Shown: positions 1 to 64,000 of the stretch, in pieces | Numbering within the stretch: position 1 is the first letter of the stretch | Layout: each line of letters starts with the position of its first letter | Virus record (IMG/VR): IMGVR_UViG_3300023178_000017 | Location: 1 to 64,000 of that record | Direction: 5' to 3' (one strand) | Length of the DNA stretch: 64,000 nucleotides | Source: a virus | Program-made: the position numbers and the translations under genes | The notes under the pieces: generated by a model | What the model was told of the DNA's origin: nothing | The model's database searches: none | What the model saw: only the letters and a program-made list of their open reading frames with translations

Positions 1-513
1 GATAAATGTATTATTGTTTCCGTGTATATCTAATCTCATATACATTCCACCATATTCATCATTGTCGATATAAAAATCACCTGTATCCGTGACTCTAAAT
101 CCTTGTCCAAATTTTACTGTATTATAATTACCTTGAATATGAAATCCAAAATAGTTATTTGTTGGATTGTTTCCTGTTGAAGTGTTTTGTTTAATAGTTA
201 GAACATTATCAGTTCCATCTAAATCACCACCCCAACTATAACCTGAACCCCATGTATCAGTCCACTTGACTGTATTGTTTGCACCTGTTTGAAGTATGTC
301 TATGGTGTTGTCTGCACCACCGATTGAAAAGTAAACCTCTTGGTCAAAACCTCTCTGTTCAATTGTAAGGTTTAAATCATCAGATGCAGTTGGTGTTTGA
401 ATATTGATTTCATTGTCGTCTGCAAAAGCAAGAGATCCCCAAACTAATAAAATACACCACCCTATCCATAAGAGTGGTGTATCTTTTGTTTCTTTATTAT
501 CTAAATTATCCAC
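1..513 (-). CDS. Secreted curlin-like (CsgA/CsgB-like) repeat protein, truncated by the window edge
   Basis: Not in the ORF track; translated by hand from GTG at 513 and open to position 1. Hydrophobic signal-like segment ending LAFA, then DDNEINIQ (compare ATDDNEIKITQ in 1767..2501). Curlin-type motifs ILQTGANN, IQGNYN, IHGNNN. Lies in the csgG/csgF locus. Confidence 0.6.
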   Translation of the reverse strand, partial: MDNLDNKETKDTPLLWIGWCILLVWGSLAFADDNEINIQTPTASDDLNLTIEQRGFDQEVYFSIGGADNTIDILQTGANNTVKWTDTWGSGYSWGGDLDGTDNVLTIKQNTSTGNNPTNNYFGFHIQGNYNTVKFGQGFRVTDTGDFYIDNDEYGGMYMRLDIHGNNNTFI

Positions 514-647
514 ATTAATAATAATCCTATAACCAGTCCTTCGAAGAATGCAAACCACATTACTCCGTAGTGACTCATGTCGAATTGGTTCATCCACCAT
601 TCAACATTTTTTTCATGCCACTTAAAGAATTTTTTAAGTATATCCAT
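501..647 (-). CDS. Small 48 aa membrane protein
   Basis: Hand translation MDILKKFFKWHEKNVEWW...LVIGLLLMWII; strong SD (CAGGAGG) upstream; C-terminal hydrophobic helix. Confidence 0.7.
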   Translation of the reverse strand: MDILKKFFKWHEKNVEWWMNQFDMSHYGVMWFAFFEGLVIGLLLMWII

Positions 648-667
648 AAGTTGCCTCCTGCTTATAT

Positions 668-1819
668 TTAGTTAGATTGATTAATGTAAATCTCAATGGT
701 TGGGTCACCATTACCAAATTCTATGACTCCTTGATAACCTTCAACATTTGTATCAATAAATCCAGAGTTGTCTCCAGCAATTATGATTTCAATAACTCCG
801 TTTACATTTCTGTATAGATATAGATCACCGTCTTGTATAAAGATATTGTATTGTGAATCTTTGTTGAAACCTAATTGAGCACCCTTAAGTGTTACTGTAC
901 CTGACCCAGCGCCTTTTTGTACATCACTCAATGATACTGTAGTCTTTGTTAGATCATCAATAACATCTAAGAGATCGGTAAGAAAATCTACGTCTAATAA
1001 GTCTATGTCTAATTCTGAAAACTCTAAATCGCCCTTAGTATCCTCTAATGCATCTTGTTCTAATTCGTTAAATTCTAAGAAGTCAACGTCTAATATTCCT
1101 TGATCTTGGTTCTGATCGTCTCTAGCGCCTTCTTCTATTTGTTGTCTGATTTCTGTAGGTGGATTAACAATGAACATATTGTCAATCATGTTTGGTGTTA
1201 TGTTTGCTAAAGTTAGTGGTGTCGCTGGTGTTTGATCAAATGATACGACCATAGTTGCCTGATATGCCTGGTCCAGCGTGACGCTACCGCCGTCATTAAA
1301 AACTTCTATAATTCCAGATGGATTTCCATCCTGATCAGGAAGCAAAATTACTAATGTTCTTCCGATCTCATCTATGGTTGTGGTAAAATCTGTACCTTTA
1401 ATTGATATTTGAGCAGCAGGTGTTGATACGTCTACGTTTGCTTTTTTAATTTTCTTTCCTGCGCCTGAGGTGAATCTTGCTGTGCCTCTGACCATGCGAA
1501 TTGCCATTTCAGATTTGTTTGGGTCAGGATCATAATATGCTTTATCGATATAAGCATAGGTGTGTTCTGTCATATCCAGAACTTCATCATCTAAGAAGAC
1601 GATCTTCATTCGACCGTTACCAGTCTTTGCTTCGTCTTTGAGTAGTATGTCTAAACCTACATCATTGCCAATACTCTCTGTATTACGAGTGATATTACCA
1701 ATGCCTGTGGATTCACGGATATCACCAATGGGATTGCCAAAAGCAACCCCACTGAGTAATAAAAAATTAAGAATCGGAGTTCGAATCTTTTTGTGTAAGT
1801 TGAATGATTGCATTATCAC
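668..1819 (-). CDS. FecR-domain exported protein
   Basis: Signal-like N-terminus; FecR-type motifs KTGNGRMKIVFLD and VSTPAAQISIKGTDF; acidic C-terminal region. Start uncertain. Confidence 0.7.
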   Translation of the reverse strand: MIMQSFNLHKKIRTPILNFLLLSGVAFGNPIGDIRESTGIGNITRNTESIGNDVGLDILLKDEAKTGNGRMKIVFLDDEVLDMTEHTYAYIDKAYYDPDPNKSEMAIRMVRGTARFTSGAGKKIKKANVDVSTPAAQISIKGTDFTTTIDEIGRTLVILLPDQDGNPSGIIEVFNDGGSVTLDQAYQATMVVSFDQTPATPLTLANITPNMIDNMFIVNPPTEIRQQIEEGARDDQNQDQGILDVDFLEFNELEQDALEDTKGDLEFSELDIDLLDVDFLTDLLDVIDDLTKTTVSLSDVQKGAGSGTVTLKGAQLGFNKDSQYNIFIQDGDLYLYRNVNGVIEIIIAGDNSGFIDTNVEGYQGVIEFGNGDPTIEIYINQSN

Positions 1820-2501
1820 TAGTTACATCTAAAACAATGACACCATTAGGTGTTGAACAAGATGCATTAGATGGTGAACAAGTACCAGATATCTGAGTGA
1901 TATCTACATCAGCACTGTCTCCGTCTAAAACAAAATCTATACTACCTGCACCGTCATTCTGTAGTGTATTGATATTACTAGAACCGCCTGTAATGTCAAA
2001 ATTCCAAACTAGGTCATCTGCTTCCCAATCAATGTCAAAAACATTTGAACTACCAATAATTATGAGATCGGCATCAAGTCTTTCAGCACTGTAAACATAA
2101 CCTTGATCTAAGTCAAAAGTATTGCTACTTCCTGTTACATCAAAATTAATATCTGAACTGTCAGCACTACCGATGTATCCGATATTCCAGTCGATCTCGT
2201 TTGAATCACCTGTAAAGTTTAGCGTATAGTAAGAACTATCTGCAACTACAGGACCAAATAAAATGTTTGAATTACCAGTAAAATCTAAATCGAACTCAAG
2301 TGTAGTACCAGTTATACTCATAGAAGATAAACTTCCTGAACTTGCATCGTCTCCACCAATTTTGTTTCCAAAACCGATTTGGTCGATATAAAGTTTCAAA
2401 GTATCACCAGTTTGAGTGATCTTAATTTCGTTATCATCAGTGGCTTGTGCGAAAACGAATGATGTCGACATAAGTAAAAATAAACTAATTAGTTTTTTCA
2501 T
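1767..2501 (-). CDS. Secreted curlin-like beta-solenoid protein
   Basis: Signal peptide (VFA|QA); repeats with GxxN turns (QIGFGN, TGNSN, TGDSN, TGSSN, IGSSN, GGSSN); directly downstream of csgG. Confidence 0.65.
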   Translation of the reverse strand: MKKLISLFLLMSTSFVFAQATDDNEIKITQTGDTLKLYIDQIGFGNKIGGDDASSGSLSSMSITGTTLEFDLDFTGNSNILFGPVVADSSYYTLNFTGDSNEIDWNIGYIGSADSSDINFDVTGSSNTFDLDQGYVYSAERLDADLIIIGSSNVFDIDWEADDLVWNFDITGGSSNINTLQNDGAGSIDFVLDGDSADVDITQISGTCSPSNASCSTPNGVIVLDVTSDNAIIQLTQKDSNSDS

Positions 2502-3423
2502 TTTCGTTATACCCCTCTATTTCCCAAAAACCTCTTCTGTGTCCTTGGTAGATTAATTCCAACACTGCAGCTTCAATAGCTGTTCGTGTTGCGTAAGTCA
2601 CCGATTCATTATTACCAACTCCGTCTTCATACTCCACTAGTCTAGTGCCTTGTTCGATGAATCTAAACACATCGCCTGTAGCACCATAACTCAGTATAGT
2701 TTTCCGAGTTTGTACATTAAGTAAAACTTCTCCAGTAAGAACTGAAACAGCTCTCATGGAAACTGTGACAACATCTTGTCGATATTGTCTCGCACTACCA
2801 ATTCCTAGATACCTTGCGCCTCGGCCTCCAGTTAAAATATTGGTATCATAACCAATTACACCACCTTCTATTATCATTCCTGCAAATAGAAGTGGTTGTA
2901 CTCCTTGTAGTTCTTCGCCTGTAGAGTCTGCGTATTCTTGTCTTGCAGTTCTAATGATTTGTCTTTCTCTTACAAGATGATCTAAACCATTTCTCTCTAC
3001 GACTCTGAACCATGTTCCGTTACCAGCAGTTTTAAGAGCATCAATAACTAACTCTGGTCCGCCTTGAGTTACTGCTGTACTAAATGATGCAATGTTGTCT
3101 ACACTTTTTCTTTGTCCTGTTTTATCTAAGAAATTATAGACAGTGACAATTGGTCTTTCTTTTGCTGGTGGTAATTGTAGCAACTCGATATAAGAAGGTA
3201 ATTTAACAACTTCTGGTTCTTCAACACAAATGTAAGGCATTGCCCGTTCAAACGTTCTGCCAGCTGCCTTTGCCAGATTCCATACATCGTTTGGATAATC
3301 TACGCCTTCTTCCCATGTTGCTGGGTTACAGTCTTGAGGATTATCAGACCATCTTGGTACAGATGCACATCCACTTATTAGAAGTGTAAGTGCTAGTAGA
3401 TATCTAACCACCATTTCCACCAT
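2485..3423 (-). CDS. csgG: Curli secretion channel CsgG-family lipoprotein
   Basis: Lipobox LLISGC; CsgG motifs VYNFLDKTGQRK, FSTAVTQG, WFRVVER.GL..L..ERQIIR, IEGGVIGYDTN..TGG.GARYLGIG, Y..DVVTVSMRAVSV.TGEVL. Confidence 0.93.
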   Translation of the reverse strand: MVEMVVRYLLALTLLISGCASVPRWSDNPQDCNPATWEEGVDYPNDVWNLAKAAGRTFERAMPYICVEEPEVVKLPSYIELLQLPPAKERPIVTVYNFLDKTGQRKSVDNIASFSTAVTQGGPELVIDALKTAGNGTWFRVVERNGLDHLVRERQIIRTARQEYADSTGEELQGVQPLLFAGMIIEGGVIGYDTNILTGGRGARYLGIGSARQYRQDVVTVSMRAVSVLTGEVLLNVQTRKTILSYGATGDVFRFIEQGTRLVEYEDGVGNNESVTYATRTAIEAAVLELIYQGHRRGFWEIEGYNENEKTN

Positions 3424-3889
3424 CAGGATCTTGTGCGAAGTTTCCTGTTCCTACTGGTATGGTGATCTCTGTGGTTGTACCATCTTCTGCTACAACAATC
3501 AGTCTGATAAACTCAGCACCTGTTTCATCTGTGATAACTTCCCATGTAATGGTGTTACCTTCTAATACAAATGAACCGAAACCTGCTGGGTTATCATTTG
3601 CGAACATAGACTCTACTAATTGCTTAGCAAATTGAGCGTAGATTCTACTTTCTAAGTTACGTATAAATTTTGCTAGGGTTGAATTTTCTGCCTCTCTTTC
3701 AGCTGCCTTTCTGGCCGATTCAAGTGCATCTTCAATTGCCTTTTTTCTTGAGAACTCTTGGTTTTCAATGGTCAGATAGTGTGCGCCTGTGCCGACACCA
3801 CTAAAGGATGGATTTTTAAATCCAAATTTAATCTCGTCTGCTAAAACTGGTAGTGATAGTAGACTAAGAACTAGAACTCTTTTTATCAT
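3404..3889 (-). CDS. csgF: Curli assembly component CsgF-like
   Basis: Signal peptide followed by EIKFGFKNPSFSG (CsgF N-terminal NPxFxG motif); F..NLESRIYAQ; adjacent to csgG. Confidence 0.8.
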   Translation of the reverse strand: MIKRVLVLSLLSLPVLADEIKFGFKNPSFSGVGTGAHYLTIENQEFSRKKAIEDALESARKAAEREAENSTLAKFIRNLESRIYAQFAKQLVESMFANDNPAGFGSFVLEGNTITWEVITDETGAEFIRLIVVAEDGTTTEITIPVGTGNFAQDPDGGNGG

Positions 3890-4154
3890 TGGTTTTTACC
3901 TTGCCCTTTTTCTTCTCGTTTTCTCTATACTCTAAAACTACATCAACCTTTTGTTGTAGTCGTATAAGGTCTTGGTCTAACATTCTAGTTTGGTCTATTA
4001 CTCTTATCAATGCAAAATGCATCTTTTCAATTTCGGGCTCTATGTGTTCACCAATGAACCACCACACATAGTAAATAAAGTAACCTAGACCAATTGCTAG
4101 TATAATAGGAAATCCGTACTCTTGGACTTTTGAGATAATGTCAAATTCTTCCAT
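3864..4154 (-). CDS. Small single-pass membrane protein (GFP-motif, coiled coil)
   Basis: YGFPIILAIGLGYFIYYVW transmembrane segment; apparent paralogue of the upstream gene. Confidence 0.7.
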   Translation of the reverse strand: MEEFDIISKVQEYGFPIILAIGLGYFIYYVWWFIGEHIEPEIEKMHFALIRVIDQTRMLDQDLIRLQQKVDVVLEYRENEKKKGKVKTNDKKSSSS

Positions 4155-4447
4155 TAATCTCTTCTCACATCCAATTTACCGTCTTCGATAAAGTTCTCTG
4201 CACGAGCAACTCTCTCAATATCAGGTCGAAGTTCCAATGCTGACGATACTAACATGTCTATCTTAATCATTTCATTAGACATGGTTCTTGCACGATTCTC
4301 TAGTGACTTACAGAACATAGTAAGCGTCTGAATGTCATCAACTATACCTTGAAGTATTTGTTTAATGATAATGAATATAAAACTTCCCATAACTAAGGCG
4401 ATAGCTACAGGGAAGCCCAACTCAGTTATCATTTCGAATACATCCAT
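4154..4447 (-). CDS. Small single-pass membrane protein (GFP-motif, coiled coil)
   Basis: LGFPVAIALVMGSFIFIII transmembrane segment. Start moved to ATG 4447, just downstream of the late promoter at 4456-4463. Confidence 0.7.
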   Translation of the reverse strand: MDVFEMITELGFPVAIALVMGSFIFIIIKQILQGIVDDIQTLTMFCKSLENRARTMSNEMIKIDMLVSSALELRPDIERVARAENFIEDGKLDVRRD

Positions 4448-4455
4448 TATACTCT

Positions 4456-4469
4456 TATTTATATAAATA
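4456..4469. promoter_or_regulatory. Overlapping divergent T4-type late promoters (TATAAATA on both strands)
   Basis: TATTTATATAAATA: minus-strand box 4456-4463 and plus-strand box 4462-4469; gp55 is encoded in the window. Confidence 0.7.
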
Positions 4470-4474
4470 AAGGT

Positions 4475-4581
4475 ATCGTTCAACCCTTTTTCTAGGGTCG
4501 GAAGTAGTCATAAGACGAAGGAACGCATTGTTACGTTCATCTATTTTTAGACGGAAGTAGGCAATGGTGCTGAAGGAACGC
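4475..4581 (+). ncRNA. Tandem glutamine riboswitch aptamers (glnA motif / glutamine-I class)
   Basis: Two copies of CGTTCA-[stem]-CGGAAGTAG-[stem]-GAAGGAACGC at about 4477-4526 and 4534-4581. Matches the glnA-motif three-way junction core, which often occurs in tandem. Confidence 0.85.
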
Positions 4582-4600
4582 AATCTTTTCGGAGATTGAC

Positions 4601-4753
4601 ATGACTAAATATCAAGCAATGCTCTTTCAAAGAGCAGTCAAAAAATCTCTTAGGGAAAAACATCTAAGCTCTAGGGCTAAGAATTATAAAATTGAAAAGA
4701 AGGAATCTGTAGAATTACCAAAGTATATTACAGATAACCCTTTTTATCCTTAA
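4601..4753 (+). CDS. Small basic 50 aa protein downstream of the glutamine riboswitch
   Basis: Hand translation MTKYQAMLFQRAVKKSLREKHLSSRAKNYKIEKKESVELPKYITDNPFYP; SD GGAG at 4591-4594; followed by a terminator. Confidence 0.7.
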   Translation: MTKYQAMLFQRAVKKSLREKHLSSRAKNYKIEKKESVELPKYITDNPFYP

Positions 4754-4756
4754 GAT

Positions 4757-4789
4757 AAAAAAAAGGGGACGTTATGTCCCCTTTGTTAT
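4757..4789. terminator. Bidirectional intrinsic terminator
   Basis: A-run, GGGGAC-gttat-GTCCCC stem, then T-rich tract; between convergent genes. Confidence 0.8.
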
Positions 4790-4802
4790 TTTTAACTAAA
4801 AA

Positions 4803-5084
4803 TTACTTTAGTTGAGAATGGATCTCATTGATTACTTCAGCTTTTGTTCCTGATCTCTTAACTTTGAGATTCTTCTTCTCTGCCATATCAAGTAGTTGAA
4901 CTTTCGTTAACTTCTTTAGCTCGAATTTAGAAACAGCACCGTCAGCATTTCTATCTACAGAGACACCTGGTCTTGTAGAAGGAACTGGAGATGGTGTGAC
5001 AGTGGTAGAAGTATTACTTTTACCTCTGTTTACTATGAAGTAACCGATCACAAATACTGCAACTGCAATCAAAAAATATTCCAT
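4803..5084 (-). CDS. Membrane-anchored protein with C-terminal HeH/Rho-N-like domain
   Basis: N-terminal TM; ELKKLTKVQLLDMAEKKNLKVKRSGTKAEVI resembles a helix-extension-helix motif. Confidence 0.55.
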   Translation of the reverse strand: MEYFLIAVAVFVIGYFIVNRGKSNTSTTVTPSPVPSTRPGVSVDRNADGAVSKFELKKLTKVQLLDMAEKKNLKVKRSGTKAEVINEIHSQLK

Positions 5085-5127
5085 AATGTACTCCTAATTA
5101 GGTTTTAGTTACCATCCTATCAGATCG

Positions 5128-5334
5128 TTACTTATCTAACAAGGGGTTTTTATCTTTTGCTTTACCAATTGCTAGGGCAAGTACTTCTAACCATTTGTAG
5201 ACTTTTGCCCATAATTTGTCATCTGCTGGTGTTGGTGTCATAGCGACAATAACACTACAAATTGAGATAACAACTGGAACTATCATAAGTAGATTCCAGA
5301 TTCCCATTATAAAATCAATTATGCCTGAAAACAT
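5128..5334 (-). CDS. Small membrane protein (holin-like, TPTPxDD motif)
   Basis: Hydrophobic N-half, TPTPADD motif, SD upstream. Confidence 0.6.
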   Translation of the reverse strand: MFSGIIDFIMGIWNLLMIVPVVISICSVIVAMTPTPADDKLWAKVYKWLEVLALAIGKAKDKNPLLDK

Positions 5335-5359
5335 ATTGACCTCCTATTTTTTATGGTAT

Positions 5360-5779
5360 TTAGTTGTTTATATTACCAATTGAATACTTAGTTGTAAGTT
5401 TCCAATCTGATTTTTCTTTATATGATACTACCTTTATTTGAGATAAAGGCGACTTAGGTTCTGATATTTTAGATGGATCATTAACCTTCAATAAGTTCCA
5501 TTGTTGTAAAAGATCAATGATTGTGTTTCTTCTACCAATGTCTGACTCATCAATATTGGTTTGTTTACCGTCTAGTAAAAATAGTTCTTTAAAGTGTACG
5601 ATATAATACTTGCCTTTTTTATGAAGAATGTGACATGATTGAAATAACTCTTTGTCTTTCCTCGAAGCTACGCCTATACGTGATAAGGTTTCTCTTATCT
5701 TTAAAAAATCGTCTTTTTCGGGGAATGTTATTTCGATTAAGTCTTTTACTATATCGTGTTCATCCATTATTCTTACCAC
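5360..5779 (-). CDS. regA: Translational repressor RegA
   Basis: DDFLKIRETLSRIGVAS...LFQSCHILHKKGKYYIVHFKELF; T4 synteny after gp62. Start probably the ATG near 5767. Confidence 0.95.
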   Translation of the reverse strand: MVRIMDEHDIVKDLIEITFPEKDDFLKIRETLSRIGVASRKDKELFQSCHILHKKGKYYIVHFKELFLLDGKQTNIDESDIGRRNTIIDLLQQWNLLKVNDPSKISEPKSPLSQIKVVSYKEKSDWKLTTKYSIGNINN

Positions 5780-6152
5780 CAGTTTTCATACTCTCTTTCA
5801 AGTCACGGTATTGTTTATCGTCTAATAACTCTAAATACTCTTTCGCTATTTTAGTTGATACACCATAAGATTCTCTTACAGTGTCTATTTTTTTAGATTC
5901 ATATGGCTTCTGCCACTTGCTGAACCTTTTTCTTTTTCTAAGAGTATTTATTAAAAAAGAGTATTGAAGACGACTGTCCAGACTGTGCCGGACATTCATT
6001 TCGTTGACGAAAAAGAGCGAATCTTGGTGATAAGATAATGCTCGATTTACTAGGAATGGTTGATAAGACTTCTCTTCTACCTCATCAACCATGATATCGA
6101 CTTTGTCAAAACTGACATTTTTAACATAGTCGAATGGATTTCTTTTGGACAT
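5760..6152 (-). CDS. gp62: Clamp loader small subunit
   Basis: YQPFLVNRALS...NEMN...QYSFLINTLRKRKRFSKW; synteny. Confidence 0.9.
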   Translation of the reverse strand: MSKRNPFDYVKNVSFDKVDIMVDEVEEKSYQPFLVNRALSYHQDSLFFVNEMNVRHSLDSRLQYSFLINTLRKRKRFSKWQKPYESKKIDTVRESYGVSTKIAKEYLELLDDKQYRDLKESMKTGGKNNG

Positions 6153-6451
6153 TAAGCAAGTGCTTGTTGTGTGACAGAAGGCAATACTTTTCTTTGATAT
6201 TCATTAATCAGTTCATCGCCTTTAAGTTCTTTACCAAAGTATACGATAGAACCATCATCAAGTGTTCTTTCAATAAGTCCACTATTGAAACTTCTATCAA
6301 CGACACCTTTACCATCTTGAGTATCTTGTGGTCTAGTGTCGTACCACATACTACTCAAACTATGAGCATGAATGCCTGAAACACCTTTTGCCCATTCTTC
6401 TGCTTCTAAGAGAACTCTTTGTCTCTCTACTTTATTTTTAAACTCCGTCAT
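6152..6451 (-). CDS. Hypothetical protein
   Basis: ORF coupled to both neighbours by overlapping stop/start codons. Confidence 0.7.
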   Translation of the reverse strand: MTEFKNKVERQRVLLEAEEWAKGVSGIHAHSLSSMWYDTRPQDTQDGKGVVDRSFNSGLIERTLDDGSIVYFGKELKGDELINEYQRKVLPSVTQQALA

Positions 6452-6573
6452 GTATTGTCTCCATCATTATATTTAACCCTTGACTTGTCAAACTGTCGAT
6501 TTGCTGTTCTTTGAAAAGACTTTTCAATCTGTCTGTCAAACCACCTTCTAAACCATTGTCTAAGTTTACCCAT
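6448..6573 (-). CDS. Small hypothetical protein (41 aa)
   Basis: Hand translation MGKLRQWFRRWFDRQIEKSF...; TAATG and ATGA coupling on both sides. Confidence 0.6.
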   Translation of the reverse strand: MGKLRQWFRRWFDRQIEKSFQRTANRQFDKSRVKYNDGDNT

Positions 6574-6749
6574 TATGACCAACCTCCGTCTATCTCTTGT
6601 AAGACTTCGTTAGTTGCACCTAGGATATCGGTAAGAGGTTCGTCAAAGATTGCGATATCTTCATGACCCTCTTCTATTAATGCTTTAACTATTTCACCAG
6701 CATCAACAATGATTTGTAGCTGGTATTTCATTTCTTCTGATATACTCAT
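6573..6749 (-). CDS. Small acidic hypothetical protein (58 aa)
   Basis: Hand translation MSISEEMKYQLQIIVDAG...; ATGA overlap with the gp44 stop. Confidence 0.6.
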   Translation of the reverse strand: MSISEEMKYQLQIIVDAGEIVKALIEEGHEDIAIFDEPLTDILGATNEVLQEIDGGWS

Positions 6750-7696
6750 TTGAATTTACACTCCGACATAATTTCTGTTAAACATGCAACGAAATTGATT
6801 TCTGAATCCATTGCAAAGGCAGACTTATGTTGATAGTCTGCTATTAATAAAACTGAAGCAGGTATACTAGATGGTTGTAATTTCTTTTCTAAAGCATTGA
6901 ACAACTTCCTATATAGAGTGTTGAAGTCCTGATCAGAATTCTGACCGACCCACTTTCTCATACCAGCCCAATCTTTGTCCTTTAACATGTCAAGTAATGG
7001 TGTTAGTTTCTCTTCTGATAAAGTTGCAAGAAGGCCTGAGTCAATCTCACCACTTGCACCATATCTTTGCACTTCATTTAGACATCTTCTAAAGTCAGGA
7101 AAGAATTTGAGAATAAGTTCTACTAGTACTTGTGTATCATATTTGATGCCTTCACTATCACAAATCTCCATGAGACGTGAGAGAAATACACTTGCTAGTC
7201 TTTGTTTCTCTTCTGGTGTGATACTGAAATCTATAACAGTACAACGAGAATGAAGAGCAGGAATAATCCTGTTCTTATAGTTACACGTGAATATGAATCT
7301 ACAGTTAGAAGAGAACTCTTCAATAAAGTTTCTCAATGCAGGTTGAACTGAGTCAGCAGATATGTAATCTGCCTCATCTAAGATAACAACTTTAGGACCA
7401 CCTGCAAGTGATACTGTAGATGCAAAGTTTTTGATCTTTGTTCGTAGGGTGTCAATCAAACGGCCCTCGTCTGAGCCGTTAATGACAATAAAGTCTGCAC
7501 CCAATTCATTACATAATGCTTTTGCAACTGTAGTCTTACCAACCCCAGCAGAACCACTTAGTAATAGATTTGGTATTTCACCATTCTTTACGAACTCAAA
7601 GAATGATTTTTTGATAGATGCAGGAAGTATCGTGTCCTCAATTGTTTGAGGACGATACTTTTCAACGTAAAGAAATTCCTTACTCATGGAGACCAA
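6746..7696 (-). CDS. gp44: Clamp loader large subunit (AAA+)
   Basis: VEKYRPQ, Walker A GSAGVGKTT, ILDEADY, SRC motif. Confidence 0.96.
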   Translation of the reverse strand: MVSMSKEFLYVEKYRPQTIEDTILPASIKKSFFEFVKNGEIPNLLLSGSAGVGKTTVAKALCNELGADFIVINGSDEGRLIDTLRTKIKNFASTVSLAGGPKVVILDEADYISADSVQPALRNFIEEFSSNCRFIFTCNYKNRIIPALHSRCTVIDFSITPEEKQRLASVFLSRLMEICDSEGIKYDTQVLVELILKFFPDFRRCLNEVQRYGASGEIDSGLLATLSEEKLTPLLDMLKDKDWAGMRKWVGQNSDQDFNTLYRKLFNALEKKLQPSSIPASVLLIADYQHKSAFAMDSEINFVACLTEIMSECKFK

Positions 7697-7803
7697 ACCC
7701 CTCCGAATGGTCGTGTAGAATACCCAAGATTGATGATGAGATCACTCTACTCCCATGATTGAAGCGGAGACTGGCACTTCTATCACACTTATTAATATAT
7801 ATG

Positions 7804-8511
7804 CTAAACATTATATTTTGAATCAGGTTCTAGTGCAATAAAGTACTCTAAGTCCACATCTTTGTTTTTGAAGTTTGATATACCTTTAGAAGATACAAAC
7901 ACTTCATAATTACCTTGTAAGATTTTTAAATTTTCAATTTTGAAGTTCATAGAGAATGAAACACCATTGCCTTCACCTACAATTCTACTGAATGTATTAG
8001 ATGTTGCATTCTTCTTATCAGTAACTACAAACTCAATCTTGGTACCATCTGATTTAAGAATTAAATCATTTACACCTAGAACACTTGCAGCTTTCTGTAG
8101 TTCATCTAGTAGTGTTGATGATAAATCAATCTTGACCTCTGCATCTGGCATTGTGATCATCTTTTCAGGTGAAGTCACCATACCCTCACTTGCATAGAAG
8201 TAAGTCATAGCAGAATCATTGTCTGAGATAGATGCTGAACTTTCATTGAAATTGAATTCAGGATTATCCAATAACGAAGTTGCACCTAAGAACTCTGCAA
8301 GATTGTAGATACTAAACTCTTGGCTGAATGTTTCAGGCACCGTTGCCACTGCCAAGATATTTTTCATATTCGAGATTGTCTTAAGTTGATTACCTGAATC
8401 GACTTTGATTCCCGAATTTATAGTTGCGAAGTTTTTTAATATACTTCTAGTTTCATTACTTATTTTCACTGTTAGCCTCCTTGTCGTGAACGTGTAACAT
8501 GAACATGGCAT
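7804..8511 (-). CDS. gp45: Sliding clamp
   Basis: ILKNFATINSGI...FSIYNLAEFL...YFIALEPDS; true start probably GTG near 8469. Confidence 0.93.
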   Translation of the reverse strand: MPCSCYTFTTRRLTVKISNETRSILKNFATINSGIKVDSGNQLKTISNMKNILAVATVPETFSQEFSIYNLAEFLGATSLLDNPEFNFNESSASISDNDSAMTYFYASEGMVTSPEKMITMPDAEVKIDLSSTLLDELQKAASVLGVNDLILKSDGTKIEFVVTDKKNATSNTFSRIVGEGNGVSFSMNFKIENLKILQGNYEVFVSSKGISNFKNKDVDLEYFIALEPDSKYNV

Positions 8512-8764
8512 AATGAATTACTTTAAGTAAGTCTGCCCTATTCTTCCCATTTTTCTTTCCGTATCTTTGTGCATATTTCATTATGTTTCCGATACAGAAA
8601 CCTTCACCATGTCCACTGTCAATAATAAATTCAGTGGATTGGTATTTGTTCAGTGAGTAATGTTGATCATACGTCTTATCAATATAAGAGGACAACTCCT
8701 TCAGGAGTTTGTCCTCGTTATACTTGTAGTCAATCTTTCTCTTAAACATACTCATCGGTATCAT
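8456..8764 (-). CDS. Conserved T4-like phage protein (DUF3310-like)
   Basis: TYDQHY...GFCIGNIMKYAQRYGKK...DLLKVIHY. Confidence 0.7.
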   Translation of the reverse strand: MIPMSMFKRKIDYKYNEDKLLKELSSYIDKTYDQHYSLNKYQSTEFIIDSGHGEGFCIGNIMKYAQRYGKKNGKNRADLLKVIHYAMFMLHVHDKEANSENK

Positions 8765-9956
8765 TATACTCTGAAGTCTCTGATTCGTCTAGAGGATTTT
8801 CATCATTAAGTGAAACACCCTCATCGACTTTAGTGTAGAGGTCAAGAACAGCAGCTCTTGTCTCTTCATCGAACCTTGAGATACACATTTCGATTGACTT
8901 GAGTTTGTCGTCAAACATTCTGAAAGCGTTGACGATGTGAACAAGTCTTCTTGTTGTGATAACATCATCGATTGCACCCTCGTAGTATGTCTTTCTGATT
9001 ATGTCAGCCCAATCTACTAACTTGGTTGTGAACTCAGTGTCGACTTCACCAGTCAATGCCATTTCTTTCTCAAGAATTTTTCTCTCAGTTGTCACTGGAG
9101 GATATTCTTGTTGCATAGTGATCGCAAACCTTTCAAGCATCGCTTCGTTCATGATCTGAGTTCCGATGAACTTGCCATCTTCTGAACCTTGACCTTTAGT
9201 GTTTGCAGTCGCAAGAATAGTGAAACCCTCTTTAGGTGTCACCCACTCACCAGTTTTCTTGATCAAGTAACCTTTACCTTCAAGAACTGATTGTAAACAC
9301 ATAAGTTTGTTAGAACCAAGATCGACTTCGTCTAAGAGAAGAACAGCGCCTTTTCTCATTGCCTTGATAACAGGGCCTTCTCTGAACTCAATGTTACCAT
9401 TGACTAGAGTGTGACCACCCATTAGATCATCTTCATCGGTCTCAATAGTGATATTGACTCTGTAGAGTTCTCTCTTCAGTTGAGCACAAACCTGTTCGAT
9501 CATCAAAGTCTTACCGTTACCAGAAAGACCTGTGACAAAAACAGGGAAGAAAATCTTCGACTTGATTATGTTCTTGACATCTTTGAAATGTCCGAAAGGA
9601 ACATAATTAGTCATTTTCTCAGGAACAATTTTGACATTGTCTTCTAAGATGTTAATCGATTCTGTCTGAGCAGCAACAGGCATGTTGCTTTGAACTTTAG
9701 CAGGAATCGCCCTTGTTGTCATAGGAACAACATTACTATTGATCAAAGGTGTTAGATCAAAAGTAGTTTTAGTATCATTCGTAAATGGATACTTTTTAGA
9801 TTTTACCCAATAGGGTACATAATCCAGAGTGTCTAAATCCTCTTTCGAGAAAACAGACTGATCTGGAAAATTAGTTTTTAGAGTGTTTATAAACTCTACT
9901 TTATCTGGTGATAACCTAAAATTCTTATCACCTAGATTGATAACTTCACTTCTCAT
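8742..9956 (-). CDS. CobS/MoxR-like AAA+ ATPase
   Basis: GLSGNGKT, LLLDEVD, ATANTKGQG, NEAMLERF. Confidence 0.88.
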   Translation of the reverse strand: MRSEVINLGDKNFRLSPDKVEFINTLKTNFPDQSVFSKEDLDTLDYVPYWVKSKKYPFTNDTKTTFDLTPLINSNVVPMTTRAIPAKVQSNMPVAAQTESINILEDNVKIVPEKMTNYVPFGHFKDVKNIIKSKIFFPVFVTGLSGNGKTLMIEQVCAQLKRELYRVNITIETDEDDLMGGHTLVNGNIEFREGPVIKAMRKGAVLLLDEVDLGSNKLMCLQSVLEGKGYLIKKTGEWVTPKEGFTILATANTKGQGSEDGKFIGTQIMNEAMLERFAITMQQEYPPVTTERKILEKEMALTGEVDTEFTTKLVDWADIIRKTYYEGAIDDVITTRRLVHIVNAFRMFDDKLKSIEMCISRFDEETRAAVLDLYTKVDEGVSLNDENPLDESETSEYNDTDEYV

Positions 9957-9997
9957 ATAGTCTCCTTAAAAATATCAGTTAATCTCATCATGATTCC

Positions 9998-10027
9998 ATC
10001 CTACTAAAAAACAGCACCCATTGTCAA
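9998..10027 (-). promoter_or_regulatory. Sigma70-type early promoter TTGACA-N18-TAGGAT
   Basis: One of three similar TTGACAATG-initiated elements; precedes the CobS-like gene. Confidence 0.65.
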
Positions 10028-10032
10028 CCATG

Positions 10033-10302
10033 TTATTCGATTGGTTTCAATAGTCTGCCTAGATCAACATCAATAGATGTCTTCTTCTTTTTTCTCATAG
10101 TGAAATAAGAATCGTTGTTGACCCAATATCTGAATGCCTTACATTCTACTTTTTCTAAGGCACATTCTTCTTGCCTCTTACAGTCAAACTTTACACATGG
10201 GCCTTTACCCACCTGAATCATCGCTTCTGCAAGTTTATTTGTATTAAATCCTGGATCTCTAGGACTTTCATACTCGGTTATATCAATTGCTAAATTTCTC
10301 AT
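10033..10302 (-). CDS. Hypothetical Cys-containing protein
   Basis: Four Cys (PCVKFDC...EC...EC); coupled to the upstream gene. Confidence 0.65.
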   Translation of the reverse strand: MRNLAIDITEYESPRDPGFNTNKLAEAMIQVGKGPCVKFDCKRQEECALEKVECKAFRYWVNNDSYFTMRKKKKTSIDVDLGRLLKPIE

Positions 10303-12635
10303 TATGCGATCTCCTTTATGAACTCGTTTGTTAAAAATCTAGAAGTAGTTTTAGATTTCTGATTTCTTTTGAAAGCAGAAAGTACTTTAGACTTCTTAGC
10401 ACCCACTAAGTCTGTGTCTAACTCATCATCACCTGAAGCAAGTAGGTTGTTTGATGTAGTTAAGAATAGTTTGTTGTAGCCTTTTGAGTTAACTACTAAA
10501 CCTGTTTTTTTCATTTGTCTCCAAGAAGAAGCTTCTTCTGACCATGAAATCTCTTTGAGATAGTAAACTAGGTTTGAGAAGTCTCTCTTTTTACTGAAGA
10601 TAAAGTAACCTGTGATAGTGACACCAGTTGTATCTGATATCCATTCTAATAAATTGCAAGTTCTATTCCATGCATCAATGTAATTACCATCGAACAGATA
10701 AGACGCCTTTGTGTACGGATCTTTTAGATATCTGTGAGACGTGCCTCTCCATGAATCTTCTGTTTCTTGTGATCTCTGATCAGCATACTCTTCATCTGTT
10801 TTCTTTAACATTTGAGATTCGTGGGAAAAACCGTCAGTAACAACTGTTAAGATTGATTTTTCAATACCATATCTTTTGTTAAATGCAGGTACTAACTTTC
10901 TCATAGCAATGATACTGTGATCAAGTGGAGTACCACTGAAATTGTATTTGTTAGGAACAATATTCCAAGTTAATGATCCTGAGTCTTGTGTAAGGTCATA
11001 ACCAGTTGCTTCAAAGAATGCTTCTGTCTTCTCATTAGTTTGCCAGTAGTTAATGTTTCTTGCCCATGACCCAATGTAAAGTTGAGATATAGCATTCAAA
11101 GCTTTTTTATGTTCTCTACCTGTCATTTCATTTGAAAGAATCTCAATTAATCTTCCGTCATGGTCATACCAAGAACTGTCTGGTGAATAACAATCTGAGA
11201 ACAAATAAACTCTGTAAGGTAGTTGAACTTTTCTACAGAACTCAGCAAGAATAATTGCTTGTTCTAAGATATCTTTTGCTTCGTTAGCAATCGAACCAGA
11301 CCAGTCAAGTAAGACTTGCACACCGTGATTCTTACCTTTAGGAAGATATGTCATTTGTTTGAACACATCATCAATAATCTGATACTTAGCAAGTTTGTTC
11401 ATGTCAAGTTTACCAGACTTAGCAACTCTAGCTCTCACTGCAAGTTTAGCTGTTTGTCTCATATCAAATTCTTTTGCCATATGCATGACAACTTTTTTAC
11501 TTTTGTCGCTTAAGTATTTTGTAACCTTCTCTGACATTTCAATCCATCTAGGATATTCTTTATTGTGCCATTCACTTCTATATTCTTCAGCAGGTTTAGG
11601 TCCATTGTGAGCATCAAAGTCTTTGAAAACATCTTTGTAACCTACGATTATCTTGTCGACAACACCGTCTTTTGCGAAGAATGTGTCGAGGTTACAATAA
11701 GTTTTGATACTTGCATTTTCATCAATAAAATCGTTCTCGTTACTGTGAGCATTGTGTTCTGTGATTGACTCTCTAGCACCATCTTCTGAATCGAACTCAC
11801 CACCCATTTTACCAGAAGTATCTTTACTTAAGTCTCTTTCTTCTTCTGATTCTTCTTCGGTGTTTTGTTCAGAAGAATCATCGCCTTTAGACGCTTGTTC
11901 TTCATCTTCTCCGTCTTCTCCAAAAGTATCTTCGTCTTCATTGTCTTCGTATTCATCGTCTGTGTCCTCCCATTGATCACCAAAAGTTGGTTCTTCATCT
12001 TCTTCATCAAGGTCGATATCGAAGTCGTCACCTAGGAGTGTCTTAACAAGTTGACTATCATCTTCATTTCTTGACTCGTTTTCTTTTGACCATTCATAGA
12101 TTGCATTTGCAACTTGAACAACATCTTCCCATGTCTCACACTTGTAAGAGGCATCTAAGAATGCTTGTTCTACATCATTAAGTTTGATGTTAACTCTTGA
12201 ACCTACTTTTGTAATTAAGTTAATTTTATCAATCAAAGATAGAGATTGAAGGTCTCTATTTTTGATACCAAAGAAATCTTTTTGCATTAGTTCATCATAT
12301 GCTTTGAAGAAAGACTTTCTTAGACCTGCAAATTTGTCTCTGATCTTTCTCTCAATTCTAACGTCTTCTATCACATTGAGATAACCTTTCAATGTTCTAT
12401 TGTTTTTGATAGTAGAGTGTAGACCCTCATAAGGAGTATACAAAGCATGACCTACTTCGTGACCCATAAACAGATCATAAAGTTCGGATGAAATATCATC
12501 TTTGAATGTAGGACAGGCAAGAACCCTGTTCTTAACATCAAAGTATGCAGTTGGAATTGCTTTGTGAACAACAGTAATATTCTCTGTTGCCATTAGTTTT
12601 GCAAGCGTGTCTTTTTGTTGTCTTATCTCAGTCAT
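10302..12635 (-). CDS. CobT-like protein: HEXXH metallopeptidase-like N-domain, acidic linker, VWA domain
   Basis: HEVGHALYT, NVIEDVRIE, acidic linker, MIDAS LLDWSGS, GTPL, VVTDG. Confidence 0.85.
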   Translation of the reverse strand: MTEIRQQKDTLAKLMATENITVVHKAIPTAYFDVKNRVLACPTFKDDISSELYDLFMGHEVGHALYTPYEGLHSTIKNNRTLKGYLNVIEDVRIERKIRDKFAGLRKSFFKAYDELMQKDFFGIKNRDLQSLSLIDKINLITKVGSRVNIKLNDVEQAFLDASYKCETWEDVVQVANAIYEWSKENESRNEDDSQLVKTLLGDDFDIDLDEEDEEPTFGDQWEDTDDEYEDNEDEDTFGEDGEDEEQASKGDDSSEQNTEEESEEERDLSKDTSGKMGGEFDSEDGARESITEHNAHSNENDFIDENASIKTYCNLDTFFAKDGVVDKIIVGYKDVFKDFDAHNGPKPAEEYRSEWHNKEYPRWIEMSEKVTKYLSDKSKKVVMHMAKEFDMRQTAKLAVRARVAKSGKLDMNKLAKYQIIDDVFKQMTYLPKGKNHGVQVLLDWSGSIANEAKDILEQAIILAEFCRKVQLPYRVYLFSDCYSPDSSWYDHDGRLIEILSNEMTGREHKKALNAISQLYIGSWARNINYWQTNEKTEAFFEATGYDLTQDSGSLTWNIVPNKYNFSGTPLDHSIIAMRKLVPAFNKRYGIEKSILTVVTDGFSHESQMLKKTDEEYADQRSQETEDSWRGTSHRYLKDPYTKASYLFDGNYIDAWNRTCNLLEWISDTTGVTITGYFIFSKKRDFSNLVYYLKEISWSEEASSWRQMKKTGLVVNSKGYNKLFLTTSNNLLASGDDELDTDLVGAKKSKVLSAFKRNQKSKTTSRFLTNEFIKEIA

Positions 12636-12641
12636 GTGTAT

Positions 12642-12671
12642 ATCCTACAATTTTTTGGTGGTCATTGTCAA
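12642..12671 (-). promoter_or_regulatory. Sigma70-type early promoter TTGACA-N18-TAGGAT (probably leaderless transcript)
   Basis: -10 box ends 6 nt before the ATG at 12635; no SD visible. Confidence 0.65.
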
Positions 12672-12678
12672 GCGTCTC

Positions 12679-12906
12679 CTAACCCATTGGGCCAGGGGCT
12701 TCCATCGCTTCTTCAAAAAATTGTTCAGAGATTCTATTGATTAGAAACTCTCTTGCTTCATCTAAGTCTAGCTTCCACATTGGTATATTGATACCAAAAT
12801 TTAGATGTAGAACCTGTTTTACTTTGATATTTGACATTGCATCGACTACATCGATTGCATCTGAAATTGCTTTATCAGCAATTAGATCGTTTGAAAAATG
12901 TGACAT
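12679..12906 (-). CDS. Hypothetical early protein
   Basis: SD AAGGAG and an upstream early promoter. Confidence 0.7.
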   Translation of the reverse strand: MSHFSNDLIADKAISDAIDVVDAMSNIKVKQVLHLNFGINIPMWKLDLDEAREFLINRISEQFFEEAMEAPGPMG

Positions 12907-12934
12907 AATTTACTCCTTTTTTTATTTGATGGTA

Positions 12935-12964
12935 ATGGTACCAAAAAATGGAGGTCATTGTCAA
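12935..12964 (-). promoter_or_regulatory. Sigma70-type early promoter TTGACA-N18-TACCAT
   Basis: Shares TTGACAATGACC with the element at 12642-12671. Confidence 0.6.
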
Positions 12965-12967
12965 GCT

Positions 12968-13627
12968 TTACAAGCGTACTGAGTCTTCGTCTAGGTCTAA
13001 GTTGTGAATAGGGTGTTGTATCATTTGTTTGTCTGGATCTGTAGAGAACCAAAATGATATTGTGTGACGTGAGTTTCTTCTCACTTTTGAGACACCATGA
13101 GGAATGTAGATGCCTTGAAACAATAGTCCTGTACCTGCTTCTGGTTCAAATGTTTCACCATCTGGAATGTATGTTCTACCACCTTTGAAGTCATCGTTCA
13201 AATATAGTATACATGTCCATTCTCTGGCAGGTACTATTGTATCTTTTCTTTTTATTTTTGTTTCTTGGTTTGAATATGTATCTAAGTGTGGGTCTTGTAT
13301 ACCACCGATTGGCCATTCGTTTAGAGATATCATTTCAGGCCAAACAGTTTGACGTGAAGTAAGTTTAATTTCTCCAACTAAATCGTAGATGCAACGAAAT
13401 ATAAGGTCTCTGACCCATTGAGTTTTAATGTGTAGAAATCTGATACCTACGTAATCAGAACCGTCTCCAACAGTCTCTAAGTTTCTATGCGCTTTGTGAA
13501 ATAGTATCAGATTCTTCGCTTCTTCCTTCGTCAACAGATGTTGAATCATCTGAGGTTGAAACGGACTCTGACTCTGCGAGTTCTTGTTGTTGTTGGATGA
13601 ATCTTGCGATTGCCATTCGTTTTTCAT
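12968..13627 (-). CDS. 2OG-Fe(II) oxygenase, prolyl 4-hydroxylase-like
   Basis: HLD...WTCILYLNDDFKGG...HGVSKV...RHTISFWF; real start probably MIQH near 13549. Confidence 0.85.
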   Translation of the reverse strand: MKNEWQSQDSSNNNKNSQSQSPFQPQMIQHLLTKEEAKNLILFHKAHRNLETVGDGSDYVGIRFLHIKTQWVRDLIFRCIYDLVGEIKLTSRQTVWPEMISLNEWPIGGIQDPHLDTYSNQETKIKRKDTIVPAREWTCILYLNDDFKGGRTYIPDGETFEPEAGTGLLFQGIYIPHGVSKVRRNSRHTISFWFSTDPDKQMIQHPIHNLDLDEDSVRL

Positions 13628-14129
13628 ATTCTAATCGTTTTCTTTCTTCCTTTGGTCGTGCTTTCAATGCTCTTTCGAGTTTTAATCTTGAGGCACGTTG
13701 TAAGAAGATTACACCATTTAAGTGATCTATCTCGTGTTGTACACATCGAGCTGCTAGACCATCTAGCACTAACGTATGTTTTTCACCATCACTATCTTGG
13801 TATTCAAACTCTATTGTCTTTGATCTTTTGATCATTAGATAGATGTCTGGAAAAGAAAGACAACCCTCTTTCATAAGATCGGTATCTTGTGATGCTTTAG
13901 TTAACTTAGGGTTAAAGAAACCTACTGTACCTTTATCAGCAGTTTTCATAACAAACATTTTGTATGGTAGACCAACCTGATTTGCTGATAGGCCAATACC
14001 ACCGAATTTATCCATCGCCTCTGCCATATTCTTTTCGATTTCCTTAGGGTCTTCCTTAGGGTTCTCAAAGTCAAACTCGGGTGGTGGAGTTCTGAGTACT
14101 TTACTTGCTTCTTCTATAAGTTCATACAT
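13485..14129 (-). CDS. def: Peptide deformylase
   Basis: GIGLSANQVG, EGCLS, QHEIDHLNG motifs. Confidence 0.95.
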   Translation of the reverse strand: MYELIEEASKVLRTPPPEFDFENPKEDPKEIEKNMAEAMDKFGGIGLSANQVGLPYKMFVMKTADKGTVGFFNPKLTKASQDTDLMKEGCLSFPDIYLMIKRSKTIEFEYQDSDGEKHTLVLDGLAARCVQHEIDHLNGVIFLQRASRLKLERALKARPKEERKRLEYEKRMAIARFIQQQQELAESESVSTSDDSTSVDEGRSEESDTISQSA

Positions 14130-14137
14130 AGTTTTAT

Positions 14138-15856
14138 TTATTGCACTGAAATTCTTGAGAAGTTCTTATACTTCTCAAATCTAATGACCTCTTCAAACTT
14201 ATCGTAGAGTTGGTCGCCTTTGTGTGATATGATGAAAGCATTTGTCTTCTCTGATAGAGTATTTAACAATCTTAAGAAGTCATCGGTACCTTGAGCATCT
14301 AATGAAGAATCAAAAACCTCATCTAATATTAATAGGTTAGTGTTCACCGAATTCTTCATTCTTGCAACTGCTCTCCATGTAAAGAGAAGCGCAAGGTCAA
14401 TTCTCATCTTTTCACCTTGTGAGAAGTTATCATATTTGAAAACGTCTCTAAATCTGGACTTGATAGTCTCTTCGAAACCTTCATCAAGTTCAAACCCAAC
14501 ATAAAACTCCAATGATGATAGATACTTGTTGATTAACTTGTTCATCACTGGAACATATTGTTTAATAATTTTTTGTTTGACACCCTCGTCTCTTAAGAGT
14601 AAGGCTGCTATCTCATAGTAATGACTCTTTTCTGTTAGAGATTTCTTTTTACTCTCTAGTTTATCTAGGTCGTCTTCACTTGAGGTTAGTCTGTCCTGTA
14701 CACCACCGTCACTCTGGATGCTATTTCTAAGTTCTTCTATCTGAGAGGTTATCTTCTGTATGTACTTTTGATTAGACAACACTTCGGTCTGTAGAAGTCC
14801 TATTTCTCTTTGGACTTCTGTAATTTCTGATTGTATTCCTGTGATTCGATCAACTTCGTCATTGAGTTCTTTAAGTTGGTCGTCAAGAGTAGACATCGCC
14901 GTCTTGATCTCAGAGATTTTATCAGATTTTTCCTGAATGTGTTTCTTCTTGTGTTCATGATCTAAACCTTGTTTACAGGTTGGGCAGTTGTCATTGTTTT
15001 CGTAGAATTCAATATCTGCAAGTGCTTTCTTTCTAGCTGCTTCGAGTTGTTTCTCCACATCAATAACTTGTTTAAGTTTATTTTCTGTAGAATCTTTACT
15101 CTTGATGGCGGATTCTTTCTCCACCACATTTTCCGTCTTTTCATTGATTTTCCCCATTAAAGATTGAATATTAGTTTCAGTTTCTTTCACGGTTTTTTCA
15201 TACTTATCAATTTGTTCATCACGTGTTTGTTGAAGTGCATTCATCTGATCAGTCAAGCCAGCAATTCTTTCTTCCATAATCTCGACTTGATGTTCAGTGT
15301 CTTTCAGTTCAATTCTATGATCTGCAAATTTCTTCCTTAGTATGTCTTTCATAGTAGAGAAGATAGAAATATCTAATAGGTCTTCAACTAGTTTACGTCT
15401 ATCACGAGCTCTTAGCTGCATGAATGGAGTAAAGTTAGCTGAACCTAAAATTGCCACTTGAGTGAAGGAACGATAACTCATTTTGAGTATGTTCTTTTCT
15501 AAGTGATCTTGGTAGTCTCTCATTGTTGCATCTTGGTTGATCAGGACATCACTAAGATAGAGTTCGAATTTATTTGGTTTTGCACCACGAATTACTTTGT
15601 AGTTTTTCTTACCTACAGAAAATTCGATCTCAACAATGAGTTCTTTTTCATTTATTGAATTGATTAATAGTTCTTTCTTAAGGTTTCTAAAACCTTTACC
15701 ATATAAACCAAAACAAAGGGCATCAAGTAAAGTAGATTTACCTGCACCATTTTCACCAAGAATTAGTGTTGTTTGTGAACGATCTAATTCGATGGTGGTA
15801 AACTTATTACCAGATGAAAGTAGATTCTTCCATCTAATCTTTTTAAAATGTATCAT
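14138..15856 (-). CDS. gp46: Recombination endonuclease subunit (Rad50/SbcC-like)
   Basis: GENGAGKST, CPTC zinc hook, FSQGEKMRIDLA, LILDEVFD. Confidence 0.96.
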   Translation of the reverse strand: MIHFKKIRWKNLLSSGNKFTTIELDRSQTTLILGENGAGKSTLLDALCFGLYGKGFRNLKKELLINSINEKELIVEIEFSVGKKNYKVIRGAKPNKFELYLSDVLINQDATMRDYQDHLEKNILKMSYRSFTQVAILGSANFTPFMQLRARDRRKLVEDLLDISIFSTMKDILRKKFADHRIELKDTEHQVEIMEERIAGLTDQMNALQQTRDEQIDKYEKTVKETETNIQSLMGKINEKTENVVEKESAIKSKDSTENKLKQVIDVEKQLEAARKKALADIEFYENNDNCPTCKQGLDHEHKKKHIQEKSDKISEIKTAMSTLDDQLKELNDEVDRITGIQSEITEVQREIGLLQTEVLSNQKYIQKITSQIEELRNSIQSDGGVQDRLTSSEDDLDKLESKKKSLTEKSHYYEIAALLLRDEGVKQKIIKQYVPVMNKLINKYLSSLEFYVGFELDEGFEETIKSRFRDVFKYDNFSQGEKMRIDLALLFTWRAVARMKNSVNTNLLILDEVFDSSLDAQGTDDFLRLLNTLSEKTNAFIISHKGDQLYDKFEEVIRFEKYKNFSRISVQ

Positions 15857-16920
15857 AGATAAGCGTGTTCATCCAATGCTTCATTATACAACGAAGTTAT
15901 CATTTCTGACAATTGGGTTTTGTCACCTTGTATCTCCAGAGAGTCAATATATTTACTGAGTATTGTTAATGTATCTTCCACGCCTTCGAGTTCTTCATCT
16001 GATAGTAAGTCCATGTGTTTATGGTCATCTACTACAGTCATGTGTAAAGGATTAACTGCATGTAACTTATCTATCATACTGTCAAATAGATATGGATTTT
16101 CTTTGTTGACTACGACCACCTTAACAAATTTGTTTGAGTACTTGTCGTAATCTTTATTCATAATGGTCTCAAAGGTTTCTTTTTCATCATCATAGAATAC
16201 CTTTTCAAACATTGTTAAAGGGTTTAAAACTGGTGTTAACTCTTGTGTTTCTGTATCAAAGATATGGAAATATTTTGGGTCTCCATAATCTGACCATGTA
16301 AATTGCATTTGACTTCCTAGATATCTACAGTTCTTCACTTCAGATTTACTATGAAAGTGGCCACTGTAAACTTTATCGAATCTTTTTAAGTAACTGATAT
16401 CTAAACCGTGAGAACACACGGCACCAGGCATCATCAATGCACCTTCGATTTCAAAGTGACCCATACAAACACTAGCATTTGCTGATAACAGAAAGTCTAC
16501 TGAGTCTGCATAGTTTTCATTATTAATCCATGGTACAAGTGCAATATTAAAACCATCGTATTCTTTTACTGAAGGTTCTGTGATCACATTGATTGAATCA
16601 TCACCAAATAGTAATAACTCTGGTGCATTCACATCGTTTGTTGATTTATAATAGACATCATGGTTACCTATAATAAGGTCCATAGATATGCCTTGTTCAA
16701 GCATAGGTTTAATAAAGTGTTCTCTATTTGCCTTAAGACTTGCAAAGTTTACATACTTACGTCTATCAAAGTAATCACCCAAATGAATGATGTGTTTGAT
16801 GTCATGTTCAGCTAGGTATGGAAAGAAGACTTCATTGTAGAAACGACCTTGATATTCGGCCATTGCAACCATGTCACCTCTGACACCTGCATGAGTATCA
16901 TTTAATAGAGCTATTTTCAT
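15853..16920 (-). CDS. gp47: Recombination endonuclease subunit (Mre11/SbcD-like)
   Basis: DTH, LGDYFD, GNHD, GHFH metallophosphoesterase motifs. Confidence 0.95.
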   Translation of the reverse strand: MKIALLNDTHAGVRGDMVAMAEYQGRFYNEVFFPYLAEHDIKHIIHLGDYFDRRKYVNFASLKANREHFIKPMLEQGISMDLIIGNHDVYYKSTNDVNAPELLLFGDDSINVITEPSVKEYDGFNIALVPWINNENYADSVDFLLSANASVCMGHFEIEGALMMPGAVCSHGLDISYLKRFDKVYSGHFHSKSEVKNCRYLGSQMQFTWSDYGDPKYFHIFDTETQELTPVLNPLTMFEKVFYDDEKETFETIMNKDYDKYSNKFVKVVVVNKENPYLFDSMIDKLHAVNPLHMTVVDDHKHMDLLSDEELEGVEDTLTILSKYIDSLEIQGDKTQLSEMITSLYNEALDEHAYL

Positions 16921-17468
16921 TCAGTAAAGTTATCTAAGTTTTTTTTCGTTGTTGCTTTCTTTGTTCTTTTTGATTTTCTTGGTTCGTACTCGACTGGATT
17001 CATATTCTCTTGCATCCACTCAACGTTTGTATTTGACAAACTAGGGTCATATACTCCATCTATTGTATCGAATCCTACCTCTGTTAAGCCTGTTTCATTG
17101 ATAAGTTTTTGCTTTACGAATACTTGTTTTTTCTCCTTTTGTATTCTTCTTAAAAATGCATAGTAACAAATCTGTGTTACGTAGGCAAAGGCATTGTCTG
17201 ATTTTTCTCTGTTGAAATTGTTGATATATTGTATGCAGTTTTCAATTGCATCACAAATCATTTCATCCCTATAAGTATAGTTGATGAAGTTTGGTCTAGT
17301 AGATAGTCGTGTAGCGATCTTATAGATGCATTCGCCTATGTAGTTTGACATTTGGGGAGGTGTTTTCCCCTTTGACTCGGCAAGTTTAACTGACTCATTA
17401 AACTCGGCGACAGCTGCTGTGAACTCTTTGTTGTTTACATAGTGTTCATTTTGTTTTTTCGTAGTCAT
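16917..17468 (-). CDS. gp55: Late transcription sigma factor
   Basis: HYVNNKEF...YIGECIYKIA..LS.RPNF.NYTYRDEMI.D...NAFAYVTQI. Confidence 0.95.
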   Translation of the reverse strand: MTTKKQNEHYVNNKEFTAAVAEFNESVKLAESKGKTPPQMSNYIGECIYKIATRLSTRPNFINYTYRDEMICDAIENCIQYINNFNREKSDNAFAYVTQICYYAFLRRIQKEKKQVFVKQKLINETGLTEVGFDTIDGVYDPSLSNTNVEWMQENMNPVEYEPRKSKRTKKATTKKNLDNFTE

Positions 17469-17474
17469 AAAGGG

Positions 17475-17504
17475 ATATTACACTAAAAACGTTGATCCTG
17501 TAAG
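17475..17504 (-). promoter_or_regulatory. Putative sigma70-type promoter for gp55 (CTTACA-N18-TAATAT)
   Basis: Same 18 nt spacing as the other early promoters; -10 ends 6 nt before the ATG. Confidence 0.45.
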
Positions 17505-17600
17505 GGGTTTTTAGGTATTTATTAAATCTAATTTTTTTTGGAAAAGGGGGTGTTTGGATTTCAAATCATATGATATGATTATTATGTTCGCTGAGAAGCC

Positions 17601-17825
17601 TTATCCTATTAGGTAGCCACTCAACATCATTACTGCCCCCATTGCAAAGACACAACTTAATTGAATGATTGTTGGTATTACTACAAACAAAAGAAGTGGA
17701 TCGAAATCACCCTTTGAAAAGAAGTCTTCTTCTCTCCACTTCTCAAACTCTTCAGGCGTAGCGTCTGTAGTTTTATTTAGTTGTAGTTGTAACTGTTGCG
17801 GATATCTCATCTTTATGTTTTGCAT
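17601..17825 (-). CDS. Small membrane hypothetical protein
   Basis: C-terminal hydrophobic segment; start uncertain. Confidence 0.55.
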   Translation of the reverse strand: MQNIKMRYPQQLQLQLNKTTDATPEEFEKWREEDFFSKGDFDPLLLFVVIPTIIQLSCVFAMGAVMMLSGYLIG

Positions 17826-17934
17826 TACTGCTGTTTTGTTGATATAAAATATATTCGATCTCGCTCATAGGAGCGTGCTTCAAATACGCAACACTTATTA
17901 CAATACTTGTGAATAAAATAAGTAAAACTTCCAT
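17773..17934 (-). CDS. Small membrane protein (53 aa)
   Basis: Hand translation MEVLLILFTSIVISVAYLKHAPM...; TAATG coupling with the EF-hand gene. Confidence 0.5.
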   Translation of the reverse strand: MEVLLILFTSIVISVAYLKHAPMSEIEYILYQQNSSNAKHKDEISATVTTTTK

Positions 17935-18185
17935 TATGCCCTAGGACATCTTCTACGAATGATGTAGTCAGATGCTTTTCGTAGTTCTTTTTTCGATAAT
18001 ACGCCATCGCCGTTTTTATCGGCAGCTTTAAATAGGCCAACACGTACCGTACAACCTGAATCTCTCAATTCTTGTTGAGTAACGAAACCGTTACTATCTA
18101 GGTCAAATTTTCTCATTCTCCAATCATCGGCGAAAGCCTCACTTGTGATCAAGAGCATTGTAGTTAAAGCAAATAATTTTTTCAT
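17934..18185 (-). CDS. Secreted EF-hand protein
   Basis: Signal peptide (AFA|DD); two EF-hand loops DLDSNGFVTQQE and DKNGDGVLSKKE; SD AGGAG. Confidence 0.8.
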   Translation of the reverse strand: MKKLFALTTMLLITSEAFADDWRMRKFDLDSNGFVTQQELRDSGCTVRVGLFKAADKNGDGVLSKKELRKASDYIIRRRCPRA

Positions 18186-18194
18186 GTTTTCTCC

Positions 18195-18329
18195 TTAGAC
18201 TATTGGCGCAATCGCTACTGTGCATGAAATGAATACAAAACATAGAACAATAAGTTCTAAGGCATCTACTAAGTTAGATTCATCCAACTCAGAAATTTCA
18301 TCTTTTAATTTTTTAACTAGCTCAGTCAT
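18195..18329 (-). CDS. Small membrane protein (44 aa)
   Basis: Hand translation MTELVKKLKDEISE...LIVLCFVFISCTVAIAPIV; SD GGAG. Confidence 0.55.
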   Translation of the reverse strand: MTELVKKLKDEISELDESNLVDALELIVLCFVFISCTVAIAPIV

Positions 18330-18422
18330 GATTCTCCATTAATAAGTAAATTATATAATATAATATAATTCTTGGTTATAAACGCAATTATTTAGTAAGT
18401 TAATGAACCTAACAAATAGGTT

Positions 18423-18935
18423 TTAGTGAATTTTTTTAGGGTCTTTTGGAACTTCTGCGAATTCAAAATCATCGTACTCAGACATTACTTCTTCAAACTC
18501 ATCTAGTTCTAGGTCAGTTGCATTTTCAATGAGTTCATCCATAGCTTTTCTAATCTTGCTATCGAGTTTATTCATAAAACTACCTTTGACTGGTATCGGT
18601 CTACCATCATCTAAAGGTATACTGCCCTCTTCAATCATCTTAAACCATTTTGATGAAGCACTATCATAAAATGGAATGAATTGATCATTCATAATACTTC
18701 TATGCACCACATGATCTTTTGGTATTGTAATCTTTTCATCTGAGGTCAAAGGCGCATATGGGTAGAATGTTGCCTGAGTTTTTGGTGTGCCTGGTATTAT
18801 AGACAAATGGCAGATCATTGGCAATGTGATTTCTAAAGATGTGTCGGTTTCTCTGGTCATACCTACAACTTCAGTGCCAGTTTTAAGTTTAATTACTTCA
18901 TATCTTGTTGGTAATAAATCTTTTGGTGATGCCAT
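18423..18935 (-). CDS. Conserved T4-like hypothetical protein downstream of uvsW
   Basis: VIKLKTGTEVVG N-terminal motif; synteny. Confidence 0.7.
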   Translation of the reverse strand: MASPKDLLPTRYEVIKLKTGTEVVGMTRETDTSLEITLPMICHLSIIPGTPKTQATFYPYAPLTSDEKITIPKDHVVHRSIMNDQFIPFYDSASSKWFKMIEEGSIPLDDGRPIPVKGSFMNKLDSKIRKAMDELIENATDLELDEFEEVMSEYDDFEFAEVPKDPKKIH

Positions 18936-20341
18936 TAGTCTAAGTCAAATTGTTTGATTTCGTATGGAAATTGTTCTCCATTATAGATATTTATCCTTTC
19001 TTTCAGGTGTTCAAGGGTATAATTATCACATTGGAGATCATCGGCAATATCGAACAATCTCATAGCATCTTTGCCTTCTGTCTTACGTAGACCTCTACCA
19101 ATAGACTGTAGATTACGAATACGTGATTTAGAAGGACTTGCAAAAACAATATTATCAATCTTTTTAATATTGACACCTGTAGAGAAAGTTCCGTATGACG
19201 CTAGTATGACACTGTCATTAGATTGCTCAACAAGTTCTCTGACTTTCTCTCGGTCTTCGGTGTCTGTACCACCATAGACATAGTGTAAACTGTTCACTCT
19301 CTTCTCAATCATTGGGTACAATACTTCACCGTGTTTTTCTACGTATTGGAACAACACTAGGGTATTGCCTTTGAGAGAGGCAACTAAATTAGTTATGAAT
19401 GCATTACGTTTCTCATTAGAAACTAGATAATCCATTTCTTCTTGGTATGACATTTTATGACACTTTTGATGTTTAAGTATAATACAATCAATGTTAATAT
19501 TTGCAATTGTGCCTTCTTCAATTAACTGAGCAGAAGATATAACTTTCTTTACAGGCCCAAAAAGACCCTCAAGTTGTAATCGGTGTACTTCACTACCGTC
19601 TAACGTACCTGTTGTACCAAATCGTACAGCAGTCTTCTTCATTTTCTCTAAAATGCCTTTTAAAGTTGTTGCTTTAAATAGATGTGCTTCATCTCCTATT
19701 ACTACGTCAAATCCTTCCAAGATTTCTTTAGGTGCTTTACTAAAACTCTGCCATGTCGATATCGTAATGTCAGCAGAAAATACAGGTTGACCACTATAAA
19801 TTTTACAAATGTCTTTATCATATCCATAATCTTCGAAGTCCTTTGCCATCTGTTCTACCAATGATGTAGTAGGTACAATGACAATTGTTTTTTTGTTGTA
19901 ATATCTTGCAAGTAGATATATGATTAATGATTTACCACTTGCAGTTGGTGAGAGTAGAAGTTGTCTGCCATATTGAATAGCAGTATTGAATGCATCTATC
20001 TGATATTCTCTAGGTTCAAAGGGAAGGTTTAAATCTGCCAACCATGATTGACTACACTTGTCTCTTTGTTTTGTTCCAAGTACTTCTTCAACACCTTCAA
20101 ATTCATATCCTCTTTCTCTACAAAACTCATCGACATATGGTAATAATCCAATATAGATTCTTTTTGTTTTAATTGAAAATAATCTTACTTTACCATCCCA
20201 ATATCTGTTCTTAACAGAAGGCATAAACTTTGCATTTGGTACTGTAAAAGAAAAGAAGTCATATAAATCACGTGCAAGACCATCATCACAATTGACCTGC
20301 ATGAAAACTTCGTTGACTTTAGAAACTGTTACTTTAGACAT
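18935..20341 (-). CDS. uvsW: UvsW SF2 helicase
   Basis: WDGKVRLF, SPTASGKS, GDEAH, GTTGT, QSIGRGLR. Confidence 0.96.
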   Translation of the reverse strand: MSKVTVSKVNEVFMQVNCDDGLARDLYDFFSFTVPNAKFMPSVKNRYWDGKVRLFSIKTKRIYIGLLPYVDEFCRERGYEFEGVEEVLGTKQRDKCSQSWLADLNLPFEPREYQIDAFNTAIQYGRQLLLSPTASGKSLIIYLLARYYNKKTIVIVPTTSLVEQMAKDFEDYGYDKDICKIYSGQPVFSADITISTWQSFSKAPKEILEGFDVVIGDEAHLFKATTLKGILEKMKKTAVRFGTTGTLDGSEVHRLQLEGLFGPVKKVISSAQLIEEGTIANINIDCIILKHQKCHKMSYQEEMDYLVSNEKRNAFITNLVASLKGNTLVLFQYVEKHGEVLYPMIEKRVNSLHYVYGGTDTEDREKVRELVEQSNDSVILASYGTFSTGVNIKKIDNIVFASPSKSRIRNLQSIGRGLRKTEGKDAMRLFDIADDLQCDNYTLEHLKERINIYNGEQFPYEIKQFDLD

Positions 20342-21005
20342 AGGGTTTGCCGTGAAACCAACTCACTAAAGATATTCTAGTACCCTTAGTTACAGGTGTC
20401 ACTTGGTGATATACAAAAGAAGGAAACACAATTAAAGTACCAATCGACTTGGCTGAAAATGGAACTGTGTTTATATAATTGCCTGCATCTATATTTGTAT
20501 TGCGCCCTAATTTATCAAATACTCCTTGATAATTGATATATTGAAAATGACCACCTTCGTAGTCATCTGGATGTGATAGTTGAACTGTAGAACTTAGTTT
20601 TCTGATACCATGATCACTCTGATTCATATCAGATGAATCTGTATGCCATGTGTAATGATCTCCTGTTACAGGAGAATCTGGTCTATGATTATACACTGTA
20701 TATTGATGTGGTTCAGGCCAAGTCCATTCATGATGCCAACCTGCCTCTGCATTTGCCATATCAATACCTGCATGAAGTTTTTCTGTAAGTTCTTCAGGTA
20801 AAAAGTCTTGTTCAAACCATTTTACATCTGATTGTCTGATATGAGAGTCTTCTGTACCACCCTCTGTTTCACCATCTGGATCTTCTGCCTTGTTACCAAC
20901 TTTACCAATTTGGAAAGGCACTTTTTCACTCATAGCATTGATCGTTTTGACCTCTTCTTCAGTGAAATAGCTTTCGTAAATCCAAATATAGTTTCTTAAA
21001 TTCAT
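20334..21005 (-). CDS. 2OG-Fe(II) oxygenase
   Basis: YTWHTD...RKLSSTVQLS.PDDYEGG...VFPSFVYHQVTPVTKGTRISLVSW. Confidence 0.9.
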   Translation of the reverse strand: MNLRNYIWIYESYFTEEEVKTINAMSEKVPFQIGKVGNKAEDPDGETEGGTEDSHIRQSDVKWFEQDFLPEELTEKLHAGIDMANAEAGWHHEWTWPEPHQYTVYNHRPDSPVTGDHYTWHTDSSDMNQSDHGIRKLSSTVQLSHPDDYEGGHFQYINYQGVFDKLGRNTNIDAGNYINTVPFSAKSIGTLIVFPSFVYHQVTPVTKGTRISLVSWFHGKPYV

Positions 21006-21448
21006 TATGCACCTGACATAAATTTACGCCACTCTATTGTGTTCTTAATAGTTTGGTGACGCCATGTTATGTTGTCCATTGCCCTTTTTAGAAAGTCGAT
21101 TACTTCTTTAAAGTATTCTATTTGTGCTCTTGCTTTCTGTAGATCGGGATCAGCGTCAAAGAAAACAGGCATATCATTTTTCATAATTTTTAGACCATCA
21201 AAAGGGTCATCTTCCCAGCCAAGTTCTTTGATTTTTGTTTGGTCCATTTTACCATGAAACCATAACCACTTATCTTTTAAAAGTAGTTGGTATTTTAAGT
21301 TGGCATTTTTGAGTTGAATTGATGCATCGGTCAATAACTCTGAGTACTTAGCATGTAGTTTTGGTACTTCTAAACTAGACGTATCTAATTCGATATCATC
21401 TACCTTACAATCTTCTTTCCACATTGCTTTTAATTCATCTAAGTTCAT
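21005..21448 (-). CDS. uvsY: Recombination mediator UvsY
   Basis: SLEVPKLHAKY...KWLWFHGK...IKNTIEWRKFMSG; upstream of uvsW. Confidence 0.88.
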   Translation of the reverse strand: MNLDELKAMWKEDCKVDDIELDTSSLEVPKLHAKYSELLTDASIQLKNANLKYQLLLKDKWLWFHGKMDQTKIKELGWEDDPFDGLKIMKNDMPVFFDADPDLQKARAQIEYFKEVIDFLKRAMDNITWRHQTIKNTIEWRKFMSGA

Positions 21449-21494
21449 AAAATATCCTATAATATACCCTATAGTATATCATATTTATTACGAT

Positions 21495-22034
21495 TTAAGA
21501 AGTTGTTTTTATCTCGTAGTAGGTAAATCTAAAAGATACAGTACAGATAACTGCTTCTGCATCGGCACCAGACTCTAATTCAATAGAACCTAATGATATA
21601 GGGAAACAGTCATGGAATCTAAAATATCTATTTGGTATATTTTTATTTGTATTTGTTACCAATGTGATATCTGAATACTGATTGAGGTCGTTTTCTACGG
21701 CACTTAACGTACCTGTTTGTGTTTTGATTGTACGTGTATAGTTTTCATACAGTCTAGGGTCAGCAACAGGAACAATAGAATCCATCCAATCATATATTTC
21801 TTTGAAGTTTTCTAAGTCTTCATCTACTAAAAAGGATACATCTAGTGTATCATAAGATACCTTGTCGCCTGGAAAATAAGCATCGATACCAACACCAGCA
21901 GCTTGAACTGTTTCACCAAATGTAAGTCCTGGTATGTTGACCGTTCTTACATAGTATTCAACTGCTGGTACTTTATCAATAAGAAGTCTGAAATTATTCT
22001 TATTGAGAATCGATTTATTAATACTAGTTTCCAA
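21495..22034 (-). CDS. gp3: Tail completion / tube terminator protein (gp3-like)
   Basis: NIPGLTFG...PGDKVSYDTLDVSFLVDEDLENFKEIYDWM...FHDCFPISL. Confidence 0.8.
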   Translation of the reverse strand: METSINKSILNKNNFRLLIDKVPAVEYYVRTVNIPGLTFGETVQAAGVGIDAYFPGDKVSYDTLDVSFLVDEDLENFKEIYDWMDSIVPVADPRLYENYTRTIKTQTGTLSAVENDLNQYSDITLVTNTNKNIPNRYFRFHDCFPISLGSIELESGADAEAVICTVSFRFTYYEIKTTS

Positions 22035-22242
22035 GTTTTATAATCCTTTTATTAGTAGTTGTATCATGGTAGTCATCGCCTTTGTAAACTCTTGTTACAG
22101 TCTCTTCACATAGAAAACCATCTTCTACGTATTGAGTTGTGATTGTACGATTCAATACATTTGTTGTTTCTTTGCCTTTAGGAAAAGCACTTCTTTCCCA
22201 CGGTCCTTCTAACACTGTTACACTTTTTGCATACTCTGACAT
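22024..22242 (-). CDS. Hypothetical protein
   Basis: SD GGAG; late promoter at 22262-22269. Confidence 0.7.
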   Translation of the reverse strand: MSEYAKSVTVLEGPWERSAFPKGKETTNVLNRTITTQYVEDGFLCEETVTRVYKGDDYHDTTTNKRIIKLGN

Positions 22243-22272
22243 AATTTTCTCCGTATAGTACTATTTATATAG

Positions 22273-22296
22273 GTGGGGCATTGCGCCCCACTTTTT
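22273..22296. terminator. Intrinsic terminator-like hairpin
   Basis: GTGGGGC-attgc-GCCCCAC followed by a T-run. Confidence 0.6.
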
Positions 22297-22513
22297 ATTT
22301 CTCGTTTACAAAATCATTGAACTGTTTTGCAGTTTCAATAACATCTTGAGCAGTATAAGTCCTCAAAGGAATTTCCTTTTTAGACTCAGCATGATTGTCA
22401 TTCCATGAATATATGGTCTGCCTCTCATTCTCAATATTATTGATAATAAGACTTTCTGCTAGATTAAGTAAGTTGGCACGAATCTCGTACCCAGATTTTT
22501 GTGAATTAGTCAT
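22295..22513 (-). CDS. Conserved small phage protein
   Basis: KSGYEIRANLLNLA...DVIETAKQFNDFV; SD AGGAGG. Confidence 0.75.
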   Translation of the reverse strand: MTNSQKSGYEIRANLLNLAESLIINNIENERQTIYSWNDNHAESKKEIPLRTYTAQDVIETAKQFNDFVNEK

Positions 22514-22560
22514 AATTTCCTCCTGTGTGTGTTTGTGTGTGTATGACTAAATAGTATTTA

Positions 22561-23400
22561 GTGAATATTTTTATATCAATTGCCTCGTTTATGGACCCAC
22601 AACTTGAAGATACCATATCTTCATGTTTGGATAATGCTGACTCTAATAGAATTCATATTGCAGTATGTGATCAATCAGAACAGTACAACGAAAACGTTGC
22701 AAAAATGGTCAAGTACTATAACTTCATGGACTGGCGTAGTGCTAGAGGTCCATGTTTCGCTAGACATCTAATTCAGAATCTTATAGAAGATGAACAGTGG
22801 TATCTACAGATAGATTCTCATACTAAATTTGAAGTAGGTTGGGATACTATTTTACTCGGTCAAATGAGTAATCTTCCACCTAATTCTATAATAACTGGTT
22901 ATCCTAGAGATGTAAAAGACCTAGGTGTTAAAAGTAGTCACACACACGTTCTTAGAGTCGATAAGAACAATCTATGGCAGTATGACACACATTTCAATAC
23001 TCAAATCTCTGTTTCAGATACTCCAAACATTCATCAAGGTTATCTGTTATCAGCAGGCAATCTGTTCAGTAGTACAGACTTCTGTAGAGATGTGCCATAT
23101 GACCCTCACTTTTACTTTGAAGGAGAAGAACCCTCGTTAGCTCTCCGTGCATATTGTATGGGTTATGACATATATCATGTACCTAATAACCCAATATTTC
23201 ATGATTATAGAAAAAACATTAGACCACTACATTGGGAGAAACACCAAGATTGGGGTAGAATGAGAGATAGATCAATGCAAAGATACAGTGATATCATTCA
23301 CGGAAAGATCAAAGGAGTCTATGGGATAGGGTGGAAAAGATCGCTCAATGATTATAAGAACTTCTCTGGTATAGATTACATCAATAAAACAATCGTATAA
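22561..23400 (+). CDS. GT60-like GlcNAc transferase (Skp1-hydroxyproline / polypeptide GlcNAc transferase family)
   Basis: IFISIASFMDP, ARGPCFAR, YLQIDSHTKF..GWD, VPYDP..YF.GEE..LALRA...GYDIY; the only long plus-strand gene in the window. Confidence 0.8.
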   Translation: MNIFISIASFMDPQLEDTISSCLDNADSNRIHIAVCDQSEQYNENVAKMVKYYNFMDWRSARGPCFARHLIQNLIEDEQWYLQIDSHTKFEVGWDTILLGQMSNLPPNSIITGYPRDVKDLGVKSSHTHVLRVDKNNLWQYDTHFNTQISVSDTPNIHQGYLLSAGNLFSSTDFCRDVPYDPHFYFEGEEPSLALRAYCMGYDIYHVPNNPIFHDYRKNIRPLHWEKHQDWGRMRDRSMQRYSDIIHGKIKGVYGIGWKRSLNDYKNFSGIDYINKTIV

Positions 23401-23428
23401 AAAAAGGGGTCTAAAAAGACCCCTTTAA
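23399..23428. terminator. Bidirectional intrinsic terminator after gp23
   Basis: AAAGGGGTCT-aaaa-AGACCCCTTT between convergent genes. Confidence 0.8.
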
Positions 23429-23445
23429 AATTCAAAAAAGAATTA

Positions 23446-24750
23446 TTACAGAATGTTAGAAACTGCCATCTTTCTGAAGTACTGGTTGTTACCTCTACCA
23501 CCTGAAACTGAACTCAATGGAGTTGAAGTTACGAATGGGTTAGGGATCATTCCATATCTGGTTTTGAAACCGATTTTTGGTTGGAATGTATTCTCGCCAA
23601 CTGCACGAACCATTTGTAAAGGTACGTATGGGCAATAGAATAGACCAGCGTCATAAGGATTTGAACCTCTGTAACCAACTGTCATATAATCTGAACCAGC
23701 ATATGGATCGATATAGACTTTAACTCTACCGTTAAGAAGACCAGCAAATGTGTTGCCTGTGTCGTCTACGTTTAAGTTTGTTGATAATGCAGGTGCGTAA
23801 TCTAATACGCCTGCCATTGAAAGAGCAGATGCTACGTCTGAAGAACAAAGGATAAAGTTACCTTTTCCTCTTCTTGTGTCTTTAGCGATAACATTTGATT
23901 CTCTTTCGATTTGGAACAATAACCCTTTGAATTTCTCAACTGACCAACGACCATTTGCATCAACGTCTAAGTTGAATGTGCCTGGTGAAGCTGTTGCGGA
24001 AGCACCTGTTTTTGCTTGTAGGTTTACTTCTCTTACAACTTCTCTGTTGATTTCAGCAAGAATTTCAGCTGAAAGGATGTTTGCAAGTTCTGATTCTGCA
24101 TCAAGACCGTGGATTGCTTTTAAGTCTTGTGCAAGTTCGAGTGTGTACTCGGCTTTAAGTGCTCTGGATACTGCTGTAACAGTTGCCTTTTCAATTGTGA
24201 AAGACATTTCGTTGAAAGCATTTGAGGCTGAATCGCCTAATGCTTCAGCAGAAGCTGTGCTCATACCTGAAGATGTATCAGTTGCATATGCACCAGCGAA
24301 AGGATCGCCAGATGGATCTGAATCAACACCAGCAGAACTGTTAGGCCCAGCAGTTGCTGAGTTTGAAGTTCTTGCTTCGTTGAATAATGCTTCTGATTGA
24401 CTTTCTCTTCCTGCGGAAGGATAGTCGGCATATCTTGCTTTCATAGCAAAGATAAGACCTGTTGGTCCTGTCATTGGTTGAACACCGCAAATGTCGTATG
24501 CAACGAGATTTGGCATAGCTCTTCTTACTAGAGAAATTAGGATTGGGTCCCAATTTGAAATAGCTGAAGAACCAGTAGCATTTAAAGGTGCAACCTCGTC
24601 AAGTTGTGATCTTTCTTCTGAAAGAGCTTTCTCTTGGTTTTCGAGGATAACTGCTGTAACGGCTTTCTTGTAGTTGTCACCGATCTCTGGAAGATCGTTG
24701 TGTTCTAGAATAGGCTGCCACTTTTCTACTAAATTTTCTGATAAAAACAT
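23446..24750 (-). CDS. gp23: Major capsid protein
   Basis: LVRRAMPNLVAYDICGVQPMTGPTGLIFA, ELAQDLKAIHGLDAE, FYCPYVPL, FQPKIGFKTRYG. Confidence 0.98.
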   Translation of the reverse strand: MFLSENLVEKWQPILEHNDLPEIGDNYKKAVTAVILENQEKALSEERSQLDEVAPLNATGSSAISNWDPILISLVRRAMPNLVAYDICGVQPMTGPTGLIFAMKARYADYPSAGRESQSEALFNEARTSNSATAGPNSSAGVDSDPSGDPFAGAYATDTSSGMSTASAEALGDSASNAFNEMSFTIEKATVTAVSRALKAEYTLELAQDLKAIHGLDAESELANILSAEILAEINREVVREVNLQAKTGASATASPGTFNLDVDANGRWSVEKFKGLLFQIERESNVIAKDTRRGKGNFILCSSDVASALSMAGVLDYAPALSTNLNVDDTGNTFAGLLNGRVKVYIDPYAGSDYMTVGYRGSNPYDAGLFYCPYVPLQMVRAVGENTFQPKIGFKTRYGMIPNPFVTSTPLSSVSGGRGNNQYFRKMAVSNIL

Positions 24751-24773
24751 TTTAGTTTCCTGTTTCCTTTAAA

Positions 24774-26144
24774 TTAACCTAATGGTTTTAGTTTTGATAT
24801 TGCAGTAGAATATCTGTTCATTGAAGGATCAAGAACTTTCTCTTCGCTAGTTGCGAATTCGCCAGTTCCTTCTTCAACTACAGTTTCTTCTGCGATAGTT
24901 CCGCCCTCTGAAGGAAAGTATGCTTCTTTTAACTCAGAAACTTTCTCTGCGAAATCTTCTGAATCTGTGAAGTCTACACCTTTTGAAAGTGAAACTAATT
25001 TCTCTTGCTGTGACTCAGACAAGTCTTTACAGGCTTCTCTGATCACTCCGTCTCTTTTAAGACTTTCGTTTTCCTCAACGATTTCCATATTTTTAGATAC
25101 TTCAGCGTCAAGTTTATCTTCCATCTCATCGAGACGATTTGCGAGTTCATCAATAACGTTGTACTTATCTTCTGGTACTTCTACATAATGTTCAACGAAC
25201 AATGTTTTAAGTCCTTCAATGAAGTTCTCGGTCATTTCTGATCTCAAACCTCTTTCAATTGCGAGTTCGTTTTCTTTTGTCCACTCTTCTGCACAATATG
25301 ATAGATACTTATCAACTGCTTCTGCGAGGTCGCCTTTGACTTTTTCTACTGAGGTTTTTAATTCTTCTGAGTACTGAGACTCAAGTTGTTCTTTAACTTC
25401 TTCAACTTTTGAAGATACAGCTGCTTTGAAGATTGTTCTAGCTTTCTCTTGATTCTCTTCTGATAGTTCAAGAGCTTCTGAGATTTTCTCTAGGTCGTCT
25501 TCTACTTCGATCTCAACTAATGAAGCTTCAAGTGCTGATGTTGACTCTTTGACTTCTTCTTCGTCTTCGTCTTCATCTTTATTCTCTTCAACTTCTTTTT
25601 CGTCTTCGTCTTCTTTATCTTCTTCTTCTGTGAAGAATGCGTTGTAAGTTTCGTCTACTTCTTCCTCATCTTTTTTCTTCATGAGTTCAACGATTGATCT
25701 TGCGATCTCTGCTTTAGTCAAGGATTCATCAACGTCATCTTTTTCATCAGACATTTTACCGTACATTGCCTGAAGTTTTTCTTTATCCATATCTTTCATA
25801 GCGTTGACCATAGCCTTGATCATTTCCATTTTTGAAGGTTTCTCATCTTCTGAGTCTTCTTCTTCTGAAACTTTTTTCAACTTAGGTTGTGCATCAGGCT
25901 TTGATTCACCTTTTTGTTGTGCATCACCAGAAACTTCTTTAGTTCCTTTTTCTGCACTTTTAATGCTAGCAACTGCTTTGTCAACAGGATTTTCTTCAGG
26001 TTTGACGACTTCACCTTTGCCGCTTTCAATTTTTTCAGCATCGGATGAACCTTGCTTAACAGGTTTTTTGTCACCGTCTACAGCTTTAGCGTTGGGCTGT
26101 TGACCCTCTTCAACTGTTTCTAGGTTATTTTCTAACTCTGCCAT
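24774..26144 (-). CDS. gp22: Prohead core scaffold protein
   Basis: Acidic coiled coil with VDKYLSY.AEEW..ENELAIERGLRSE..E.F..GLK.LF.EHY; synteny. Confidence 0.9.
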   Translation of the reverse strand: MAELENNLETVEEGQQPNAKAVDGDKKPVKQGSSDAEKIESGKGEVVKPEENPVDKAVASIKSAEKGTKEVSGDAQQKGESKPDAQPKLKKVSEEEDSEDEKPSKMEMIKAMVNAMKDMDKEKLQAMYGKMSDEKDDVDESLTKAEIARSIVELMKKKDEEEVDETYNAFFTEEEDKEDEDEKEVEENKDEDEDEEEVKESTSALEASLVEIEVEDDLEKISEALELSEENQEKARTIFKAAVSSKVEEVKEQLESQYSEELKTSVEKVKGDLAEAVDKYLSYCAEEWTKENELAIERGLRSEMTENFIEGLKTLFVEHYVEVPEDKYNVIDELANRLDEMEDKLDAEVSKNMEIVEENESLKRDGVIREACKDLSESQQEKLVSLSKGVDFTDSEDFAEKVSELKEAYFPSEGGTIAEETVVEEGTGEFATSEEKVLDPSMNRYSTAISKLKPLG

Positions 26145-26183
26145 TTTTTTCTCCTGTTTGAGTAATACTCTTTTATTTATATA

Positions 26184-26837
26184 TTATAGGTTCTCAATGA
26201 ACTTTTTCCATAGATTTAATTTGGTTTCCTCAAGTTTATTGCGCTTAGCAGTTCTGAGAGTATCTCTCATTTTGCCTGCATCCACTGCTTTAAGGATACC
26301 TGATTCATATATCCACTCTACTCCTTCCATGATGCCCTCTACGAAAGCCTCTGGAGCAGACGGATCTGCAACGATATCAGCGGCTGTTGCCAACTGAAAA
26401 TCATTCTTAACAACTTGTGCGCCACCTTTTTGTTCTAGTGAACCTAGACCTCTAGAGGATACTCCAAGTTTTGCACCATCGTCAATCAAATTTCTCACAA
26501 TCTGACCATTTGGTGTTGATAAAATTTTTGCTCGTCCCACATAATTATCACCGTCTGATTCTAATTTGGTGATAAGGTGAGATACTTTGTCTAAATTAAT
26601 TGTTGGTCCATCTGGATGACCAAGTTCGCCGAATGCTCTGTCCTTTTCAACGAATTCTTTAACGTAACGATTTACTTCTTTATCCATTACGTCTTTAGGA
26701 TATATTCTACCGTTTCTGTTTTTAATCGCAGCTTGCATGAATATTCCCTCGATGAAGTAATCTTTTTTACCTTGCTCGTTCTCTTCAACGATAATTGGTG
26801 ATACTCCGTAATCTACAAATTCAGATATTAGTTTCAT
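26184..26837 (-). CDS. gp21: Prohead protease
   Basis: IEGIFMQA..KNRNGRIY, GELGHP, GVSSRGLGS, DIVADPSAP. Confidence 0.96.
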   Translation of the reverse strand: MKLISEFVDYGVSPIIVEENEQGKKDYFIEGIFMQAAIKNRNGRIYPKDVMDKEVNRYVKEFVEKDRAFGELGHPDGPTINLDKVSHLITKLESDGDNYVGRAKILSTPNGQIVRNLIDDGAKLGVSSRGLGSLEQKGGAQVVKNDFQLATAADIVADPSAPEAFVEGIMEGVEWIYESGILKAVDAGKMRDTLRTAKRNKLEETKLNLWKKFIENL

Positions 26838-27123
26838 TTATAACTCCTAAAATTTCTTCTAATGAGATGTTTTCTTCACCCATTTGTAACATTACATTCT
26901 TAATATTCTTCATCTCTTTTTCGGCCTCTTTTACATTTTTATATGTGCCGATTTCTATATCATCCATATAAACATGGATTTTTTTTCTTCTGTCTTCAGC
27001 GTATACGATGTTGACAGTTTTGCCTGAAACTTTTTGTGTTTCACGCTTAACTTCCTTTTGATCTTTAGGAAGTGTAAACTTCGCTTCGTTTAACTCAGCT
27101 GTTATCTGTGTCCAAGTTTTCAC
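26821..27123 (-). CDS. Small head-cluster protein (gp68 position)
   Basis: Synteny between gp20 and gp21. Confidence 0.65.
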   Translation of the reverse strand: MKTWTQITAELNEAKFTLPKDQKEVKRETQKVSGKTVNIVYAEDRRKKIHVYMDDIEIGTYKNVKEAEKEMKNIKNVMLQMGEENISLEEILGVINETNI

Positions 27124-27274
27124 TTTTGTTTACCCAATCGACCTGCATTTCGACACGTTTCATGTCTACTACGTCAGCAGCTTTTGCTTTAATACCATCA
27201 AAAATACTATCTTTAGCATCTTGTAGTTTACCTGCTTCAATTTGGTCTACTATTTTGTTTGCTATATCACTCAT
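27095..27274 (-). CDS. Small head-cluster protein (59 aa, gp67 position)
   Basis: Hand translation MSDIANKIVDQIEAGKLQDAKDSIF...; directly after the portal stop. Confidence 0.6.
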   Translation of the reverse strand: MSDIANKIVDQIEAGKLQDAKDSIFDGIKAKAADVVDMKRVEMQVDWVNKSENLDTDNS

Positions 27275-27277
27275 TTA

Positions 27278-28804
27278 TTAAAACCCCATGTCATCGTCTT
27301 CTCCGTCACCGTCAGCATCAATCTGTTGTTGCATGTTTTCGATGTCTTCATCTGACTGTTTTAAGAAGAACTTTTTAACATACTCTTTAGAGAAATATGA
27401 ACCTACATATGACTCTGCTTGTGAGAGTAAGTCTAATCTTTCTTTAAATAACTCTTGCTCTTTTAACTCTGTAAAGTAGTTATCAGTAGCAAAGTCATAA
27501 CGTATAAAATCTTTGACTTCGTCAAATTCATCGCTAGATACAATATTCTTAAGAATCAATTGTGTTCTTAATAGATCAGTGAAGCATCTAGCAAACTTCA
27601 CCTGAAGTCTATGTGTGAACTTGTTAAACTTAAGTTCATCTCTACTGATCTCTGAAGAACGGCCCATATTGAAGCCGTTATCTGATTCCATTCTGGAAAC
27701 AGGTACATTCAGTGATCGATATAGTTTCTTTTTAAAGTATTCTATATCATCAATCTCTGAAAGATTCTGTCCACCTGGTAATGTAGAGATTTCTGTACCT
27801 CTACCACCTTCTCTACGTGGTAACCAAAAGTCTTCCATCATCGACATGTGGCGTCTATCATCTTTGATTTCGCCTGTATCTGCATTATAAACAAGTTTGT
27901 TTCTGTACTTGTTCATAACATCGGCAAGATACTGTTCTGCCTTTGCCTTTGGAAGGTTACCTACATCGATGTAGAATATTCTTCTTTCAGGTGCTCTTGC
28001 AATTCTGTAAATTACTAGAGCGTCTTCTAACATTGCTAACTGATTAGCAGTTTTCAATGCCTTATGAAGATGTCCGATTACGATGTTCTGTGTGTAATCT
28101 AACATACCAGAAGTTGTATAACTTACTGCTTCTGGTGCAATTTTAAGAGTATTGCCTTCTGTTGCACTACCCTTGTCAAAACCTTTATCGTTGAAGACGT
28201 AAAACTCTTCAACCTTTTTAATGACCTCTACTTGGGTCTTTTTGTCTTTATCTTTTTCGACATTTCTGATCTTCTTAATTTTTAGAGGATCAACGTTTCT
28301 AATGTCGACCATGCCCGCTTGAGGACGTGAAGAATCTACTACTTTATGAAAGTAGATTCTACCATCGATGTACCATTTTCTGAATAATTCATGAGAGTTC
28401 ACATTGAACTTCATTAAAGATAAGATATGTTTAAACTCTAGTTGCATCTTCTTCTTGATGCTATCACTGAGCTCAACATCTTTGAGATCGAGAGACACTA
28501 TCCTATCTTCAGTATCAGAAACAACACATTCGTTGACTATGTCTTCGATAGCTGCATCACATTCAGGTACTAGAGAAGTCTCTCTGTATCTGCGAATAAG
28601 AGCAACTTCATTCTTGATGCCGCCTTCCATATCAACGTAGGTGCCATATGCACCACCTGATATGAAGCCTGATTGCGAAGTTTGAATGACAGGTGTGCCG
28701 TCATCTTCCACTGGCGCAACGAAAGAAGGAGCTGACTTCTTCTCTACGTCTACTTCTCGTAACTCGTCTTTTTTACGAGTTATTTCAAACCCAAATATTT
28801 CCAT
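27278..28804 (-). CDS. gp20: Portal protein
   Basis: FRKWYIDGR, LEDALVIYRIARAPERRIFYIDVGNLPK, EDFWLPRREGGRGTEI. Confidence 0.98.
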   Translation of the reverse strand: MEIFGFEITRKKDELREVDVEKKSAPSFVAPVEDDGTPVIQTSQSGFISGGAYGTYVDMEGGIKNEVALIRRYRETSLVPECDAAIEDIVNECVVSDTEDRIVSLDLKDVELSDSIKKKMQLEFKHILSLMKFNVNSHELFRKWYIDGRIYFHKVVDSSRPQAGMVDIRNVDPLKIKKIRNVEKDKDKKTQVEVIKKVEEFYVFNDKGFDKGSATEGNTLKIAPEAVSYTTSGMLDYTQNIVIGHLHKALKTANQLAMLEDALVIYRIARAPERRIFYIDVGNLPKAKAEQYLADVMNKYRNKLVYNADTGEIKDDRRHMSMMEDFWLPRREGGRGTEISTLPGGQNLSEIDDIEYFKKKLYRSLNVPVSRMESDNGFNMGRSSEISRDELKFNKFTHRLQVKFARCFTDLLRTQLILKNIVSSDEFDEVKDFIRYDFATDNYFTELKEQELFKERLDLLSQAESYVGSYFSKEYVKKFFLKQSDEDIENMQQQIDADGDGEDDDMGF

Positions 28805-28810
28805 AATATG

Positions 28811-28839
28811 TATTTATATCGCCCTAAAAAGGGCGATAT
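28811..28839 (-). promoter_or_regulatory. Hairpin after gp19 overlapping the late promoter for gp20
   Basis: ATATCGCCCT-aaaa-AGGGCGATAT hairpin (28816-28839) and TATAAATA at 28811-28818. Confidence 0.65.
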
Positions 28840-28847
28840 TCAAAAAA

Positions 28848-29345
28848 TTAAACGACTCTTTCCCAGTGTGAGTATTGGAATTCAACATCAAATGTCTCCA
28901 ATGCATCGACTGTTTCGTAAGATAGGTCAATCGCACCAATATTGGTTGGGAACATGTTGAAGAATTCGTATCTTGCTAACACTGAATCGTCTTTGTTAAG
29001 TTGTTCGACAAATGCTCTGTCTACGAGGTAATCTAATGATGTGATACCTTCACCAGAATCTAAAGCTTGAATGTCTTGTTGCCAATTTTCAATAGCTGTT
29101 CTTGATGAAAACTCAATATCATTAATAATTGTAACAGTCCAAGGTTCGAATGTTCTATCTCCTGCGAGTTTAAGAACATGTCCTCTGAACTGTTGTTCAA
29201 CTACACCTACTGTAGCAGCTGGGATTTGTGCAGCCTGACATAAGAATTCAATCTTATTGCCAGATCGTGGTATAAAAACTCTGAATCGGTTAGCTCTTGG
29301 CCCACCGCCGAGTAATTGTGCTTTAAATTGATCTATAGTTGCCAT
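28848..29345 (-). CDS. gp19: Tail tube protein
   Basis: GGGPRANRF, LAGDRTFEPWTVTIIND, FPTNIGAIDLSY. Confidence 0.95.
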   Translation of the reverse strand: MATIDQFKAQLLGGGPRANRFRVFIPRSGNKIEFLCQAAQIPAATVGVVEQQFRGHVLKLAGDRTFEPWTVTIINDIEFSSRTAIENWQQDIQALDSGEGITSLDYLVDRAFVEQLNKDDSVLARYEFFNMFPTNIGAIDLSYETVDALETFDVEFQYSHWERVV

Positions 29346-29356
29346 TCTTTACTCCC

Positions 29357-31360
29357 TTAAACTGCTCCGTATATTTCTTCGAACTCTACGCCACTTCTTG
29401 CAGCTACAAAGTTCAAGGTTATATAGTTGATTGACTTAGCAGGTTTCACAAAGATTGAACAAACAAATTCGTTTCTATCAATCACTGTGTCTGTGTTATT
29501 TGTTTCGTCACAAAGAACTGAGAAGTCTACTAAACCTCTTCTATTTTTAACGTCTCTTAAGAAAGGTTCTACCGCAGCTCTAAATTGTGCTCTTGTGAAT
29601 GCATCGTTGAATTCAAAGAGTTGTGCTTTAGCAGCTGTTGCTATTGCTTTCTCTAATACTATGAACAATCTTCTAACGTTAATTCTGTCAAAGGCGCTTG
29701 GTACTGATAGTGCTGTTTTGTCACCGAATAGTACTGTACCTTGTCCAGCAAATGTTACGATTGGGTTGATTCTGTTTCTATACAGATCGTCTCTTGAGGA
29801 TTGTGAAGGATTGAAAGCAAGTTTTGAAATACCAAGATACTGACCTCTATTAAATCCTGCTGGTGAGAACCATGGATCTTGTAGTAAATCTGATCTTGAC
29901 ATAACTCCTGCTGTGTGTCCACAACCTGGTACCCATACGTACTTGTCGTTAAATCTGTCATATTGATATACCCATCCTGAGTCTATAACTGCATATGATG
30001 ATGAAGTAATGCCTGCAAAGTCAGCAATAACGTTTGTTGCTTGAGTTGACTCTGAAGATACTCCAACTACAGATGCTCTATCTGGTGAACAAACTACTAA
30101 ACAATCTTTTCTTAATTCAGCAATGTTGATCGCTTCGTTAATTAAAGAATTTGAATGTACTTGAGCTGCCCCACCGTCAATGTGCATAGCTGCGCTTTCA
30201 TATACTCTGTTTGAACCTACGATTAGGAAAGAGATATCTACTGTTTCTGCATCAGCAAAGTGTGTGTTCCATGCTGAGGTTTTTTCTGCTACTGAGTTGT
30301 AATTACCGTCTGCACCACCTGATAGTGATGAATTCTCTGGTAATGCTGGTCTTAAGAAAGCAGTACCTACTGCTGTTGCAAGTGTTCTGTGTTCACTAGC
30401 TGTTGTCAACATTGCTGTTGAGTGACCTGACCAGTATATGTAATTTGAGTCTCTTGCTATTACGTCTCTGTAATAGTTTGATGAACCTTGTGAATCTTTA
30501 GCGTCTGAGGCTAACGATACAAATCCAAAGGTTTCTAAAACTTCGTTTTTAGTTCCAGATATTACGCCATCTTCGTCTACGACTACTACGTGAATTTCAT
30601 CGTTAGATGCACCTACTAGAGCAGCTGATGCTGAACTTCCTGGTGCTTTGTCGAATAGGTTATAAAATTCCCAATATCTGTCAATATTTGTGTTGTCCAA
30701 AACGTCTTCTACCAAACCTGTACCTGATGGTTTGTTTATTGCTTCGATTGAAAGATCATTAATCGCAATAGCTGTCACTCTGTATAATTGTGAATGACTT
30801 GCAAATTTAATGATATCTCTAACTAAGAACGCTGAACCATCGTCAACTGCGATTGTTGAATCGCCTTTTGAATAGTTCAATGCGTTGTCTACAGCTGAGA
30901 CTGCATCATTAAAATAAGCATTGCTAGATGCACATACTGAAACTTTAATTGAGTTTCCTAATGCACCTGCGTATTTTGAGATCCATTTTCCGACTGTTGC
31001 TGATGATGAGCCGCTTTCAAATGAACCTTCATAATCACTTTCGTTCTTTAGAAGTGTTGCTGAGTTTCCTGCTTGGTTTGCACTAAAGAGACCAGAATTA
31101 TTAATTCTAACCACTCTAAGAGCAGAACCGTATCGCAAAAATGAGTCTGCTGAGTAAAAATCTTCAGCCCCAGCGTCTGAGTCTGCTGGTTTGTAGAACT
31201 CATCAACTAACTGTTGTCCGCTTGAAACTGTCTTTACCTCATCAACAGGGCCCCATTGAAAAACACCAGCGAATGCACCTACTGTAGAAGATACTGCTGG
31301 AACAACATTCGAAAGGTCAACTTCTCTGACCTGTACGCCTGGTGATACTTGAAATGCCAT
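29357..31360 (-). CDS. gp18: Tail sheath protein
   Basis: SPGVQVREVDL, FQWGPVDE, PWFSPAG, FDRINVRRLF, FEFNDAFTR. Confidence 0.97.
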   Translation of the reverse strand: MAFQVSPGVQVREVDLSNVVPAVSSTVGAFAGVFQWGPVDEVKTVSSGQQLVDEFYKPADSDAGAEDFYSADSFLRYGSALRVVRINNSGLFSANQAGNSATLLKNESDYEGSFESGSSSATVGKWISKYAGALGNSIKVSVCASSNAYFNDAVSAVDNALNYSKGDSTIAVDDGSAFLVRDIIKFASHSQLYRVTAIAINDLSIEAINKPSGTGLVEDVLDNTNIDRYWEFYNLFDKAPGSSASAALVGASNDEIHVVVVDEDGVISGTKNEVLETFGFVSLASDAKDSQGSSNYYRDVIARDSNYIYWSGHSTAMLTTASEHRTLATAVGTAFLRPALPENSSLSGGADGNYNSVAEKTSAWNTHFADAETVDISFLIVGSNRVYESAAMHIDGGAAQVHSNSLINEAINIAELRKDCLVVCSPDRASVVGVSSESTQATNVIADFAGITSSSYAVIDSGWVYQYDRFNDKYVWVPGCGHTAGVMSRSDLLQDPWFSPAGFNRGQYLGISKLAFNPSQSSRDDLYRNRINPIVTFAGQGTVLFGDKTALSVPSAFDRINVRRLFIVLEKAIATAAKAQLFEFNDAFTRAQFRAAVEPFLRDVKNRRGLVDFSVLCDETNNTDTVIDRNEFVCSIFVKPAKSINYITLNFVAARSGVEFEEIYGAV

Positions 31361-31418
31361 ACTTTTCTCCTGTTAATGTAAAAAGTTGTTTACACTTTTA
31401 TTTATATTATTATGTACT

Positions 31419-32999
31419 CTAAGACTGCTCTAAAAACCATCTATCGCCATTTGAGTCAACAAAAGTATCATTTTCTTCTTGACCAAATACGCCTGGTGGC
31501 AAGATATCATCTTCAATTAACTTCTGCTGTTCAGCATACAGTAAGTTTTTTACCGCATGATCAGTTAAATGGAAGAAGTAGTCGGTTGTAATAAACCAAC
31601 TAAAAAGAACTAAATTCATGACCATGTCGTCATGATATCCTCTATCTGCTTCGAATGATGAACCCTTGTTAACAAAGGTCATTAACTCCGTGATTGTAGC
31701 ACGGTCTACGAGTAATAGTTTATTTTCCTCTAATAATTCTTTCATGGTAGAACAACCAACCCTTTTGATTCTTCTACTCATTGTTATCCCTATGTCATCT
31801 GCTTTAGTCTGTCCTTGAACAAATACGTTTGGGTATTCTATATCATAATGTAACTGTTTTGCTACCATGCCACCTTCGGCATTGTTCTCAATAATAACTA
31901 ATGCATCATTATAGGGTCTGCAATACTTATTTATAAAATCTGGGTAGAGCATAGGACTTATAGTATTATCTCTATAAGTACACACTTGTTTAAATGGTTT
32001 AGATGTAACATCGAAGATACTAAATGTAGAGAAGTCAATACCTCTTCCTTGAGATACATCAACGGTACAAACATATACGTGGTCCTTAATAGGTTTTTCG
32101 TAGACGTTAACACCATCTCTATTCCAATCTGGATCAACTGCTCTCATACCTAATAAAGTATTACTATTGATCAGTGTGTTACCTGTACCTAAGAAACTAT
32201 TACCATACTCTTGTTCAAACTGTGCTTCTGAGGTGTTTGCAATGGTTTCTTTCTTCCATTCTTCATCTCTGCCAGGCACATCATACCAGTTGATTGTGAA
32301 TGGTTTATACTCAGATTGTTCATGTATTGCAGATTCGTATATCTTATGGAACATATTACCCACACCATTTGCAGTTGATGTAATGATAACTTTAGAGTCT
32401 TTACCTGAGGTAACTACAGGATATGTAGCAGTATAGAATGTCTCTGCATCTTCTACGAATGCAAACTCATCGAGGTATAACATGTTAATTGACATACCAC
32501 GAATAGATGATGAAGATGTTGCAGCTGCCACGATCTTGGAATCGTTACCAAATTCTATATTACCCTTGTTAAGTATCTTTACACCTGGTTGGAGAAAGAA
32601 TGGAACAGTCTCCAACATGGTTACGATACGTGCTATCATCTCCCTTGCAATTGCACCTTTGTTCGCTAGGATCGCAACCGTGACTTCGGGAGTGAACAGT
32701 AGATACCATAGTAGATATGCACAAGAAGTAATAGATTTACCTGACTGTCTAGCAGCTAGAACTACACTAAAACGACTATCTTTGAAATGATTAATTAACT
32801 TTTCTTGGTAACCACGAAGATTAAATGGTACAAGACCTTCATCTAGTGATATAATTTGTGTATAGTTTTGAATAAAATGACAAGGGTCAGTAGAACACTT
32901 CATGTATTCTTTCAACTCTTCTTCGGTATATTGGTGTTCTACTCCTGCACGTTTGACAAGATTATTACCAAGATAACCTTCGTTTTTTGCCTTAACCAT
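31419..32999 (-). CDS. gp17: Terminase large subunit
   Basis: ARQSGKS, LDEFAFV, ITSTANG, RNase H-like DVSQGRG.D and HDDMVM. Confidence 0.97.
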   Translation of the reverse strand: MVKAKNEGYLGNNLVKRAGVEHQYTEEELKEYMKCSTDPCHFIQNYTQIISLDEGLVPFNLRGYQEKLINHFKDSRFSVVLAARQSGKSITSCAYLLWYLLFTPEVTVAILANKGAIAREMIARIVTMLETVPFFLQPGVKILNKGNIEFGNDSKIVAAATSSSSIRGMSINMLYLDEFAFVEDAETFYTATYPVVTSGKDSKVIITSTANGVGNMFHKIYESAIHEQSEYKPFTINWYDVPGRDEEWKKETIANTSEAQFEQEYGNSFLGTGNTLINSNTLLGMRAVDPDWNRDGVNVYEKPIKDHVYVCTVDVSQGRGIDFSTFSIFDVTSKPFKQVCTYRDNTISPMLYPDFINKYCRPYNDALVIIENNAEGGMVAKQLHYDIEYPNVFVQGQTKADDIGITMSRRIKRVGCSTMKELLEENKLLLVDRATITELMTFVNKGSSFEADRGYHDDMVMNLVLFSWFITTDYFFHLTDHAVKNLLYAEQQKLIEDDILPPGVFGQEENDTFVDSNGDRWFLEQS

Positions 33000-33397
33000 T
33001 AATCTTTATTCTTTTTTAAAAACTTTTGCAACTCAGACGTTGACCCAACATACAAGTGATTGTGTTGTGTTCCTATCTTTTGTGTTTCTTCGTCTTCTAG
33101 TTTCTTTAACTTGCTTTGTAGGTCTATAAGTTTTTCTGCTGTTTCACCCACTGTTTTAATAAGTTGACCTGCAACTTCATAGGCCCGTGGATGTTCTGTC
33201 TCTTTGGATAGTTCTAAGATGCCATCGATTGCATCTTGTCCTCGTTCTACGAGATTATAGAGATTCTCTCTAGCGTATCGGTAGTCTGTTTCAATGTTGT
33301 CTGTTCTATCAGGCAACTTCTTAACAACCTCAGCTGTTTGAGTTTTAATTTCTGATTCGATATCCAAGATATCGTTTAATTTTTCGTCTGTGTTCAT
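32999..33397 (-). CDS. gp16: Terminase small subunit
   Basis: DYRYARENL...HPRAYEVAGQLIK...LYVGSTSELQK. Confidence 0.92.
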   Translation of the reverse strand: MNTDEKLNDILDIESEIKTQTAEVVKKLPDRTDNIETDYRYARENLYNLVERGQDAIDGILELSKETEHPRAYEVAGQLIKTVGETAEKLIDLQSKLKKLEDEETQKIGTQHNHLYVGSTSELQKFLKKNKD

Positions 33398-33411
33398 ACT
33401 ATATTTGACTA

Positions 33412-34458
33412 TTATGTAGAGTCTGTTGTAACTGTATCGGCATAATCGATGTTTGTACCATCGTCATAGAACGTTACAGTTTCAGCAACTACAAAGGTGT
33501 CACCTGGTTCTACAGAACCTACAAACATAATAGTTTTAGGTTCATCTAAAGTTATTGCAGCTGATAAAACTATTGATAATCTATCTTCTGCAATACTACT
33601 AATCGTTGGATTAGGTGTGTTACCTGTATAAAAAACTTCGTCTTCTACATTTATCTTACTATTTATTGCAGTATCAAAAGTCACTGTTGTAGAATTAGAT
33701 ACGACATTTGCAACAGCTGAAAATGCAGGTTCATAGTGTTTGACTTCTTTAACTAGACCAGAACTATTGATTTGAGATGTTGTAAACTGTCCAGATCCGT
33801 CTGATATAAAGTCTCTTTCGATAACATTAGTAATGATATCACCTGTGTAAACTGGTCCAAAGAAGTATAACTTCATTGTAAACCCTAATGTATATTCTAT
33901 AACTCTTCTACTTTCAAAGTCTGCCTCGTAATCGTCTGTCATAGACACACTGTTTAAAACAATAGGCACGTCTCTGACCTCAGACATATCATCTATCATC
34001 TTCATTGTTACTGTATATTCAGGTTGAAAATATGGTAATATTTGTTCTACAATCTGCAATGCATCGTTTTGATTTTTAGCTAGTACTGATAACTCAAACT
34101 CTATATCATATGGTGCTGGTGAATACTGAAATTTTCTATCGGTGTTGTTTGTCTCTATTGTTGCTTTCTTTGTTCTTATTAACTTGTTCTGTTGTCTATT
34201 TGCATCGTAGTTAAATGCTGAAATTTGGAATGCCATTCTTGGCAAACTAATAGCACTTCTATTGTTATCTGTTAGATCAGGCTCTTCTGCTAGTCTGTTT
34301 ATAAATTTTTGAGCAGGACCATATGAGATTGGCACTAATGTTCGAGATAGTACTGTACCATCTGATTTTGTTTTTTTGATATAGATATTATTGAACAAGG
34401 TACCAAATATTGATACCGATCTCTTAATAGTTTCGTTATAAAAATAAGTACCGAACAT
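33412..34458 (-). CDS. gp15: Tail sheath stabiliser / terminator
   Basis: YFYNETIKR...FGTLFN, VPISYGP, LPRMAF, QIVEQILPYFQP. Confidence 0.93.
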   Translation of the reverse strand: MFGTYFYNETIKRSVSIFGTLFNNIYIKKTKSDGTVLSRTLVPISYGPAQKFINRLAEEPDLTDNNRSAISLPRMAFQISAFNYDANRQQNKLIRTKKATIETNNTDRKFQYSPAPYDIEFELSVLAKNQNDALQIVEQILPYFQPEYTVTMKMIDDMSEVRDVPIVLNSVSMTDDYEADFESRRVIEYTLGFTMKLYFFGPVYTGDIITNVIERDFISDGSGQFTTSQINSSGLVKEVKHYEPAFSAVANVVSNSTTVTFDTAINSKINVEDEVFYTGNTPNPTISSIAEDRLSIVLSAAITLDEPKTIMFVGSVEPGDTFVVAETVTFYDDGTNIDYADTVTTDST

Positions 34459-35312
34459 TATGGTTCACCAAATGGATTAGTTTCACTGAAGTCTAAGTAT
34501 GAAGACTCAGCATCTTCAAATTCTTTATTGTCTGCCTGAGGATCGTTAGACATAGTCATAACGTCATCAACCGATGAGACTGTAAATGAGGCTGATGAAA
34601 CAGCACCTAGTAATACATCACCAGTCTCTAGTGTTGTTGTATTATCTTTAAGTCTGAGTAATCTTGTATCTGCTCTCCATAGAACAACTTCACCCACAAC
34701 TGTACCATTTAGTGTGACATCTTCATTGACTGCAAACGTTCCTGTACCACCAGCATCCATTGTTAGATCAATGCTGTATGCTTGTTCGTCTTCTATCTGA
34801 TCTATGCCTGAGATATCTGTATCAAAATCTTCACCACTATATTCAAACAATTCACATCTAAGTTTAAATACAAATAGTTTACCAACTTGATAGAAAGGGT
34901 CTTCGTGTTCTACAAATTTGATTTCAAACATTGAACCTGATAAAGGAAAATATATCAGATCGCCTTCGTTAGGTCTTAGTGATGTTGCAAGGTTTGTATC
35001 TAAAGAAATGAATCTTTCCCATGACCTCAGAGAAATGACAAAGGTCGCTTGATCTCTAACTTGAATACCAAACTTAGACATGAGATCGCCTTCGCCTTCA
35101 AAACCATCAGTGTTTTCGATATACATCTCAACACTGTATGCATCACCAAAAGTGGACTGAACATCTTCATTAAAGATTGTGTCTTCTTCTACAATTTCTC
35201 TTGGTAAATAAAATGTTTCATGACCATACATACGTAGAGCTTCGACAACGATATCTTCATAAAGATGTTGCTCAGTGTTAACTGCATGATTAAAAAACAC
35301 ATTTGTTGGCAT
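34458..35312 (-). CDS. gp14: Neck protein
   Basis: YLPRE, FEGEGDLMSKFG, RPNEGDLIYFP, FEIKFVEHE.PFYQ. Confidence 0.93.
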   Translation of the reverse strand: MPTNVFFNHAVNTEQHLYEDIVVEALRMYGHETFYLPREIVEEDTIFNEDVQSTFGDAYSVEMYIENTDGFEGEGDLMSKFGIQVRDQATFVISLRSWERFISLDTNLATSLRPNEGDLIYFPLSGSMFEIKFVEHEDPFYQVGKLFVFKLRCELFEYSGEDFDTDISGIDQIEDEQAYSIDLTMDAGGTGTFAVNEDVTLNGTVVGEVVLWRADTRLLRLKDNTTTLETGDVLLGAVSSASFTVSSVDDVMTMSNDPQADNKEFEDAESSYLDFSETNPFGEP

Positions 35313-35314
35313 AA

Positions 35315-36130
35315 TTAACCTATCATATCAAGTACTGGCATTTCGTGGTTCAGTCTTGATTCTTCTTCTAATCTTCGAATTTCTTCCTGTGCTTCTGATT
35401 TCATTTGAGAAGCATCTAATTGTACACCACCTGGCAATGCAATACCTGTAAACTTGGATAAATTTTCACCCCATTGATACTTGACTAATGCTGTGGCATA
35501 TTTCTTTAACCACATATCATCGTATACATCTGTAAATGTAGTTGGGTCTAACTTTCTATAACACTCAATGATAATGTATTCATTGGCGCTAATACTATCG
35601 ACATCCATATCTAGGTACAATCTGTTCATATGTTGATTGTATCTAATTGGTTGTCTGCCAACTAACACTCTATCTAACAACTGAATGTGTTGTTGTACTT
35701 GTGTGTAGTATAAGATATTTGTTGAAGTTAAATCCCAAAGATCATTCAATCTTAATTGATATCTAAGATCAAACATATTGAGGTTGTTTTTGTCGTGGAA
35801 TGGAAAGATGTTCATTACTGCTGTAACAAACTCAGGCAATACGATATAGTTTTGTTGAAGTTCAAATGCTTCATCATCGTATGCATGTGTACCAGCTGCA
35901 CTCTCAGTTAAAGACTCATTCGTCTTCATAGTAGTTTTTTTGGCACTGGTTATCTTGTGCTTTAGATACACCTTCATCGAGCCATCGTAATGGTACTGAT
36001 AAAAGTACTGTAGCGCTTCGTCTACTCTATCATCTAATTGATCTTCATCAACGTTGATTTCAAGAACAGGCGCACCAAGTTTTCTTTTGATGTATTCTTT
36101 TAATTCGTCTTTGGTTGTTGGTTTTGCCAT
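35315..36130 (-). CDS. gp13: Neck protein
   Basis: LGAPVLEINVDEDQ, YHYDG, WLKKYATALVKYQWGENLSKF. Confidence 0.93.
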   Translation of the reverse strand: MAKPTTKDELKEYIKRKLGAPVLEINVDEDQLDDRVDEALQYFYQYHYDGSMKVYLKHKITSAKKTTMKTNESLTESAAGTHAYDDEAFELQQNYIVLPEFVTAVMNIFPFHDKNNLNMFDLRYQLRLNDLWDLTSTNILYYTQVQQHIQLLDRVLVGRQPIRYNQHMNRLYLDMDVDSISANEYIIIECYRKLDPTTFTDVYDDMWLKKYATALVKYQWGENLSKFTGIALPGGVQLDASQMKSEAQEEIRRLEEESRLNHEMPVLDMIG

Positions 36131-36169
36131 AAGTAGTATTCCTGTCTGCTACTACTATTTATGCAAATT

Positions 36170-36430
36170 CTAATCTTGGAAATATGTTTTAGTTTGGAGT
36201 CTATCAAGTTTTTCGTCAATTCTCTCCATAGTTTCGATGATACGACCTAAATCTTTGTCTAGTTCAGTTCTGGTGACATATTCTTTTGCTACTTCTTCAC
36301 GTGTCTTATTGATTAAAATATCTAATCTTTTTTGTTCGGACAATATGTTACGTACTAGCAAACCTATCGGTGCTAATATAAACGTAAGAAGTACATTCCA
36401 TATGATGTGAGCGTCTATAACTATTTCCAT
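36170..36430 (-). CDS. Small membrane / coiled-coil protein
   Basis: N-terminal TM, KEYVTR motif; late promoter at 36437-36444. Confidence 0.7.
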   Translation of the reverse strand: MEIVIDAHIIWNVLLTFILAPIGLLVRNILSEQKRLDILINKTREEVAKEYVTRTELDKDLGRIIETMERIDEKLDRLQTKTYFQD

Positions 36431-36439
36431 ATAATCTAT

Positions 36440-37135
36440 TTATAGGATCAAGTTGCCGCTTTCGTCTATATCATACTCAAAATTTGAATCATTCCAACCA
36501 ATTCGTGAATTTTTATCATCCATGCAATTGACATCTAAATTAAAAGATATACTGTATCGATCTTTGTTTGTTAGATTGGGTTCGACCATATGCATTAACC
36601 CACTAGGAAAAATGTATAAGTGACCTGTCTTAGGTTGTATCTGATAAGATTCAATCATTCTATTGTTGCCAGGAAATGCTCCTGCAACTTTATGATTTGT
36701 ATCTATGAAAGTTAAATCGCCTTCGTCACCATCAGCATGTATATAAAATACACCTGAATAGAAACAACCATTGTGTAAGTGAGGTCTGTTCCATGCACCA
36801 TTGTCATTAATGTTAGCCCATGAGTTATGCATATCAACACGGTGTGCATCTTTGTTTAATCCCATGAAAGGTAATAACTCGTCTCTGACTAAACGTTTAA
36901 TTGATCTTATACATTTAATAAAAGTTGGATGTTGATCGCAACCATCATTTGATTGCCAACCTGTATATGCATTTGATATCTTTCGACCAACAGGATCTTT
37001 CTTTCGCATACCATCAATCTCTCTTTTTAAGAGATCAAAGTATTCTGCATTCATCAATGTAGGTTCTTTATCTGCATCTTTGCCTAAAAAATCTCTATGA
37101 AAAACAAATGCAGGAAATAATAATTTTACACTCAT
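36440..37135 (-). CDS. Putative 2OG-Fe(II) oxygenase (TIGR02466-like)
   Basis: GWQS, SWANIN..GAWNRPHLH...SGVFY, FPSGLMHMVEPN...RYSISFN. Confidence 0.85.
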   Translation of the reverse strand: MSVKLLFPAFVFHRDFLGKDADKEPTLMNAEYFDLLKREIDGMRKKDPVGRKISNAYTGWQSNDGCDQHPTFIKCIRSIKRLVRDELLPFMGLNKDAHRVDMHNSWANINDNGAWNRPHLHNGCFYSGVFYIHADGDEGDLTFIDTNHKVAGAFPGNNRMIESYQIQPKTGHLYIFPSGLMHMVEPNLTNKDRYSISFNLDVNCMDDKNSRIGWNDSNFEYDIDESGNLIL

Positions 37136-37980
37136 TCTTCTACCTCATTATGAAAAGGACATTCAGGTGGTGGTTCATCTTCTTTGAAGTATTTACCTTT
37201 TTCTTGCCAATAACCTTCGTTTCTATATGGCCCAAGTTTAGTTCCCCTTAGTCTTGATTCATCGGAGTATTCTCTTCTACCTTGTTCATCCATAGACATC
37301 ATTTCTGCATGTGAAGTTACTGAACTTCTGTTGTCCTGAAATTCTCTAGGACTACGTAATGTATACGTAGAATTCCATTCTTCTCTTTTAAAAGGAATAA
37401 CCTGACACAATGGTGTGCCTTTTTTTATAGTAAATGAATGATTAACTCTAGGATAAAAAATTATTTGTGAATTATCTTGGCTCACATTGAACTTATCTGT
37501 ATCGATAATTCCTTGCCATGTAGCAAAGTATCTATTTTGAAATAAGAAAGGGTCTAAGTAAAGACATGAATAACCCTCTGGTGTTATAATGTTCCATGGG
37601 TTTCTCATTTTAAATGCATCTTTGACAGGACCATCATCGCCAAAATAATCGAAAGCATTTTCAAATTGTTCTTTGGGGTGTGTAGGTGAAGCGTAATGTT
37701 CTCCTGAAGGATCGAAAGTTCTAACGTCTGTTGTACTTACACCGTCTTTTGCATTGTTACCTACGATAACTTCCATGTCTCTGTTTGCAAGTAGGTACCA
37801 ACCACTCTTTAACCAATCATCCATAGCAGGACATGCTCTGATAGTTTGAGTATTAACACCACGTACTACTGCATTTACTTTAATTCTTTTCCACCAATCT
37901 GGATGCCATTTCTTTGCAAGAACTGGTTTAAAGTCTCTGAGAGTCTTCTCGTTATATGTAATAAAGTCTATCGTTGGCAT
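37132..37980 (-). CDS. Conserved hypothetical protein (DUF6065-like, possible dUTPase-like fold)
   Basis: TIRACPAMDD..SGW, NPWNIITPEGYS, GIIDTD, IKKGTPLCQVIPFKRE; C-terminal CPFH. Confidence 0.55.
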   Translation of the reverse strand: MPTIDFITYNEKTLRDFKPVLAKKWHPDWWKRIKVNAVVRGVNTQTIRACPAMDDWLKSGWYLLANRDMEVIVGNNAKDGVSTTDVRTFDPSGEHYASPTHPKEQFENAFDYFGDDGPVKDAFKMRNPWNIITPEGYSCLYLDPFLFQNRYFATWQGIIDTDKFNVSQDNSQIIFYPRVNHSFTIKKGTPLCQVIPFKREEWNSTYTLRSPREFQDNRSSVTSHAEMMSMDEQGRREYSDESRLRGTKLGPYRNEGYWQEKGKYFKEDEPPPECPFHNEVEE

Positions 37981-38689
37981 TATAAAACTCTTCGCTAACT
38001 CCTATCTCTACTTCATCGCCTCTTAAAACAATTGATCTTCTATCCATGTATCTAGCAGTTTCATTTGGTGCATCTGCACCGTGTGGTATTCTGCCGTCAA
38101 ACATTACTAATCTATTTGGTACAAACTCCACTTCAGCGATTTGGTGGTTTTTAATATGTTCGTTTCTACCTTCTAAACCCTGTTGAGGTTCATCATATAA
38201 TCTTAATGTGCCACCCCATTCGGGATTCCAATATGTATTGTAATAGTATAAGAAAGATAAATTCCATGAATCATTAGTATCACAATCTGCATGAGTTGTT
38301 CCATGACAACCCATTGTCTGTGAGTTTAAACCCATGTACTGAAATCTTTTCCATTTGAAACCGAAATCTGTACATATTCTTCTATTTAGATAGTGAGCAG
38401 GATAAGAATCTTTCTTATCAATATCTCCTTCAACATTGTGAAATCCGAAATCTTTATTGTCCCGATCAGCCTTGAAGAAACTTGCACCCCAAAAACTATG
38501 GTGAGGTAATCCTGTTGGGCTTTCGCTACCCACTTGATTTGTTTTAGACCAAATATTACTGCTTGTAAATCTTTGATTAATCCAATGCCATATAGAAGTC
38601 TCTAAGTAATTATCAATTATGTAGACTTTATCTAAAGGTAATGATTGAATATGAAAAGGAGAATCAACCTTTTCTACAAGCAGGCTCAT
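37952..38689 (-). CDS. 2OG-Fe(II) oxygenase, prolyl hydroxylase-like
   Basis: HAD, FLYYYN..W.PEWGG, PNRLVMFDGRIPH, R near the end. Confidence 0.85.
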   Translation of the reverse strand: MSLLVEKVDSPFHIQSLPLDKVYIIDNYLETSIWHWINQRFTSSNIWSKTNQVGSESPTGLPHHSFWGASFFKADRDNKDFGFHNVEGDIDKKDSYPAHYLNRRICTDFGFKWKRFQYMGLNSQTMGCHGTTHADCDTNDSWNLSFLYYYNTYWNPEWGGTLRLYDEPQQGLEGRNEHIKNHQIAEVEFVPNRLVMFDGRIPHGADAPNETARYMDRRSIVLRGDEVEIGVSEEFYNANDRLYYI

Positions 38690-38690
38690 T

Positions 38691-39260
38691 TTATGCTATT
38701 AATGACTTTTGAGGTGATGGAAAATTATTTGAATAATACTCAAAGTCTTGTAGTGTGTCTTCTCTTGTTTCGCCTATTTCATTACATACATTAACGTATA
38801 CATTCCATATAACGTCTGAATATTCCATAACTCTTCTTGCATCTGATCTTAAAGGGTGATTTGAGCCCTCTCTTCCTGCTATAGTTACTTCTAGTAAATC
38901 ACGGAAACCATATGCTTGTACTTGATCATCGATATAGTTTTGAGCCATATCAGATAGTTTGTTTGCATACTGATTGTTTAATGAAACACCAGCAGGTGGT
39001 TCAGACTGATTGATATATTCTTCGATAGCATCTATTTCATCTGAGTTTAGATTTATTTTGACCTGATCGTTAAAACATTTATCTTCTTCCCATTTCTCAA
39101 TTTTAACTTCGATGTCATCGTACACCAATACATCATATTCAAAACCAAGATTTGGTCTATCTGTGTTTTCGAAAGAGTATTCTAATCCATTTGGTTTTCT
39201 AATGATTAGATTACTGTTTTCATCATAAATTAACATATTCATAATTACCTCATTATACAC
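38691..39260 (-). CDS. Tail fibre assembly chaperone-like protein
   Basis: Q.YID..VQAYGF...F/L..DA....YSD.IW resembles fibre assembly proteins; position after the fibre genes. Confidence 0.45.
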   Translation of the reverse strand: MYNEVIMNMLIYDENSNLIIRKPNGLEYSFENTDRPNLGFEYDVLVYDDIEVKIEKWEEDKCFNDQVKINLNSDEIDAIEEYINQSEPPAGVSLNNQYANKLSDMAQNYIDDQVQAYGFRDLLEVTIAGREGSNHPLRSDARRVMEYSDVIWNVYVNVCNEIGETREDTLQDFEYYSNNFPSPQKSLIA

Positions 39261-39276
39261 TTGTGTGTGTTAAATT

Positions 39277-40881
39277 TCAAGAGACTTTATTCGCTCTCGC
39301 ATACGCTCTTTCATATACGTCTAACATATTTATATCACTGGTATCCATGTCTTTTATCCATGGGCCACCACGTGTCCAGTGAATTGCTAAAGCATGTGGT
39401 TTGTCTAAATGTGTTTCATATCCTTCAGTTATAATATGTCTAGGTGGTATTCTACTGATCTTGTCTGTCCATTCAAATTGATGTAAATACTTTCCTGACT
39501 CTGTATTCACTACTTCTGGTGTTAACTTCTTACAGTCTTCGTGTGCATTATTGAATACCATAAGACTAGACCACAATTTCTTAGGATAAGAAACATTCTT
39601 TTCGCCATCAAATTTAGTATCACTATGATTTTCGAAATCGTATTGTACACAAGCAATAGCATCTTTTGGGTCTAAGAAATAGAATAGTGGTAGTATAGAC
39701 TTACTAAACAATATGTCATCATCTAAGAAGATACTGAAACCTTCATAATTTTCTAGGTAAGGTATTAAGAATCTACTATATGTAAACTCTGTTGATTGAT
39801 TAGCATACTCTCTAGTGTATTCAGGTATCTTTGATACATCTAGTATCTTAATATTAGGTTGCCAGTCTTTTATAAATTCATACATGTCACCTTTACCAAA
39901 ACCATATTCAATTCCTTTTTGAAGCAACTTAACATTTGTTTCAGCAAGATCACCATGACGACTATCGTAACCCACATAGATTGATATAGGTTTGCCTTTT
40001 GCCATTTTCATAATGTTTTTATTGAAGTCTGTAACTGTACTTCTAAAACCGATATCAGCAAAAGCACTATGCATTTCTATAAAACCCTCTGTATATGTAA
40101 ATGAAAGATGTGTTGGTTTATCTTTCTTTTCAACAAAGGCTTTCCATAATTCAATTACTTGTTCAGCTGATAGAACTTCTGAATCAAATAAATCAAACTT
40201 ATCCCATACAAACATTTCCATATCTGGATCATCTATCATTTCAAATACTGCTGATCTTACAGAACCTGGATGTATTCTAAGAGTGTATCGTTCTTCTTCT
40301 GAAGAAGGTTTGTTCACTACACCTTGGATTGGATTCCAAAGGCCTTCATGTTTGATACTATCAATTAACCAGTGTGCTTTAGCACTGTGATAATAAGTTG
40401 AATTATTGATTTCTAATTGTCTTTCAGTTGGGCCTTCTGCACCAAAAACATATTTTGTATAGTCTGTTATCTTTTGATATTCATCATTTCGGTTTTTGAA
40501 ATCAAAGCCAGAATGACCAGGTATTGGTGTTTCAGGTTTTTCAGTATAACCGTACTGCAAATAATATTGATAGACATATGCTTGATGTTGTAATTGATTA
40601 AACGGTTGTAATTTTGTTGTATCAGAATAATCGTATAATCTTTCGTCTATCAATTTAGAAGCTTCTTTCCATTTAACATGCTTTAGTTTTGGTAATTTAT
40701 TCTTCATCAACCAATCTAAAGACTTATATGCTTCAGTTTCCTTGTAGTCTTTGGATAGTTCGATACTACCAATATGACAATGATCCATGAAAATGACTTC
40801 ATCGCCACTATCTGGCCCAAATGGTGATCTTCTATTTTGAAATGCTTCTTGTACGGCTTCTAAGGTTTCTAATTTTCTCAT
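39277..40881 (-). CDS. Two-domain protein: ParB/Srx-like N-region fused to a GT-A glycosyltransferase
   Basis: LIDSIKHEGLWNPI...IHPGSVR (ParB-like, inferred); IYVGYDSR, STEFTYSRFLIPYL, IFLDDDILF (DxD), YPKKLWSSLMVFN, HWTRGGPW. Confidence 0.75.
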   Translation of the reverse strand: MRKLETLEAVQEAFQNRRSPFGPDSGDEVIFMDHCHIGSIELSKDYKETEAYKSLDWLMKNKLPKLKHVKWKEASKLIDERLYDYSDTTKLQPFNQLQHQAYVYQYYLQYGYTEKPETPIPGHSGFDFKNRNDEYQKITDYTKYVFGAEGPTERQLEINNSTYYHSAKAHWLIDSIKHEGLWNPIQGVVNKPSSEEERYTLRIHPGSVRSAVFEMIDDPDMEMFVWDKFDLFDSEVLSAEQVIELWKAFVEKKDKPTHLSFTYTEGFIEMHSAFADIGFRSTVTDFNKNIMKMAKGKPISIYVGYDSRHGDLAETNVKLLQKGIEYGFGKGDMYEFIKDWQPNIKILDVSKIPEYTREYANQSTEFTYSRFLIPYLENYEGFSIFLDDDILFSKSILPLFYFLDPKDAIACVQYDFENHSDTKFDGEKNVSYPKKLWSSLMVFNNAHEDCKKLTPEVVNTESGKYLHQFEWTDKISRIPPRHIITEGYETHLDKPHALAIHWTRGGPWIKDMDTSDINMLDVYERAYARANKVS

Positions 40882-40910
40882 AATATAAAATATAGTTTAT
40901 TTAACTATAT

Positions 40911-42041
40911 TTATGACGTAATTGGAGATGCTGGCCACTGTTGTGACAATACACCGTCCCAACGATTCACTGGTGTTCTACCTTGTGTAGCGTAAGTACT
41001 TGGTGATCTATGTTGATAGGTAAACGGAGTTCTACCTTGTCTAGAATATGTACTTGGTGATCTATGTTGATAGGTAAACGGAGTTTGACCTTGTCTTGCA
41101 TATGTCACAGGTTGCCTATGTTGATATGTACTTGGCGATTGTGTTATTCTAGGATCTCTGTAAGTACTTGGTGATCTGTGTTGATATGTGCTAGGTACAC
41201 GATATGCTCTAGGATCTCTGTAAGTACTTGGTGATCTATGGTTATACGTGCTAGGTACTCTATAACTTCTTGGATCACGATATGTAGATGGTGATCTGTG
41301 TTGATATGTGCTAGGTACACGATATGATCTTGGGTCTTGATATGTAGACGGCGATCTATGTTGATATGTGCTAGGTACACGATATGATCTAGGATCACGG
41401 TATGTAAATGGCGATCTATGGTTATATGTAAACGGTGACCTATGTTGATACGTAAACGGTGATCTATGTTGATAAGTCGAAGGTTGTCTAGCGCCTCTAA
41501 TATTAGGTTCTTGTGCTGATACAGGGTGTCTGTAACCTGCTGGTTGTTGTGCTGATCTAATATTAGGTTCTTGTGCTGATACAGGGTGTCTATAACCTGC
41601 TGGTTGTCTAGCATTACCAATTACTGGTTGTTGTGCTGATACAGGTGCTCTATATGCTGCTGGTTGTCTAGCATTTCTAATATTAGGTTCTTGTGCTGAT
41701 CTGATATTAGGTTCTTGACCGCTTCTAATATTAGGTTCTTGTGCTGATCTAATATTAGGTTGTTGACCATTCGCAATATAAGGCGACTGGAAAGTAAACG
41801 GTTGCCTTGCGTTATTAGGTTGTTGAGCATTTGCAATATAAGGCGACTGGAAAGTAAACGGTTGCCTTGCGTTATTAGGTTGTCTAGCATTTGCAATATA
41901 AGGTGACTGATATGTAAATGGATTCTGGAATGTAAATGGATTCTGGAATGTAAATGGATTCTGGAAAGTAAAAGGTGTCTGCACAGGAACAGAAGCCTGT
42001 GTAATACCTTGAGCATTTGCTGGATAAAAACCTGTTGCCAT
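40911..42041 (-). CDS. Pro-delimited repeat protein A (antiparallel partner of 42053..43828)
   Basis: Residues 23-356 are 47 segments of 6, 8 or 10 aa, each starting with Pro. Confidence 0.9.
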   Translation of the reverse strand: MATGFYPANAQGITQASVPVQTPFTFQNPFTFQNPFTFQNPFTYQSPYIANARQPNNARQPFTFQSPYIANAQQPNNARQPFTFQSPYIANGQQPNIRSAQEPNIRSGQEPNIRSAQEPNIRNARQPAAYRAPVSAQQPVIGNARQPAGYRHPVSAQEPNIRSAQQPAGYRHPVSAQEPNIRGARQPSTYQHRSPFTYQHRSPFTYNHRSPFTYRDPRSYRVPSTYQHRSPSTYQDPRSYRVPSTYQHRSPSTYRDPRSYRVPSTYNHRSPSTYRDPRAYRVPSTYQHRSPSTYRDPRITQSPSTYQHRQPVTYARQGQTPFTYQHRSPSTYSRQGRTPFTYQHRSPSTYATQGRTPVNRWDGVLSQQWPASPITS

Positions 42042-43666
42042 TTTACTTTAGATTACTTAGGTGATGGTTTAAAGAAGAAGAAGTTGTGAGCTAATACACC
42101 ATTTGCAAAGAAATTGTGATTGTCGCCAACGTTCTTCAAGTTATACACCTGTTGTGAATCTTTCTCCTCTATTTTAATTATTTCTAGTCCTATTTCTGTA
42201 CCTAGTACAGCATCTGTCATGGTCATCAAATGATCACCGACTGCGATTTCTGAATTTACAAATTCATCTCCACCTTCTTCTTTGTGGAATTCTTTAAATT
42301 TCTCTAAGTTGATAACACCCCATTCACCATTCATTGTTCTAAATGGATGTTCTGAAGTTGTTTCAAGTATTCTACCGTCTGATAAATGTATCTCATGTAT
42401 TGATACTTCTCTTGGTTGCATCAACTCTTCGACTACACCGATCTCTAATTTATTTGTCTCTTCGTTCCAAGTCATTACGTCTTGACCAACTTCTACTGTT
42501 TCAATTGGTACATGACTGCCATCGCCCAACCATATCATTGTGCCGGCAACAAAACATCCTTTGCCACCTCCAGGAATGTTACCAGGTATTGGACCAAACG
42601 GTTGATAGAAGTACACTGCTGGGAAGATAAATGGATATCTTGCTGTTTGTTGTGTAGTACTTGGTTGCCTTGCGTTATTTGGTTGCCTTGCGTTGTTTGG
42701 TTGCCTTGCGTTATTAGGTTGTCTAGCAGCAACTGGTTGTCTTGCCTGATACGTAAACGGCGCACGGAATGTAAATGGAGTCCTTGCGTTATTAGGTTGT
42801 CTTGCCTGATACGTAAACGGCGCACGGAATGTAAATGGAGTCCTTGCGTTATTAGGTTGTCTTGCCTGATACGTAAACGGCGATCTATGGTTATACGTAA
42901 ACGGTGATCTGTGGTTATATGTAAACGGTGATCTGTGGTTATACGTATACGGTGATCTATGTTGATACGTAAATGGCACCCTATATGATCTTGGATCACG
43001 GTATGTAAATGGTGATCTGTACGCATACGTAAACGGTATCTGATATGATCTTGGATCACGGTATGTAAATGGTGATCTATGTTGATACGTAAATGGCACC
43101 CTATATGATCTTGGGTCTCTATATGTAAATGGTGACCTATGTTGATACGTAAACGGTGTTTGTGCGTTTCTGATATTTGGTTCTTGTGCAGACCTAATAT
43201 TTGGTTCTTGACCGCTTCTAATATTAGGCTCTTGAGCAGCAACTGGATGTTGATAAGATGCTGGTGTTTGTCTATTTCTTATAAACGGAGTCTGAGCACT
43301 TACAGGGTGATTATACCCAGCTGGTGTTTGTGCGTTTCTGATAAACGGATTCTGTGCATTAACAGGATGTTGATAAGAAGCAGGTTGTTGTGCGTTTCTG
43401 ATAAACGGATTCTGTGCATTTACTGGATGTCTATAGAATGCTGGTGTTTGTCTATTTCTTATAAACGGATTCTGTGCATTAACAGGATGTCTATATGATA
43501 CAGAGTTTTGTGCATTCGCAATATAAGGCGATTGAGCATTCGCAATATAAGGATACGGCTGTTGTGCATCTCTTATAAATGGATTCTGTCTATTAGCAAT
43601 ATAAGGATACGGCTGTTGTGCATCTCTTATAAATGGATTCTGTCTATTAGCAATATAAGGATATGG
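40974..43666 (-). repeat. Coding tandem repeats (18/24/54/60 bp periods) of proteins A and B
   Basis: Near-exact 60 bp duplications at about 41770-41900 and 42735-42880; 54 bp duplications at about 40990-41090 and 43540-43665. Confidence 0.9.
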
Positions 43667-43828
43667 TTGTTGTGTAGGTTGTTGACCTGATGCGTTATTC
43701 CACCCACTAGGAGTTTTAATGTAAATTTGATCTACATCTTTCCAAGTGTTTGAAGCAGTTTTAACCCATGCACCTTGGGTTGAATTCCAACCTGAGGGGG
43801 TTTTTACTTTCTGTGAGCCTGTCGCCAT
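42053..43828 (-). CDS. Pro-delimited repeat protein B with N-terminal docking-like motif and C-terminal Hint domain
   Basis: N-terminal WVKT..WKDVDQIYIKT..GW; residues 55-388 form 47 segments; Hint domain from Cys425. Confidence 0.9.
   Translation of the reverse strand: MATGSQKVKTPSGWNSTQGAWVKTASNTWKDVDQIYIKTPSGWNNASGQQPTQQPYPYIANRQNPFIRDAQQPYPYIANRQNPFIRDAQQPYPYIANAQSPYIANAQNSVSYRHPVNAQNPFIRNRQTPAFYRHPVNAQNPFIRNAQQPASYQHPVNAQNPFIRNAQTPAGYNHPVSAQTPFIRNRQTPASYQHPVAAQEPNIRSGQEPNIRSAQEPNIRNAQTPFTYQHRSPFTYRDPRSYRVPFTYQHRSPFTYRDPRSYQIPFTYAYRSPFTYRDPRSYRVPFTYQHRSPYTYNHRSPFTYNHRSPFTYNHRSPFTYQARQPNNARTPFTFRAPFTYQARQPNNARTPFTFRAPFTYQARQPVAARQPNNARQPNNARQPNNARQPSTTQQTARYPFIFPAVYFYQPFGPIPGNIPGGGKGCFVAGTMIWLGDGSHVPIETVEVGQDVMTWNEETNKLEIGVVEELMQPREVSIHEIHLSDGRILETTSEHPFRTMNGEWGVINLEKFKEFHKEEGGDEFVNSEIAVGDHLMTMTDAVLGTEIGLEIIKIEEKDSQQVYNLKNVGDNHNFFANGVLAHNFFFFKPSPK
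42083..42556 (-). other. Hint (bacterial intein-like) autoprocessing domain
   Basis: CFVAGT.I start, TTSEHPF block B, VYNL...HNFFANGVLAHN end; +1 residue is Phe; no endonuclease domain. Confidence 0.9.
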
Positions 43829-43861
43829 TTAATCCTTTCTCGCTTTTTATCTATTTATCAA

Positions 43862-46159
43862 TTATGAATAAAGAATCCATAGATCACCAACTGCTCCGTC
43901 ACCTGAAGTAGGTGCAGAAGTTGATTGATATATGTTTCTCGCAACACCACCACTATTTGAAGCGTATGATGTTGAAATTTGTGATGCTCTAAAGTTTGCG
44001 TCTGTTAATGTTAACGAACCTGTAGAAGCACCAGTTGCAGTTGTTGTAGCAACTACAAACTCATCAGCACTTTCGTCCCAACCCATAAATGCGTTGTCGC
44101 CAGTTGAACCTCTTTCTAACACAAGACCAAGGTCATTTGAGTTAGCACCTGTGTTACCAGACCCTAATTCAATCAATGCATCACTGATTGTTGTATTTGT
44201 AGAATCTACAGTTGATGTAGTACCATTAACTGTTAGGTTACCAGATAATGTTAAGTTACCAAATTGTACGTTACTTGTTGTAGCAACTGCCTGACCAATA
44301 CTTATTTCACCTGAACTAATTGAGACACCAGTTCCTGCACTAATATGACTTCTAACTTCTGAAGCGCTTGGGCCAGTATATGTGATTACACCAGTAGATG
44401 AATTGTATGCTAAACTTCCATCACCACCTGAATCAGTAACAGAGATTGAACCTCTTGCATCTGAATCAGCATATTGTGTAATTGTTGTTGCAAGTGTTAA
44501 GGTACCATTTACATCATCGTATGTTGATGTGATGCCTGTACCTGCTGTTACTAAAGCATTTACTCTGTCATCAACTCTTTCGTCTGTGAAGTATAAGTTT
44601 GATGAACCTTCTGTTAACGAATCTGTATCTGGTAATAATGCATTAACTCTAGCATCTGCTCTAGCGTTTGTAAAGTAAAGGTTTGAACCTTCTGAAATAT
44701 GAGCAGTTGTTGAAGGTATTGTAATAGCACCTGTACTTGAATCATATGCACCTGCACCAGAGTTTGTACTTAGAGATGCTCTTGCTCTAGCATCTGTATA
44801 GAATAAGTTTGTTGAACCTTCTGTAATGTCATCTGAATCACCACTTAGTTCACTTAATGCATCTGCTGTATCTACTTGTGCATCAACATAAGTTTTGACT
44901 GCTAACTGAGAAGGTACTAAAGTATCTGAAGCACTACCAAAATTAACATCTGTATCGATTGCATTTTGAACTCTAGCGTCTGCTCTTGCATTTGTAAAGT
45001 ATAAGTTTGTAGAGCCTTCTGTTATTTCATCTGTATTGTCTTTACTTGCGACTTGTGAATCTACATATGCTTTAACTGATTGTTGAGAAGGTATTCTTGT
45101 TTCACTATTAGACACCATATTATCTTCATCGATAAGAGCTGCTGTGATTCTAGCATCTGCTCTAGCGTCAGTGAAATATAAGTTTGAACCTTCTGCTAAA
45201 TCACCAGTGTCATGGTTAGCAATACTAGTAACTGTACCAGTTACGTTACCAGTTAAGTTTCCTTCGAATGTTCCTGCAACAAAAGTTTCTGAACCGACTG
45301 TCCATTTATCGTTGGTCTCATCCCATAAGAATGTTTTTGCAGTTGAACTACCTCTAGTTACACTCAAACCAGCATCTTCTGTTGGTGAACCTGAAGTAAA
45401 GTTACTGTTTAATGCGATTGTGTTGTCTGCAAGGTTAATTGTCTCTGAGTTTACAGTTGTTGTTGTACCTGAAACTGTTAGTGAACCTGAGATTGTAACA
45501 TCATCGTTAAGTGAAATAACACCATTTCCGTTACCACTCAATACTAAGTTAGTATCAGCTGATCTGGACACGATTTGATCAACTGCAATATTGTTACTAA
45601 ATGTGATGTTGTTTCCTGCACTGTTGGTAATATTGTTACCGTCTTCGATTTGAACTGGACCTTTAAGTGCAATAACACCTGATCCTGTTGCATCTAACTC
45701 TAAATCACCAGAACCACTTGTCTGTATAGACATGTTTTGGTTAGAGTCAGCACTAAAGACGATTGTACCTGAGTCATCTGAAATAACCTGTTGTCCGTTA
45801 ACATATAAAGAACCAGGTCCAACGTATACGTCTTTCCATGTTCTACTTGATGAACCTAAGTCGTATGTGTTATCTGCGCTTGGTATGATGTTACCTGCAA
45901 ATGTACCACCACCTAAGTATGATAATACATCTGAGTCGCCGTATTGGGCTGCACCTGCGATTGTTAGTGTGTTAGCAGAATCATCGTATGTTAATGTGAT
46001 GCCTGTACCTGCTGTTAAAAGTTGAGCGACTCTATCGTCTACTGACTCATCTAATGCTGATGCTGAAATTGAACCAACGTATGATCCAGAAGAGCTAATA
46101 ACCTCTGTTCCACCGATTGACAGGCCGTTTTTAATATTAAAATTCTTTTCCCCTGCCAT
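43862..46159 (-). CDS. Tail fibre-like virion protein
   Basis: Five D.(L/I).EGS.NL(Y/F).T..R repeats, GNLTVNGTT motifs, C-terminal SAPTSGDGAVGDLW. Confidence 0.8.
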   Translation of the reverse strand: MAGEKNFNIKNGLSIGGTEVISSSGSYVGSISASALDESVDDRVAQLLTAGTGITLTYDDSANTLTIAGAAQYGDSDVLSYLGGGTFAGNIIPSADNTYDLGSSSRTWKDVYVGPGSLYVNGQQVISDDSGTIVFSADSNQNMSIQTSGSGDLELDATGSGVIALKGPVQIEDGNNITNSAGNNITFSNNIAVDQIVSRSADTNLVLSGNGNGVISLNDDVTISGSLTVSGTTTTVNSETINLADNTIALNSNFTSGSPTEDAGLSVTRGSSTAKTFLWDETNDKWTVGSETFVAGTFEGNLTGNVTGTVTSIANHDTGDLAEGSNLYFTDARADARITAALIDEDNMVSNSETRIPSQQSVKAYVDSQVASKDNTDEITEGSTNLYFTNARADARVQNAIDTDVNFGSASDTLVPSQLAVKTYVDAQVDTADALSELSGDSDDITEGSTNLFYTDARARASLSTNSGAGAYDSSTGAITIPSTTAHISEGSNLYFTNARADARVNALLPDTDSLTEGSSNLYFTDERVDDRVNALVTAGTGITSTYDDVNGTLTLATTITQYADSDARGSISVTDSGGDGSLAYNSSTGVITYTGPSASEVRSHISAGTGVSISSGEISIGQAVATTSNVQFGNLTLSGNLTVNGTTSTVDSTNTTISDALIELGSGNTGANSNDLGLVLERGSTGDNAFMGWDESADEFVVATTTATGASTGSLTLTDANFRASQISTSYASNSGGVARNIYQSTSAPTSGDGAVGDLWILYS

Positions 46160-46419
46160 TAGATAGTACCTCCGTCAACTTGCGGTAATGAAAACTCACC
46201 CGTTGATGAGTTATAAGATAAATTCGTTTCTCCAGATGCTAATGAAATAGCACCTCTTGCTTTTGCGTTAGTAAAATATTGATTCGTTGCACCTTCTGTG
46301 ATGTCATCTGAGTCTAGTGCGGATACTGATCCAGCGGTAATTTTACCAGCACTAGTTATGACCTCTGTAGAACCGATGTTTAATCCGTATTCTATAACAA
46401 AATTATTTTGTGTTGCCAT
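46159..46419 (-). CDS. Small virion fibre-associated protein
   Basis: N-terminus paralogous to 43862..46159 (NF.I..GL.IG.TEVI.S.G); one EG.TN.YFT repeat; ends DGGTI. Confidence 0.7.
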   Translation of the reverse strand: MATQNNFVIEYGLNIGSTEVITSAGKITAGSVSALDSDDITEGATNQYFTNAKARGAISLASGETNLSYNSSTGEFSLPQVDGGTI

Positions 46420-46507
46420 GGTTAGTGTGTCCTAATTGAGTGTATACAGTATTATTTAGTAGAGATTACTCTTCAAAAAGGTGGTTTAAACAAAATTTAA
46501 ACAAAAA

Positions 46508-47248
46508 TCATACTTTAATTAATTGACGTGACCATTTGAATACAGTCGAGTTTGCAGAAGCAGGTGTAATCTTTAAAACTACATTACCACTTTCAACTGC
46601 AACTGATACTGAATACAACGAACTATTTGTAACTATCTCAGCGTATTGTGTAAAGTAAGCAGTTGAACCGTCATGAATTACAACAACTTCAGATGTGTGA
46701 TAGTTTGTACCCTCTGTTGCTTGTAAAATATACTTAGCACTTCGATAATTTGATAAAGAAAACGAATCTAAGTCTGTTTCCGATGTTGTAGTGGTTGTTG
46801 TACCTGTATTACTATCAACAACCAAACTATCGATTGTTAATGTGTCTGAAGCAGTGATAGTAGTGCATGTTAAATCACCAACTTCTAAAGCTGCTTTAGC
46901 GTAACCTGTGCCTGAAGTGTTAACTGTTGTAGTAGGTTCTACTTCTAAACCGTCAAATAATTTCCATGTAGAATCACTAGCATCTCTAAAAAGACCTGTG
47001 AACTCATTGCCGCTGTCTGATAAACCATCATCGTAGTTACCATATAACCCTATGTCAACTGTATCTGAACTCGTGTTTGAGTTCGCAAGTTCGATCATTG
47101 AGTCTATAACAGACGTGGTTGTACTGTTAACGGTAGTTTGTGTACCATTAACTGTTAAATTGCCTGTGATTGTCGCATCGCCATCGACCAACAGGTCTTG
47201 ACCTGTTTCTAGTCCTATGTCTGCATAAAATTTTGATTTTGTTGCCAT
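46508..47248 (-). CDS. Virion structural protein (fibre segment plus shared C-terminal beta domain)
   Basis: [15 protein letters not shown]; C-terminal LDSF...YRSAKY...YHTSEV..IHDGS...TQY. Confidence 0.7.
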   Translation of the reverse strand: MATKSKFYADIGLETGQDLLVDGDATITGNLTVNGTQTTVNSTTTSVIDSMIELANSNTSSDTVDIGLYGNYDDGLSDSGNEFTGLFRDASDSTWKLFDGLEVEPTTTVNTSGTGYAKAALEVGDLTCTTITASDTLTIDSLVVDSNTGTTTTTTSETDLDSFSLSNYRSAKYILQATEGTNYHTSEVVVIHDGSTAYFTQYAEIVTNSSLYSVSVAVESGNVVLKITPASANSTVFKWSRQLIKV

Positions 47249-47297
47249 AATAATCTCAAAAATATATTCTCAGTACTATTTATGACTTTTTGGAAGT

Positions 47298-47324
47298 AAA
47301 AGAAAGGGGATCATGTGATCCCCT
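47298..47324 (-). terminator. Intrinsic terminator
   Basis: AGGGGATCA-tg-TGATCCCCT with a U-rich tail on the minus strand. Confidence 0.7.
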
Positions 47325-47344
47325 CTCAAGAAAGTTGCTTAGTT

Positions 47345-47755
47345 CTAAGCGCCTACTAAAGTCCTGTGGAATTTAATAGTTGTACTGTTTGCTGAGGCAG
47401 GTGTAATTCTGAGTCTCAAGTCGGAACCATTAATGTCAGCATCGAATGATGCAACACTAGTGTTTTTCAATGTACCGTATTGAGTCATGGTTACTGCGCT
47501 TCCGTCATGTACTAATACTATCTCAGTTGAATGATAGTTAGAACCTTCTGACATTGCAATAACATATCTAGCAGCTCTAAAGTCAGCATGGGCAAAAGTG
47601 TCCAAGTCGACTTGAGATGTAGATGTTGTTGTTAATGCTGTAGACGTTCTATGTTTAGTATCCAACTCTTTAGAAGTAGTGATGACATCATTAGATGAAT
47701 CGTAAGACAATACTCTAATTAACTCAGCGACTTTAAATGCATTTGTTTTAGCCAT
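47345..47755 (-). CDS. Virion structural protein (shared beta domain)
   Basis: LDTF...FRAARY...YHSTEIVLVHDGS...TQYG...ITPASANST. Confidence 0.7.
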   Translation of the reverse strand: MAKTNAFKVAELIRVLSYDSSNDVITTSKELDTKHRTSTALTTTSTSQVDLDTFAHADFRAARYVIAMSEGSNYHSTEIVLVHDGSAVTMTQYGTLKNTSVASFDADINGSDLRLRITPASANSTTIKFHRTLVGA

Positions 47756-47765
47756 TGTCTACTCC

Positions 47766-48593
47766 TTATGATAACCTAATTTGGAAGGTTTTGAATGTTG
47801 TATTAGTATTTGCAGGAGTCACAAGCAATCTCATGTTTCCTGAATTTACATCTGAACTTAACGTGAATAATGAAGACGCTGAATATACATCGCCATATTG
47901 AACGAAGTAAGAATTCGAGCCATCATTAATCAATAATACTTCTGCTGAATGTGTGCCAGCTGATGCATGTGATGCCATGATCACATACTTAACTGCCTTG
48001 TTGGCAATTGCGTTTGCTGATAACACCTGATCTGCTGTAGTAGCAGTAGCTGATAATGTAGTGAAGTAACCTTGAACAAGGTTAGCTGCACTAGTAATAG
48101 CGACTACTTCAACAACATCACCATTTAAAGCATTTTCCGTTAATGTGATAGTTGATGAGCTGGTAGCAGTATAGTCTGCACCACCACCTACTAACTTAAC
48201 ACCGTTAATGTACACTTGTTCATAACCTGAGGTATATGAAAGTGAATTACCATTATCATCGTTACCTGTAATTGAAGTACCAGTTGATGATATAGTGTAA
48301 GTGAATGTTTGTACACCCGAAGATGGTTGGTCTGACCAACTCAAAGTTCCTGAACCATCAGTTTTTAAAATCTGATTTGAGGAACCATCACTTGTAGGAA
48401 AAGAGAAAGCATCATTAACAGTTAAAGAAGCTGGATTCGATCCAACTTCTACAACAGCAGCTGAGCCGTCATTCTTCTCGGTATAAAATCTACCATGATA
48501 AGTATTGACAGCTAATTCACCTAGTGATAGATCACCTATACCAGGCAAAGCGCTTTGTGTAGAACTCCTTTTAAATTGTATTAATGTTGCCAT
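47766..48593 (-). CDS. Virion fibre protein with Mtd-N-like N-terminus and shared beta domain
   Basis: IQFKRS...LSLGELAVN; DGSSNQILKTDGSGTLSW; C-terminal domain paralogous to both neighbours. Confidence 0.7.
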   Translation of the reverse strand: MATLIQFKRSSTQSALPGIGDLSLGELAVNTYHGRFYTEKNDGSAAVVEVGSNPASLTVNDAFSFPTSDGSSNQILKTDGSGTLSWSDQPSSGVQTFTYTISSTGTSITGNDDNGNSLSYTSGYEQVYINGVKLVGGGADYTATSSSTITLTENALNGDVVEVVAITSAANLVQGYFTTLSATATTADQVLSANAIANKAVKYVIMASHASAGTHSAEVLLINDGSNSYFVQYGDVYSASSLFTLSSDVNSGNMRLLVTPANTNTTFKTFQIRLS

Positions 48594-48621
48594 TGTTCTC
48601 TCCTATAGATTAGATGTTAAA

Positions 48622-50190
48622 TTAGAATGTACCACCGTCTATAGCAGTAACAGATACAGCACCTGAAGAGACTGTAAAGTTACTTGAGTCGAATGAAGCA
48701 ATACCTTTAGCAGATGTTGTAGCATCATCGATTGCAACATCACCAGATGTTACAGTAAAGTATGAAGCTGAGAAAGATGCGATACCTTTATTAGCGTCTG
48801 TTGCATCTTCACCTGCTATTGTTATACTACCGTCAGCGTTTGTTACATCGATACCTTCGCCAGCTGAAAGAGCAGCAAGTTCCATATCTCCGTTAGAACC
48901 ATTACCAATTAGTAATTGTCCTGCTGTAGGAGCTGCACCGTCTATAGAAGTAATTGAACCTGAAAGTGCAAGTCCTGAAACTTCTAAGTTACCGAATACT
49001 GCGTTACCTACTGAACCAGAGAATACTGAAGATGTGTCTGTAGCGTCTTGGATAAATTTAAATTTACCGTCAGAATCATCCATACCAAAGAAACCAATTT
49101 TAGCAGTAGAACCATTGTGCCACTTAAATTTGATACCTCTGTCTAGGTTGTCATCTGAAGCGTCATCACCGATTTCAAACACTGGATCTGCAACTGAAGT
49201 AGTTGTAGAGTTTACAGTAGTTGTAGTACCGTTAACAGTCAAGTTACCTGAAACTGTTAAGTTACCTGAAGCGGCAATATTTGTTGATGTAATGTCATCT
49301 GAAGTTAGTGTACCATCTACTTGTACGTTGTTAAACTGTACGTTTGATGATGTGCCAACATCCTGACCGATTGCTAATGTTACGCCGTTGCCTGAAGCAG
49401 TTGATGAAACACCAGTACCACCTAAAACAGAAAGTACTTCTGAGTCAAGGTCGATAGCAATAGATGTAGTACCATCTGAGATGTCTAAATCTTGTGCTGT
49501 TACTTGTGAATCAACATATGCTTTAACAGATTGCTGTGTAGGAACTTTAACGTCTGAATCAGAAGCCATGTTGTCTTCGTCAACTAAGAAGTCAATGTTT
49601 CCTACTTGAACTGCGTTAGCTTGAATTGCAGTAACACCTGAAGCGTTAACTGTTATGTCACCTGAAAGTGAAACGTTATCAAATGAATCTGTACCATCAT
49701 AGATCAAAATTTGACCTGATGAAGGAGCAGAAATATCTGAGTCTGATGCACCAGCAAGTGTTGAAGTTGTAGATACGAAAGAAAGGTTTCCTGAAGCATC
49801 TGTTGCAAGAACCTGGTTAGCAGAACCATCAGCTGATGGTAATGTAAAGGTTACTGAACTTGCAACTGAATCAGGAGCTTTCAGACCAACGAAGTTTGAA
49901 CCGTTGTCTGAATCTTCTCTAAGTTGTAATGAAGCACCAGAAGTTGCACCGTTACCAACAATAAAGTTTGAAGGCGTTGGAGCATCACCGTCTACGATAT
50001 CGGTATAATATTTACCGCCGATTTCGTGAATAACAGCTGATGAGCCTGAGTCTACTGACTCGATATACAATTTAGCAGAAGCACCGTCATTCGATCTATC
50101 CTGTACATACGCTAATTCGCCTTCGCTCAAGTCTGAGACTGTTGGCGCACTCGCTCCTGTACTTCTTTTAATTTGAATAACTGTTGCCAT
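48622..50190 (-). CDS. Tail fibre protein with Mtd-N-like N-terminus
   Basis: [10 protein letters not shown]...L.EGELA; [15 protein letters not shown]; KGIASF repeats; ends IDGGTF. Confidence 0.8.
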
Positions 50191-50329
50191 TTTTTTCTCC
50201 TAAAAAATGAATTGGGTTTAATATAAAATTTGCAAATTTCTAGTTCACATATCCCTAGAAGATCATTATCTATCTCGTCCTCTCACAATGAGGGTCGTGT
50301 CTCACTGAATGACACCTTGATTGTAATAG

Positions 50330-50337
50330 TATTTATA
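50330..50337 (-). promoter_or_regulatory. T4 late promoter TATAAATA (representative copy)
   Basis: Exact minus-strand TATAAATA also occurs at 22262, 26174, 28811, 31399, 36437, 50927 and 63985, each just upstream of a late-region gene. Confidence 0.8.
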
Positions 50338-50340
50338 AGA

Positions 50341-50583
50341 CTAAAATGTTCCGCCGTCTATAACAGTGGTAGTAACCCACTTATCAGACGATGCGTTATA
50401 TGCCAATAGGCCGTTATCTGTTTCACTAGCATCTACATCTGATAGTTCTTGTATAGATTTAGCTGATAGATTGACATTAGTAGATGAGTTACCAATTGCA
50501 ACTTGTTTTACTCTAAAGTTACCTTGACCTTGCACCTTTCCTGAGATGCCTGCTACTCTTCCTACTACACCTTTAATTGCCAT
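50341..50583 (-). CDS. Small virion protein
   Basis: LSDVD...GLLAYNASSDKW motif; ends IDGGTF. Confidence 0.7.
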   Translation of the reverse strand: MAIKGVVGRVAGISGKVQGQGNFRVKQVAIGNSSTNVNLSAKSIQELSDVDASETDNGLLAYNASSDKWVTTTVIDGGTF

Positions 50584-50585
50584 AC

Positions 50586-50921
50586 TTAACTCCTAGTTAC
50601 ACCTGGCGTTATAATAGCTTGTCCTTCGACAACTCTACTAGTTTGACCACCAGAACTTGTTATGTTTAAGTCATACAGATATCTGCCTGGATTTAGAGCA
50701 GTTGTTTGTGTATCTGTTAAAGACAAAGTGACCTGACCTGAAGCCTCTGAAATAGATGTAGAAAATGTTGCACTTACTGAAGAAGACGTATATGTTTTTC
50801 TCATTTGTGCAGCTGCTGAATAACCTGATAGGTCTAAAACTGAACCATCAGAGTTTGTTACATCTACTGTAATGCTGAAGTCTGAACCTTGATCTATGTA
50901 AAGATTTGCTATAATTGCCAT
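50586..50921 (-). CDS. BppU-N-like virion adaptor protein
   Basis: NLYIDQGSDF...DLSGYSAAAQMRK...LSLTDTQT..L.PGRYLYD...RVVEG...TPGVT. Confidence 0.7.
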   Translation of the reverse strand: MAIIANLYIDQGSDFSITVDVTNSDGSVLDLSGYSAAAQMRKTYTSSSVSATFSTSISEASGQVTLSLTDTQTTALNPGRYLYDLNITSSGGQTSRVVEGQAIITPGVTRS

Positions 50922-50938
50922 ATTACTATTTATACGGA

Positions 50939-51868
50939 CTAATTATTTAATTGGGAATATGGGACTTTTGTATGTATTTTTTCTACTGTAGTTGGATCAG
51001 TTTTTACGTATGCTTCTTCTAATTGTTTTACAGTACCGTCTGCATCTTTAACATAAACTTGTTTAACTTCTGCTACAGGACCTATAGGTCTTCTGCTAGA
51101 ATATGTTATCTGATATGTAAATGGTGATCTATGTTGATATGTAGTTTGTACAACAATGTTACCACTTCTTGTATTCTGAGCATTTGCAATATATGGTGAA
51201 GGTTGAGAAGCAGAAACCCTATATGTATCTGGCGATCTATGTTGATACGTAAATGGTATTCTATGTTGATAGAACGATGGTGATCTATGTTGATACGTAA
51301 ATGGTGTTCTACCTGTTGTAGGATATGTTATAGGTTGCCTATGTTGATATGTTGTTGGTGTTCGCCCTGTTGCCTGATATGTTGAAGGCTGTCTTGCATC
51401 TCTAATAAATGGATTCTGTCTATCAACAGGATGTCTGTAAGTTGTAGGTGAAGGTTTATTTCTTATAAACGGATTCTGTTTATTTACAGGATGTCTGTAA
51501 TTAGCTGATATACGATAGCTACCAATTATCGGATTCTGTCTGTTAACAGGATGTTGATAAGCTGCTGGTTGACGTTGATTTGCAACATAAGGTGATGGTC
51601 TATTTCTAATAAACGGATTCTGTTGTTGTGCAATGTATGGTGATTGAAATGGACTTCTTGCGATAGCAGCTGTCTGTGCGTTTGCTATGTAAGGAATAGG
51701 CACTCTAGTATTAGCAACTGTCTGAGCGTTTGCTGATGCACGGGCATTAGCAATGTACGGCACAGGCGTAGTACCGTTAGTAGAATTTTGTCTATTAGCA
51801 ATATAAGGATACGGCTGTTGTCCTGGCGTTGCGTTTGAATTGCTATATGTTACTTGTACGGTTGGCAT
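50939..51868 (-). CDS. Repeat protein C (antiparallel partner of 51870..53534) with C-terminal docking-like motif
   Basis: Residues 19-260 form 33 segments; C-terminal VKQVYVK..GTVKQL..AYVKT resembles the N-terminus of protein B. Confidence 0.88.
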   Translation of the reverse strand: MPTVQVTYSNSNATPGQQPYPYIANRQNSTNGTTPVPYIANARASANAQTVANTRVPIPYIANAQTAAIARSPFQSPYIAQQQNPFIRNRPSPYVANQRQPAAYQHPVNRQNPIIGSYRISANYRHPVNKQNPFIRNKPSPTTYRHPVDRQNPFIRDARQPSTYQATGRTPTTYQHRQPITYPTTGRTPFTYQHRSPSFYQHRIPFTYQHRSPDTYRVSASQPSPYIANAQNTRSGNIVVQTTYQHRSPFTYQITYSSRRPIGPVAEVKQVYVKDADGTVKQLEEAYVKTDPTTVEKIHTKVPYSQLNN

Positions 51869-51869
51869 T

Positions 51870-53534
51870 TTATACTATTATTGGCCCCCCACTACCTGCA
51901 TTATATGCTGCTCTTAAACTTATGGGGCTTGATGACCAAGAACCGTTGAAGTATGAAGCTATATGAAAATATGTATAATAAGTGTCTGTGCCTTTTGTTG
52001 CTTTTATTCCAAAATAAACATCATTTGATGTTAATTGTACTGGATTACCTGTGCTGTCGTATACACCCCACTTAAAAAATCTAGCAGTGCGAGTACCATT
52101 AAATCCACCCCTTGAAGTTGAACCAGACCAGAAATTATAATATTGGCCTCTGGTTTTTCCACAAACATGTGGATAAAATCCATAACTGTTTCCACCTCCT
52201 CCGTAACAATTTGTTTGAGCTTGAGTACCTGATACCGATTCACCACTTGCATAATATGCTACATCAAAATTCCAAGTATCGTCAATTATACCATTAGCAT
52301 TCAAATCGGTAATAGGCATATAAAATCTATAATAAAAACTCCAACCACTATTACTAAAAGAGTTATAATGACCATACGATATTCTAAAAGCCCCTAAAGG
52401 ATTTGTCTGAACAGTATTATTGTTAGCTGCAAAATCAAATTGCATATAACAACCACATTCGGTATGATTAAAACCAGGATTACCAGTTGCTAATTGAAGA
52501 GTATTCCAACTTGGTACACTAAACATAGAAGCAGTTCCTGAAGGTGGGTCAGAATTTATATAATTCGTACTACCACCAAAAGGATATACATCCCAAACAG
52601 GATTACTTATACCTGAGCCCCAAGGTTGAGGGTTCGGTTGATTAGCTAAAGTTGCACTTGTTGCTGTTGAACTTCCAGACAGTGCTGATTCGCCTACAAT
52701 ACCTTCATATGATGTTGGTACCTGAGCAGTCGATGGTGACTGATATATGTAAGGCGTTTGGCCTTGTGCTGAATAAGTCGAAGGCGATTGATAAATGTAA
52801 GGCGATGGTCTTTGCGCCTGATACGTAAACGGATTTTGATAAATCGATGGCACCCTATATGTTTGAGGACTTCTTTGTTGTGCTTGATAAGTTGAAGGCA
52901 CTCTATAAGGTACAGGTTGTTGATTTGACTCCTGTGCGTTTATATTTGCTGGTGACTGGTGTTGATACGTAGTAGGTTGTTGTGCCTGATATGTTACAGG
53001 ATTTCTGTAACTTCTTGGGTCACGATATGTACTAGGTGATCTATAAGCATAACTTACAGGATTTCTGTAACTTCTTGGGTCACGATATGTACTAGGTGAT
53101 TGATGTTGATACGCAACTATAACCTGTGCATTTCTTGGGTCTCTATAAGTTGAAGGACTTTGATGTTGATACGTAAACGGTGTTTGTGCGTTTGCAGGAT
53201 ACGGATACGGATTCTGTCTATTAGCAATATAAGGTGATTGTGCATCGGCCTGATAAGTATACGTTTGTTGTGCGTTTCTTATAAAAGGATTTTGTCTCGA
53301 TCTTATGTTAGGTTGCTGTGCGTTTCTTATAAAAGGATTTTGCCTATTAACAGGATTTCGATAAATTATTGGTTGTTGATTCTGATAAGTCGAAGGAGAC
53401 TGAAACGTATAAGGAACAATCGATGGTTGTTGTCTTATATTTGGTTCTTGAATGTTAGCAGGTTGCCTTGCTATGTAAGGTTGCTGAAAACTACCGCCAT
53501 TTAAATTGTGTTTAATGTAAATTTTATCTGCCAT
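51870..53534 (-). CDS. Repeat protein D with C-terminal globular (putative receptor-binding) domain
   Basis: Residues 19-260 form 33 segments; about 270 aa aromatic/Gly/Asn-rich non-repetitive C-terminus. Confidence 0.88.
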   Translation of the reverse strand: MADKIYIKHNLNGGSFQQPYIARQPANIQEPNIRQQPSIVPYTFQSPSTYQNQQPIIYRNPVNRQNPFIRNAQQPNIRSRQNPFIRNAQQTYTYQADAQSPYIANRQNPYPYPANAQTPFTYQHQSPSTYRDPRNAQVIVAYQHQSPSTYRDPRSYRNPVSYAYRSPSTYRDPRSYRNPVTYQAQQPTTYQHQSPANINAQESNQQPVPYRVPSTYQAQQRSPQTYRVPSIYQNPFTYQAQRPSPYIYQSPSTYSAQGQTPYIYQSPSTAQVPTSYEGIVGESALSGSSTATSATLANQPNPQPWGSGISNPVWDVYPFGGSTNYINSDPPSGTASMFSVPSWNTLQLATGNPGFNHTECGCYMQFDFAANNNTVQTNPLGAFRISYGHYNSFSNSGWSFYYRFYMPITDLNANGIIDDTWNFDVAYYASGESVSGTQAQTNCYGGGGNSYGFYPHVCGKTRGQYYNFWSGSTSRGGFNGTRTARFFKWGVYDSTGNPVQLTSNDVYFGIKATKGTDTYYTYFHIASYFNGSWSSSPISLRAAYNAGSGGPIIV

Positions 53535-53535
53535 A

Positions 53536-55443
53536 TCATATCACAAACCATAAATGTCCAACTTCTTTACCTGTACCACTTGGTGTACCAGATAGTGAAG
53601 AAGCACTAACAACTTCATAATCTAACTCAACATCATCGCCGTCTAATTTAACACCGTTTGATGTGTTCACTGATAAAGTAGCAACACCATCTAATGAATC
53701 ACCTGAAGAACCTGCGTTATAAGATTTCGCAAGACCTGAACCAGCAGATATGACACTATTTACTCTATCATCTGTAAAGTATTTATTAGTTTGTTCTGAT
53801 ATAGAATCGGTACCTGTTGAGTTATCTGCAACTTGTAAATCACCATTAGAATCAAATACTAGTATTTGACCAGCAGATGCACTAGATGTACTACCTACAT
53901 CTGTTAAATCAGATATAGCAGAGTTCATTGTTGTGTTTATTGATACATTGCCTTTAGCAGTCTGTGTGACTGAACCTGTAACTGCACCAGTCAATGAAAA
54001 GTCTGAATTATCTAAAACTAAATCTAAAGTATTATCTGAGTCATCATAGGTAACTGAAAGACCTGATTCAGTGTTTGAACTAATCATTGTACCGACTGTG
54101 TCAGCAATTCTTTCTACAATGTCATCAACTACAAAACTAGAACCGTTGTACTTAAGAACACTATTAGTATTTGCGCCACTTGTATTTACATCTGAAAGAT
54201 CATCGATACTAGCAGCTGCGATTCTAGCGTCTGCTCTACCGTCTGTATAATAAAGATTAGAACTTCCTTCTGTTAAATCATCAGTGTCATGGTTTGATAA
54301 ACTTGAAACTGTACCTGTAAGATGTCCTGTTGATACATTTAAAACTGTTGTTGAACCGTCTGCTGTAATTGTAGATAATCTTGCAGTAGCATCGGTACCA
54401 TTTGTACCGTTATCGATGATTGTTTGACCACCACTTGATAGAACATCACCTTTTAGATTACCATTAAAAGTAGTTGCAGTCATGTCTGTTGCATGAATGT
54501 TCTGCCATTTTAGTATACTACTTCCAAGTTCGTGTGTGTTGTTAGCACTTGGTAAAACATCTGAGTCTATTGAACCTGTGAATGATATTGTATCACTAGA
54601 TGCGTTACCTAAATCGATGTTACAATTCAGTGATGATAATCCATTAACTGTTAAAGCGCCAGTAGTTGTAACTGTTGAGGCATTTAAATCACCGCCTGTA
54701 AGTGTTGCAGTTCCATCACTCAATGTACCCACGTTGACTGTTGCGCTAAAGTTTGCATTTACACCACCAGTAATACTACCTGAGTTGATACTCATGGTGC
54801 TATCAGTAATTGTAGGCGCAGTCATTACACCGCCTGTTGTGATTGTTATATCATCTTCTGCAAATGTTTTACCTGCAAGTTGAATGTTGAAACCAGTCTC
54901 TAATTCTGTTGTGTTATTTGTGTTTGAAGCATTAAGAATAACACCATTTGAGTTGTTGTTAAAGATTGAGTTTGTATCTGATAACTGCCAGTATGAAGCA
55001 CCTGTACTTGCTAATGCAGTACCTAAGTATGAACCTGTGTAAGAATATAGAACGAATCTATCGCCATTTGATAAACCAGAACCGTATGTAGCACCTTGTA
55101 AGTTAATTCTTCCATAACTACCATCTGAATTTTGGCTAGTGATCTGATAGTCTATACCTTCTATTAAGTGAGAACCGTTGACAAAGACCTGAATTCGGTC
55201 TTGTACAAATTTCATCACATTGTTAAACTGATCAGCGCCTTCGAAATGCGTTTCACCACCAGTTGCAATATACACATACTCTTGGAAGTAAAATGCTTTA
55301 TCTTCTACACTATTAACAGCGTCAACTAAAGTTGCTTGAGCAGTAGTTCTAAGACCACTAATATCACCCACGTCATTAGCCAACACATTATATTGTTGTC
55401 TAAAATTTTCTATAGTACTGAAACTGTCTACTGTTTTAGCCAT
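53536..55443 (-). CDS. Tail fibre-like virion protein
   Basis: N-terminal T.ENFRQ.YN...DVGD...L.T.A...LVDAVN; TDDLTEGSSNLYYTD repeat; C-terminal GTPSGTGKEVGHLW. Confidence 0.75.
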   Translation of the reverse strand: MAKTVDSFSTIENFRQQYNVLANDVGDISGLRTTAQATLVDAVNSVEDKAFYFQEYVYIATGGETHFEGADQFNNVMKFVQDRIQVFVNGSHLIEGIDYQITSQNSDGSYGRINLQGATYGSGLSNGDRFVLYSYTGSYLGTALASTGASYWQLSDTNSIFNNNSNGVILNASNTNNTTELETGFNIQLAGKTFAEDDITITTGGVMTAPTITDSTMSINSGSITGGVNANFSATVNVGTLSDGTATLTGGDLNASTVTTTGALTVNGLSSLNCNIDLGNASSDTISFTGSIDSDVLPSANNTHELGSSILKWQNIHATDMTATTFNGNLKGDVLSSGGQTIIDNGTNGTDATARLSTITADGSTTVLNVSTGHLTGTVSSLSNHDTDDLTEGSSNLYYTDGRADARIAAASIDDLSDVNTSGANTNSVLKYNGSSFVVDDIVERIADTVGTMISSNTESGLSVTYDDSDNTLDLVLDNSDFSLTGAVTGSVTQTAKGNVSINTTMNSAISDLTDVGSTSSASAGQILVFDSNGDLQVADNSTGTDSISEQTNKYFTDDRVNSVISAGSGLAKSYNAGSSGDSLDGVATLSVNTSNGVKLDGDDVELDYEVVSASSLSGTPSGTGKEVGHLWFVI

Positions 55444-55654
55444 TTATTTTCTCTTCTATCTTTCTAAGAAGTTCCTTAACTTCGGTTACTTCTTGTCTTA
55501 AACTATTTATTTCCTTTTTCTGAGAAGCAATGATTTGTCTTCTTCTCATTACCAATTTAAACTGTTCAACATCTGTATTGATAATTGCTTGTGAACTTTC
55601 TTCTCTAATTAGATTTGAATGTCCTTCAACCTTTATCATGCTAATGCTATACAT
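55436..55654 (-). CDS. Small coiled-coil protein following the VrlC-like gene
   Basis: [18 protein letters not shown] motif typical of marine T4-like phages. Confidence 0.7.
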
Positions 55655-58600
55655 CTAAGACCAGAAATTATTGGTACTTGAGATGTGTTTGTAGCCTGTC
55701 CTACAATCTTAATTATAAAACCTGTAAATTCAGGTAAGTTGTCTGCTGTGTATTCGTATTCTTTAAAGTTTCTAGCGTCTTGATCAATAGCTGTGTCAGG
55801 ACCACCAGTTGAGTTAAAGAATTCAAATCCTAAATCATCTACTGGTGTATCTTCATCGTTTTTGATGAGTTTGTATAAAACTTTAATGTCTGAGTTAGGT
55901 GGTCTAAAGTTATCTGATAAAACTTTCAATGATGTAGCAGGATTCTTTAAACTTACCAATCTTGTTGTGTATACCATTGCGTTGTTATCGCCATCTGGTT
56001 CTGTTGATGGTACGTAAACTTCACCATCTGATAGATCGGCAGCAGAATCAATATCATTAATTCTGTTCATAATACCTAGACAACCAATTGTACCTGTATC
56101 AATGTAAGGTGATACGTTTGGATTTGATGATCTCATTTGTAGTAATAATCTAAATGATCTCTGGTTACCCATTCTCTCTAATTCGTTGAGGGGTGATGCA
56201 ACAACACTTGGTCTACTGAAGTAAACGTTATCGTTTAATTTAATAAAGTCATTTGCAGTTCTTCTTACATATTCAGTATCTAAGTTTGAATCTTCTGGTG
56301 AACCCATACCTGTTCTATTAATACTTGAGAATATTTGAGTATTATTAAATGTTATAGAAGGTATCATTGTATGAATTGCATCATAATAGATGTTTCTTGT
56401 ACTTCTAACTTGACTACCACCGCCATCTACACTTTGAGTTGCAACAAAACTTGTGCCGCCTTCTAAGTCATAAGATGACATTACAGATGTTCTAGGTAGA
56501 ACATTAAATGAGTCTATACTATAATCTTGTAGACTCTCGTGTGTACCGTTAATAGCTGCAACTGGAATACCACCCAATGTGTTTTCAACATTGGTGACAC
56601 TTACTGTAAATGTTTGACTGTCGATTGTGACTGTAATAGTGTCGTTCACTGCGTAGTCACTACCTGGATCAGTAATCTTAATTGAGTTTACTGCATCTAA
56701 ATCTCCAGCGTCTACAACTACTTTGACTTTAAGACCTGTACCTGTACCACCTGTTACAACAGCATCATTACTTCCACCAGTCTCGTATGTCTGTGCTGTT
56801 ACGGCAGCACTAATAGCACTTGGTGTGCCAATCTCTACTACGCCATCTTCTTTATCGCCTTTCACGCCTGCTATTGTTACGTGTGAAGTTGTTTCGTACA
56901 TACCGTGTGAGTAGTTTAATATCTTAACATAACTTTGACCAGCAAATGTTTGAACTGGATTCTCTTGTAGTTTTACATCTCCGATAAAATCGTTTTCAAA
57001 CACAACTTCTGCAACTTTTGAGGTATCGAATTGTGCAATCTTAAGATTGAACTTGAGATCGTCTGTTTGTTCTGCTGTCCATGTTGATGCGTTTTGTGAT
57101 AAGAACAATGAACCAGCATATGGTTGTCCTGAAATTGTTTCACCAGTAATTAAATCGTTTTCGCCCATTCTGGATATGAAACATTCGTATTCGTTTGAGT
57201 TTGATAAAACTACGAAACAGTATTCTTTACCTTTCTCTAGGTATACAGGCGAATCAAATGTAAATGTTGTAGCACTTGAACCGTCTTCTGAAATATTAAC
57301 TTCGTTTGGATTCTTAGATACTGTTGAGAATGGTAATACTAACTGACCTGGATAACCATTCACCATGTTTCTAACTTGTACTGACACTGGTAGTGCATCG
57401 TCTTTAGTTCTAAAGAATAGATCAACTGAAGACAACATCATGCCACCATCCATATCTACTAAGAATGATTCTGCTAATGGATCGACCCACTCTGTCTCAC
57501 GCAATTCTCTCTCATCGAATATTCTAGGAATTCTAGGATCAACGTCCCAAAAATCTCTAGGGTCATCAATAGGCGGTGGTGACGGTATCGGCGTACTTGT
57601 TGGTGTCGGCGTTGGTGTCGGTGTCGGTGTAGGCGACGGTGTAGGCGCAGGAGTTGTTGTCGGCGCTGGCGTCGGCGTAGGTGTCGGTGTAGGACTTGGT
57701 GTAGGCTCTGGAGTCGGTGTTGGACTCGGTATAGGTGCCTCAGTAGGTTCTGGTGTAGGTGTAGGTGCTGGAGTTGCAGGTGGTTCTGGACTTGGCTCAG
57801 GTGGTGTACCTGTACCAGGTGTTACGTTTAATAACTCACCTCTTCTTACTATTTGTCTCTCAGCAGATAGCCTTTCAATAACTACTCTACCATTCCTTGT
57901 TGATACAATTTCAGTTTGTGAAGCTTGTAATAAACCTTGTGCTTGATAGATTGCATTACCTCGTGATGCTGGGTTAGAAAGGTTATTTGAACTTGATGTA
58001 ATAACCATTTCTCTAGCACCAGTTGGGAATCTCTGGAATCTATCGTTAGGTAAACTGAATGTTGCTCTTAATCTACCGTTACCATCTGTTTTTACTATTT
58101 GATCGTATGATGTACCACCATCTTTACTGTACAGTGTACTGAATGGTTTTACATATGAGTTTACATCGATACCATCAAAGAATACGTAATGGTTTGTGTT
58201 TGGTTTTAAGTTAACTGCATCTATTTCAATGTCTCTTGGTCTACAGAATGGTACAATTGTGACACTAACAATTCTATCGTTACGTGTTTCAACTAACTCT
58301 TCTACAACCGATGTTCTAACACCTGTTCTGATCTGAGACTCAGGTGTTTCTGTTACATTTCTTGTAACAGTAGTATTAGGTGTATATTCACCACCTTGTG
58401 AAGGATCACCGTTCCAAGCTGCTGGAACACTTGATAATGTCTCTGTCTCTACAACTGTAGGTTCACCTACCCATGTAGTCTGCCATGCGTTCCAAACAGT
58501 GCCTAATGCGTTTTCGTTCTCTGCTAATATTGCATCGAAGTTGCCTTCTCTGTTAACTCTTACTTCTGGTAATTGTTCTGTGTCTTGCCAGATGTCTGTC

Positions 58601-61600
58601 TCTGGACTTAGTTTAACGTGACCAATAAATGCAAACACAGCGTATGGGTTAACATTTAATGACCTAGATGCCTTATTTTGATTAACAAATGATCTTTCTG
58701 TATATGGTAATGTGATAATATCACCAGACTTCTTATAGTTACGTGACAATGCTGAGTTAGCAATGATATCAAAGAACTGAGTATGGTGTTTAGGTCTTAA
58801 TTGACCTAGTTTTGTATCGATAGCACATTCATAGTCTGGATGTGAAACATCACCAATCTTATGACCTCTAAAGTTATCTACTAAGAAGCCTGATTTATAT
58901 CTGTCAAATCCGTCTGCATCTAAAATTTGTTTTGATTGTGTATCTTTTTCTAATAAAGATAGTGCTGTAATTCTTTCAATGTTTGTAAGTCTTTGGTTTA
59001 TTCTACCAATATCTTTCATCGTATATCTACGATGATCAAATTGTTTTAAATTGATTTCTTTTAAGTTTGATGTGTAAGCAGGTATGAACAATTCGAACAT
59101 TTCAATTGCATCATCTAACTGATTTGGTTTTTGAGGACTAATATCAGGATAACCAATAGAAACTTCAAACTTACCATTTCTAGTTAAGAATACTTTATCA
59201 ATTCTAGGTACATAGAAATCTATATCTGCTGTCACTGAAGATGTAGGCATTGGACATGAAATTGTTCCATTGTCGACATCGTTAAACACCCTTGATGTGT
59301 ATACAAATGGTGCAGCTGTTACTTTTGTATTATCTGATAAGTTTAATGGATCGTTCTGATCATAAGCATTTGTATCATCATCTTGGAAATTAGTGCCAGG
59401 TAAAAAGTCTGTTGATGGTCTAAAGTCTACTGCATCTGATAATTCGAACTTACCGTCTGGTTCAAAACCACCTAAGTCTACTTTATTTGGTGAGTAATTT
59501 GGTATATCTTTGTACTCAACATCAGCACTGTTATAAGAATTTACTGAGTAGTAATCTCCTGTACCACCTCTACTAAACATGTCAAAGATAACAGTCACAG
59601 GATTGTTAGGTGCTGATCTACCTTGTTTTAAAACTAGTTTTGAGAAGTCATAATAACCATCTCTTTGGCCATTGTCTAAGAAATAGTTGTTCTTAATGTT
59701 TGGTGAACCTGCACTTAAGTTTGATAGTACAGCGATACCTGAACTTGTTTGGCCAACAATTGTCTCACCGTCAATGAAAGGTATATCATTTAAGTATACA
59801 AAGTATGATGTGTTTGTATCACCACCCCAATTGATCAATAATGCTCTTGCTGTTGATGATTGACCTACAATCTCTTCTTTTAATGCAAAAGAACCTGAAC
59901 TTATTGTTACAGTTGCGTTTGGTGGTGTTGCCTGACTATTTGAACCTGAAGTTGTGCCTGGAACTGCCTCTAAAACTGCATGTATTTTATAGACATCTGG
60001 TACACATAGATTCAATTCTTTGTGATCGTATGCAAGACCATAGAAAGGTTTATCACTATTAGATGATCTAAATGAAACTGATCTGAATTTTTCTAAAGCT
60101 TTTGACTTTACAGCAGGTGCTGTTCTCTTAACAGTATAAGTTGCTAATATTTGAGCACCTGATCCTGAATCACTGAATGTAACATCTAATGAAGTACCTG
60201 GTGTACCAAAAGTTACATCGTCTGCGACTAACACGTCACCTAATGCTACGACATCACCAGTTCCGTTTAGTGATAATTTAGTAAATTGATATTTGTCATC
60301 ACCAAAGTCTGAGAATGTTTCGTCTGACTCTTTTGTCAAAGTGATTGTACCATTTGACATTGAGAACAGTCCTTGTTTTCTGACTTCTACTGTTCCTGTT
60401 GGTGTTACATCTGAAACGTAATCTCTAGGCCATGCAAATATATTTGATGTCTGATCTTGGTCTGCAAGTTTTGCTCTTTTTCTGATAACTGCTACTTGTG
60501 TTGCCGCTGAAGGTGTCACTGCACCACCAGCTGTTGTAACTACATTTAACGATGTATCGTTAGTAACAACTGAAACTCTATGTTCTGTACCATTAACAAC
60601 GATATGATCACCAACTTTTACTTCTTTAGTAAACTGTGAACCAACACCTTGTAATTCATTTGTTGAGCCATTAAATGTACCTAAACCAGATATTACTGAT
60701 ATATCATCTAATACTACATCGGCACTAAAGTCTAGTCCTACGCTAGCAGGTGAAACTTGACCGACTGAGTGAGATTGACTTACATTAAAGACCTGAACAC
60801 TAGTTGATGCTACTGCTGATGCAGTTCCCTTACCTCTAACTGATACATTATTACCTGATACAAATTGTCCTACTACATCATGTAGATAAATGTTATTACT
60901 ATCGACATATGCAACAATACCTGTTGCGCCTGTAATATCGTCTGTTAGTTTATCACCGTTAGCATATAATGTTGAGGTTGCTGTTGTAACTCCAACTTTA
61001 GTAAACATTTTAATATCAAATAGATATAATTGATATTCATCTGTAGCTGACTCATCAAAATGTCTAACTCTTGCAAAACCAATATTCTCTGCACTACCAC
61101 TTAATGCTGATGCAGAAGATTTAGGTAGACTGTAAAGTTTGATTGGTTCGAAAGCATTTGTTGAAGCTGAATCACCAATTTCTGGCATTCCATAAATGTT
61201 GTTGATTTTTAATTTATTACCTATTCTAACTGGTGTTGATGCGTTAGATAGTTCTGCTGTTGTTCTTGCTTTATTAATTGTTAGGTTTGATGTACCTGCT
61301 TTTTCAATTTCGTATCCTCTAACATAAGCTTTACCAGCAGATATCTGCATGATAAACTTCTCTTCTTGTCCGCCTTCTGCTATTGGATAAAACCCTTTGT
61401 TATCTGAAGTTTTTAAATGTTCTCTGAAATTACTAGTAAATGGTCTTACAACAAAATCGCCATTGGCATCAAAGGTTCTTCGTGCCATAGTATTTTCTAT
61501 TTCAGAATAGATTGGTCTATTGATTGATAGTTCAATGATACCATTGTTAACTCTTGCTAATTCAATGAAGTTAACACTTGTAGTATCTGTTAGTGCTACT

Positions 61601-62403
61601 TTAGATAATGTAAGATCAAATTTTAATCTATCGGCACCAGGCGCATTATCGTTTGATGAGCCTTGTGCATTGTCTAAGAGACTATTATCTTCTGTTGATG
61701 ATATGATAGTTTCATTGATAGAAAGACCAACTCTATATGAAGGATTACCTGCATATTTTTCTAATACGATAAGTTGTTTGTCTACCTTTACAAAGAAACC
61801 TCTTGTAAAAACTACACCTTCTGAAATTTCTGCAATTGAAGCACGACCAGTTGGTGTTGATGATTGTGATAATGTTTTAAAGTAGTTGTTGTTTGTTGCT
61901 ACAGCAGAAGTTGATCCAAAACCGTCAGCTGAGAATTCTACTTCTCTTATTTCTTCTGAACCTTTGAATATAAAAGAACCATCGCTGTCTGTACCTTGTG
62001 ATAATGCTTTTACAAATAGTGTTATAGAATCATCTTCAGTTTCAGCAGTTGATGAAATAACTTTTGCTACTACACCTGTTGTTAAACCTTGAATGAGTTT
62101 GCCGTGAAAACTAGTTCTATAAGATTCTACGTTTAGATCGCCGTTTGCATTTGGATTTGAATTTTGTACTTTGACAAAATAGATGTCCATGTCAATGTTT
62201 GACTGAGCACCTGAAACAATAGAACCTTCTTTAAAGAAATGATCACCAAATTTCTCTACCTGATCTTGTAGAATAGATTGAGTTTGAGTTAACTCTCTCG
62301 CTTGAATTGGTCGACCAGCACGATACAGAACTTTATGAAATTTCTTGTCTGCATCGTAATCATCGTAATATGGTGTAATATTTAGATCCGTTTTCTCTGA
62401 CAT
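55636..62403 (-). CDS. VrlC-like (DUF4815-type) large baseplate/virion protein
   Basis: [10 protein letters not shown]...[51 protein letters not shown]; internal Pro/Thr-rich linker. Confidence 0.85.
57571..57820 (-). repeat. Pro/Thr/Glu/Ser-rich (xP)n linker within the VrlC-like protein
   Basis: [33 protein letters not shown]...PIPSPPP. Confidence 0.9.
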
Positions 62404-62441
62404 AGTTTTAAATTTTATTTAATGTTGTTTAAAACAACTAA

Positions 62442-63965
62442 TTACATTTCAATGATCAGTTTGATATCTTCAATCTGATCGGCTGCCCTTGACACAGGAC
62501 CTCTATTCTCAACATAGAGAATATCACCAGTAAATCTTCTCATCTCTGGATGATCTGCATCTACACCAGCGGCATTCACTGAAGTTACAATTGAACCAGA
62601 AGCATTGATGTAAATATCATCATTGTTTTGGAACAATATAAACTCACCACCGCCATTTGCTATCGGTTGATAACTTATAATATTACCTGACTTAGATACA
62701 ACTCTACCAACTGCTGTTGATGCGTTGTTTGTTGTACTATCTGTTATAATATCATCTACTGATATACCTGAAGCACTACCAACTGTAATTCTATTTGTTA
62801 CAGTCATTGTTGATAGTGTTGAAATAGCACCGTCTGAGTCTTGTAAAGGATTTTTAATTAGACCAATTTGTCTAAAATCGTTGTCTGTTGGGAAATCACC
62901 TGAGCCTTCGCCAAACTCTAATCTTGAGTTTACTACTACGAAGTTACCGCCTAGTTCGTCAACTGGATTTGCACCATGACCACCAATTGGTGACATTACA
63001 ACGTGAACTTCTGCACCTGAACCTGATGCTATAGGTGTAGCAGCTGAGTCATCTACGATGTTTGCATCGATAGTATCTAATGATGCACGTCTGTAACCTG
63101 AACCGTATGATGATGAATCTTTAAAATATGCATCTACTAATTCACCTGAGTCAAATGATAATGTTACAACAGCACCTGAACCGTCACCTTGGACTGGAAT
63201 GTCACATGTGAATGTACTTGAACCTCCACTTGTCGCAGTATAACCTGAACCAGCAGATTTAACAATATATCTAAACACTGCACCGTCAACCGCATCGTTT
63301 TCTACATCCCATTGAGCAGAACCGTCATCGGTTGCTGATGAACCGAATCCACCGTTTGTACCGATACCAGCAATTCCTGATTTAGCACCGAGAGTCTTTA
63401 CAGGAATAAAATCGTTAGTTACAAATTTAATAACATCTGAGGCAGTAATTTGATACATAAATTTCCACATATATCCGTCTGAGGTAGTTTCAGGATCAGT
63501 GGTACTAACTGAAGTTGGTTGGTCTGTTGAATTAACAGGATTTACACCGCTATAAGGTGTTTTTAAACACTTATAGACTTTATATTCGTCTGTAATTATA
63601 TAACCCTTACCATCAAACCAGTTCACTATTGAACCGTCTGAACTTGAAGGTACTGCTGTACCTACACCGTAATCGTCTCTATACTCGTCATATACTGTAC
63701 CTGATGTCCAGTCATATCTTACAAGTCCGTGTGATACATCACCTGAAGAAACTTGTTTAAGAGCAATCATATTTGATTGTGCTCCTAATATTTCCTCTAC
63801 TGAATTGTTTGGACTTGGTGGGTTATTATCGTCAATTGATGAATCATCAGCATCTACCCATGCGTGTGATCTACCAATGAATATGTAATTTTTAGAATCG
63901 CTGAAATCTGCAACAAATTCTTTTGCATTGTGCGTTCTAAAATTCTCTAAAATTATTGCTGCCAT
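62442..63965 (-). CDS. gp8: Baseplate wedge subunit
   Basis: YIFIGRSHAW, RYDWTSGTVYD.Y, YKVYKCL, DGYMWKFMY, GGHG.NPV.ELG, NDFRQIGL, EDIKLIIEM. Confidence 0.9.
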   Translation of the reverse strand: MAAIILENFRTHNAKEFVADFSDSKNYIFIGRSHAWVDADDSSIDDNNPPSPNNSVEEILGAQSNMIALKQVSSGDVSHGLVRYDWTSGTVYDEYRDDYGVGTAVPSSSDGSIVNWFDGKGYIITDEYKVYKCLKTPYSGVNPVNSTDQPTSVSTTDPETTSDGYMWKFMYQITASDVIKFVTNDFIPVKTLGAKSGIAGIGTNGGFGSSATDDGSAQWDVENDAVDGAVFRYIVKSAGSGYTATSGGSSTFTCDIPVQGDGSGAVVTLSFDSGELVDAYFKDSSSYGSGYRRASLDTIDANIVDDSAATPIASGSGAEVHVVMSPIGGHGANPVDELGGNFVVVNSRLEFGEGSGDFPTDNDFRQIGLIKNPLQDSDGAISTLSTMTVTNRITVGSASGISVDDIITDSTTNNASTAVGRVVSKSGNIISYQPIANGGGEFILFQNNDDIYINASGSIVTSVNAAGVDADHPEMRRFTGDILYVENRGPVSRAADQIEDIKLIIEM

Positions 63966-64000
63966 TTTTTTGTAACTCCTCGGTTATTTATAAACTATTT

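What the first reader, a model, noticed from the sequence alone, without database searches (positions are those of the whole stretch)
40911..43828. Two adjacent genes encode segment-for-segment antiparallel complementary repeat proteins: a programmed protein zipper
SEEN: cutting protein A (40911..42041, residues 23-356) at each Pro gives 47 segments with lengths 6,6,6,6,8,6,6,8,6,6,8,8,8,8,8,6,6,8,6,6,8,6,6,8,8,8,8,6,6,8,6,6,8,6,6,8,6,6,8,6,6,8,10,8,10,8,10. Protein B (42053..43828, residues 55-388) read from its C-terminal segment backwards gives exactly the same series. Both total 334 aa. Two conventions were needed in B: PYPYIANxQx counted as one 10-mer, and one Ser-for-Pro boundary. Facing segments follow a fixed code: PFTFxx faces PNNARx; PYIANxxQ faces PFTYQARQ; P(N/F)IRxxxx faces PxTYxHRS; PAxYxH faces PRSYxx; PVxAQx faces PxTYxD; PYPYIANxQx faces PxTYxxQGxT. 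The code swaps sides in the middle (segments 24/25). All lengths are even, consistent with beta-strand alternation. INFERENCE: A and B form a long antiparallel heterodimeric beta-ribbon fibre whose register is set by a barcode, analogous to base pairing. I do not recognise this from described phage fibres, which are mostly parallel homotrimers.
Basis: partly seen in the sequence, partly recalled or inferred. Interest (0 to 1): 0.97.

Follow-up and report, generated by a model that had tools for sequence, protein, structure and literature searches.

The report
Mirror-coded two-protein phage fibre zipper
Two neighbouring genes of an uncultured marine T4-like phage encode repeat proteins whose short proline-bounded segments match one another in reverse order and in a fixed complementary code. 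The match is kept in dozens of related phages with different segment orders, so the two chains almost certainly lie side by side head-to-tail, a building principle not described for phage fibres.

Summary
Protein A (376 aa) and protein B (591 aa) lie on the minus strand in the order B then A. Each has a 334-residue region of Pro-started 6/8/10-residue segments. Read antiparallel and without gaps, 47 of A's 52 prolines face a proline of B; segment-shuffled B gives 22 +/- 2, maximum 32.

45 distinct homologous pairs from IMG/VR carry 37 different barcodes, and each barcode is shared by both partners. The cognate partner is best or tied in 40 of 45. Three exceptions differ by one 44- or 88-residue block.

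Facing segments follow a code: aromatic "TY" types face "NIR/YIAN/VxAQ/NNAR" types in 1565 of 1675 segment pairs. A facing-residue matrix learned from other loci scores the window pair +488 bits antiparallel and -65 parallel. It also picks out a second, degenerate pair in the same window.

There is no DNA inverted repeat. B ends in a non-splicing BIL/Hint domain, present in about a quarter of the loci.

An antiparallel A-B assembly is well supported. The two-stranded beta-ribbon geometry, the stoichiometry and the fibre role are inferred: structure predictions gave nothing usable. No cultured-phage homologue, named family or paper was found. First readers of this scan noted the same stretch in overlapping windows.

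The parts
42053..43828 (-). Gene B (591 aa), the 'outgoing' chain: conserved N-terminal domain, 334-aa repeat zipper, Gly-rich linker, BIL/Hint domain.
   Evidence: ORF. AAAGGA lies 5 nt before the ATG, with a GATAAATA late-promoter-like box upstream. B-type N-terminus found in 66 of 77 related loci.
43667..43828 (-). B residues 1-54: conserved N-terminal domain with two KTPSGWN motifs. In the antiparallel model it sits next to A's C-terminal tail.
   Evidence: 70-89% identical in the ten related loci printed. The zipper starts at B residue 55 in nearly all pairs.
42665..43666 (-). B repeat region, residues 55-388: 47 Pro-delimited segments, the reverse of A's series.
42560..42664 (-). B residues 389-423: aromatic/Pro/Gly linker ending in GGGKG just before Cys424.
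   Evidence: Sequence. A poly-Gly run before the Cys occurs in all Hint-bearing homologues.
42083..42559 (-). B residues 424-582: BIL/Hint autoprocessing domain (Cys424, TSEH block B, His581-Asn582), followed by a 9-residue tail that starts with Phe (42056-42082).
   Evidence: Pfam Intein_splicing 5e-8, below its gathering score. PDB 2lwy BIL domain 7e-6. AF2 pLDDT 89.2. Foldseek top hits are BIL2 6tmm (E 2.8e-11, TM 0.74/0.83) and mini-inteins. Cys, His and His-Asn are invariant in 25 sequences.
40911..42041 (-). Gene A (376 aa), the 'returning' chain. It starts 11 nt after B's stop codon.
   Evidence: ORF; junction. Between the homologous A genes of L008 and L047, 41 of 56 nucleotide differences fall at third codon positions.
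40974..41975 (-). A repeat region, residues 23-356: 47 Pro-delimited segments of 6/8/10 residues.
40914..40973 (-). A residues 357-376: conserved C-terminal tail (PVNRWDG..QQWP..P..S).
   Evidence: R360, W361, D362, W369 and P370 are invariant in 27 A-type sequences. The tail keeps a fixed register with B's N-terminal anchor in 32 of 32 pairs.
51870..53534 (-). Gene C (554 aa), paralogue of B: N-terminal degenerate zipper repeats plus an orphan C-terminal domain of about 270 aa.
   Evidence: The C-terminal domain has no relative among 1.84 billion representatives.
50939..51868 (-). Gene D (309 aa), paralogue of A and partner of C.
   Evidence: Antiparallel score with the held-out matrix is +49 bits at one offset; the next offset scores -75; shuffled controls give mean -65, sd 13. 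Alignment.
43862..46159 (-). Upstream fibre-like structural protein (765 aa), a conserved neighbour.
   Evidence: phrog_697 structural protein 1e-52. Present next to the pair in 66 of 77 loci.
39277..40881 (-). Downstream 534-aa protein with a weak glycosyltransferase family 8 match, a conserved neighbour.
   Evidence: Pfam GT8 6.8e-5, below its cut-off. Present in 76 of 77 loci, directly after the pair in the ten loci whose gene order was printed.

Best explanation
A and B are two late, co-transcribed structural proteins of the tail-fibre gene module of an uncultured marine T4-like myovirus. They assemble with each other along their whole 334-residue repeat regions in antiparallel orientation.

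Every proline-started segment of 6, 8 or 10 residues in one chain lies against a segment of the same length and of the complementary class in the other. Aromatic PxTY-type segments lie against PNIR/PYIAN/PVxAQ/PNNAR-type segments. The irregular order of lengths and classes makes one register, and the hetero-pair, far better than any other.

The most likely geometry (inferred) is an extended two-stranded antiparallel beta-ribbon. Prolines would face prolines at non-hydrogen-bonded positions, which is why all segment lengths are even. Several ribbons may be bundled.

B's conserved N-terminal domain and A's conserved C-terminal tail meet at one end, probably the virion-proximal end. B's C-terminus and A's N-terminus meet at the other end. 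There B carries an optional BIL/Hint domain, which most likely cuts itself off at Gly423|Cys424 after assembly (inferred).
For: Shown:
- The mirror is exact in the window and about 10 sd above shuffles.
- 45 distinct homologous pairs have A lengths of 246-562 aa. In most, 85-96% of A's prolines are in one ungapped antiparallel register with the cognate B. Median non-cognate values are 36-58%. The cognate is best or tied in 40 of 45.
- There are 37 different barcodes, each shared by both partners.
- 1675 of 1702 A segments face a B piece with identical boundaries.
- The class code carries 1.61, 1.21 and 0.61 bits within equal-length segments, against at most 0.1 when shuffled. 1565 of 1675 facing pairs are aromatic-type against N-type.
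- A facing-residue matrix learned without the window scores +452 to +488 bits at one antiparallel offset. The next offset scores -57, the parallel orientation -65, and shuffled B at most -4.
- Within class pairs, the strongest covarying positions fall on i+j = L+2 and L in four of five classes. This is the pattern of directly opposite and diagonal cross-strand neighbours with Pro opposite Pro.
- The genes share no DNA inverted repeat, so the mirror is not a nucleic-acid palindrome.
- The mirror survives a swap of gene order in L088, with 24 of 26 prolines matched.
- The conserved ends coincide and the variable ends coincide.
- Synteny inside a fibre module is conserved in 76 of 77 loci, next to a VrlC-like baseplate-region protein.
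- The Hint fold and its catalytic residues are present.

Inferred: the beta-ribbon geometry, the fibre role and Hint self-cleavage.
Against: No structural evidence. AlphaFold2 on A alone is unfolded (pLDDT 39.7). No solved relative exists.

Both chains are strongly basic (12% Arg, 2.7% Asp+Glu, no Lys). Simple pairing must overcome this repulsion, which hints at a possible polyanionic third partner.

Partial A-A and B-B antiparallel matches exist (+166 and +196 bits locally).

Five of 45 pairs are not in a single register. Three of them fit after one indel of 44 or 88 residues. This may be repeat mis-assembly or real mismatch.

The residue covariation is confounded by coordinated block duplication.

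No homology to any known fibre family. No virion proteomics.
Confidence: 0.72

Rival explanations
1. A and B do co-assemble antiparallel and segment against segment, but not as a free two-stranded ribbon. Candidates are a multi-chain tube such as (AB)3, with six strands as in the T4 gp37 needle, or a hetero beta-helix in which each Pro-bounded segment is one rung.
For: Phage fibres are usually trimeric (established knowledge). An isolated two-stranded ribbon of about 110 nm has no hydrophobic core. Aromatic residues fall on alternating faces depending on which chain carries the TY-type segment (sequence). Runs of 6-6-8 and 10-8 periodicity could reflect turns of a solenoid.
Against: The order of segment lengths along one chain varies freely between homologues, with 37 barcodes. 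That is expected for a linear zipper. It is awkward for a solenoid, whose stacked turns must match within one chain. Prolines on both edges would break lateral hydrogen bonds in a closed tube.
Confidence: 0.18
2. The two chains do not touch each other directly. Each lines up along a third, polar or polyanionic partner, such as another fibre protein, a polysaccharide or nucleic acid. The mirror would then reflect a shared template.
For: Both repeats are very basic and Arg/Tyr/Gln/Asn-rich. A conserved glycosyltransferase-like gene follows the pair.
Against: A shared template would select the same order in both chains read in the template's direction, and similar sequences. It would not select complementary classes. 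The observed rule is that unlike classes face each other, and identical classes almost never do. Covariation is between specific positions of the two chains.
Confidence: 0.07
3. The mirror is a by-product of repeat composition, of a mutational mechanism or of assembly, with no functional pairing.
For: Both proteins are built from a few repeat types with 6-6-8 periodicity. This alone gives about 50-60% proline coincidence at many offsets. Repeats are prone to mis-assembly.
Against: The observed match is about 10 sd above order-shuffled controls. It recurs in 37 different barcodes from independent metagenomes. There is no DNA-level inverted repeat. Both genes are under purifying selection in the stated frame. 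The same sequence is held by runs of several studies.
Confidence: 0.02

Closest known systems
Distal needle of the phage T4 long tail fibre protein gp37 (recalled from the literature, not tested here)
   Same: A thin fibre shaft made of long extended strands that run out to a tip and back, so neighbouring strands are antiparallel. It lies in the fibre module of a T4-like phage.
   Different: gp37 is one gene and a homotrimer. The chain reverses within itself and is held by HxH iron sites. Here the outgoing and returning strands are two separate gene products with a length-and-class barcode, and there is no sequence similarity.
Parallel homotrimeric repeat shafts: triple beta-helix (T4 gp5/gp12, endosialidase stalk) and triple beta-spiral (adenovirus fibre, reovirus sigma1)
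   Same: Short sequence repeats with Pro/Gly at fixed spacing that build long viral fibres.
   Different: Those are parallel, made of one gene product, and have a constant repeat length. Here there are two gene products, antiparallel, with mixed 6/8/10 lengths in an order that differs between relatives but is always mirrored.
Bacterial intein-like (BIL) / Hint domains, for example C. thermocellum BIL (2lwy) and Tetrahymena BUBL BIL2 (6tmm)
   Same: B residues 424-582 have the Hint fold, Cys1, the TxxH block and the terminal His-Asn.
   Different: The domain sits at the end of a phage repeat protein after a poly-Gly tail. The +1 residue is Phe, Tyr or Gly in every homologue examined, so no splicing is expected. 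It is dispensable: it was detected in 20 of 77 loci.
Self-cleaving C-terminal intramolecular chaperone domains of phage tailspikes and fibres (Peptidase_S74 type; K1F endosialidase, T5 pb1; recalled)
   Same: A C-terminal domain of a fibre protein that would help assembly and then remove itself. This is a working analogy for the Hint domain.
   Different: Unrelated fold and chemistry: a Ser-Lys dyad against a Cys thioester with Asn cyclisation. Not tested here.
Heterospecific coiled-coil zippers (Fos/Jun and designed pairs) and tandem beta-zippers (FnBPA-fibronectin)
   Same: Partner and register are specified by a repeated pattern of complementary residues along two extended chains.
   Different: Coiled coils are helical with a constant heptad. 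Tandem beta-zippers add a disordered peptide to folded modules. Here both partners are repeat chains, the units differ in length, and the pairing extends over 236-540 residues.

Membership tests
Hint superfamily / bacterial intein-like (BIL) domain (B residues 424-582) | Hint fold | tested here: met
   AF2 model pLDDT 89.2, pTM 0.85. Foldseek against PDB: BIL2 6tmm E 2.8e-11 with TM 0.74/0.83, DnaB mini-intein 1mi8, BIL 2lwy, Hedgehog 1at0.
Hint superfamily / bacterial intein-like (BIL) domain (B residues 424-582) | N-terminal nucleophile (Cys1) and block B TxxH | tested here: met
   Cys424 and the His of TSEH are invariant, and the Thr nearly invariant, in 25 aligned sequences.
Hint superfamily / bacterial intein-like (BIL) domain (B residues 424-582) | Score above Pfam's curated gathering threshold for a Hint-type model | tested here: not met
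   The best is Intein_splicing at 33.3 bits against a cut-off of 35.8. PT-HINT, Hint_2, Vint and Hint are all below their cut-offs. Membership rests on fold and catalytic residues.
Splicing intein | Cys/Ser/Thr at +1 after the terminal His-Asn, and a C-extein to be ligated | tested here: not met
   The +1 residue is Phe in the window and Phe, Tyr or Gly in the 10 homologues examined. Only 9-25 residues follow. It is therefore not filed as an intein.
Phage tail fibre / baseplate-associated fibre protein | Gene lies in the fibre and baseplate gene module | tested here: met
   Flanked by phrog_697 and tail-fibre-like proteins and a VrlC-like 2255-aa protein. The gene order is conserved in 76 of 77 loci.
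Phage tail fibre / baseplate-associated fibre protein | Sequence or profile homology to a described fibre family | tested here: not met
   No PHROG family for A, and only the Hint part of B matches one of unknown function. No Pfam domain in the repeats. No PDB relative. No homologue in 50,697 phage records.
Phage tail fibre / baseplate-associated fibre protein | Presence in the virion; elongated oligomer | not testable with these tools
   Needs virion proteomics or EM of an isolate or of recombinant protein.
Collagen-like / polyproline-II bundles | Gly every third residue | tested here: not met
   Gly is 1.6% of the repeats. The periods are 6, 8 and 10, not multiples of 3.
Two-stranded antiparallel beta-ribbon (structural class, not a family) | Two-residue periodicity, with Pro only at positions whose NH points away from the partner | tested here: inconclusive
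   All segment lengths are even. Covariation peaks at i+j = L+2 and L, which means Pro opposite Pro. No structural model was obtained.

The most novel reading that the evidence does not exclude
The pair is a natural, programmable hetero-specific beta-zipper: about six complementary segment 'letters' of three lengths that specify partner, orientation and register over 80-180 nm.

In addition, the BIL/Hint domain may use its thioester to join B's poly-Gly C-terminus covalently to the only amine that A offers. A has no lysine, and its N-terminus is predicted to lie next to B's C-terminus. The join would close the two chains into one hairpin.
Probability: 0.12. Interest if true: 0.97.

Novelty: categorically new. 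Interest (0 to 1): 0.9.

Why it matters
If the two chains pair as the co-variation indicates, this is a natural protein-protein recognition code. It is written in short beta segments of different lengths and fixes partner, orientation and register over hundreds of residues. Until now that has been known mainly for nucleic acids and, in a simpler form, for coiled coils.

It would explain how a phage can build, and quickly re-size, a very long thin fibre from two genes. Homologues range from 236 to 540 paired residues.

It would give protein designers a ready-made set of orthogonal beta 'letters', with dozens of natural barcodes as test cases.

It would add a new biological use for a non-splicing Hint domain.

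The family is abundant in marine and salt-marsh viromes. It has no cultured representative, so it also marks a blind spot in what is known of marine myovirus host recognition.

Tried and rejected
- Complex prediction on A 1-142 with B 269-423 (ESMFold2, no alignments): score 0.00, verdict 'no answer'. It is neither support nor evidence against.
- AlphaFold2 on A alone with a 27-sequence alignment: pLDDT 39.7, no secondary structure, uninformative.
- DNA-level explanation: only one 14-nt inverted repeat in 2.9 kb. The antisense frames of B encode unrelated peptides. The idea that A is encoded by B's opposite strand is rejected.
- Cultured-phage homologues: tblastn of A and B against 50,697 phage records found only compositional hits. 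The Ruminococcus phiRM10 hit lies on the strand opposite an annotated gene. Megablast of the 9-kb region found nothing.
- PHROGs, Pfam, PDB sequences and the ESM Atlas gave no informative family for the repeats. The weak 'Cementoin' hits are below cut-off and compositional.
- Fused single-chain hairpin forms: none among the 5 longer relatives or the 125 homologues screened for self-complementarity, where the maximum was 0.68.
- Relatives of C's C-terminal domain, sought for hints on oligomeric state: none in 1.84 billion representatives.
- An independent measure of repeat length by runs of canonical segments was too noisy to use.
- Read laying: Logan contigs break inside the repeats. They show presence in DNA runs of several studies and fragments in RNA libraries, but not transcription, ends or repeat copy number.
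- Literature searches found no description of such pairs. The 'two-protein chain-like fibres' of podophage A1002 are strings of globular dimers and are unrelated.
- Genome scan: two MAG contigs, binned as Verrucomicrobiales and Sphingobacteriales, carry the module. They look like binned phage contigs, so no host is inferred.
Full report
**Anatomy**

The region holds two minus-strand genes. B runs 43828..42053 (591 aa) and A runs 42041..40911 (376 aa), 11 nt apart. B has an AAAGGA ribosome-binding site and a late-promoter-like GATAAATA upstream.

B consists of five parts:
- a 54-residue N-terminal domain with two KTPSGWN motifs;
- a 334-residue repeat region (55-388);
- an aromatic/Pro/Gly linker ending in GGGKG;
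- a Hint-type domain (424-582);
- a 9-residue tail.

A consists of 22 N-terminal residues, a 334-residue repeat (23-356) and a 20-residue tail (PVNRWDG..QQWP).

The repeats use only 15 amino acids (P R Q Y A N S T F I H V G D E). They lack Lys, Leu, Met, Cys and Trp, and are strongly basic.

**Check of the observation**

- In the ungapped antiparallel alignment, 47 of A's 52 prolines stand opposite a proline of B. The next best offset gives 33.
- Within the repeats the count is 45 of 47. B with shuffled segment order gives 22.1 +/- 2.2 (maximum 32 in 5000). Three-segment chunk shuffles reach at most 34. The parallel orientation gives 28.

**Does it hold in relatives?**

A scan of IMG/VR returned 220 related stretches. 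From 77 loci I extracted 45 distinct adjacent gene pairs, with A lengths of 246-562 aa.

- In most pairs, 85-96% of A's prolines are in a single ungapped antiparallel register with the cognate B. Forward and self comparisons stay near 50-60%.
- Against all 45 B proteins the cognate is best or tied for 40 A proteins. Median non-cognate values are 0.36-0.58.
- The pairs carry 37 different barcodes, each shared by both partners.
- Three of the outliers (L010, L018, L065) fall into register after a single indel of 44, 44 or 88 residues. That is one or two copies of a 44-residue tandem block, so it may be repeat mis-assembly or real variation.
- Two further pairs on MAG contigs are also mirrored. 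One of them (L088) has the gene order swapped, A before B, with 24 of 26 prolines matched.
- The zipper always begins at B residue 55, opposite the last segment of A. It runs to within a few residues of A's N-terminus.

**The code**

- Of 1702 A segments of 6, 8 or 10 residues, 1675 face a B piece with identical boundaries.
- Among segments of equal length, the class of one side predicts the class of the other by 1.61, 1.21 and 0.61 bits for 6-, 8- and 10-mers. Shuffling gives at most 0.1 bits.
- The rules are: PNIRxxQx against PxTYxHRS; PYPYIANxQx against PxTYxxxGxT; PVxAQx against PxTYRx; PNNARx against PFTFxx or PxTYxx; PYIANxxQ against PxTYxxRx; and PAxYxH against PRSYxx.
- Overall, 1565 of 1675 pairs are aromatic-type against N-type, in either direction.
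- A log-odds matrix of facing residues, learned only from other loci, scores the window pair +452 bits on the full-length proteins and +488 bits on the repeat regions alone, at one antiparallel offset in each case. The next offset scores -57, the parallel orientation -65, and segment-shuffled B at most -4.
- A-A and B-B score at most +59 over their whole length. They do reach +166 and +196 locally over about 160 residues, so partial self-pairing is possible.

**Register**

Within class pairs, the strongest excess mutual information lies between positions with i+j = L+2 and i+j = L. Examples are N8-Y2 and N6-Y2 in 8-mers, N2-Y6 and N6-Y2 in 6-mers, and N10-Y2 and N8-Y2 in 10-mers. This holds in four of five class pairs.

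That is the signature expected for directly opposite and diagonal neighbours on one face of an antiparallel pair of strands, with Pro opposite Pro. In a two-stranded ribbon only every second residue hydrogen-bonds to the partner (established structural knowledge). Proline is tolerated only at the other positions, which would explain why every segment length is even.

Caveat: coordinated block duplications inflate these statistics, so I treat the register as inferred.

**What it is not**

- There is no DNA inverted repeat between the genes, and antisense frames encode unrelated peptides.
- The reading frame is real. Between the A genes of L008 and L047, 41 of 56 nucleotide differences are at third codon positions, giving 10 amino-acid changes in 310.
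- The same sequence is held by salt-marsh and marine metagenome runs of several studies. Fragments occur in metatranscriptome libraries, but this does not prove transcription.

**Context**

The record is a 105-kb fragment of a virus. Its 2255-aa VrlC-like protein is 37% identical to that of Methylophilales phage Melnitz and 33-34% identical to those of cyanomyoviruses. Earlier notes list T4-type genes elsewhere in the record.

The pair lies between a 765-aa fibre-like protein and a 534-aa protein with a weak GT8 match. This order (orf275, orf136, orf246, orf86, fibre, B, A, GT8-like, orf189, oxygenase-like) recurs in 76 of 77 loci.

A second, more degenerate pair lies 7 kb away: C at 53534..51870 and D at 51868..50939. 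It obeys the same code, scoring +49 bits against -65 +/- 13 for shuffles. C carries an orphan C-terminal domain of about 270 residues.

C therefore presents a globular domain at the end where the partner's N-terminus lies. B presents a Hint domain, an unrelated domain of about 150 residues, or only '...GGGNFCEP', depending on the locus. This fits a shaft that displays a variable distal end, with the conserved B N-terminus and A C-terminus as the attachment end.

**The Hint domain**

- Pfam hits are just below threshold, and the best PDB sequence hit is a BIL domain.
- An AF2 model from 25 sequences has pLDDT 89.2. It superposes best on the BIL2 domain of Tetrahymena BUBL1, then on mini-inteins, a bacterial BIL domain and Hedgehog.
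- Cys424, the TxxH histidine and the terminal His-Asn are invariant.
- The +1 residue is Phe, Tyr or Gly in every homologue examined.
- Splicing is therefore not expected. Cleavage at the Gly|Cys junction, or transfer of the thioester, is the expected chemistry (knowledge of BIL and Hedgehog domains).
- Because A has no lysine and its N-terminus should lie next to this junction, ligation of B to A is conceivable but untested.

**Structure prediction**

The complex job gave no verdict. A alone is predicted to be unfolded. Geometry and stoichiometry therefore remain open.

**Comparison and novelty**

No PHROG, Pfam, PDB or cultured-phage relative exists for the repeats. All of the roughly 420 database relatives are unnamed metagenomic proteins. 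Literature searches found no description.

The nearest concepts differ in essentials:
- the out-and-back strands of the T4 gp37 needle (one gene, homotrimer);
- parallel triple beta-helices and beta-spirals;
- heterospecific coiled coils.

I therefore rate the feature as categorically new at the level of principle. The caveat is that the physical pairing is inferred from co-variation and has not been observed.

Noticed in passing
window 50939-53534 (-): Second zipper pair (C 554 aa, D 309 aa) with degenerate boundaries that obeys the same facing code. Relatives of C (P0121-P0124) add a C-terminal Hint domain after a globular domain.
   Followed up: partly
window 51873-52682 (-): The C-terminal domain of C (about 270 aa) has no relative at all among 1.84 billion representative proteins. 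It may be a hypervariable receptor-binding tip.
   Followed up: partly
window 39277-40881 (-): A 534-aa protein with a sub-threshold glycosyltransferase family 8 match follows the pair in 76 of 77 loci. It could modify the Thr/Ser/Tyr-rich fibre or the host surface.
   Followed up: no
window 46508-48593 (-): Three adjacent proteins (246, 136 and 275 aa) share a C-terminal domain of about 80 residues (..Y.I....G..YH..E....DG...) and are conserved upstream of the pair. No Pfam match for the two scanned (246 and 275 aa).
   Followed up: no
L016:5716-5976 (+): In loci where B ends in a non-Hint domain of about 150 aa, an 86-aa ORF lies between B and A. It may be a chaperone or tip protein.
   Followed up: no
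L088:4998-6793 (+): Gene order is swapped (A before B) on a 121-kb contig binned into a Sphingobacteriales MAG. The barcode is still mirrored, 24 of 26.
   Followed up: yes
L001, L005, L020 and similar loci (B C-termini): Hint-less B proteins end in ...GGG(G)NFCEP. They keep the poly-Gly run and a Cys where Hint-bearing relatives have GGG..G|C. This looks like the scar of a lost Hint domain.
   Followed up: no
window 40974-41975 and 42665-43666 (-): The repeats contain no Lys, Leu, Met, Cys or Trp. They have 12% Arg against 2.7% acidic residues, so both chains are strongly basic. The reason is unexplained.
   Followed up: partly
L010, L018, L065: Cognate barcodes differ by exactly one or two 44-residue (132-nt) tandem blocks. 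This is either collapse or expansion in short-read assembly, or natural intermediates of fibre length change.
   Followed up: partly
window 40800-43900: Near-identical sequence is present in salt-marsh (2018) and marine (2024) metagenome runs. Fragments occur in metatranscriptome libraries of the salt-marsh series.
   Followed up: partly

Follow-up and report, generated by a model that had tools for sequence, protein, structure and literature searches.

In DNA of a T4-like phage, marine and uncultured, two pairs of adjacent genes code for repeat proteins punctuated by proline, and the question raised by this locus is whether the two chains of each pair, A with B and C with D, recognise each other residue by residue along their length. 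A first-pass annotation of the window (the whole stretch of 64,000 nt analysed here) had proposed that size and charge compensation, with Gly opposite Tyr and Asp opposite His, argues for direct cross-strand contact and for a transferable code. Our analysis suggests, with a probability of about 0.7, that A and B, and likewise C and D, are obligate antiparallel partner chains that form a two-stranded beta ribbon, the shaft of a tail-fibre-like appendage. The genes within each pair are separated by only 11 nt (A/B) or 1 nt (C/D), which fits coupled synthesis of partner chains. The features of the locus are listed in Table 1.

Table 1. Positions in the window of the paired repeat genes, their parts and neighbouring genes
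Feature	Position	Strand	Description
Gene A	40911..42041	-	376 aa; 'down' strand of pair 1; nearly all repeats, ~20 aa at each end
Repeat region of A	40974..41975	-	residues 23-356, 334 aa; faces B388-55
PVIGNARQ, sole IG unit of A	41604..41627	-	residues 139-146
Gene B	42053..43828	-	591 aa; 'up' strand of pair 1
Hint (hedgehog/intein-like) domain of B	42083..42559	-	candidate, from sub-cutoff PF14890 match and motifs
Repeat region of B	42665..43666	-	residues 55-388, 334 aa
PFTYAYRS, sole AY unit of B	43013..43036	-	residues 265-272; faces PVIGNARQ of A
Small gene directly after C	50586..50921	-	phrog_3304, 'L-shaped tail fiber protein assembly', E 4e-22
Gene C	50939..51868	-	309 aa; 'down' strand of pair 2; repeat region ~51089-51814
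PIIGSYRI, IG unit of C	51509..51532	-	residues 113-120
Gene D	51870..53534	-	554 aa; 'up' strand of pair 2; repeat region ~52719-53480
Orphan C-terminal domain of D	51873-52667	-	265 aa, after the repeat region
PVSYAYRS, AY unit of D	53037..53060	-	residues 159-166; faces PIIGSYRI of C
gp6-like baseplate wedge gene	62442-63965		PHROG-type neighbour match

When the four proteins are cut at proline, units of 6, 8, 10 and 12 residues are obtained. The repeat regions of A and B, which have exactly the same length, match without a gap in antiparallel orientation, both in unit length and in complementary unit type, and residues ~85-260 of C match residues 194-19 of D in the same way. In the register that sets Pro on Pro, residue i of A faces residue 412-i of B and residue i of C faces residue 280-i of D. 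In this register 47 of the 52 prolines of A face a proline of B. When unit order was shuffled 200 times the count averaged 18.6 and never exceeded 27; it was 29 in the parallel register, 30 when A is paired with itself and at most 19 for the non-cognate pairs A-D and C-B. The 11 DPR junctions (five in A, three in B and three in D) face ten HPV and one APV, the eight EPN junctions face seven SPF and one SPY, and the six [N/T]PF-IR junctions face SPS. PSTYQHRQ is found opposite PYIANAQN, and PTTYQHRQ opposite PYIANRQN. The only IG unit of A lies opposite the only AY unit of B, and the IG/AY pairing is repeated in C/D. All sequence details listed in the first-pass annotation (xIR/YQH, IG/AY, DPR/xPV, EPN/SPF-SPY, [N/T]PF-IR/SPS and PxTYQHRQ/PYIANxQN) were confirmed. 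By a rough count on the window alone the double IG/AY coincidence has a chance of about 1 in 28, and the weight of this pairing comes from the family data.

The mirror rule holds in about 50 distinct IMG/VR gene pairs, counts that overstate the number of independent events because the loci share ancestry; A itself has 418 homologues at E<=1e-3. In single registers, for example, the shorter chain has 70 of 73, 71 of 74 and 41 of 43 of its prolines opposite Pro, and the Pro-Pro matches of the relatives far exceed those obtained by shuffling units, by parallel alignment, by pairing a chain with itself or by pairing it with a non-cognate partner. The repeat lengths of partners, measured independently, are correlated with r = 0.97 over a range of 216-546 aa. 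Between the related phages L035 and L049, both genes of the pair differ by an inserted stretch of 18 aa. In one gene the insertion consists of a 10-mer QG and an 8-mer YNH unit, and in the other of an 8-mer IR and a 10-mer PYPYIA unit, that is, the complementary types in mirrored order. Unit architectures differ widely among loci, yet the pairing code is kept. Some relatives have stretches that find no match, such as L018 with a 24-aa bulge, or use a different repeat dialect, as L073 does; these may be assembly errors or real exceptions. The strands are always encoded by two genes; a search for single-chain fused forms of more than 700 aa found none, which is weak evidence.

Among the relatives the up proteins share a conserved N-terminal stretch of ~54 aa, while their C-terminal ends fall into three classes, with a Hint domain, with a ~145-aa domain or with neither; in one relative, L054, a 90% identical tip is present on both pairs. 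B has the conserved N-terminal 54 aa, followed by the repeats, a poly-Gly linker and the candidate Hint domain, which recurs in relatives with similar profile scores. The down proteins have no domain besides the repeats. Outside IMG/VR, megablast and tblastn searches of public phage collections, from which records close to the window may be missing, found no real relative, and the tip domain of D matched only itself among 1.84 billion representatives. The repeat parts had no match in Pfam or PHROGs beyond Cementoin (PF10511), a family of transglutaminase substrates built from GQDPVK hexapeptides with Gln and Lys, for which B scores 24.1 bits, below the cutoff of 27. L018 scores 47.5 bits, above that cutoff, but over 17 residues of PVxGQx-like repeats only; Cementoin requires Gln and Lys, whereas Lys is virtually absent from the repeats (0.24% in the family), and we reject this assignment. 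Literature searches by motif and by topic found no description of the gene pairs or of a pairing code. Pieces of contigs identical to the window are present in several salt-marsh DNA runs, with a variant strain in a 2024 marine run, and two metatranscriptome libraries contain pieces identical to both genes. Contigs break at the repeats and DNA carry-over is possible, so these matches prove neither transcription nor the assembly.

For residue-level counts we used 24 non-redundant homologous gene pairs from IMG/VR. At the level of units, xIR faces xxY[QNDS]H 289 times, PYPYIAN 10-mers face xTYxxQGxT 103 times and PNNA faces xTF 33 times. The tails of the I-units are also matched: xA[QR]Q faces F1, xQQE faces L1, and xAQT and xRQT face S1, all in ~95-100% of cases. 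Arg at unit position 3 faces His5 in 289 of 311 cases, whereas Gly3 does so in 0 of 14 (Fisher p = 3e-15, representing roughly 6-8 independent sites). At the matching position the 14 IG units all meet F, Y, I or V. Where Gly replaces Arg at position 3, the opposite unit has [S/A/G][F/Y] in place of [Q/N]H; this was found in 14 of 14 units in nine A/B-type loci, on either chain, and also in C/D of the window. The proposed pairing of Gly with Tyr has exceptions: the IG of L048, a C/D-type relative, is opposite YQH, and Tyr at position 5 also faces Arg 20 times. The pairing of Asp with His is only partly general. DPR faces xPV in all 20 cases in the relatives, but the facing residue is His in only ten of these, with Leu in five, Asn in four and Ala in one, and no general charge compensation is seen. 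Arg-Arg opposition is avoided, with one case in 8350 facing pairs at the Pro-Pro register, where ~84 are expected from the Arg content of 10%, and 342 cases at offset +1.

Across the homologues, covariation forms an antidiagonal band at the odd positions, which share one face; the signal is strong for offsets 0 and -2 but weak for +2, as expected of a twisted antiparallel beta pair. Pooled mutual information by offset was not used to fix the register, because the repeat phase alone raises the values at all offsets, and covariation alone leaves either offset 0 or offset -2 as the directly opposite register. Gly opposite Tyr5 needs offset 0 and Asp opposite His needs offset -2, and of these two proposed contacts one would be a diagonal neighbour. 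The pattern is consistent with direct cross-strand contact. A transferable code finer than unit type was borne out: when each locus was left out in turn, 14 of 20 loci scored higher with the true pairing than with any of 1000 permutations made within the locus (z 1.8-7.9), and a pair table built from the other phages preferred the true partner over the neighbouring unit in 143 of 152 informative cases.

The spacings between consecutive prolines are even in 2507 of 2511 cases overall, and in 154 of 154 in A-D, and this two-residue periodicity fits beta strands. Structure and complex prediction gave no usable guidance. The complex of A95-356 with B55-316 was predicted with a score of 0.00 and an uncertain fold, and AlphaFold2 models of the D tip domain from a single sequence (pLDDT 36) and of the ~145-aa tip family from seven sequences (pLDDT 46) were too poor for a fold search. 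The ESM Atlas holds a low-confidence extended model (pLDDT 0.56), and the clusters closest to it consist of further hypothetical proteins from viruses or of low-complexity proteins with no relation to it. A and B are strongly cationic (net +32 and +33), with no Lys and few Asp or Glu, so their pairing must overcome like-charge repulsion or needs counter-ions. A lone two-stranded ribbon of ~110 nm would also be unusually thin for a phage fibre, and the true assembly may be a bundle. It is possible, although we think it less likely, that the antiparallel pairing of A and B is real but that the structural unit is such a bundle. Three A-B pairs, for instance, could assemble into an antiparallel needle of six strands, which would resemble the T4 gp37 needle but be much longer and encoded by two genes. 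Almost every phage fibre known is a trimer, and the covariation at offsets 0 and -2 could mean two neighbours. Against this, the variable unit lengths are matched only pairwise, HxH metal-binding motifs number 0 in A-D and one in the 24 representative pairs, and a phmmer search of PDB chains found nothing at E<=1, so there is no sequence relation to a solved gp37-type structure.

The short down chain (A or C) could instead be absent from the virion and act during folding, as an assembly chaperone or template that keeps its long partner extended and in register before departing. Phage fibres often need dedicated chaperones, a fibre-assembly-like gene adjoins C, and the lack of domains in the down proteins would agree with such a role. 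We nevertheless consider it improbable, because residue complementarity over the full length, together with matched changes in length, goes far beyond what known fibre chaperones need, and because the departure of its partner would leave the long chain a Pro-rich strand with nothing to pair with. Slightly less probable still is that the covariation reflects shared descent and block context, with only the unit lengths, or nothing at all, under selection for pairing and the side chains not touching. The loci are indeed related, several IG sites are homologous among L035, L049, L051 and L054, and unit sub-types occur in blocks. Yet the preference for the true partner persists when neighbouring units are swapped inside blocks, IG/aromatic pairs occur at different places and the code holds across widely differing architectures. 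In the window, moreover, units in like context (between 12-mers) differ as predicted, with ..QQ or ..RQ facing F and ..QT facing S. Finally, although mirrored order is to be expected of an inverted duplication whose opposite strand is read, we reject a by-product of the DNA (inverted duplication or antisense coding) or low-complexity chance, because the genes are on the same strand, the units are complementary rather than identical, shuffles never come near the observed score, and blastn on the minus strand found only chance matches of 10-14 nt between partner genes, so the mirror is not an antisense artefact; identical peptide units also differ at synonymous sites.

The gene context points to the tail. 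Neighbouring genes match tail-fibre, structural and fibre-assembly PHROGs, which makes this a tail-fibre/baseplate module, and a conserved N-terminal part with a variable C-terminal tip is likewise a feature of the tail-fibre class. The candidate Hint domain of B scores 33.3 bits against PF14890 (cutoff 35.8), and five other Hint families are likewise under their cutoffs; its motifs are G424|C425-F, TSEH and a terminal HN followed by Phe. Phe at position +1 excludes canonical splicing in intein chemistry, and the Hint domain of B is therefore not capable of it; self-cleavage or transfer is possible. In pelagimyophages the region adjoining the VrlC-like giant gene has been described as a host recognition cluster (PMC7029224).

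From these observations we infer physical pairing of the chains, its beta geometry, their presence in the virion and their stoichiometry. The partners would run antiparallel along the whole of their repeats, which makes 334 residue pairs in A/B, and every segment between prolines would have a single counterpart in the other chain that equals it in length and complements it in type. The most likely geometry would be the two-stranded antiparallel beta ribbon, possibly further bundled, with the prolines of both chains at matching positions along one edge. One face (the odd positions after Pro) would bear the variable pairs that give specificity, Arg3/His5 and Gly3/[Phe,Tyr]5, along with Ala5 or Gln7/Phe1, Gln5/Leu1, Thr7/Ser1 and Asn1/Ser7. 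The order of 6-, 8-, 10- and 12-residue units would serve as a barcode that allows one register and no mixing of pair 1 with pair 2. Encoded in a host-recognition gene cluster, the duplex would be the shaft of the tail-fibre-like appendage, its longer chain carrying the conserved N-terminal anchor and a swappable C-terminal end (Hint, tip domain or nothing). In the Hint-bearing forms the partner's N-terminus, lying close by, might resolve a thioester formed where the long chain ends, which would close the duplex covalently.

To our knowledge, no natural case is known in which beta strands pair heterospecifically over a long range under the direction of their sequence, and protein designers find such pairing hard to achieve. 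We give even odds to the broader proposal of a protein 'duplex' in marine phage fibres: antiparallel recognition over hundreds of residues by a unit alphabet and a residue code (Arg/His, Gly/aromatic and small/large junctions), with unit order as the address for register and partner, a beta counterpart of the coiled-coil code that is transferable to design, and perhaps with Hint closure. If this is true, hundreds of natural variants under a readable code would yield rules for long, register-specific two-chain beta fibres (unit lengths as barcode, edge prolines against aggregation, Arg/aromatic and small/large pairs), and the code could be useful for protein design, as the first-pass annotation had supposed. 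It would also mean that T4-like phages abundant in the sea have a fibre shaft of a new kind, and explain why these unannotated genes always occur paired.

Several known fibre folds can be set beside the proposed ribbon. A collagen-like or polyproline-II fibre is rejected, as there are no G..G..G runs and the Pro spacings are even, with only about half being multiples of 3. In the triple-stranded beta-helix of the T4 gp5C type, a repeat of constant length, eight residues, lets the turns stack, and we also reject this fold because the unit lengths here are irregular and matched only with the mirrored partner. The gp37 needle is ~15 nm long and homotrimeric, with both strands in the same chain and iron bound by HxH motifs. 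This needle, the tip of the T4 long tail fibre, is a six-stranded antiparallel beta structure (PMC7291167). It resembles the proteins described here, which have His-rich repeats and are predicted to give a myophage fibre a thin, elongated beta structure whose up and down strands lie antiparallel, side by side; unlike it, they have two genes, Pro punctuation and an expected length of ~110 nm if fully extended. The scarcity of HxH and, as weak evidence, the consistent encoding of the strands by two genes argue against membership in the gp37 type. The stalk of streptococcal antigen I/II, in which an Ala-rich helix is wound with a Pro-rich polyproline helix in one chain folded back, has two complementary repeat regions and long antiparallel pairing in a thin stalk, but here there are two chains, and the two-residue periodicity fits beta rather than PPII or alpha structure. 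In the tandem beta-zipper, which links pathogen and host, a disordered peptide adds a strand to pre-folded domains over a few tens of residues. It is formed by the bacterial fibronectin-binding proteins FnBPA and SfbI on fibronectin F1 modules (PMC3105298, PMC7480013). There too a repeat array binds a second array antiparallel, with segment-wise beta pairing and motif order reversed, but in the phage proteins both partners would be repeat strands of the same kind, 216-546 residues long, encoded by adjacent genes, with a residue code and co-varying lengths. Heterodimeric coiled coils are built from alpha-helical heptads with a charge code at the e and g positions. Their alphabet and geometry differ from those of the ribbon, in which Pro at every 6-12 residues excludes helices, but in both a simple positional code chooses partner and register between two repeat chains.

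When the four Pro-punctuated repeat proteins of the window (A to D, encoded as the pairs A/B and C/D) are cut at every Pro, the resulting units are 6, 8, 10 or 12 residues long. Residues 23-356 of A, read forwards, align without gaps with residues 388-55 of B, read backwards (334 residues each), and each unit lies opposite one of equal length and complementary type: xIR faces xxYxH, PNNARQ faces PFTFxx, PxxYxH-PVxxQx faces PxTYRD-PRxYRx and PYPYIANxQx faces PxTYxxQGxT. The same mirrored unit matching extends across about 175 residues of C and D. Prolines lie opposite prolines at a position sum of 412 in A/B and 280 in C/D. In A/B this register places 47 of the 52 A prolines on a B proline, compared with a mean of 18.6 and a maximum of 27 in 200 trials with shuffled unit order, 29 in a parallel register, 30-31 in self-pairing and 19 in the cross pairs A-D and C-B. 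The first-pass annotation had described compensatory covariation across this zipper, and its observation was reproduced in every statement. At sum 412, the one IG unit that A contains lies opposite the one AY unit of B, and at sum 280 the IG unit in C likewise has the AY unit of D opposite it. All 11 D-P-R junctions face x-P-V (10 HPV, 1 APV), the 8 EPN junctions face 7 SPF and 1 SPY, all 6 [N/T]PF-IR junctions face SPS, and PxTYQHRQ faces PYIANxQN in both pairs.

Homologues of A number 418 at E<=1e-3, all of them unnamed marine-metagenome proteins. A scan of IMG/VR gave 77 loci, nearly all of which have a longer 'up' gene (as B and D) followed by a 'down' gene (as A and C); in many cases another such pair lies about 8 kb upstream. 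In 52 distinct pairs, the chains can be set antiparallel in a single gapless register in which almost every proline of the shorter partner meets one in the longer (for example 70/73, 71/74, 61/65 and 41/43), despite greatly differing architectures. The repeat lengths of partners, measured separately, range from 216 to 546 residues with r = 0.97 (24 non-redundant pairs). Between the closely related loci L035 and L049, each gene shows an insertion of 18 residues. One insertion consists of a QG-type 10-mer and a YNH-type 8-mer, the other of an 8-mer IR unit and a 10-mer PYPYIA unit; the two are of complementary types, with their order mirrored. No mutational process couples such changes across two genes, and the simplest cause is selection for a matching partner. 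A DNA artefact is rejected as the source of the mirror; partner genes share one strand, and minus-strand blastn among genes A-D gives just chance matches of 10-14 nt. Identical peptide units differ in their synonymous codons (among them TCG and AGC for Ser, AGA and CGT for Arg), and peptides are therefore the level at which selection acts. Elsewhere in the family, the repeats of the locus L073 are of a different dialect, with 16-mers such as PFTYPFTTNATGNTRQ and numerous IG units, and its chains align only when gaps are allowed. In L018, 24 residues (three units) of the up protein lack a partner in the down protein, either as a real bulge or through a repeat collapsed in metagenome assembly.

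Residue-level covariation was assessed in 1050 aligned Pro-Pro columns from 24 pairs. Where position 3 of an I-type unit is Arg, position 5 of the opposing Y-type unit is His in 289 cases, Tyr in 20 and Phe in 2; where it is Gly, the opposing residue is Phe in 9, Tyr in 3, Ile and Val in 1 each, and His in 0 (Fisher p = 3e-15, on counts that include loci of common ancestry). The 14 IG units are spread over 9 loci, in varied places and in either chain, and usually face 'TYSF'. The IG/AY pairing of the window is thus one instance of a general rule, IG/[S,A,G][F,Y]. There are exceptions: Tyr5 tolerates Arg too, and in the C/D-type pair of L048 PSIGNTQT faces PGTYQHRT. Because related loci share ancestry, raw covariation counts exceed the number of independent events, and independent IG sites are estimated at 6-8. 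The tail of an I-unit predicts position 1 of the opposing unit almost without error, with DARQ, SAQQ, NAQQ and NARQ facing F (80/81), SQQE facing L (23/23), NAQT and NRQT facing S (25/26) and SIQE facing Y (7/10). The pairing of E-P-N with S-P-F and of T-P-F with S-P-S thereby generalises across the family. The proposed charge compensation between Asp and His is only partly right: DPR faces xPV in 20/20 family cases, but x is His in just 10 (Leu 5, Asn 4, Ala 1). HPV faces DPR in 10/13 cases, and NPV mostly faces NPV (82).

A pair table trained on all other loci was scored on the held-out locus against 1000 within-locus permutations, and the true pairing beat the permutations in 14/20 loci (z 1.8-7.9). 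The table also preferred the true partner over that of the neighbouring unit in 143/152 informative cases. The code therefore resolves single units and not block context alone. The comparative data support well the residue-level and transferable code that had been proposed, whereas direct contact and a beta-ribbon geometry are strong inferences.

Consecutive Pro-Pro spacings are even in 2507 of 2511 cases in the family and in 154/154 in the window, where only about half can be divided by three. A period of two residues fits beta strands, not collagen-like or PPII fibres, and alpha-helical coiled coils are excluded by a Pro every 6-12 residues. After Pro, even positions are nearly invariant (Ile2, Thr2, Gln6, Arg6) and odd positions are variable and covarying. 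Mutual information peaks in odd-odd cells along the antidiagonal that lie at an offset of 0 or -2 relative to the Pro-Pro register, with 1.24 bits at (-3,+1), 1.19 at (-1,-1) and 1.02 at (-1,+1) versus 0.56 at (+1,+1). A twisted antiparallel beta pair, as in beta-hairpin geometry, gives this pattern of one directly opposite and one diagonal neighbour on the same face. In a measure that does not depend on proline, Arg-Arg oppositions occur once in 8350 facing pairs in the Pro-Pro register, where about 84 are expected, and 342 times at offset +1. As offset -2 equals the Pro-Pro register in Arg-Arg avoidance, the directly opposite register may be either 0 or -2. Since 'Gly opposite Tyr5' requires offset 0 whereas 'Asp opposite His' requires offset -2, the two cannot both be direct, and one must be a diagonal contact. 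A stacked-turn solenoid is disfavoured because the irregular order of unit lengths is matched between partners only, which favours a plain strand-on-strand ribbon, possibly bundled. In such a ribbon, 334 fully extended pairs would span roughly 110 nm. The chains of A and B are both strongly cationic (net charge +32 and +33), and their repeats (668 residues) are without Lys, Leu, Met, Trp and Cys and contain 12% Arg. The family as a whole has 10% Arg, 0.24% Lys and <3% acidic residues; the genome, at 36% G+C, should favour Lys, and the composition of the A and B repeats is striking in that setting.

Coordinates of the paired repeat genes, their parts and associated features
Feature	Sequence	Position	Strand	Remark
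Gene B	window	42053-43828	minus	followed by A after 11 nt
Gene A	window	40911-42041	minus	
Gene D	window	51870-53534	minus	followed by C after 1 nt
Gene C	window	50939-51868	minus	
Repeats of A	window	40974-41975	minus	
Repeats of B	window	42665-43666	minus	
Hint domain of B	window	42083-42559	minus	
Insertions in variant strain	window	42557-42569		6 + 3 bases, in frame
C-terminal domain of D	window	51873-52667	minus	265 aa
Gene directly downstream of C	window	50586-50921	minus	111 aa
Nearby fibre genes	window	43862-46159, 48622-50190, 53536-55443	minus	phrog_697
Tip domains	L054	752-1180, 9258-9686		
Pair with unmatched units	L018	2326-5612		
Up protein with Cementoin match	L018	2326-4083		residues 161-177
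Other repeat dialect	L073	5099-8432		

The window belongs to a 105-kb IMG/VR record of a marine myophage of T4-like type, whose major capsid protein shares 64-66% identity with the counterparts in Methylophilales phage Melnitz and Pelagibacter phage HTVC008M. The fibre module, flanked by a VrlC-like gene of 2255 aa on one side and by DNA-metabolism genes on the other, holds the two tightly linked gene pairs, the repeat parts of which have no match in Pfam, PHROGs or PDB. In pelagimyophage genomes the corresponding region is named the host recognition cluster, in which it had not been possible to identify the fibre proteins (PMC7029224). The gene after C matches PHROG L-shaped tail fibre assembly protein families (E 4e-22). 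Three nearby fibre genes, matching a structural protein family, have in common a different repeat, ..EGSxNLYFTxARADARV.., and Thr/Ser/Gly-rich tracts.

Up proteins have a conserved N-terminal stretch of about 54 residues, opposite a C-terminal tail that is conserved in the down protein, and C-terminal ends of three kinds: a poly-Gly linker followed by a Hint (hedgehog/intein-like) domain with a hedgehog-like G|CF site; a tip domain some 145 residues long; or nothing past poly-Gly and a short '..EP' tail. Hint ends with poly-Gly and a non-nucleophilic +1 residue are found in the window and in L029, L031, L032, L037, L041, L048, L050 and L062. As relatives without Hint end directly after poly-Gly with the short conserved '..EP' tail, Hint self-cleavage would yield the same kind of end, and in the duplex this poly-Gly end would adjoin the N-terminus of the partner (often M-[P/A]-I-G). 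A variant strain in a 2024 marine metagenome run has insertions in the Hint part of B and many point differences, and salt-marsh runs contain pieces identical to the window. The related phage L054 has the tip domain of this 145-residue kind (here about 143 aa), 90% identical, on both of its fibre pairs, which suggests tip exchange between the two kinds of pair. The C-terminal domain of D matched only itself among 1.84 billion representative proteins, and it could not be modelled with confidence (pLDDT 36). The conserved base, the swappable tip, the surrounding genes and the fibre-assembly-like gene that follows C fit a host-recognition fibre.

Our literature search found no paper describing these paired repeat proteins. 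By their class criteria, the T4 gp37-type needle, collagen, triple beta-helix and cementoin do not accommodate A-D. The up protein of L018 matches Pfam Cementoin on PVxGQx-like units (47.5 bits, cutoff 27); as Lys is absent, this is probably a fortuitous resemblance between short repeats. As working analogies, the tandem beta-zipper formed by fibronectin-binding proteins, the six-stranded T4 gp37 needle and the stalk of antigen I/II come closest. None of these is a two-gene, full-length, coded duplex.

What the first reader, a model, noticed from the sequence alone, without database searches (positions are those of the whole stretch)
50939..53534. A second, diverged zipper pair with a different barcode obeys the same rule
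SEEN: protein C (50939..51868, residues 19-260) read forward and protein D (51870..53534, residues 19-260) read backward align in 33 segments, 242 aa each: 10,6,10,6,6,10,6,4,8,8,8,6,6,8,6,6,8,6,6,8,10,8,10,8,8,8,6,6,8,8,8,6,6. Example pairs: PYPYIANRQN/PSTYSAQGQT, PYVANQRQ/PVTYQAQQ, PAAYQH/PRSYRN, PVNRQN/PSTYRD, PFIRDARQ/PFTYQHQS, PTTYQHRQ/PYIANRQN, PFQS/SNQQ. Caveat: several boundaries here lack Pro or contain an internal Pro and were placed by me. The barcode differs from that of A/B. INFERENCE: this independently replicates the system, and the different barcodes could keep the two fibres from cross-pairing.
Basis: partly seen in the sequence, partly recalled or inferred. Interest (0 to 1): 0.9.

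Follow-up and report, generated by a model that had tools for sequence, protein, structure and literature searches.

The report
Two-gene antiparallel phage fibre zipper
Two adjacent late genes of an uncultured marine T4-like phage encode proline-punctuated repeat proteins that match each other segment for segment only when one is read backwards. About 50 other phage gene pairs, plus natural single-chain versions, obey the same rule, which points to an undescribed kind of two-chain beta-structured tail fibre.

Summary
C residue i faces D residue 279-i.

- **Register.** A pairing matrix trained only on the A/B pair gives one register for C/D: 88.7 bits, next best 3.7, z=42 against segment shuffles. 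Non-cognate A/D and C/B score nothing.
- **Not DNA.** The partner genes share no antisense similarity.
- **Generality.** In 49 of 50 distinct adjacent gene pairs from other IMG/VR contigs the same matrix finds a unique antiparallel register. Shafts span about 180-540 residues. Indels are coordinated between partners, and pairs sharing a genome are orthogonal.
- **Periodicity.** All 4,707 prolines in matched spans keep one parity.
- **Contacts.** Position 2 of a segment covaries with the last residue of its partner, whether the segment has 6, 8 or 10 residues. That fits proline facing proline in an antiparallel beta ladder.
- **Hairpins.** Natural single-chain forms exist.
- **Setting.** Both pairs sit at fixed places in the host-recognition cluster.

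No paper, Pfam family, solved structure or GenBank phage matches. Structure prediction gave no usable model, so physical pairing and stoichiometry remain inferred. First readers noted the A/B pair earlier in this same genome; the scan has no note on other DNA.

The parts
51870..53534 (-). Gene D: the upstream ("outbound") chain, 554 aa
   Evidence: ORF. It has 361 metagenomic homologues, all unnamed.
53481..53534 (-). D residues 1-18: the conserved type-2 N-terminal tail
   Evidence: The same N-tail type occurs in all type-2 pairs and in the single-chain forms.
52755..53480 (-). D residues 19-260: the zipper shaft paired with C. Regular repeats run on to residue 272.
   Evidence: Register K=279. 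All 37 Pro are of one parity.
51873..52718 (-). D residues 273-554: C-terminal extension. A linker is followed by an all-beta domain from about residue 338, taken to be the distal tip.
   Evidence: AF2 with 35 sequences gave pTM 0.66, with beta strands over model residues 74-271. No clear fold match.
50939..51868 (-). Gene C: the downstream ("returning") chain, 309 aa
   Evidence: ORF. An exhaustive search found 120 clusters at 50% identity.
51089..51814 (-). C residues 19-260: the zipper shaft paired antiparallel with D
   Evidence: All 31 Pro are of one parity.
50942..51088 (-). C residues 261-309: the conserved type-2 C-terminal tail. In the antiparallel arrangement it lies beside D's N-tail.
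   Evidence: Conserved in all type-2 pairs and in the fused forms. In the fused homologue, AF2 puts short strands here at pLDDT 62-74.
51866..51872 (-). D stop codon TAA, one base, then the C start codon ATG: a near-abutting junction
   Evidence: Intergenic gaps in the other pairs are mostly -20 to +65 nt.
53536..55443 (-). A 635-aa fibre-repeat protein that always lies directly upstream of the type-2 pair
   Evidence: Synteny in 10 of 10 type-2 loci.
50586..50921 (-). A 111-aa LtfC-like protein that always lies directly downstream of the type-2 pair
   Evidence: PHROG 1084 and 3304, annotated as L-shaped tail fibre assembly, E 2e-30 and 4e-22. Synteny.
42053..43828 (-). Gene A: upstream chain of the paralogous type-1 pair, with a C-terminal Hint domain
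40911..42041 (-). Gene B: downstream chain of the type-1 pair

Best explanation
C and D are the two chains of one long tail-fibre shaft, made late in infection.

**Proposed structure.** Over about 242 residues the chains lie antiparallel and in a single register, with C residue i facing roughly D residue 279/280-i. Together they form a continuous beta ladder. Prolines recur every 4 to 10 residues, always an even number, and sit opposite each other.

**Two faces.** One face of the ladder carries Tyr, Phe and His packed against Ala, Ser and Gly of the partner, large residue against small. The other face carries Pro, Gln, Arg, Thr, Asn and Ile.

**What fixes the register.** The aperiodic order of 6-, 8- and 10-residue segments, together with a residue-type code, makes only one register and only the cognate partner fit. 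In that code the PFTYQHRS type faces the PNIR/PFIR type, and the PSTYRD type faces the PVNRQN type.

**The two ends.** D's N-tail and C's C-tail meet at one end. Both are conserved, so this is probably the virion-proximal anchor. D's variable beta domain and C's N-terminus meet at the other end, probably the receptor-binding tip.

**Shown:** the sequence complementarity, its uniqueness, its covariation, its generality, and the genomic setting.

**Inferred:** physical pairing, beta conformation, role as a fibre, polarity on the virion, and any higher assembly. By analogy with other fibres, three such hairpin-like pairs might bundle with the aromatic face buried.
For: 1. **Unique antiparallel register** for C/D from matrices trained on other pairs. 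Parallel alignment and non-cognate partners give no signal.
2. **Generality.** 59 of 75 related IMG/VR loci carry exactly two adjacent same-strand genes of this type. In 49 of 50 distinct complete pairs the matrix finds a unique register, and the proline coincidence peak falls one residue from it.
3. **Partner specificity.** Cognate pairs average 206 bits and non-cognate pairs 12 bits. The best partner is the cognate one in 36 of 44 cases, and the exceptions are near-identical loci.
4. **Coordinated indels.** Close relatives differ by the same block in both genes, for example 18 residues in L045 versus L059 and 46 in L031 versus L033.
5. **Period of two.** Every matched boundary spacing is even. 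None of 4,707 prolines is out of phase, which is the periodicity of a beta strand.
6. **Residue covariation inside paired segments.** Position 2 couples to partner positions L and L-2 in 6-mers, 8-mers and 10-mers, with z of 13 to 29 and size-complementary pairs such as F-A, F-G, L-Q and S-N.
7. **Natural single-chain proteins.** L077 and about 30 homologues carry the type-2 N-tail and C-tail in one chain. L077 and five of its closer homologues (P0019, P0056, P0070, P0106, P0123) clearly pair with themselves in the same way.
8. **No antisense DNA similarity** between partner genes.
9. **Genomic setting.** Both pairs hold fixed slots between fibre genes in the host-recognition cluster of a relative of pelagimyophages (PMC7029224). 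Late-promoter motifs lie on the coding strand, and no terminator-like site was found across 50300-55700, which covers the 635-aa fibre gene, D and C.
10. **Weak support from AF2.** In the AF2 model of the single-chain form, the only strands in the repeat part are residues 20-34 and 416-430. Their residue numbers sum to 450 at both ends, close to the predicted register K=451. Confidence there is low, pLDDT about 45-54.
Against: - No physical evidence of binding, of beta structure or of presence in virions.
- AF2 models of the repeat part are of low confidence.
- Both chains are strongly cationic, net +25 for C and +16 for D, so they must pair against like charge.
- C/D is the most degenerate pair seen. 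Only 21 of 33 boundaries have Pro in both chains, and the last 28 residues match in total length but not in boundaries.
- One related pair, L051, needs a 30-residue gap.
- The matrix scores all rest on one family, and its members are related.
- Repeat units duplicated together inflate the covariation z-scores.
Confidence: 0.72

Rival explanations
1. Each chain folds alone, for example as a beta-solenoid with prolines at the corners. The two rods then only lie side by side or end to end, and the mirrored module order reflects matched rod shapes rather than strand-to-strand pairing.
For: Blocks such as 8,6,6 (20 residues), 8,8,8 (24) and 10,8 (18) resemble solenoid rung sizes. The ESM Atlas model of C is nearest to a leucine-rich-repeat solenoid, but only at TM 0.48 and from a model of pLDDT 0.47.
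Against: - The rung perimeter would have to change along the rod, since periods of 18, 20, 24 and 44 occur within one protein.
- Strict parity over hundreds of residues is not expected across solenoid corners.
- The covariation links position 2 to the partner's last position whatever the segment length, which is what strand pairing predicts.
- Single-chain forms place the two halves as hairpin arms.
Confidence: 0.12
2. C and D do not touch each other. Both bind a third elongated template, such as another fibre protein or the tail, in opposite orientations, and that template imposes the same barcode on each.
For: Several other long fibre proteins are encoded next to the pairs.
Against: - Neighbouring fibre genes are 50-75% identical across loci, while barcodes range from about 180 to 540 residues. 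No neighbour varies in step.
- Size-complementary covariation (F-A, L-Q) between the two chains argues for direct contact.
Confidence: 0.07
3. The mirror relation is a by-product of DNA events such as inversion, antisense overlap or gene conversion, and carries no structural meaning.
For: The repeats are recombination-prone, and alternative frames stay open across them.
Against: - blastn with word size 7 finds no minus-strand match between partner genes, while plus-strand matches are plentiful.
- The same motifs occur in forward orientation in both chains. Only their order is reversed, and each type faces a different type, which no DNA inversion can produce.
Confidence: 0.02
4. The repeats are flexible, disordered or polyproline-like cationic tethers. 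The apparent pairing reflects shared composition and shared history.
For: - Low-complexity, Pro/Gln/Arg-rich composition.
- Low pLDDT in the AF2 and ESM Atlas models.
- A compositional hit to CFAP276.
Against: - Composition cannot give a single register at 88 bits against 3.6 +/- 2.0 for shuffled segment order.
- Composition cannot explain coordinated indels.
- A period of exactly two residues does not fit polyproline-II, which has a period of three.
Confidence: 0.05

Closest known systems
Needle domain of the phage T4 long-tail-fibre tip, gp37
   Same: It is an elongated fibre part built from antiparallel beta strands that run out to the tip and back (described in PMC7291167). The single-chain relatives found here (L077 type) have the same out-and-back topology.
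   Different: - gp37 is one chain per hairpin, whereas here the outbound and returning strands are usually two genes.
- gp37's needle is about 100 residues, whereas these shafts are about 180-540.
- gp37 is held by His-x-His iron sites, and the C/D and A/B repeats have none.
- No sequence similarity to any solved structure.
- The proline punctuation and length barcode have no counterpart in gp37.
Heterospecific alpha-helical coiled coils (leucine zippers)
   Same: Two chains recognise each other along their length through a short-period repeat and a residue pairing code. Orthogonal pairs can coexist.
   Different: The period here is 2 rather than 3.5 residues. Proline every 6-10 residues rules out helices. 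Orientation is strictly antiparallel. Register is set by an aperiodic series of segment lengths. This comparison rests on general knowledge, not on a test made here.
Triple-stranded beta-helices and beta-spirals of phage and adenovirus fibres (T4 gp5C and gp12, adenovirus shaft)
   Same: They are fibre shafts made of short beta-strand repeats of 6-15 residues.
   Different: Those are parallel homotrimers with one repeated unit. Here there are two different chains, antiparallel, with complementary rather than identical units. No Pfam or PHROG fibre-repeat family matches C or D.
Tandem beta-zipper binding (bacterial fibronectin-binding repeats)
   Same: A repeat-bearing chain adds antiparallel strands in series along a partner.
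   Different: That partner is a string of folded modules, whereas here both partners are repeat chains of the same family. This comparison rests on general knowledge only.

Membership tests
T4 gp37-type needle / tail-fibre tip | Sequence similarity to gp37 or to other solved fibre tips | tested here: not met
   phmmer against all PDB chains finds nothing for D. For C it finds only a compositional hit to CFAP276.
T4 gp37-type needle / tail-fibre tip | His-x-His metal-binding motifs along the needle | tested here: not met
   No HxH in the repeat regions of A, B, C or D.
T4 gp37-type needle / tail-fibre tip | Out-and-back antiparallel strand topology | tested here: inconclusive
   Supported by sequence complementarity and by the single-chain forms. 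No confident 3D model was obtained.
Collagen-like phage fibres | Gly-X-Y triplet repeats | tested here: not met
   Gly is 0.4-2.7% of the repeat regions, there are no G..G..G runs, and the period is 2 rather than 3.
Known Pfam or PHROG fibre-repeat families | A profile match at or above threshold | tested here: not met
   C and D have no Pfam match at E 0.1 or better and no PHROG match at E 0.01 or better. A and B have only sub-threshold Cementoin hits, which are compositional.
Antiparallel two-gene zipper family (defined here from A/B) | Two adjacent same-strand genes whose Pro-delimited even-length segments match in reverse order | tested here: met
   23 Pro coincidences at x+y=280, against 13 +/- 1.6 in shuffles. 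Segment table.
Antiparallel two-gene zipper family (defined here from A/B) | The same residue-type pairing code in a unique register | tested here: met
   88.7 bits at K=279, next best 3.7. An independent matrix gives 88.5 bits at the same K.
Antiparallel two-gene zipper family (defined here from A/B) | All prolines of the shaft in one parity | tested here: met
   C 31 of 31 and D 37 of 37.
Antiparallel two-gene zipper family (defined here from A/B) | Physical heteromeric assembly | not testable with these tools
   Needs co-expression, cross-linking or EM.

The most novel reading that the evidence does not exclude
These phages encode a genetically programmable antiparallel beta-zipper. Two chains form a fibre tens to well over a hundred nanometres long. 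Partner choice, register and length are written in a barcode of 6-, 8- and 10-residue proline-bounded segments plus a large-against-small residue code. This would be a beta-sheet counterpart of coiled-coil heterospecificity. It evolves by matched block insertions in two genes and can exist as orthogonal pairs in one virion.
Probability: 0.55. Interest if true: 0.95.

Novelty: categorically new. Interest (0 to 1): 0.9.

Why it matters
If the two chains pair as the sequences imply, this is a new architectural principle for protein fibres. It would be a long hetero-chain beta ladder in which simple, readable sequence rules set register, partner specificity and length.

- **Phage biology.** Fibre length could be retuned by matched repeat indels in two genes while anchor and tip stay fixed. 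Two such fibres could be made in one cell without mixing.
- **Protein design.** It offers natural, orthogonal, length-programmable beta-strand pairing modules, which are far scarcer than helical ones.
- **Evolution.** It poses a clear question: how do two genes keep their repeat arrays matched?

The family is abundant in marine viral metagenomes yet absent from cultured phages, Pfam and the PDB.

Tried and rejected
- **Complex prediction.** D 1-285 with C 1-309 returned "no answer": ipSAE 0.00, partner pLDDT under 50, controls not run. This counts neither for nor against binding.
- **AF2 of the single-chain homologue.** With a 31-sequence alignment, mean pLDDT was 40.6, so there is no usable 3D model. 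Only the strand positions were noted.
- **Fold search of D's C-terminal domain.** Foldseek against the PDB found nothing at E of 0.001 or better. VIA-align wide gave a best Z of 4.5, mixed beta-sandwich and adhesin hits within the noise.
- **GenBank phage records.** megablast and tblastn of C, D, A's N-tail and C's C-tail found no match. BLAST's low-complexity filter weakens the whole-protein searches.
- **Cultured relatives.** B found nothing in the genomes of HTVC008M, Melnitz and Mosig.
- **ESM Atlas.** The nearest clusters are unnamed viral proteins. The structural neighbours rest on a model of pLDDT 0.47.
- **Literature.** Searches by motif, by pelagimyophage fibres and by beta-ribbon or antiparallel fibre terms found no description.
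- **Antisense or inversion origin.** Rejected.
- **Promoter and terminator scan.** Nothing above shuffles.
- **Read laying.** Contigs from RNA libraries hold exact pieces of C and D, but such libraries can contain DNA, so transcription is not shown. The uncovered bins mean nothing.
Full report
**What is there.** The window is part of a 105-kb IMG/VR virus record. It carries T4-type portal, major capsid, sheath, terminase and gp8 genes. The capsid protein is 65-66% identical to those of Methylophilales phage Melnitz and Pelagibacter phage HTVC008M.

Genes D (51870..53534) and C (50939..51868) lie on the minus strand, with D's TAA and C's ATG separated by one base. They sit between a 635-aa fibre-repeat protein and a 111-aa protein that matches L-shaped-tail-fibre assembly families. 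This is the region that the pelagimyophage literature calls the host-recognition cluster, downstream of VrlC (PMC7029224). T4-type late-promoter motifs lie almost only on this strand, and no terminator-like site was found across 50300-55700, which covers the fibre gene, D and C. A paralogous pair, A (42053..43828) and B (40911..42041), lies 8 kb away.

**Checking the observation.** Cutting at prolines shows that all four proteins are built of 6-, 8- and 10-residue segments that begin with Pro. Of the 33 segments, 21 begin with Pro in both chains, 11 in one chain and 1 in neither.

Without any manual segmentation, proline positions in C and D coincide antiparallel 23 times at x+y=280. Shuffled segment order gives 13.0 +/- 1.6, with a maximum of 19 in 5000 shuffles. 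For A/B the figures are 47 against 19 +/- 3.

A log-odds matrix of facing residues, trained only on A/B, was slid over every antiparallel and parallel offset of C against D:
- One register stands out, K=279, at 88.7 bits. The next best is 3.7 and the best parallel alignment is 7.6.
- A/D and C/B have no positive register.
- Shuffling D's segments gives 3.6 +/- 2.0 bits (z=42.6).
- A matrix trained only on pairs from other contigs returns the same register at 88.5 bits.

**Not a DNA artefact.** The partner genes share many plus-strand blastn matches but no minus-strand match, and ungapped antisense identity shows no peak at the expected offset. The same motifs occur in forward orientation in both chains. 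Only their order is reversed, and each type faces a different type.

**Generality.** A scan of IMG/VR with D returned 75 loci. Of these, 59 hold exactly two adjacent same-strand genes of this kind, and most of the rest are cut by contig ends.
- Among 50 distinct complete pairs, the A/B matrix finds a unique antiparallel register in 49, and the proline coincidence peak always falls one residue beyond it. Parallel alignment gives nothing. The exception, L051, fits over 124 residues and then needs a 30-residue gap.
- In a 44 x 44 all-against-all comparison, cognate pairs average 206 bits and non-cognate pairs 12. The failures are near-identical loci.
- Matched spans run from about 180 to 540 residues. 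Close relatives differ by the same block in both genes, for example 10,8 in L045 versus L059.
- In four genomes that carry both pair types, cross scores are 11 bits or less against 78-390 for cognates.

**Two types and a fused form.**
- Type-1 pairs (A/B-like) share one N-tail on the upstream chain and a 20-residue C-tail on the downstream chain.
- Type-2 pairs (C/D-like) share a different short N-tail and a roughly 48-residue C-tail.
- The upstream chain's C-terminal extension varies: a Hint domain, D's beta domain, or almost nothing.

So the two conserved tails meet at one end of the antiparallel pair and the variable part lies at the other. This is the usual logic of a fibre with a conserved anchor and a variable tip.

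Locus L077 has a single 488-aa gene in the type-2 slot. It carries the type-2 N-tail and the type-2 C-tail in one chain, and it pairs with itself at K=451, with 18 proline coincidences at 452. About 30 further such proteins exist. Five of the closer ones (P0019, P0056, P0070, P0106, P0123) clearly show the same self-pairing. These natural hairpins are strong support for an out-and-back topology and for equal numbers of outbound and returning strands.

**Clues to the structure.**
- Every matched boundary spacing is even: 661 of 6, 936 of 8, 292 of 10, and none odd.
- All 4,707 prolines within matched spans of 49 pairs keep one parity. In this window the counts are 31 of 31 for C and 37 of 37 for D. 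A strict period of two residues over hundreds of residues is the signature of an unbroken beta strand.
- Positions in phase with proline are P, Q, R, T, N and I. The other positions are Y, A, F, S, H and V.
- Within one class of paired segments, the strongest covariation links position 2 of one segment with the last and third-from-last positions of its partner. This holds in 6-mers (z 17.8), 8-mers (z 22.6 and 29.3) and 10-mers (z 13.8 and 13.1), with size-complementary combinations.

This is what antiparallel strand pairing with proline opposite proline predicts. A Pro-Pro pair can sit at non-hydrogen-bonded sites of such a ladder (general knowledge of beta-sheet geometry). The physical register is therefore probably i+j=280, one residue off the scoring register.

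**What could not be shown.** The complex predictor gave no answer. AF2 of the fused homologue was poor, with mean pLDDT 40.6. Its only strands in the repeat part are residues 20-34 and 416-430, whose end residues sum to 450, which is weakly in line with K=451. D's C-terminal part folds as an all-beta domain (pTM 0.66) with no convincing structural neighbour.

Both chains are strongly cationic and lack Lys, Leu, Met, Trp and Cys in the repeats. How like charges are accommodated is unexplained. Stoichiometry beyond one-to-one, the polarity on the virion and even presence in the virion are all inferred.

**Occurrence.**
- An exhaustive HMMER pass over 1.84 billion cluster representatives finds only 120 clusters at E of 0.001 or better, so this is a small closed family.
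- All homologues are unnamed metagenomic proteins.
- Nothing is found in GenBank phages or in three cultured pelagimyophage-type genomes.
- The exact C/D DNA occurs in salt-marsh metagenomes. A 96%-identical copy spanning both genes, with no indel in the repeats, occurs in a 2024 marine run.

**Comparison with what is known.** The nearest structural analogue is the six-stranded antiparallel needle of T4 gp37 (PMC7291167). C/D fails its membership tests: no sequence similarity and no His-x-His sites. Collagen-like, triple-beta-helix and other profile families do not match either. Searches of the literature found no description.

**Verdict.** The finding is real. It replicates the A/B rule in a second, orthogonal pair, and it belongs to an undescribed family of two-gene (sometimes one-gene) antiparallel repeat fibres. 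First readers had already noted the A/B pair and the covariation on this same genome. The scan holds no note of it on other DNA.

Noticed in passing
42053-42620 (C-terminal part of gene A): A carries a Hint/intein-like domain right after its zipper (Pfam Intein_splicing E 5e-8, below the curated cut-off, plus several other Hint families). Many type-1 relatives have it, while others end 14-45 residues after the zipper. In the antiparallel arrangement it lies next to B's N-terminus, so it may cleave itself off or link the chain end to something.
   Followed up: partly
L077:6001-7464, with homologues P0019, P0056, P0070, P0106 and P0123: Single-chain versions of the type-2 pair, with N-tail and C-tail in one protein and self-complementary arms. 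They occupy the same syntenic slot and lack the beta tip domain.
   Followed up: yes
46159-50583: The 80-aa, 522-aa and 86-aa proteins all end in the same short motif, ..DGGTF or ..DGGTI. The 275-, 136- and 246-aa proteins share a C-terminal domain of roughly 80 residues. These look like families of interchangeable fibre parts.
   Followed up: no
Window-wide, including 50927-50934 and 50330-50337: The T4-type late-promoter motif TATAAATA occurs 12 times, 11 of them on the coding (minus) strand, against 6.8 +/- 2.5 in shuffles. None lies between the 635-aa fibre gene, D and C.
   Followed up: partly
Repeat regions of A, B, C and D: All four shafts are strongly cationic, net +33, +32, +25 and +16, and lack Leu, Met, Trp and Cys entirely. 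Lys is also absent apart from two residues in C. There is no explanation yet for how like-charged chains pair, or for what the charge does at the cell surface.
   Followed up: partly
L050 and L051: Two irregular pairs. L050's upstream chain fits L067's downstream chain (270 bits) better than its own (162 bits). L051 needs a 30-residue gap. They may be recombinants, assembly chimeras or real bulges.
   Followed up: partly
57365-57946 (inside the 2255-aa VrlC-like gene, 55636-62403): A long Pro/Thr/Ser-rich linker (runs of TPxP) sits in the middle of the giant baseplate-associated protein.
   Followed up: no
39277-40881: A 534-aa protein with a weak glycosyltransferase family 8 match always follows the type-1 pair, in 10 of 10 loci. 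It might modify the fibre or the host surface.
   Followed up: no
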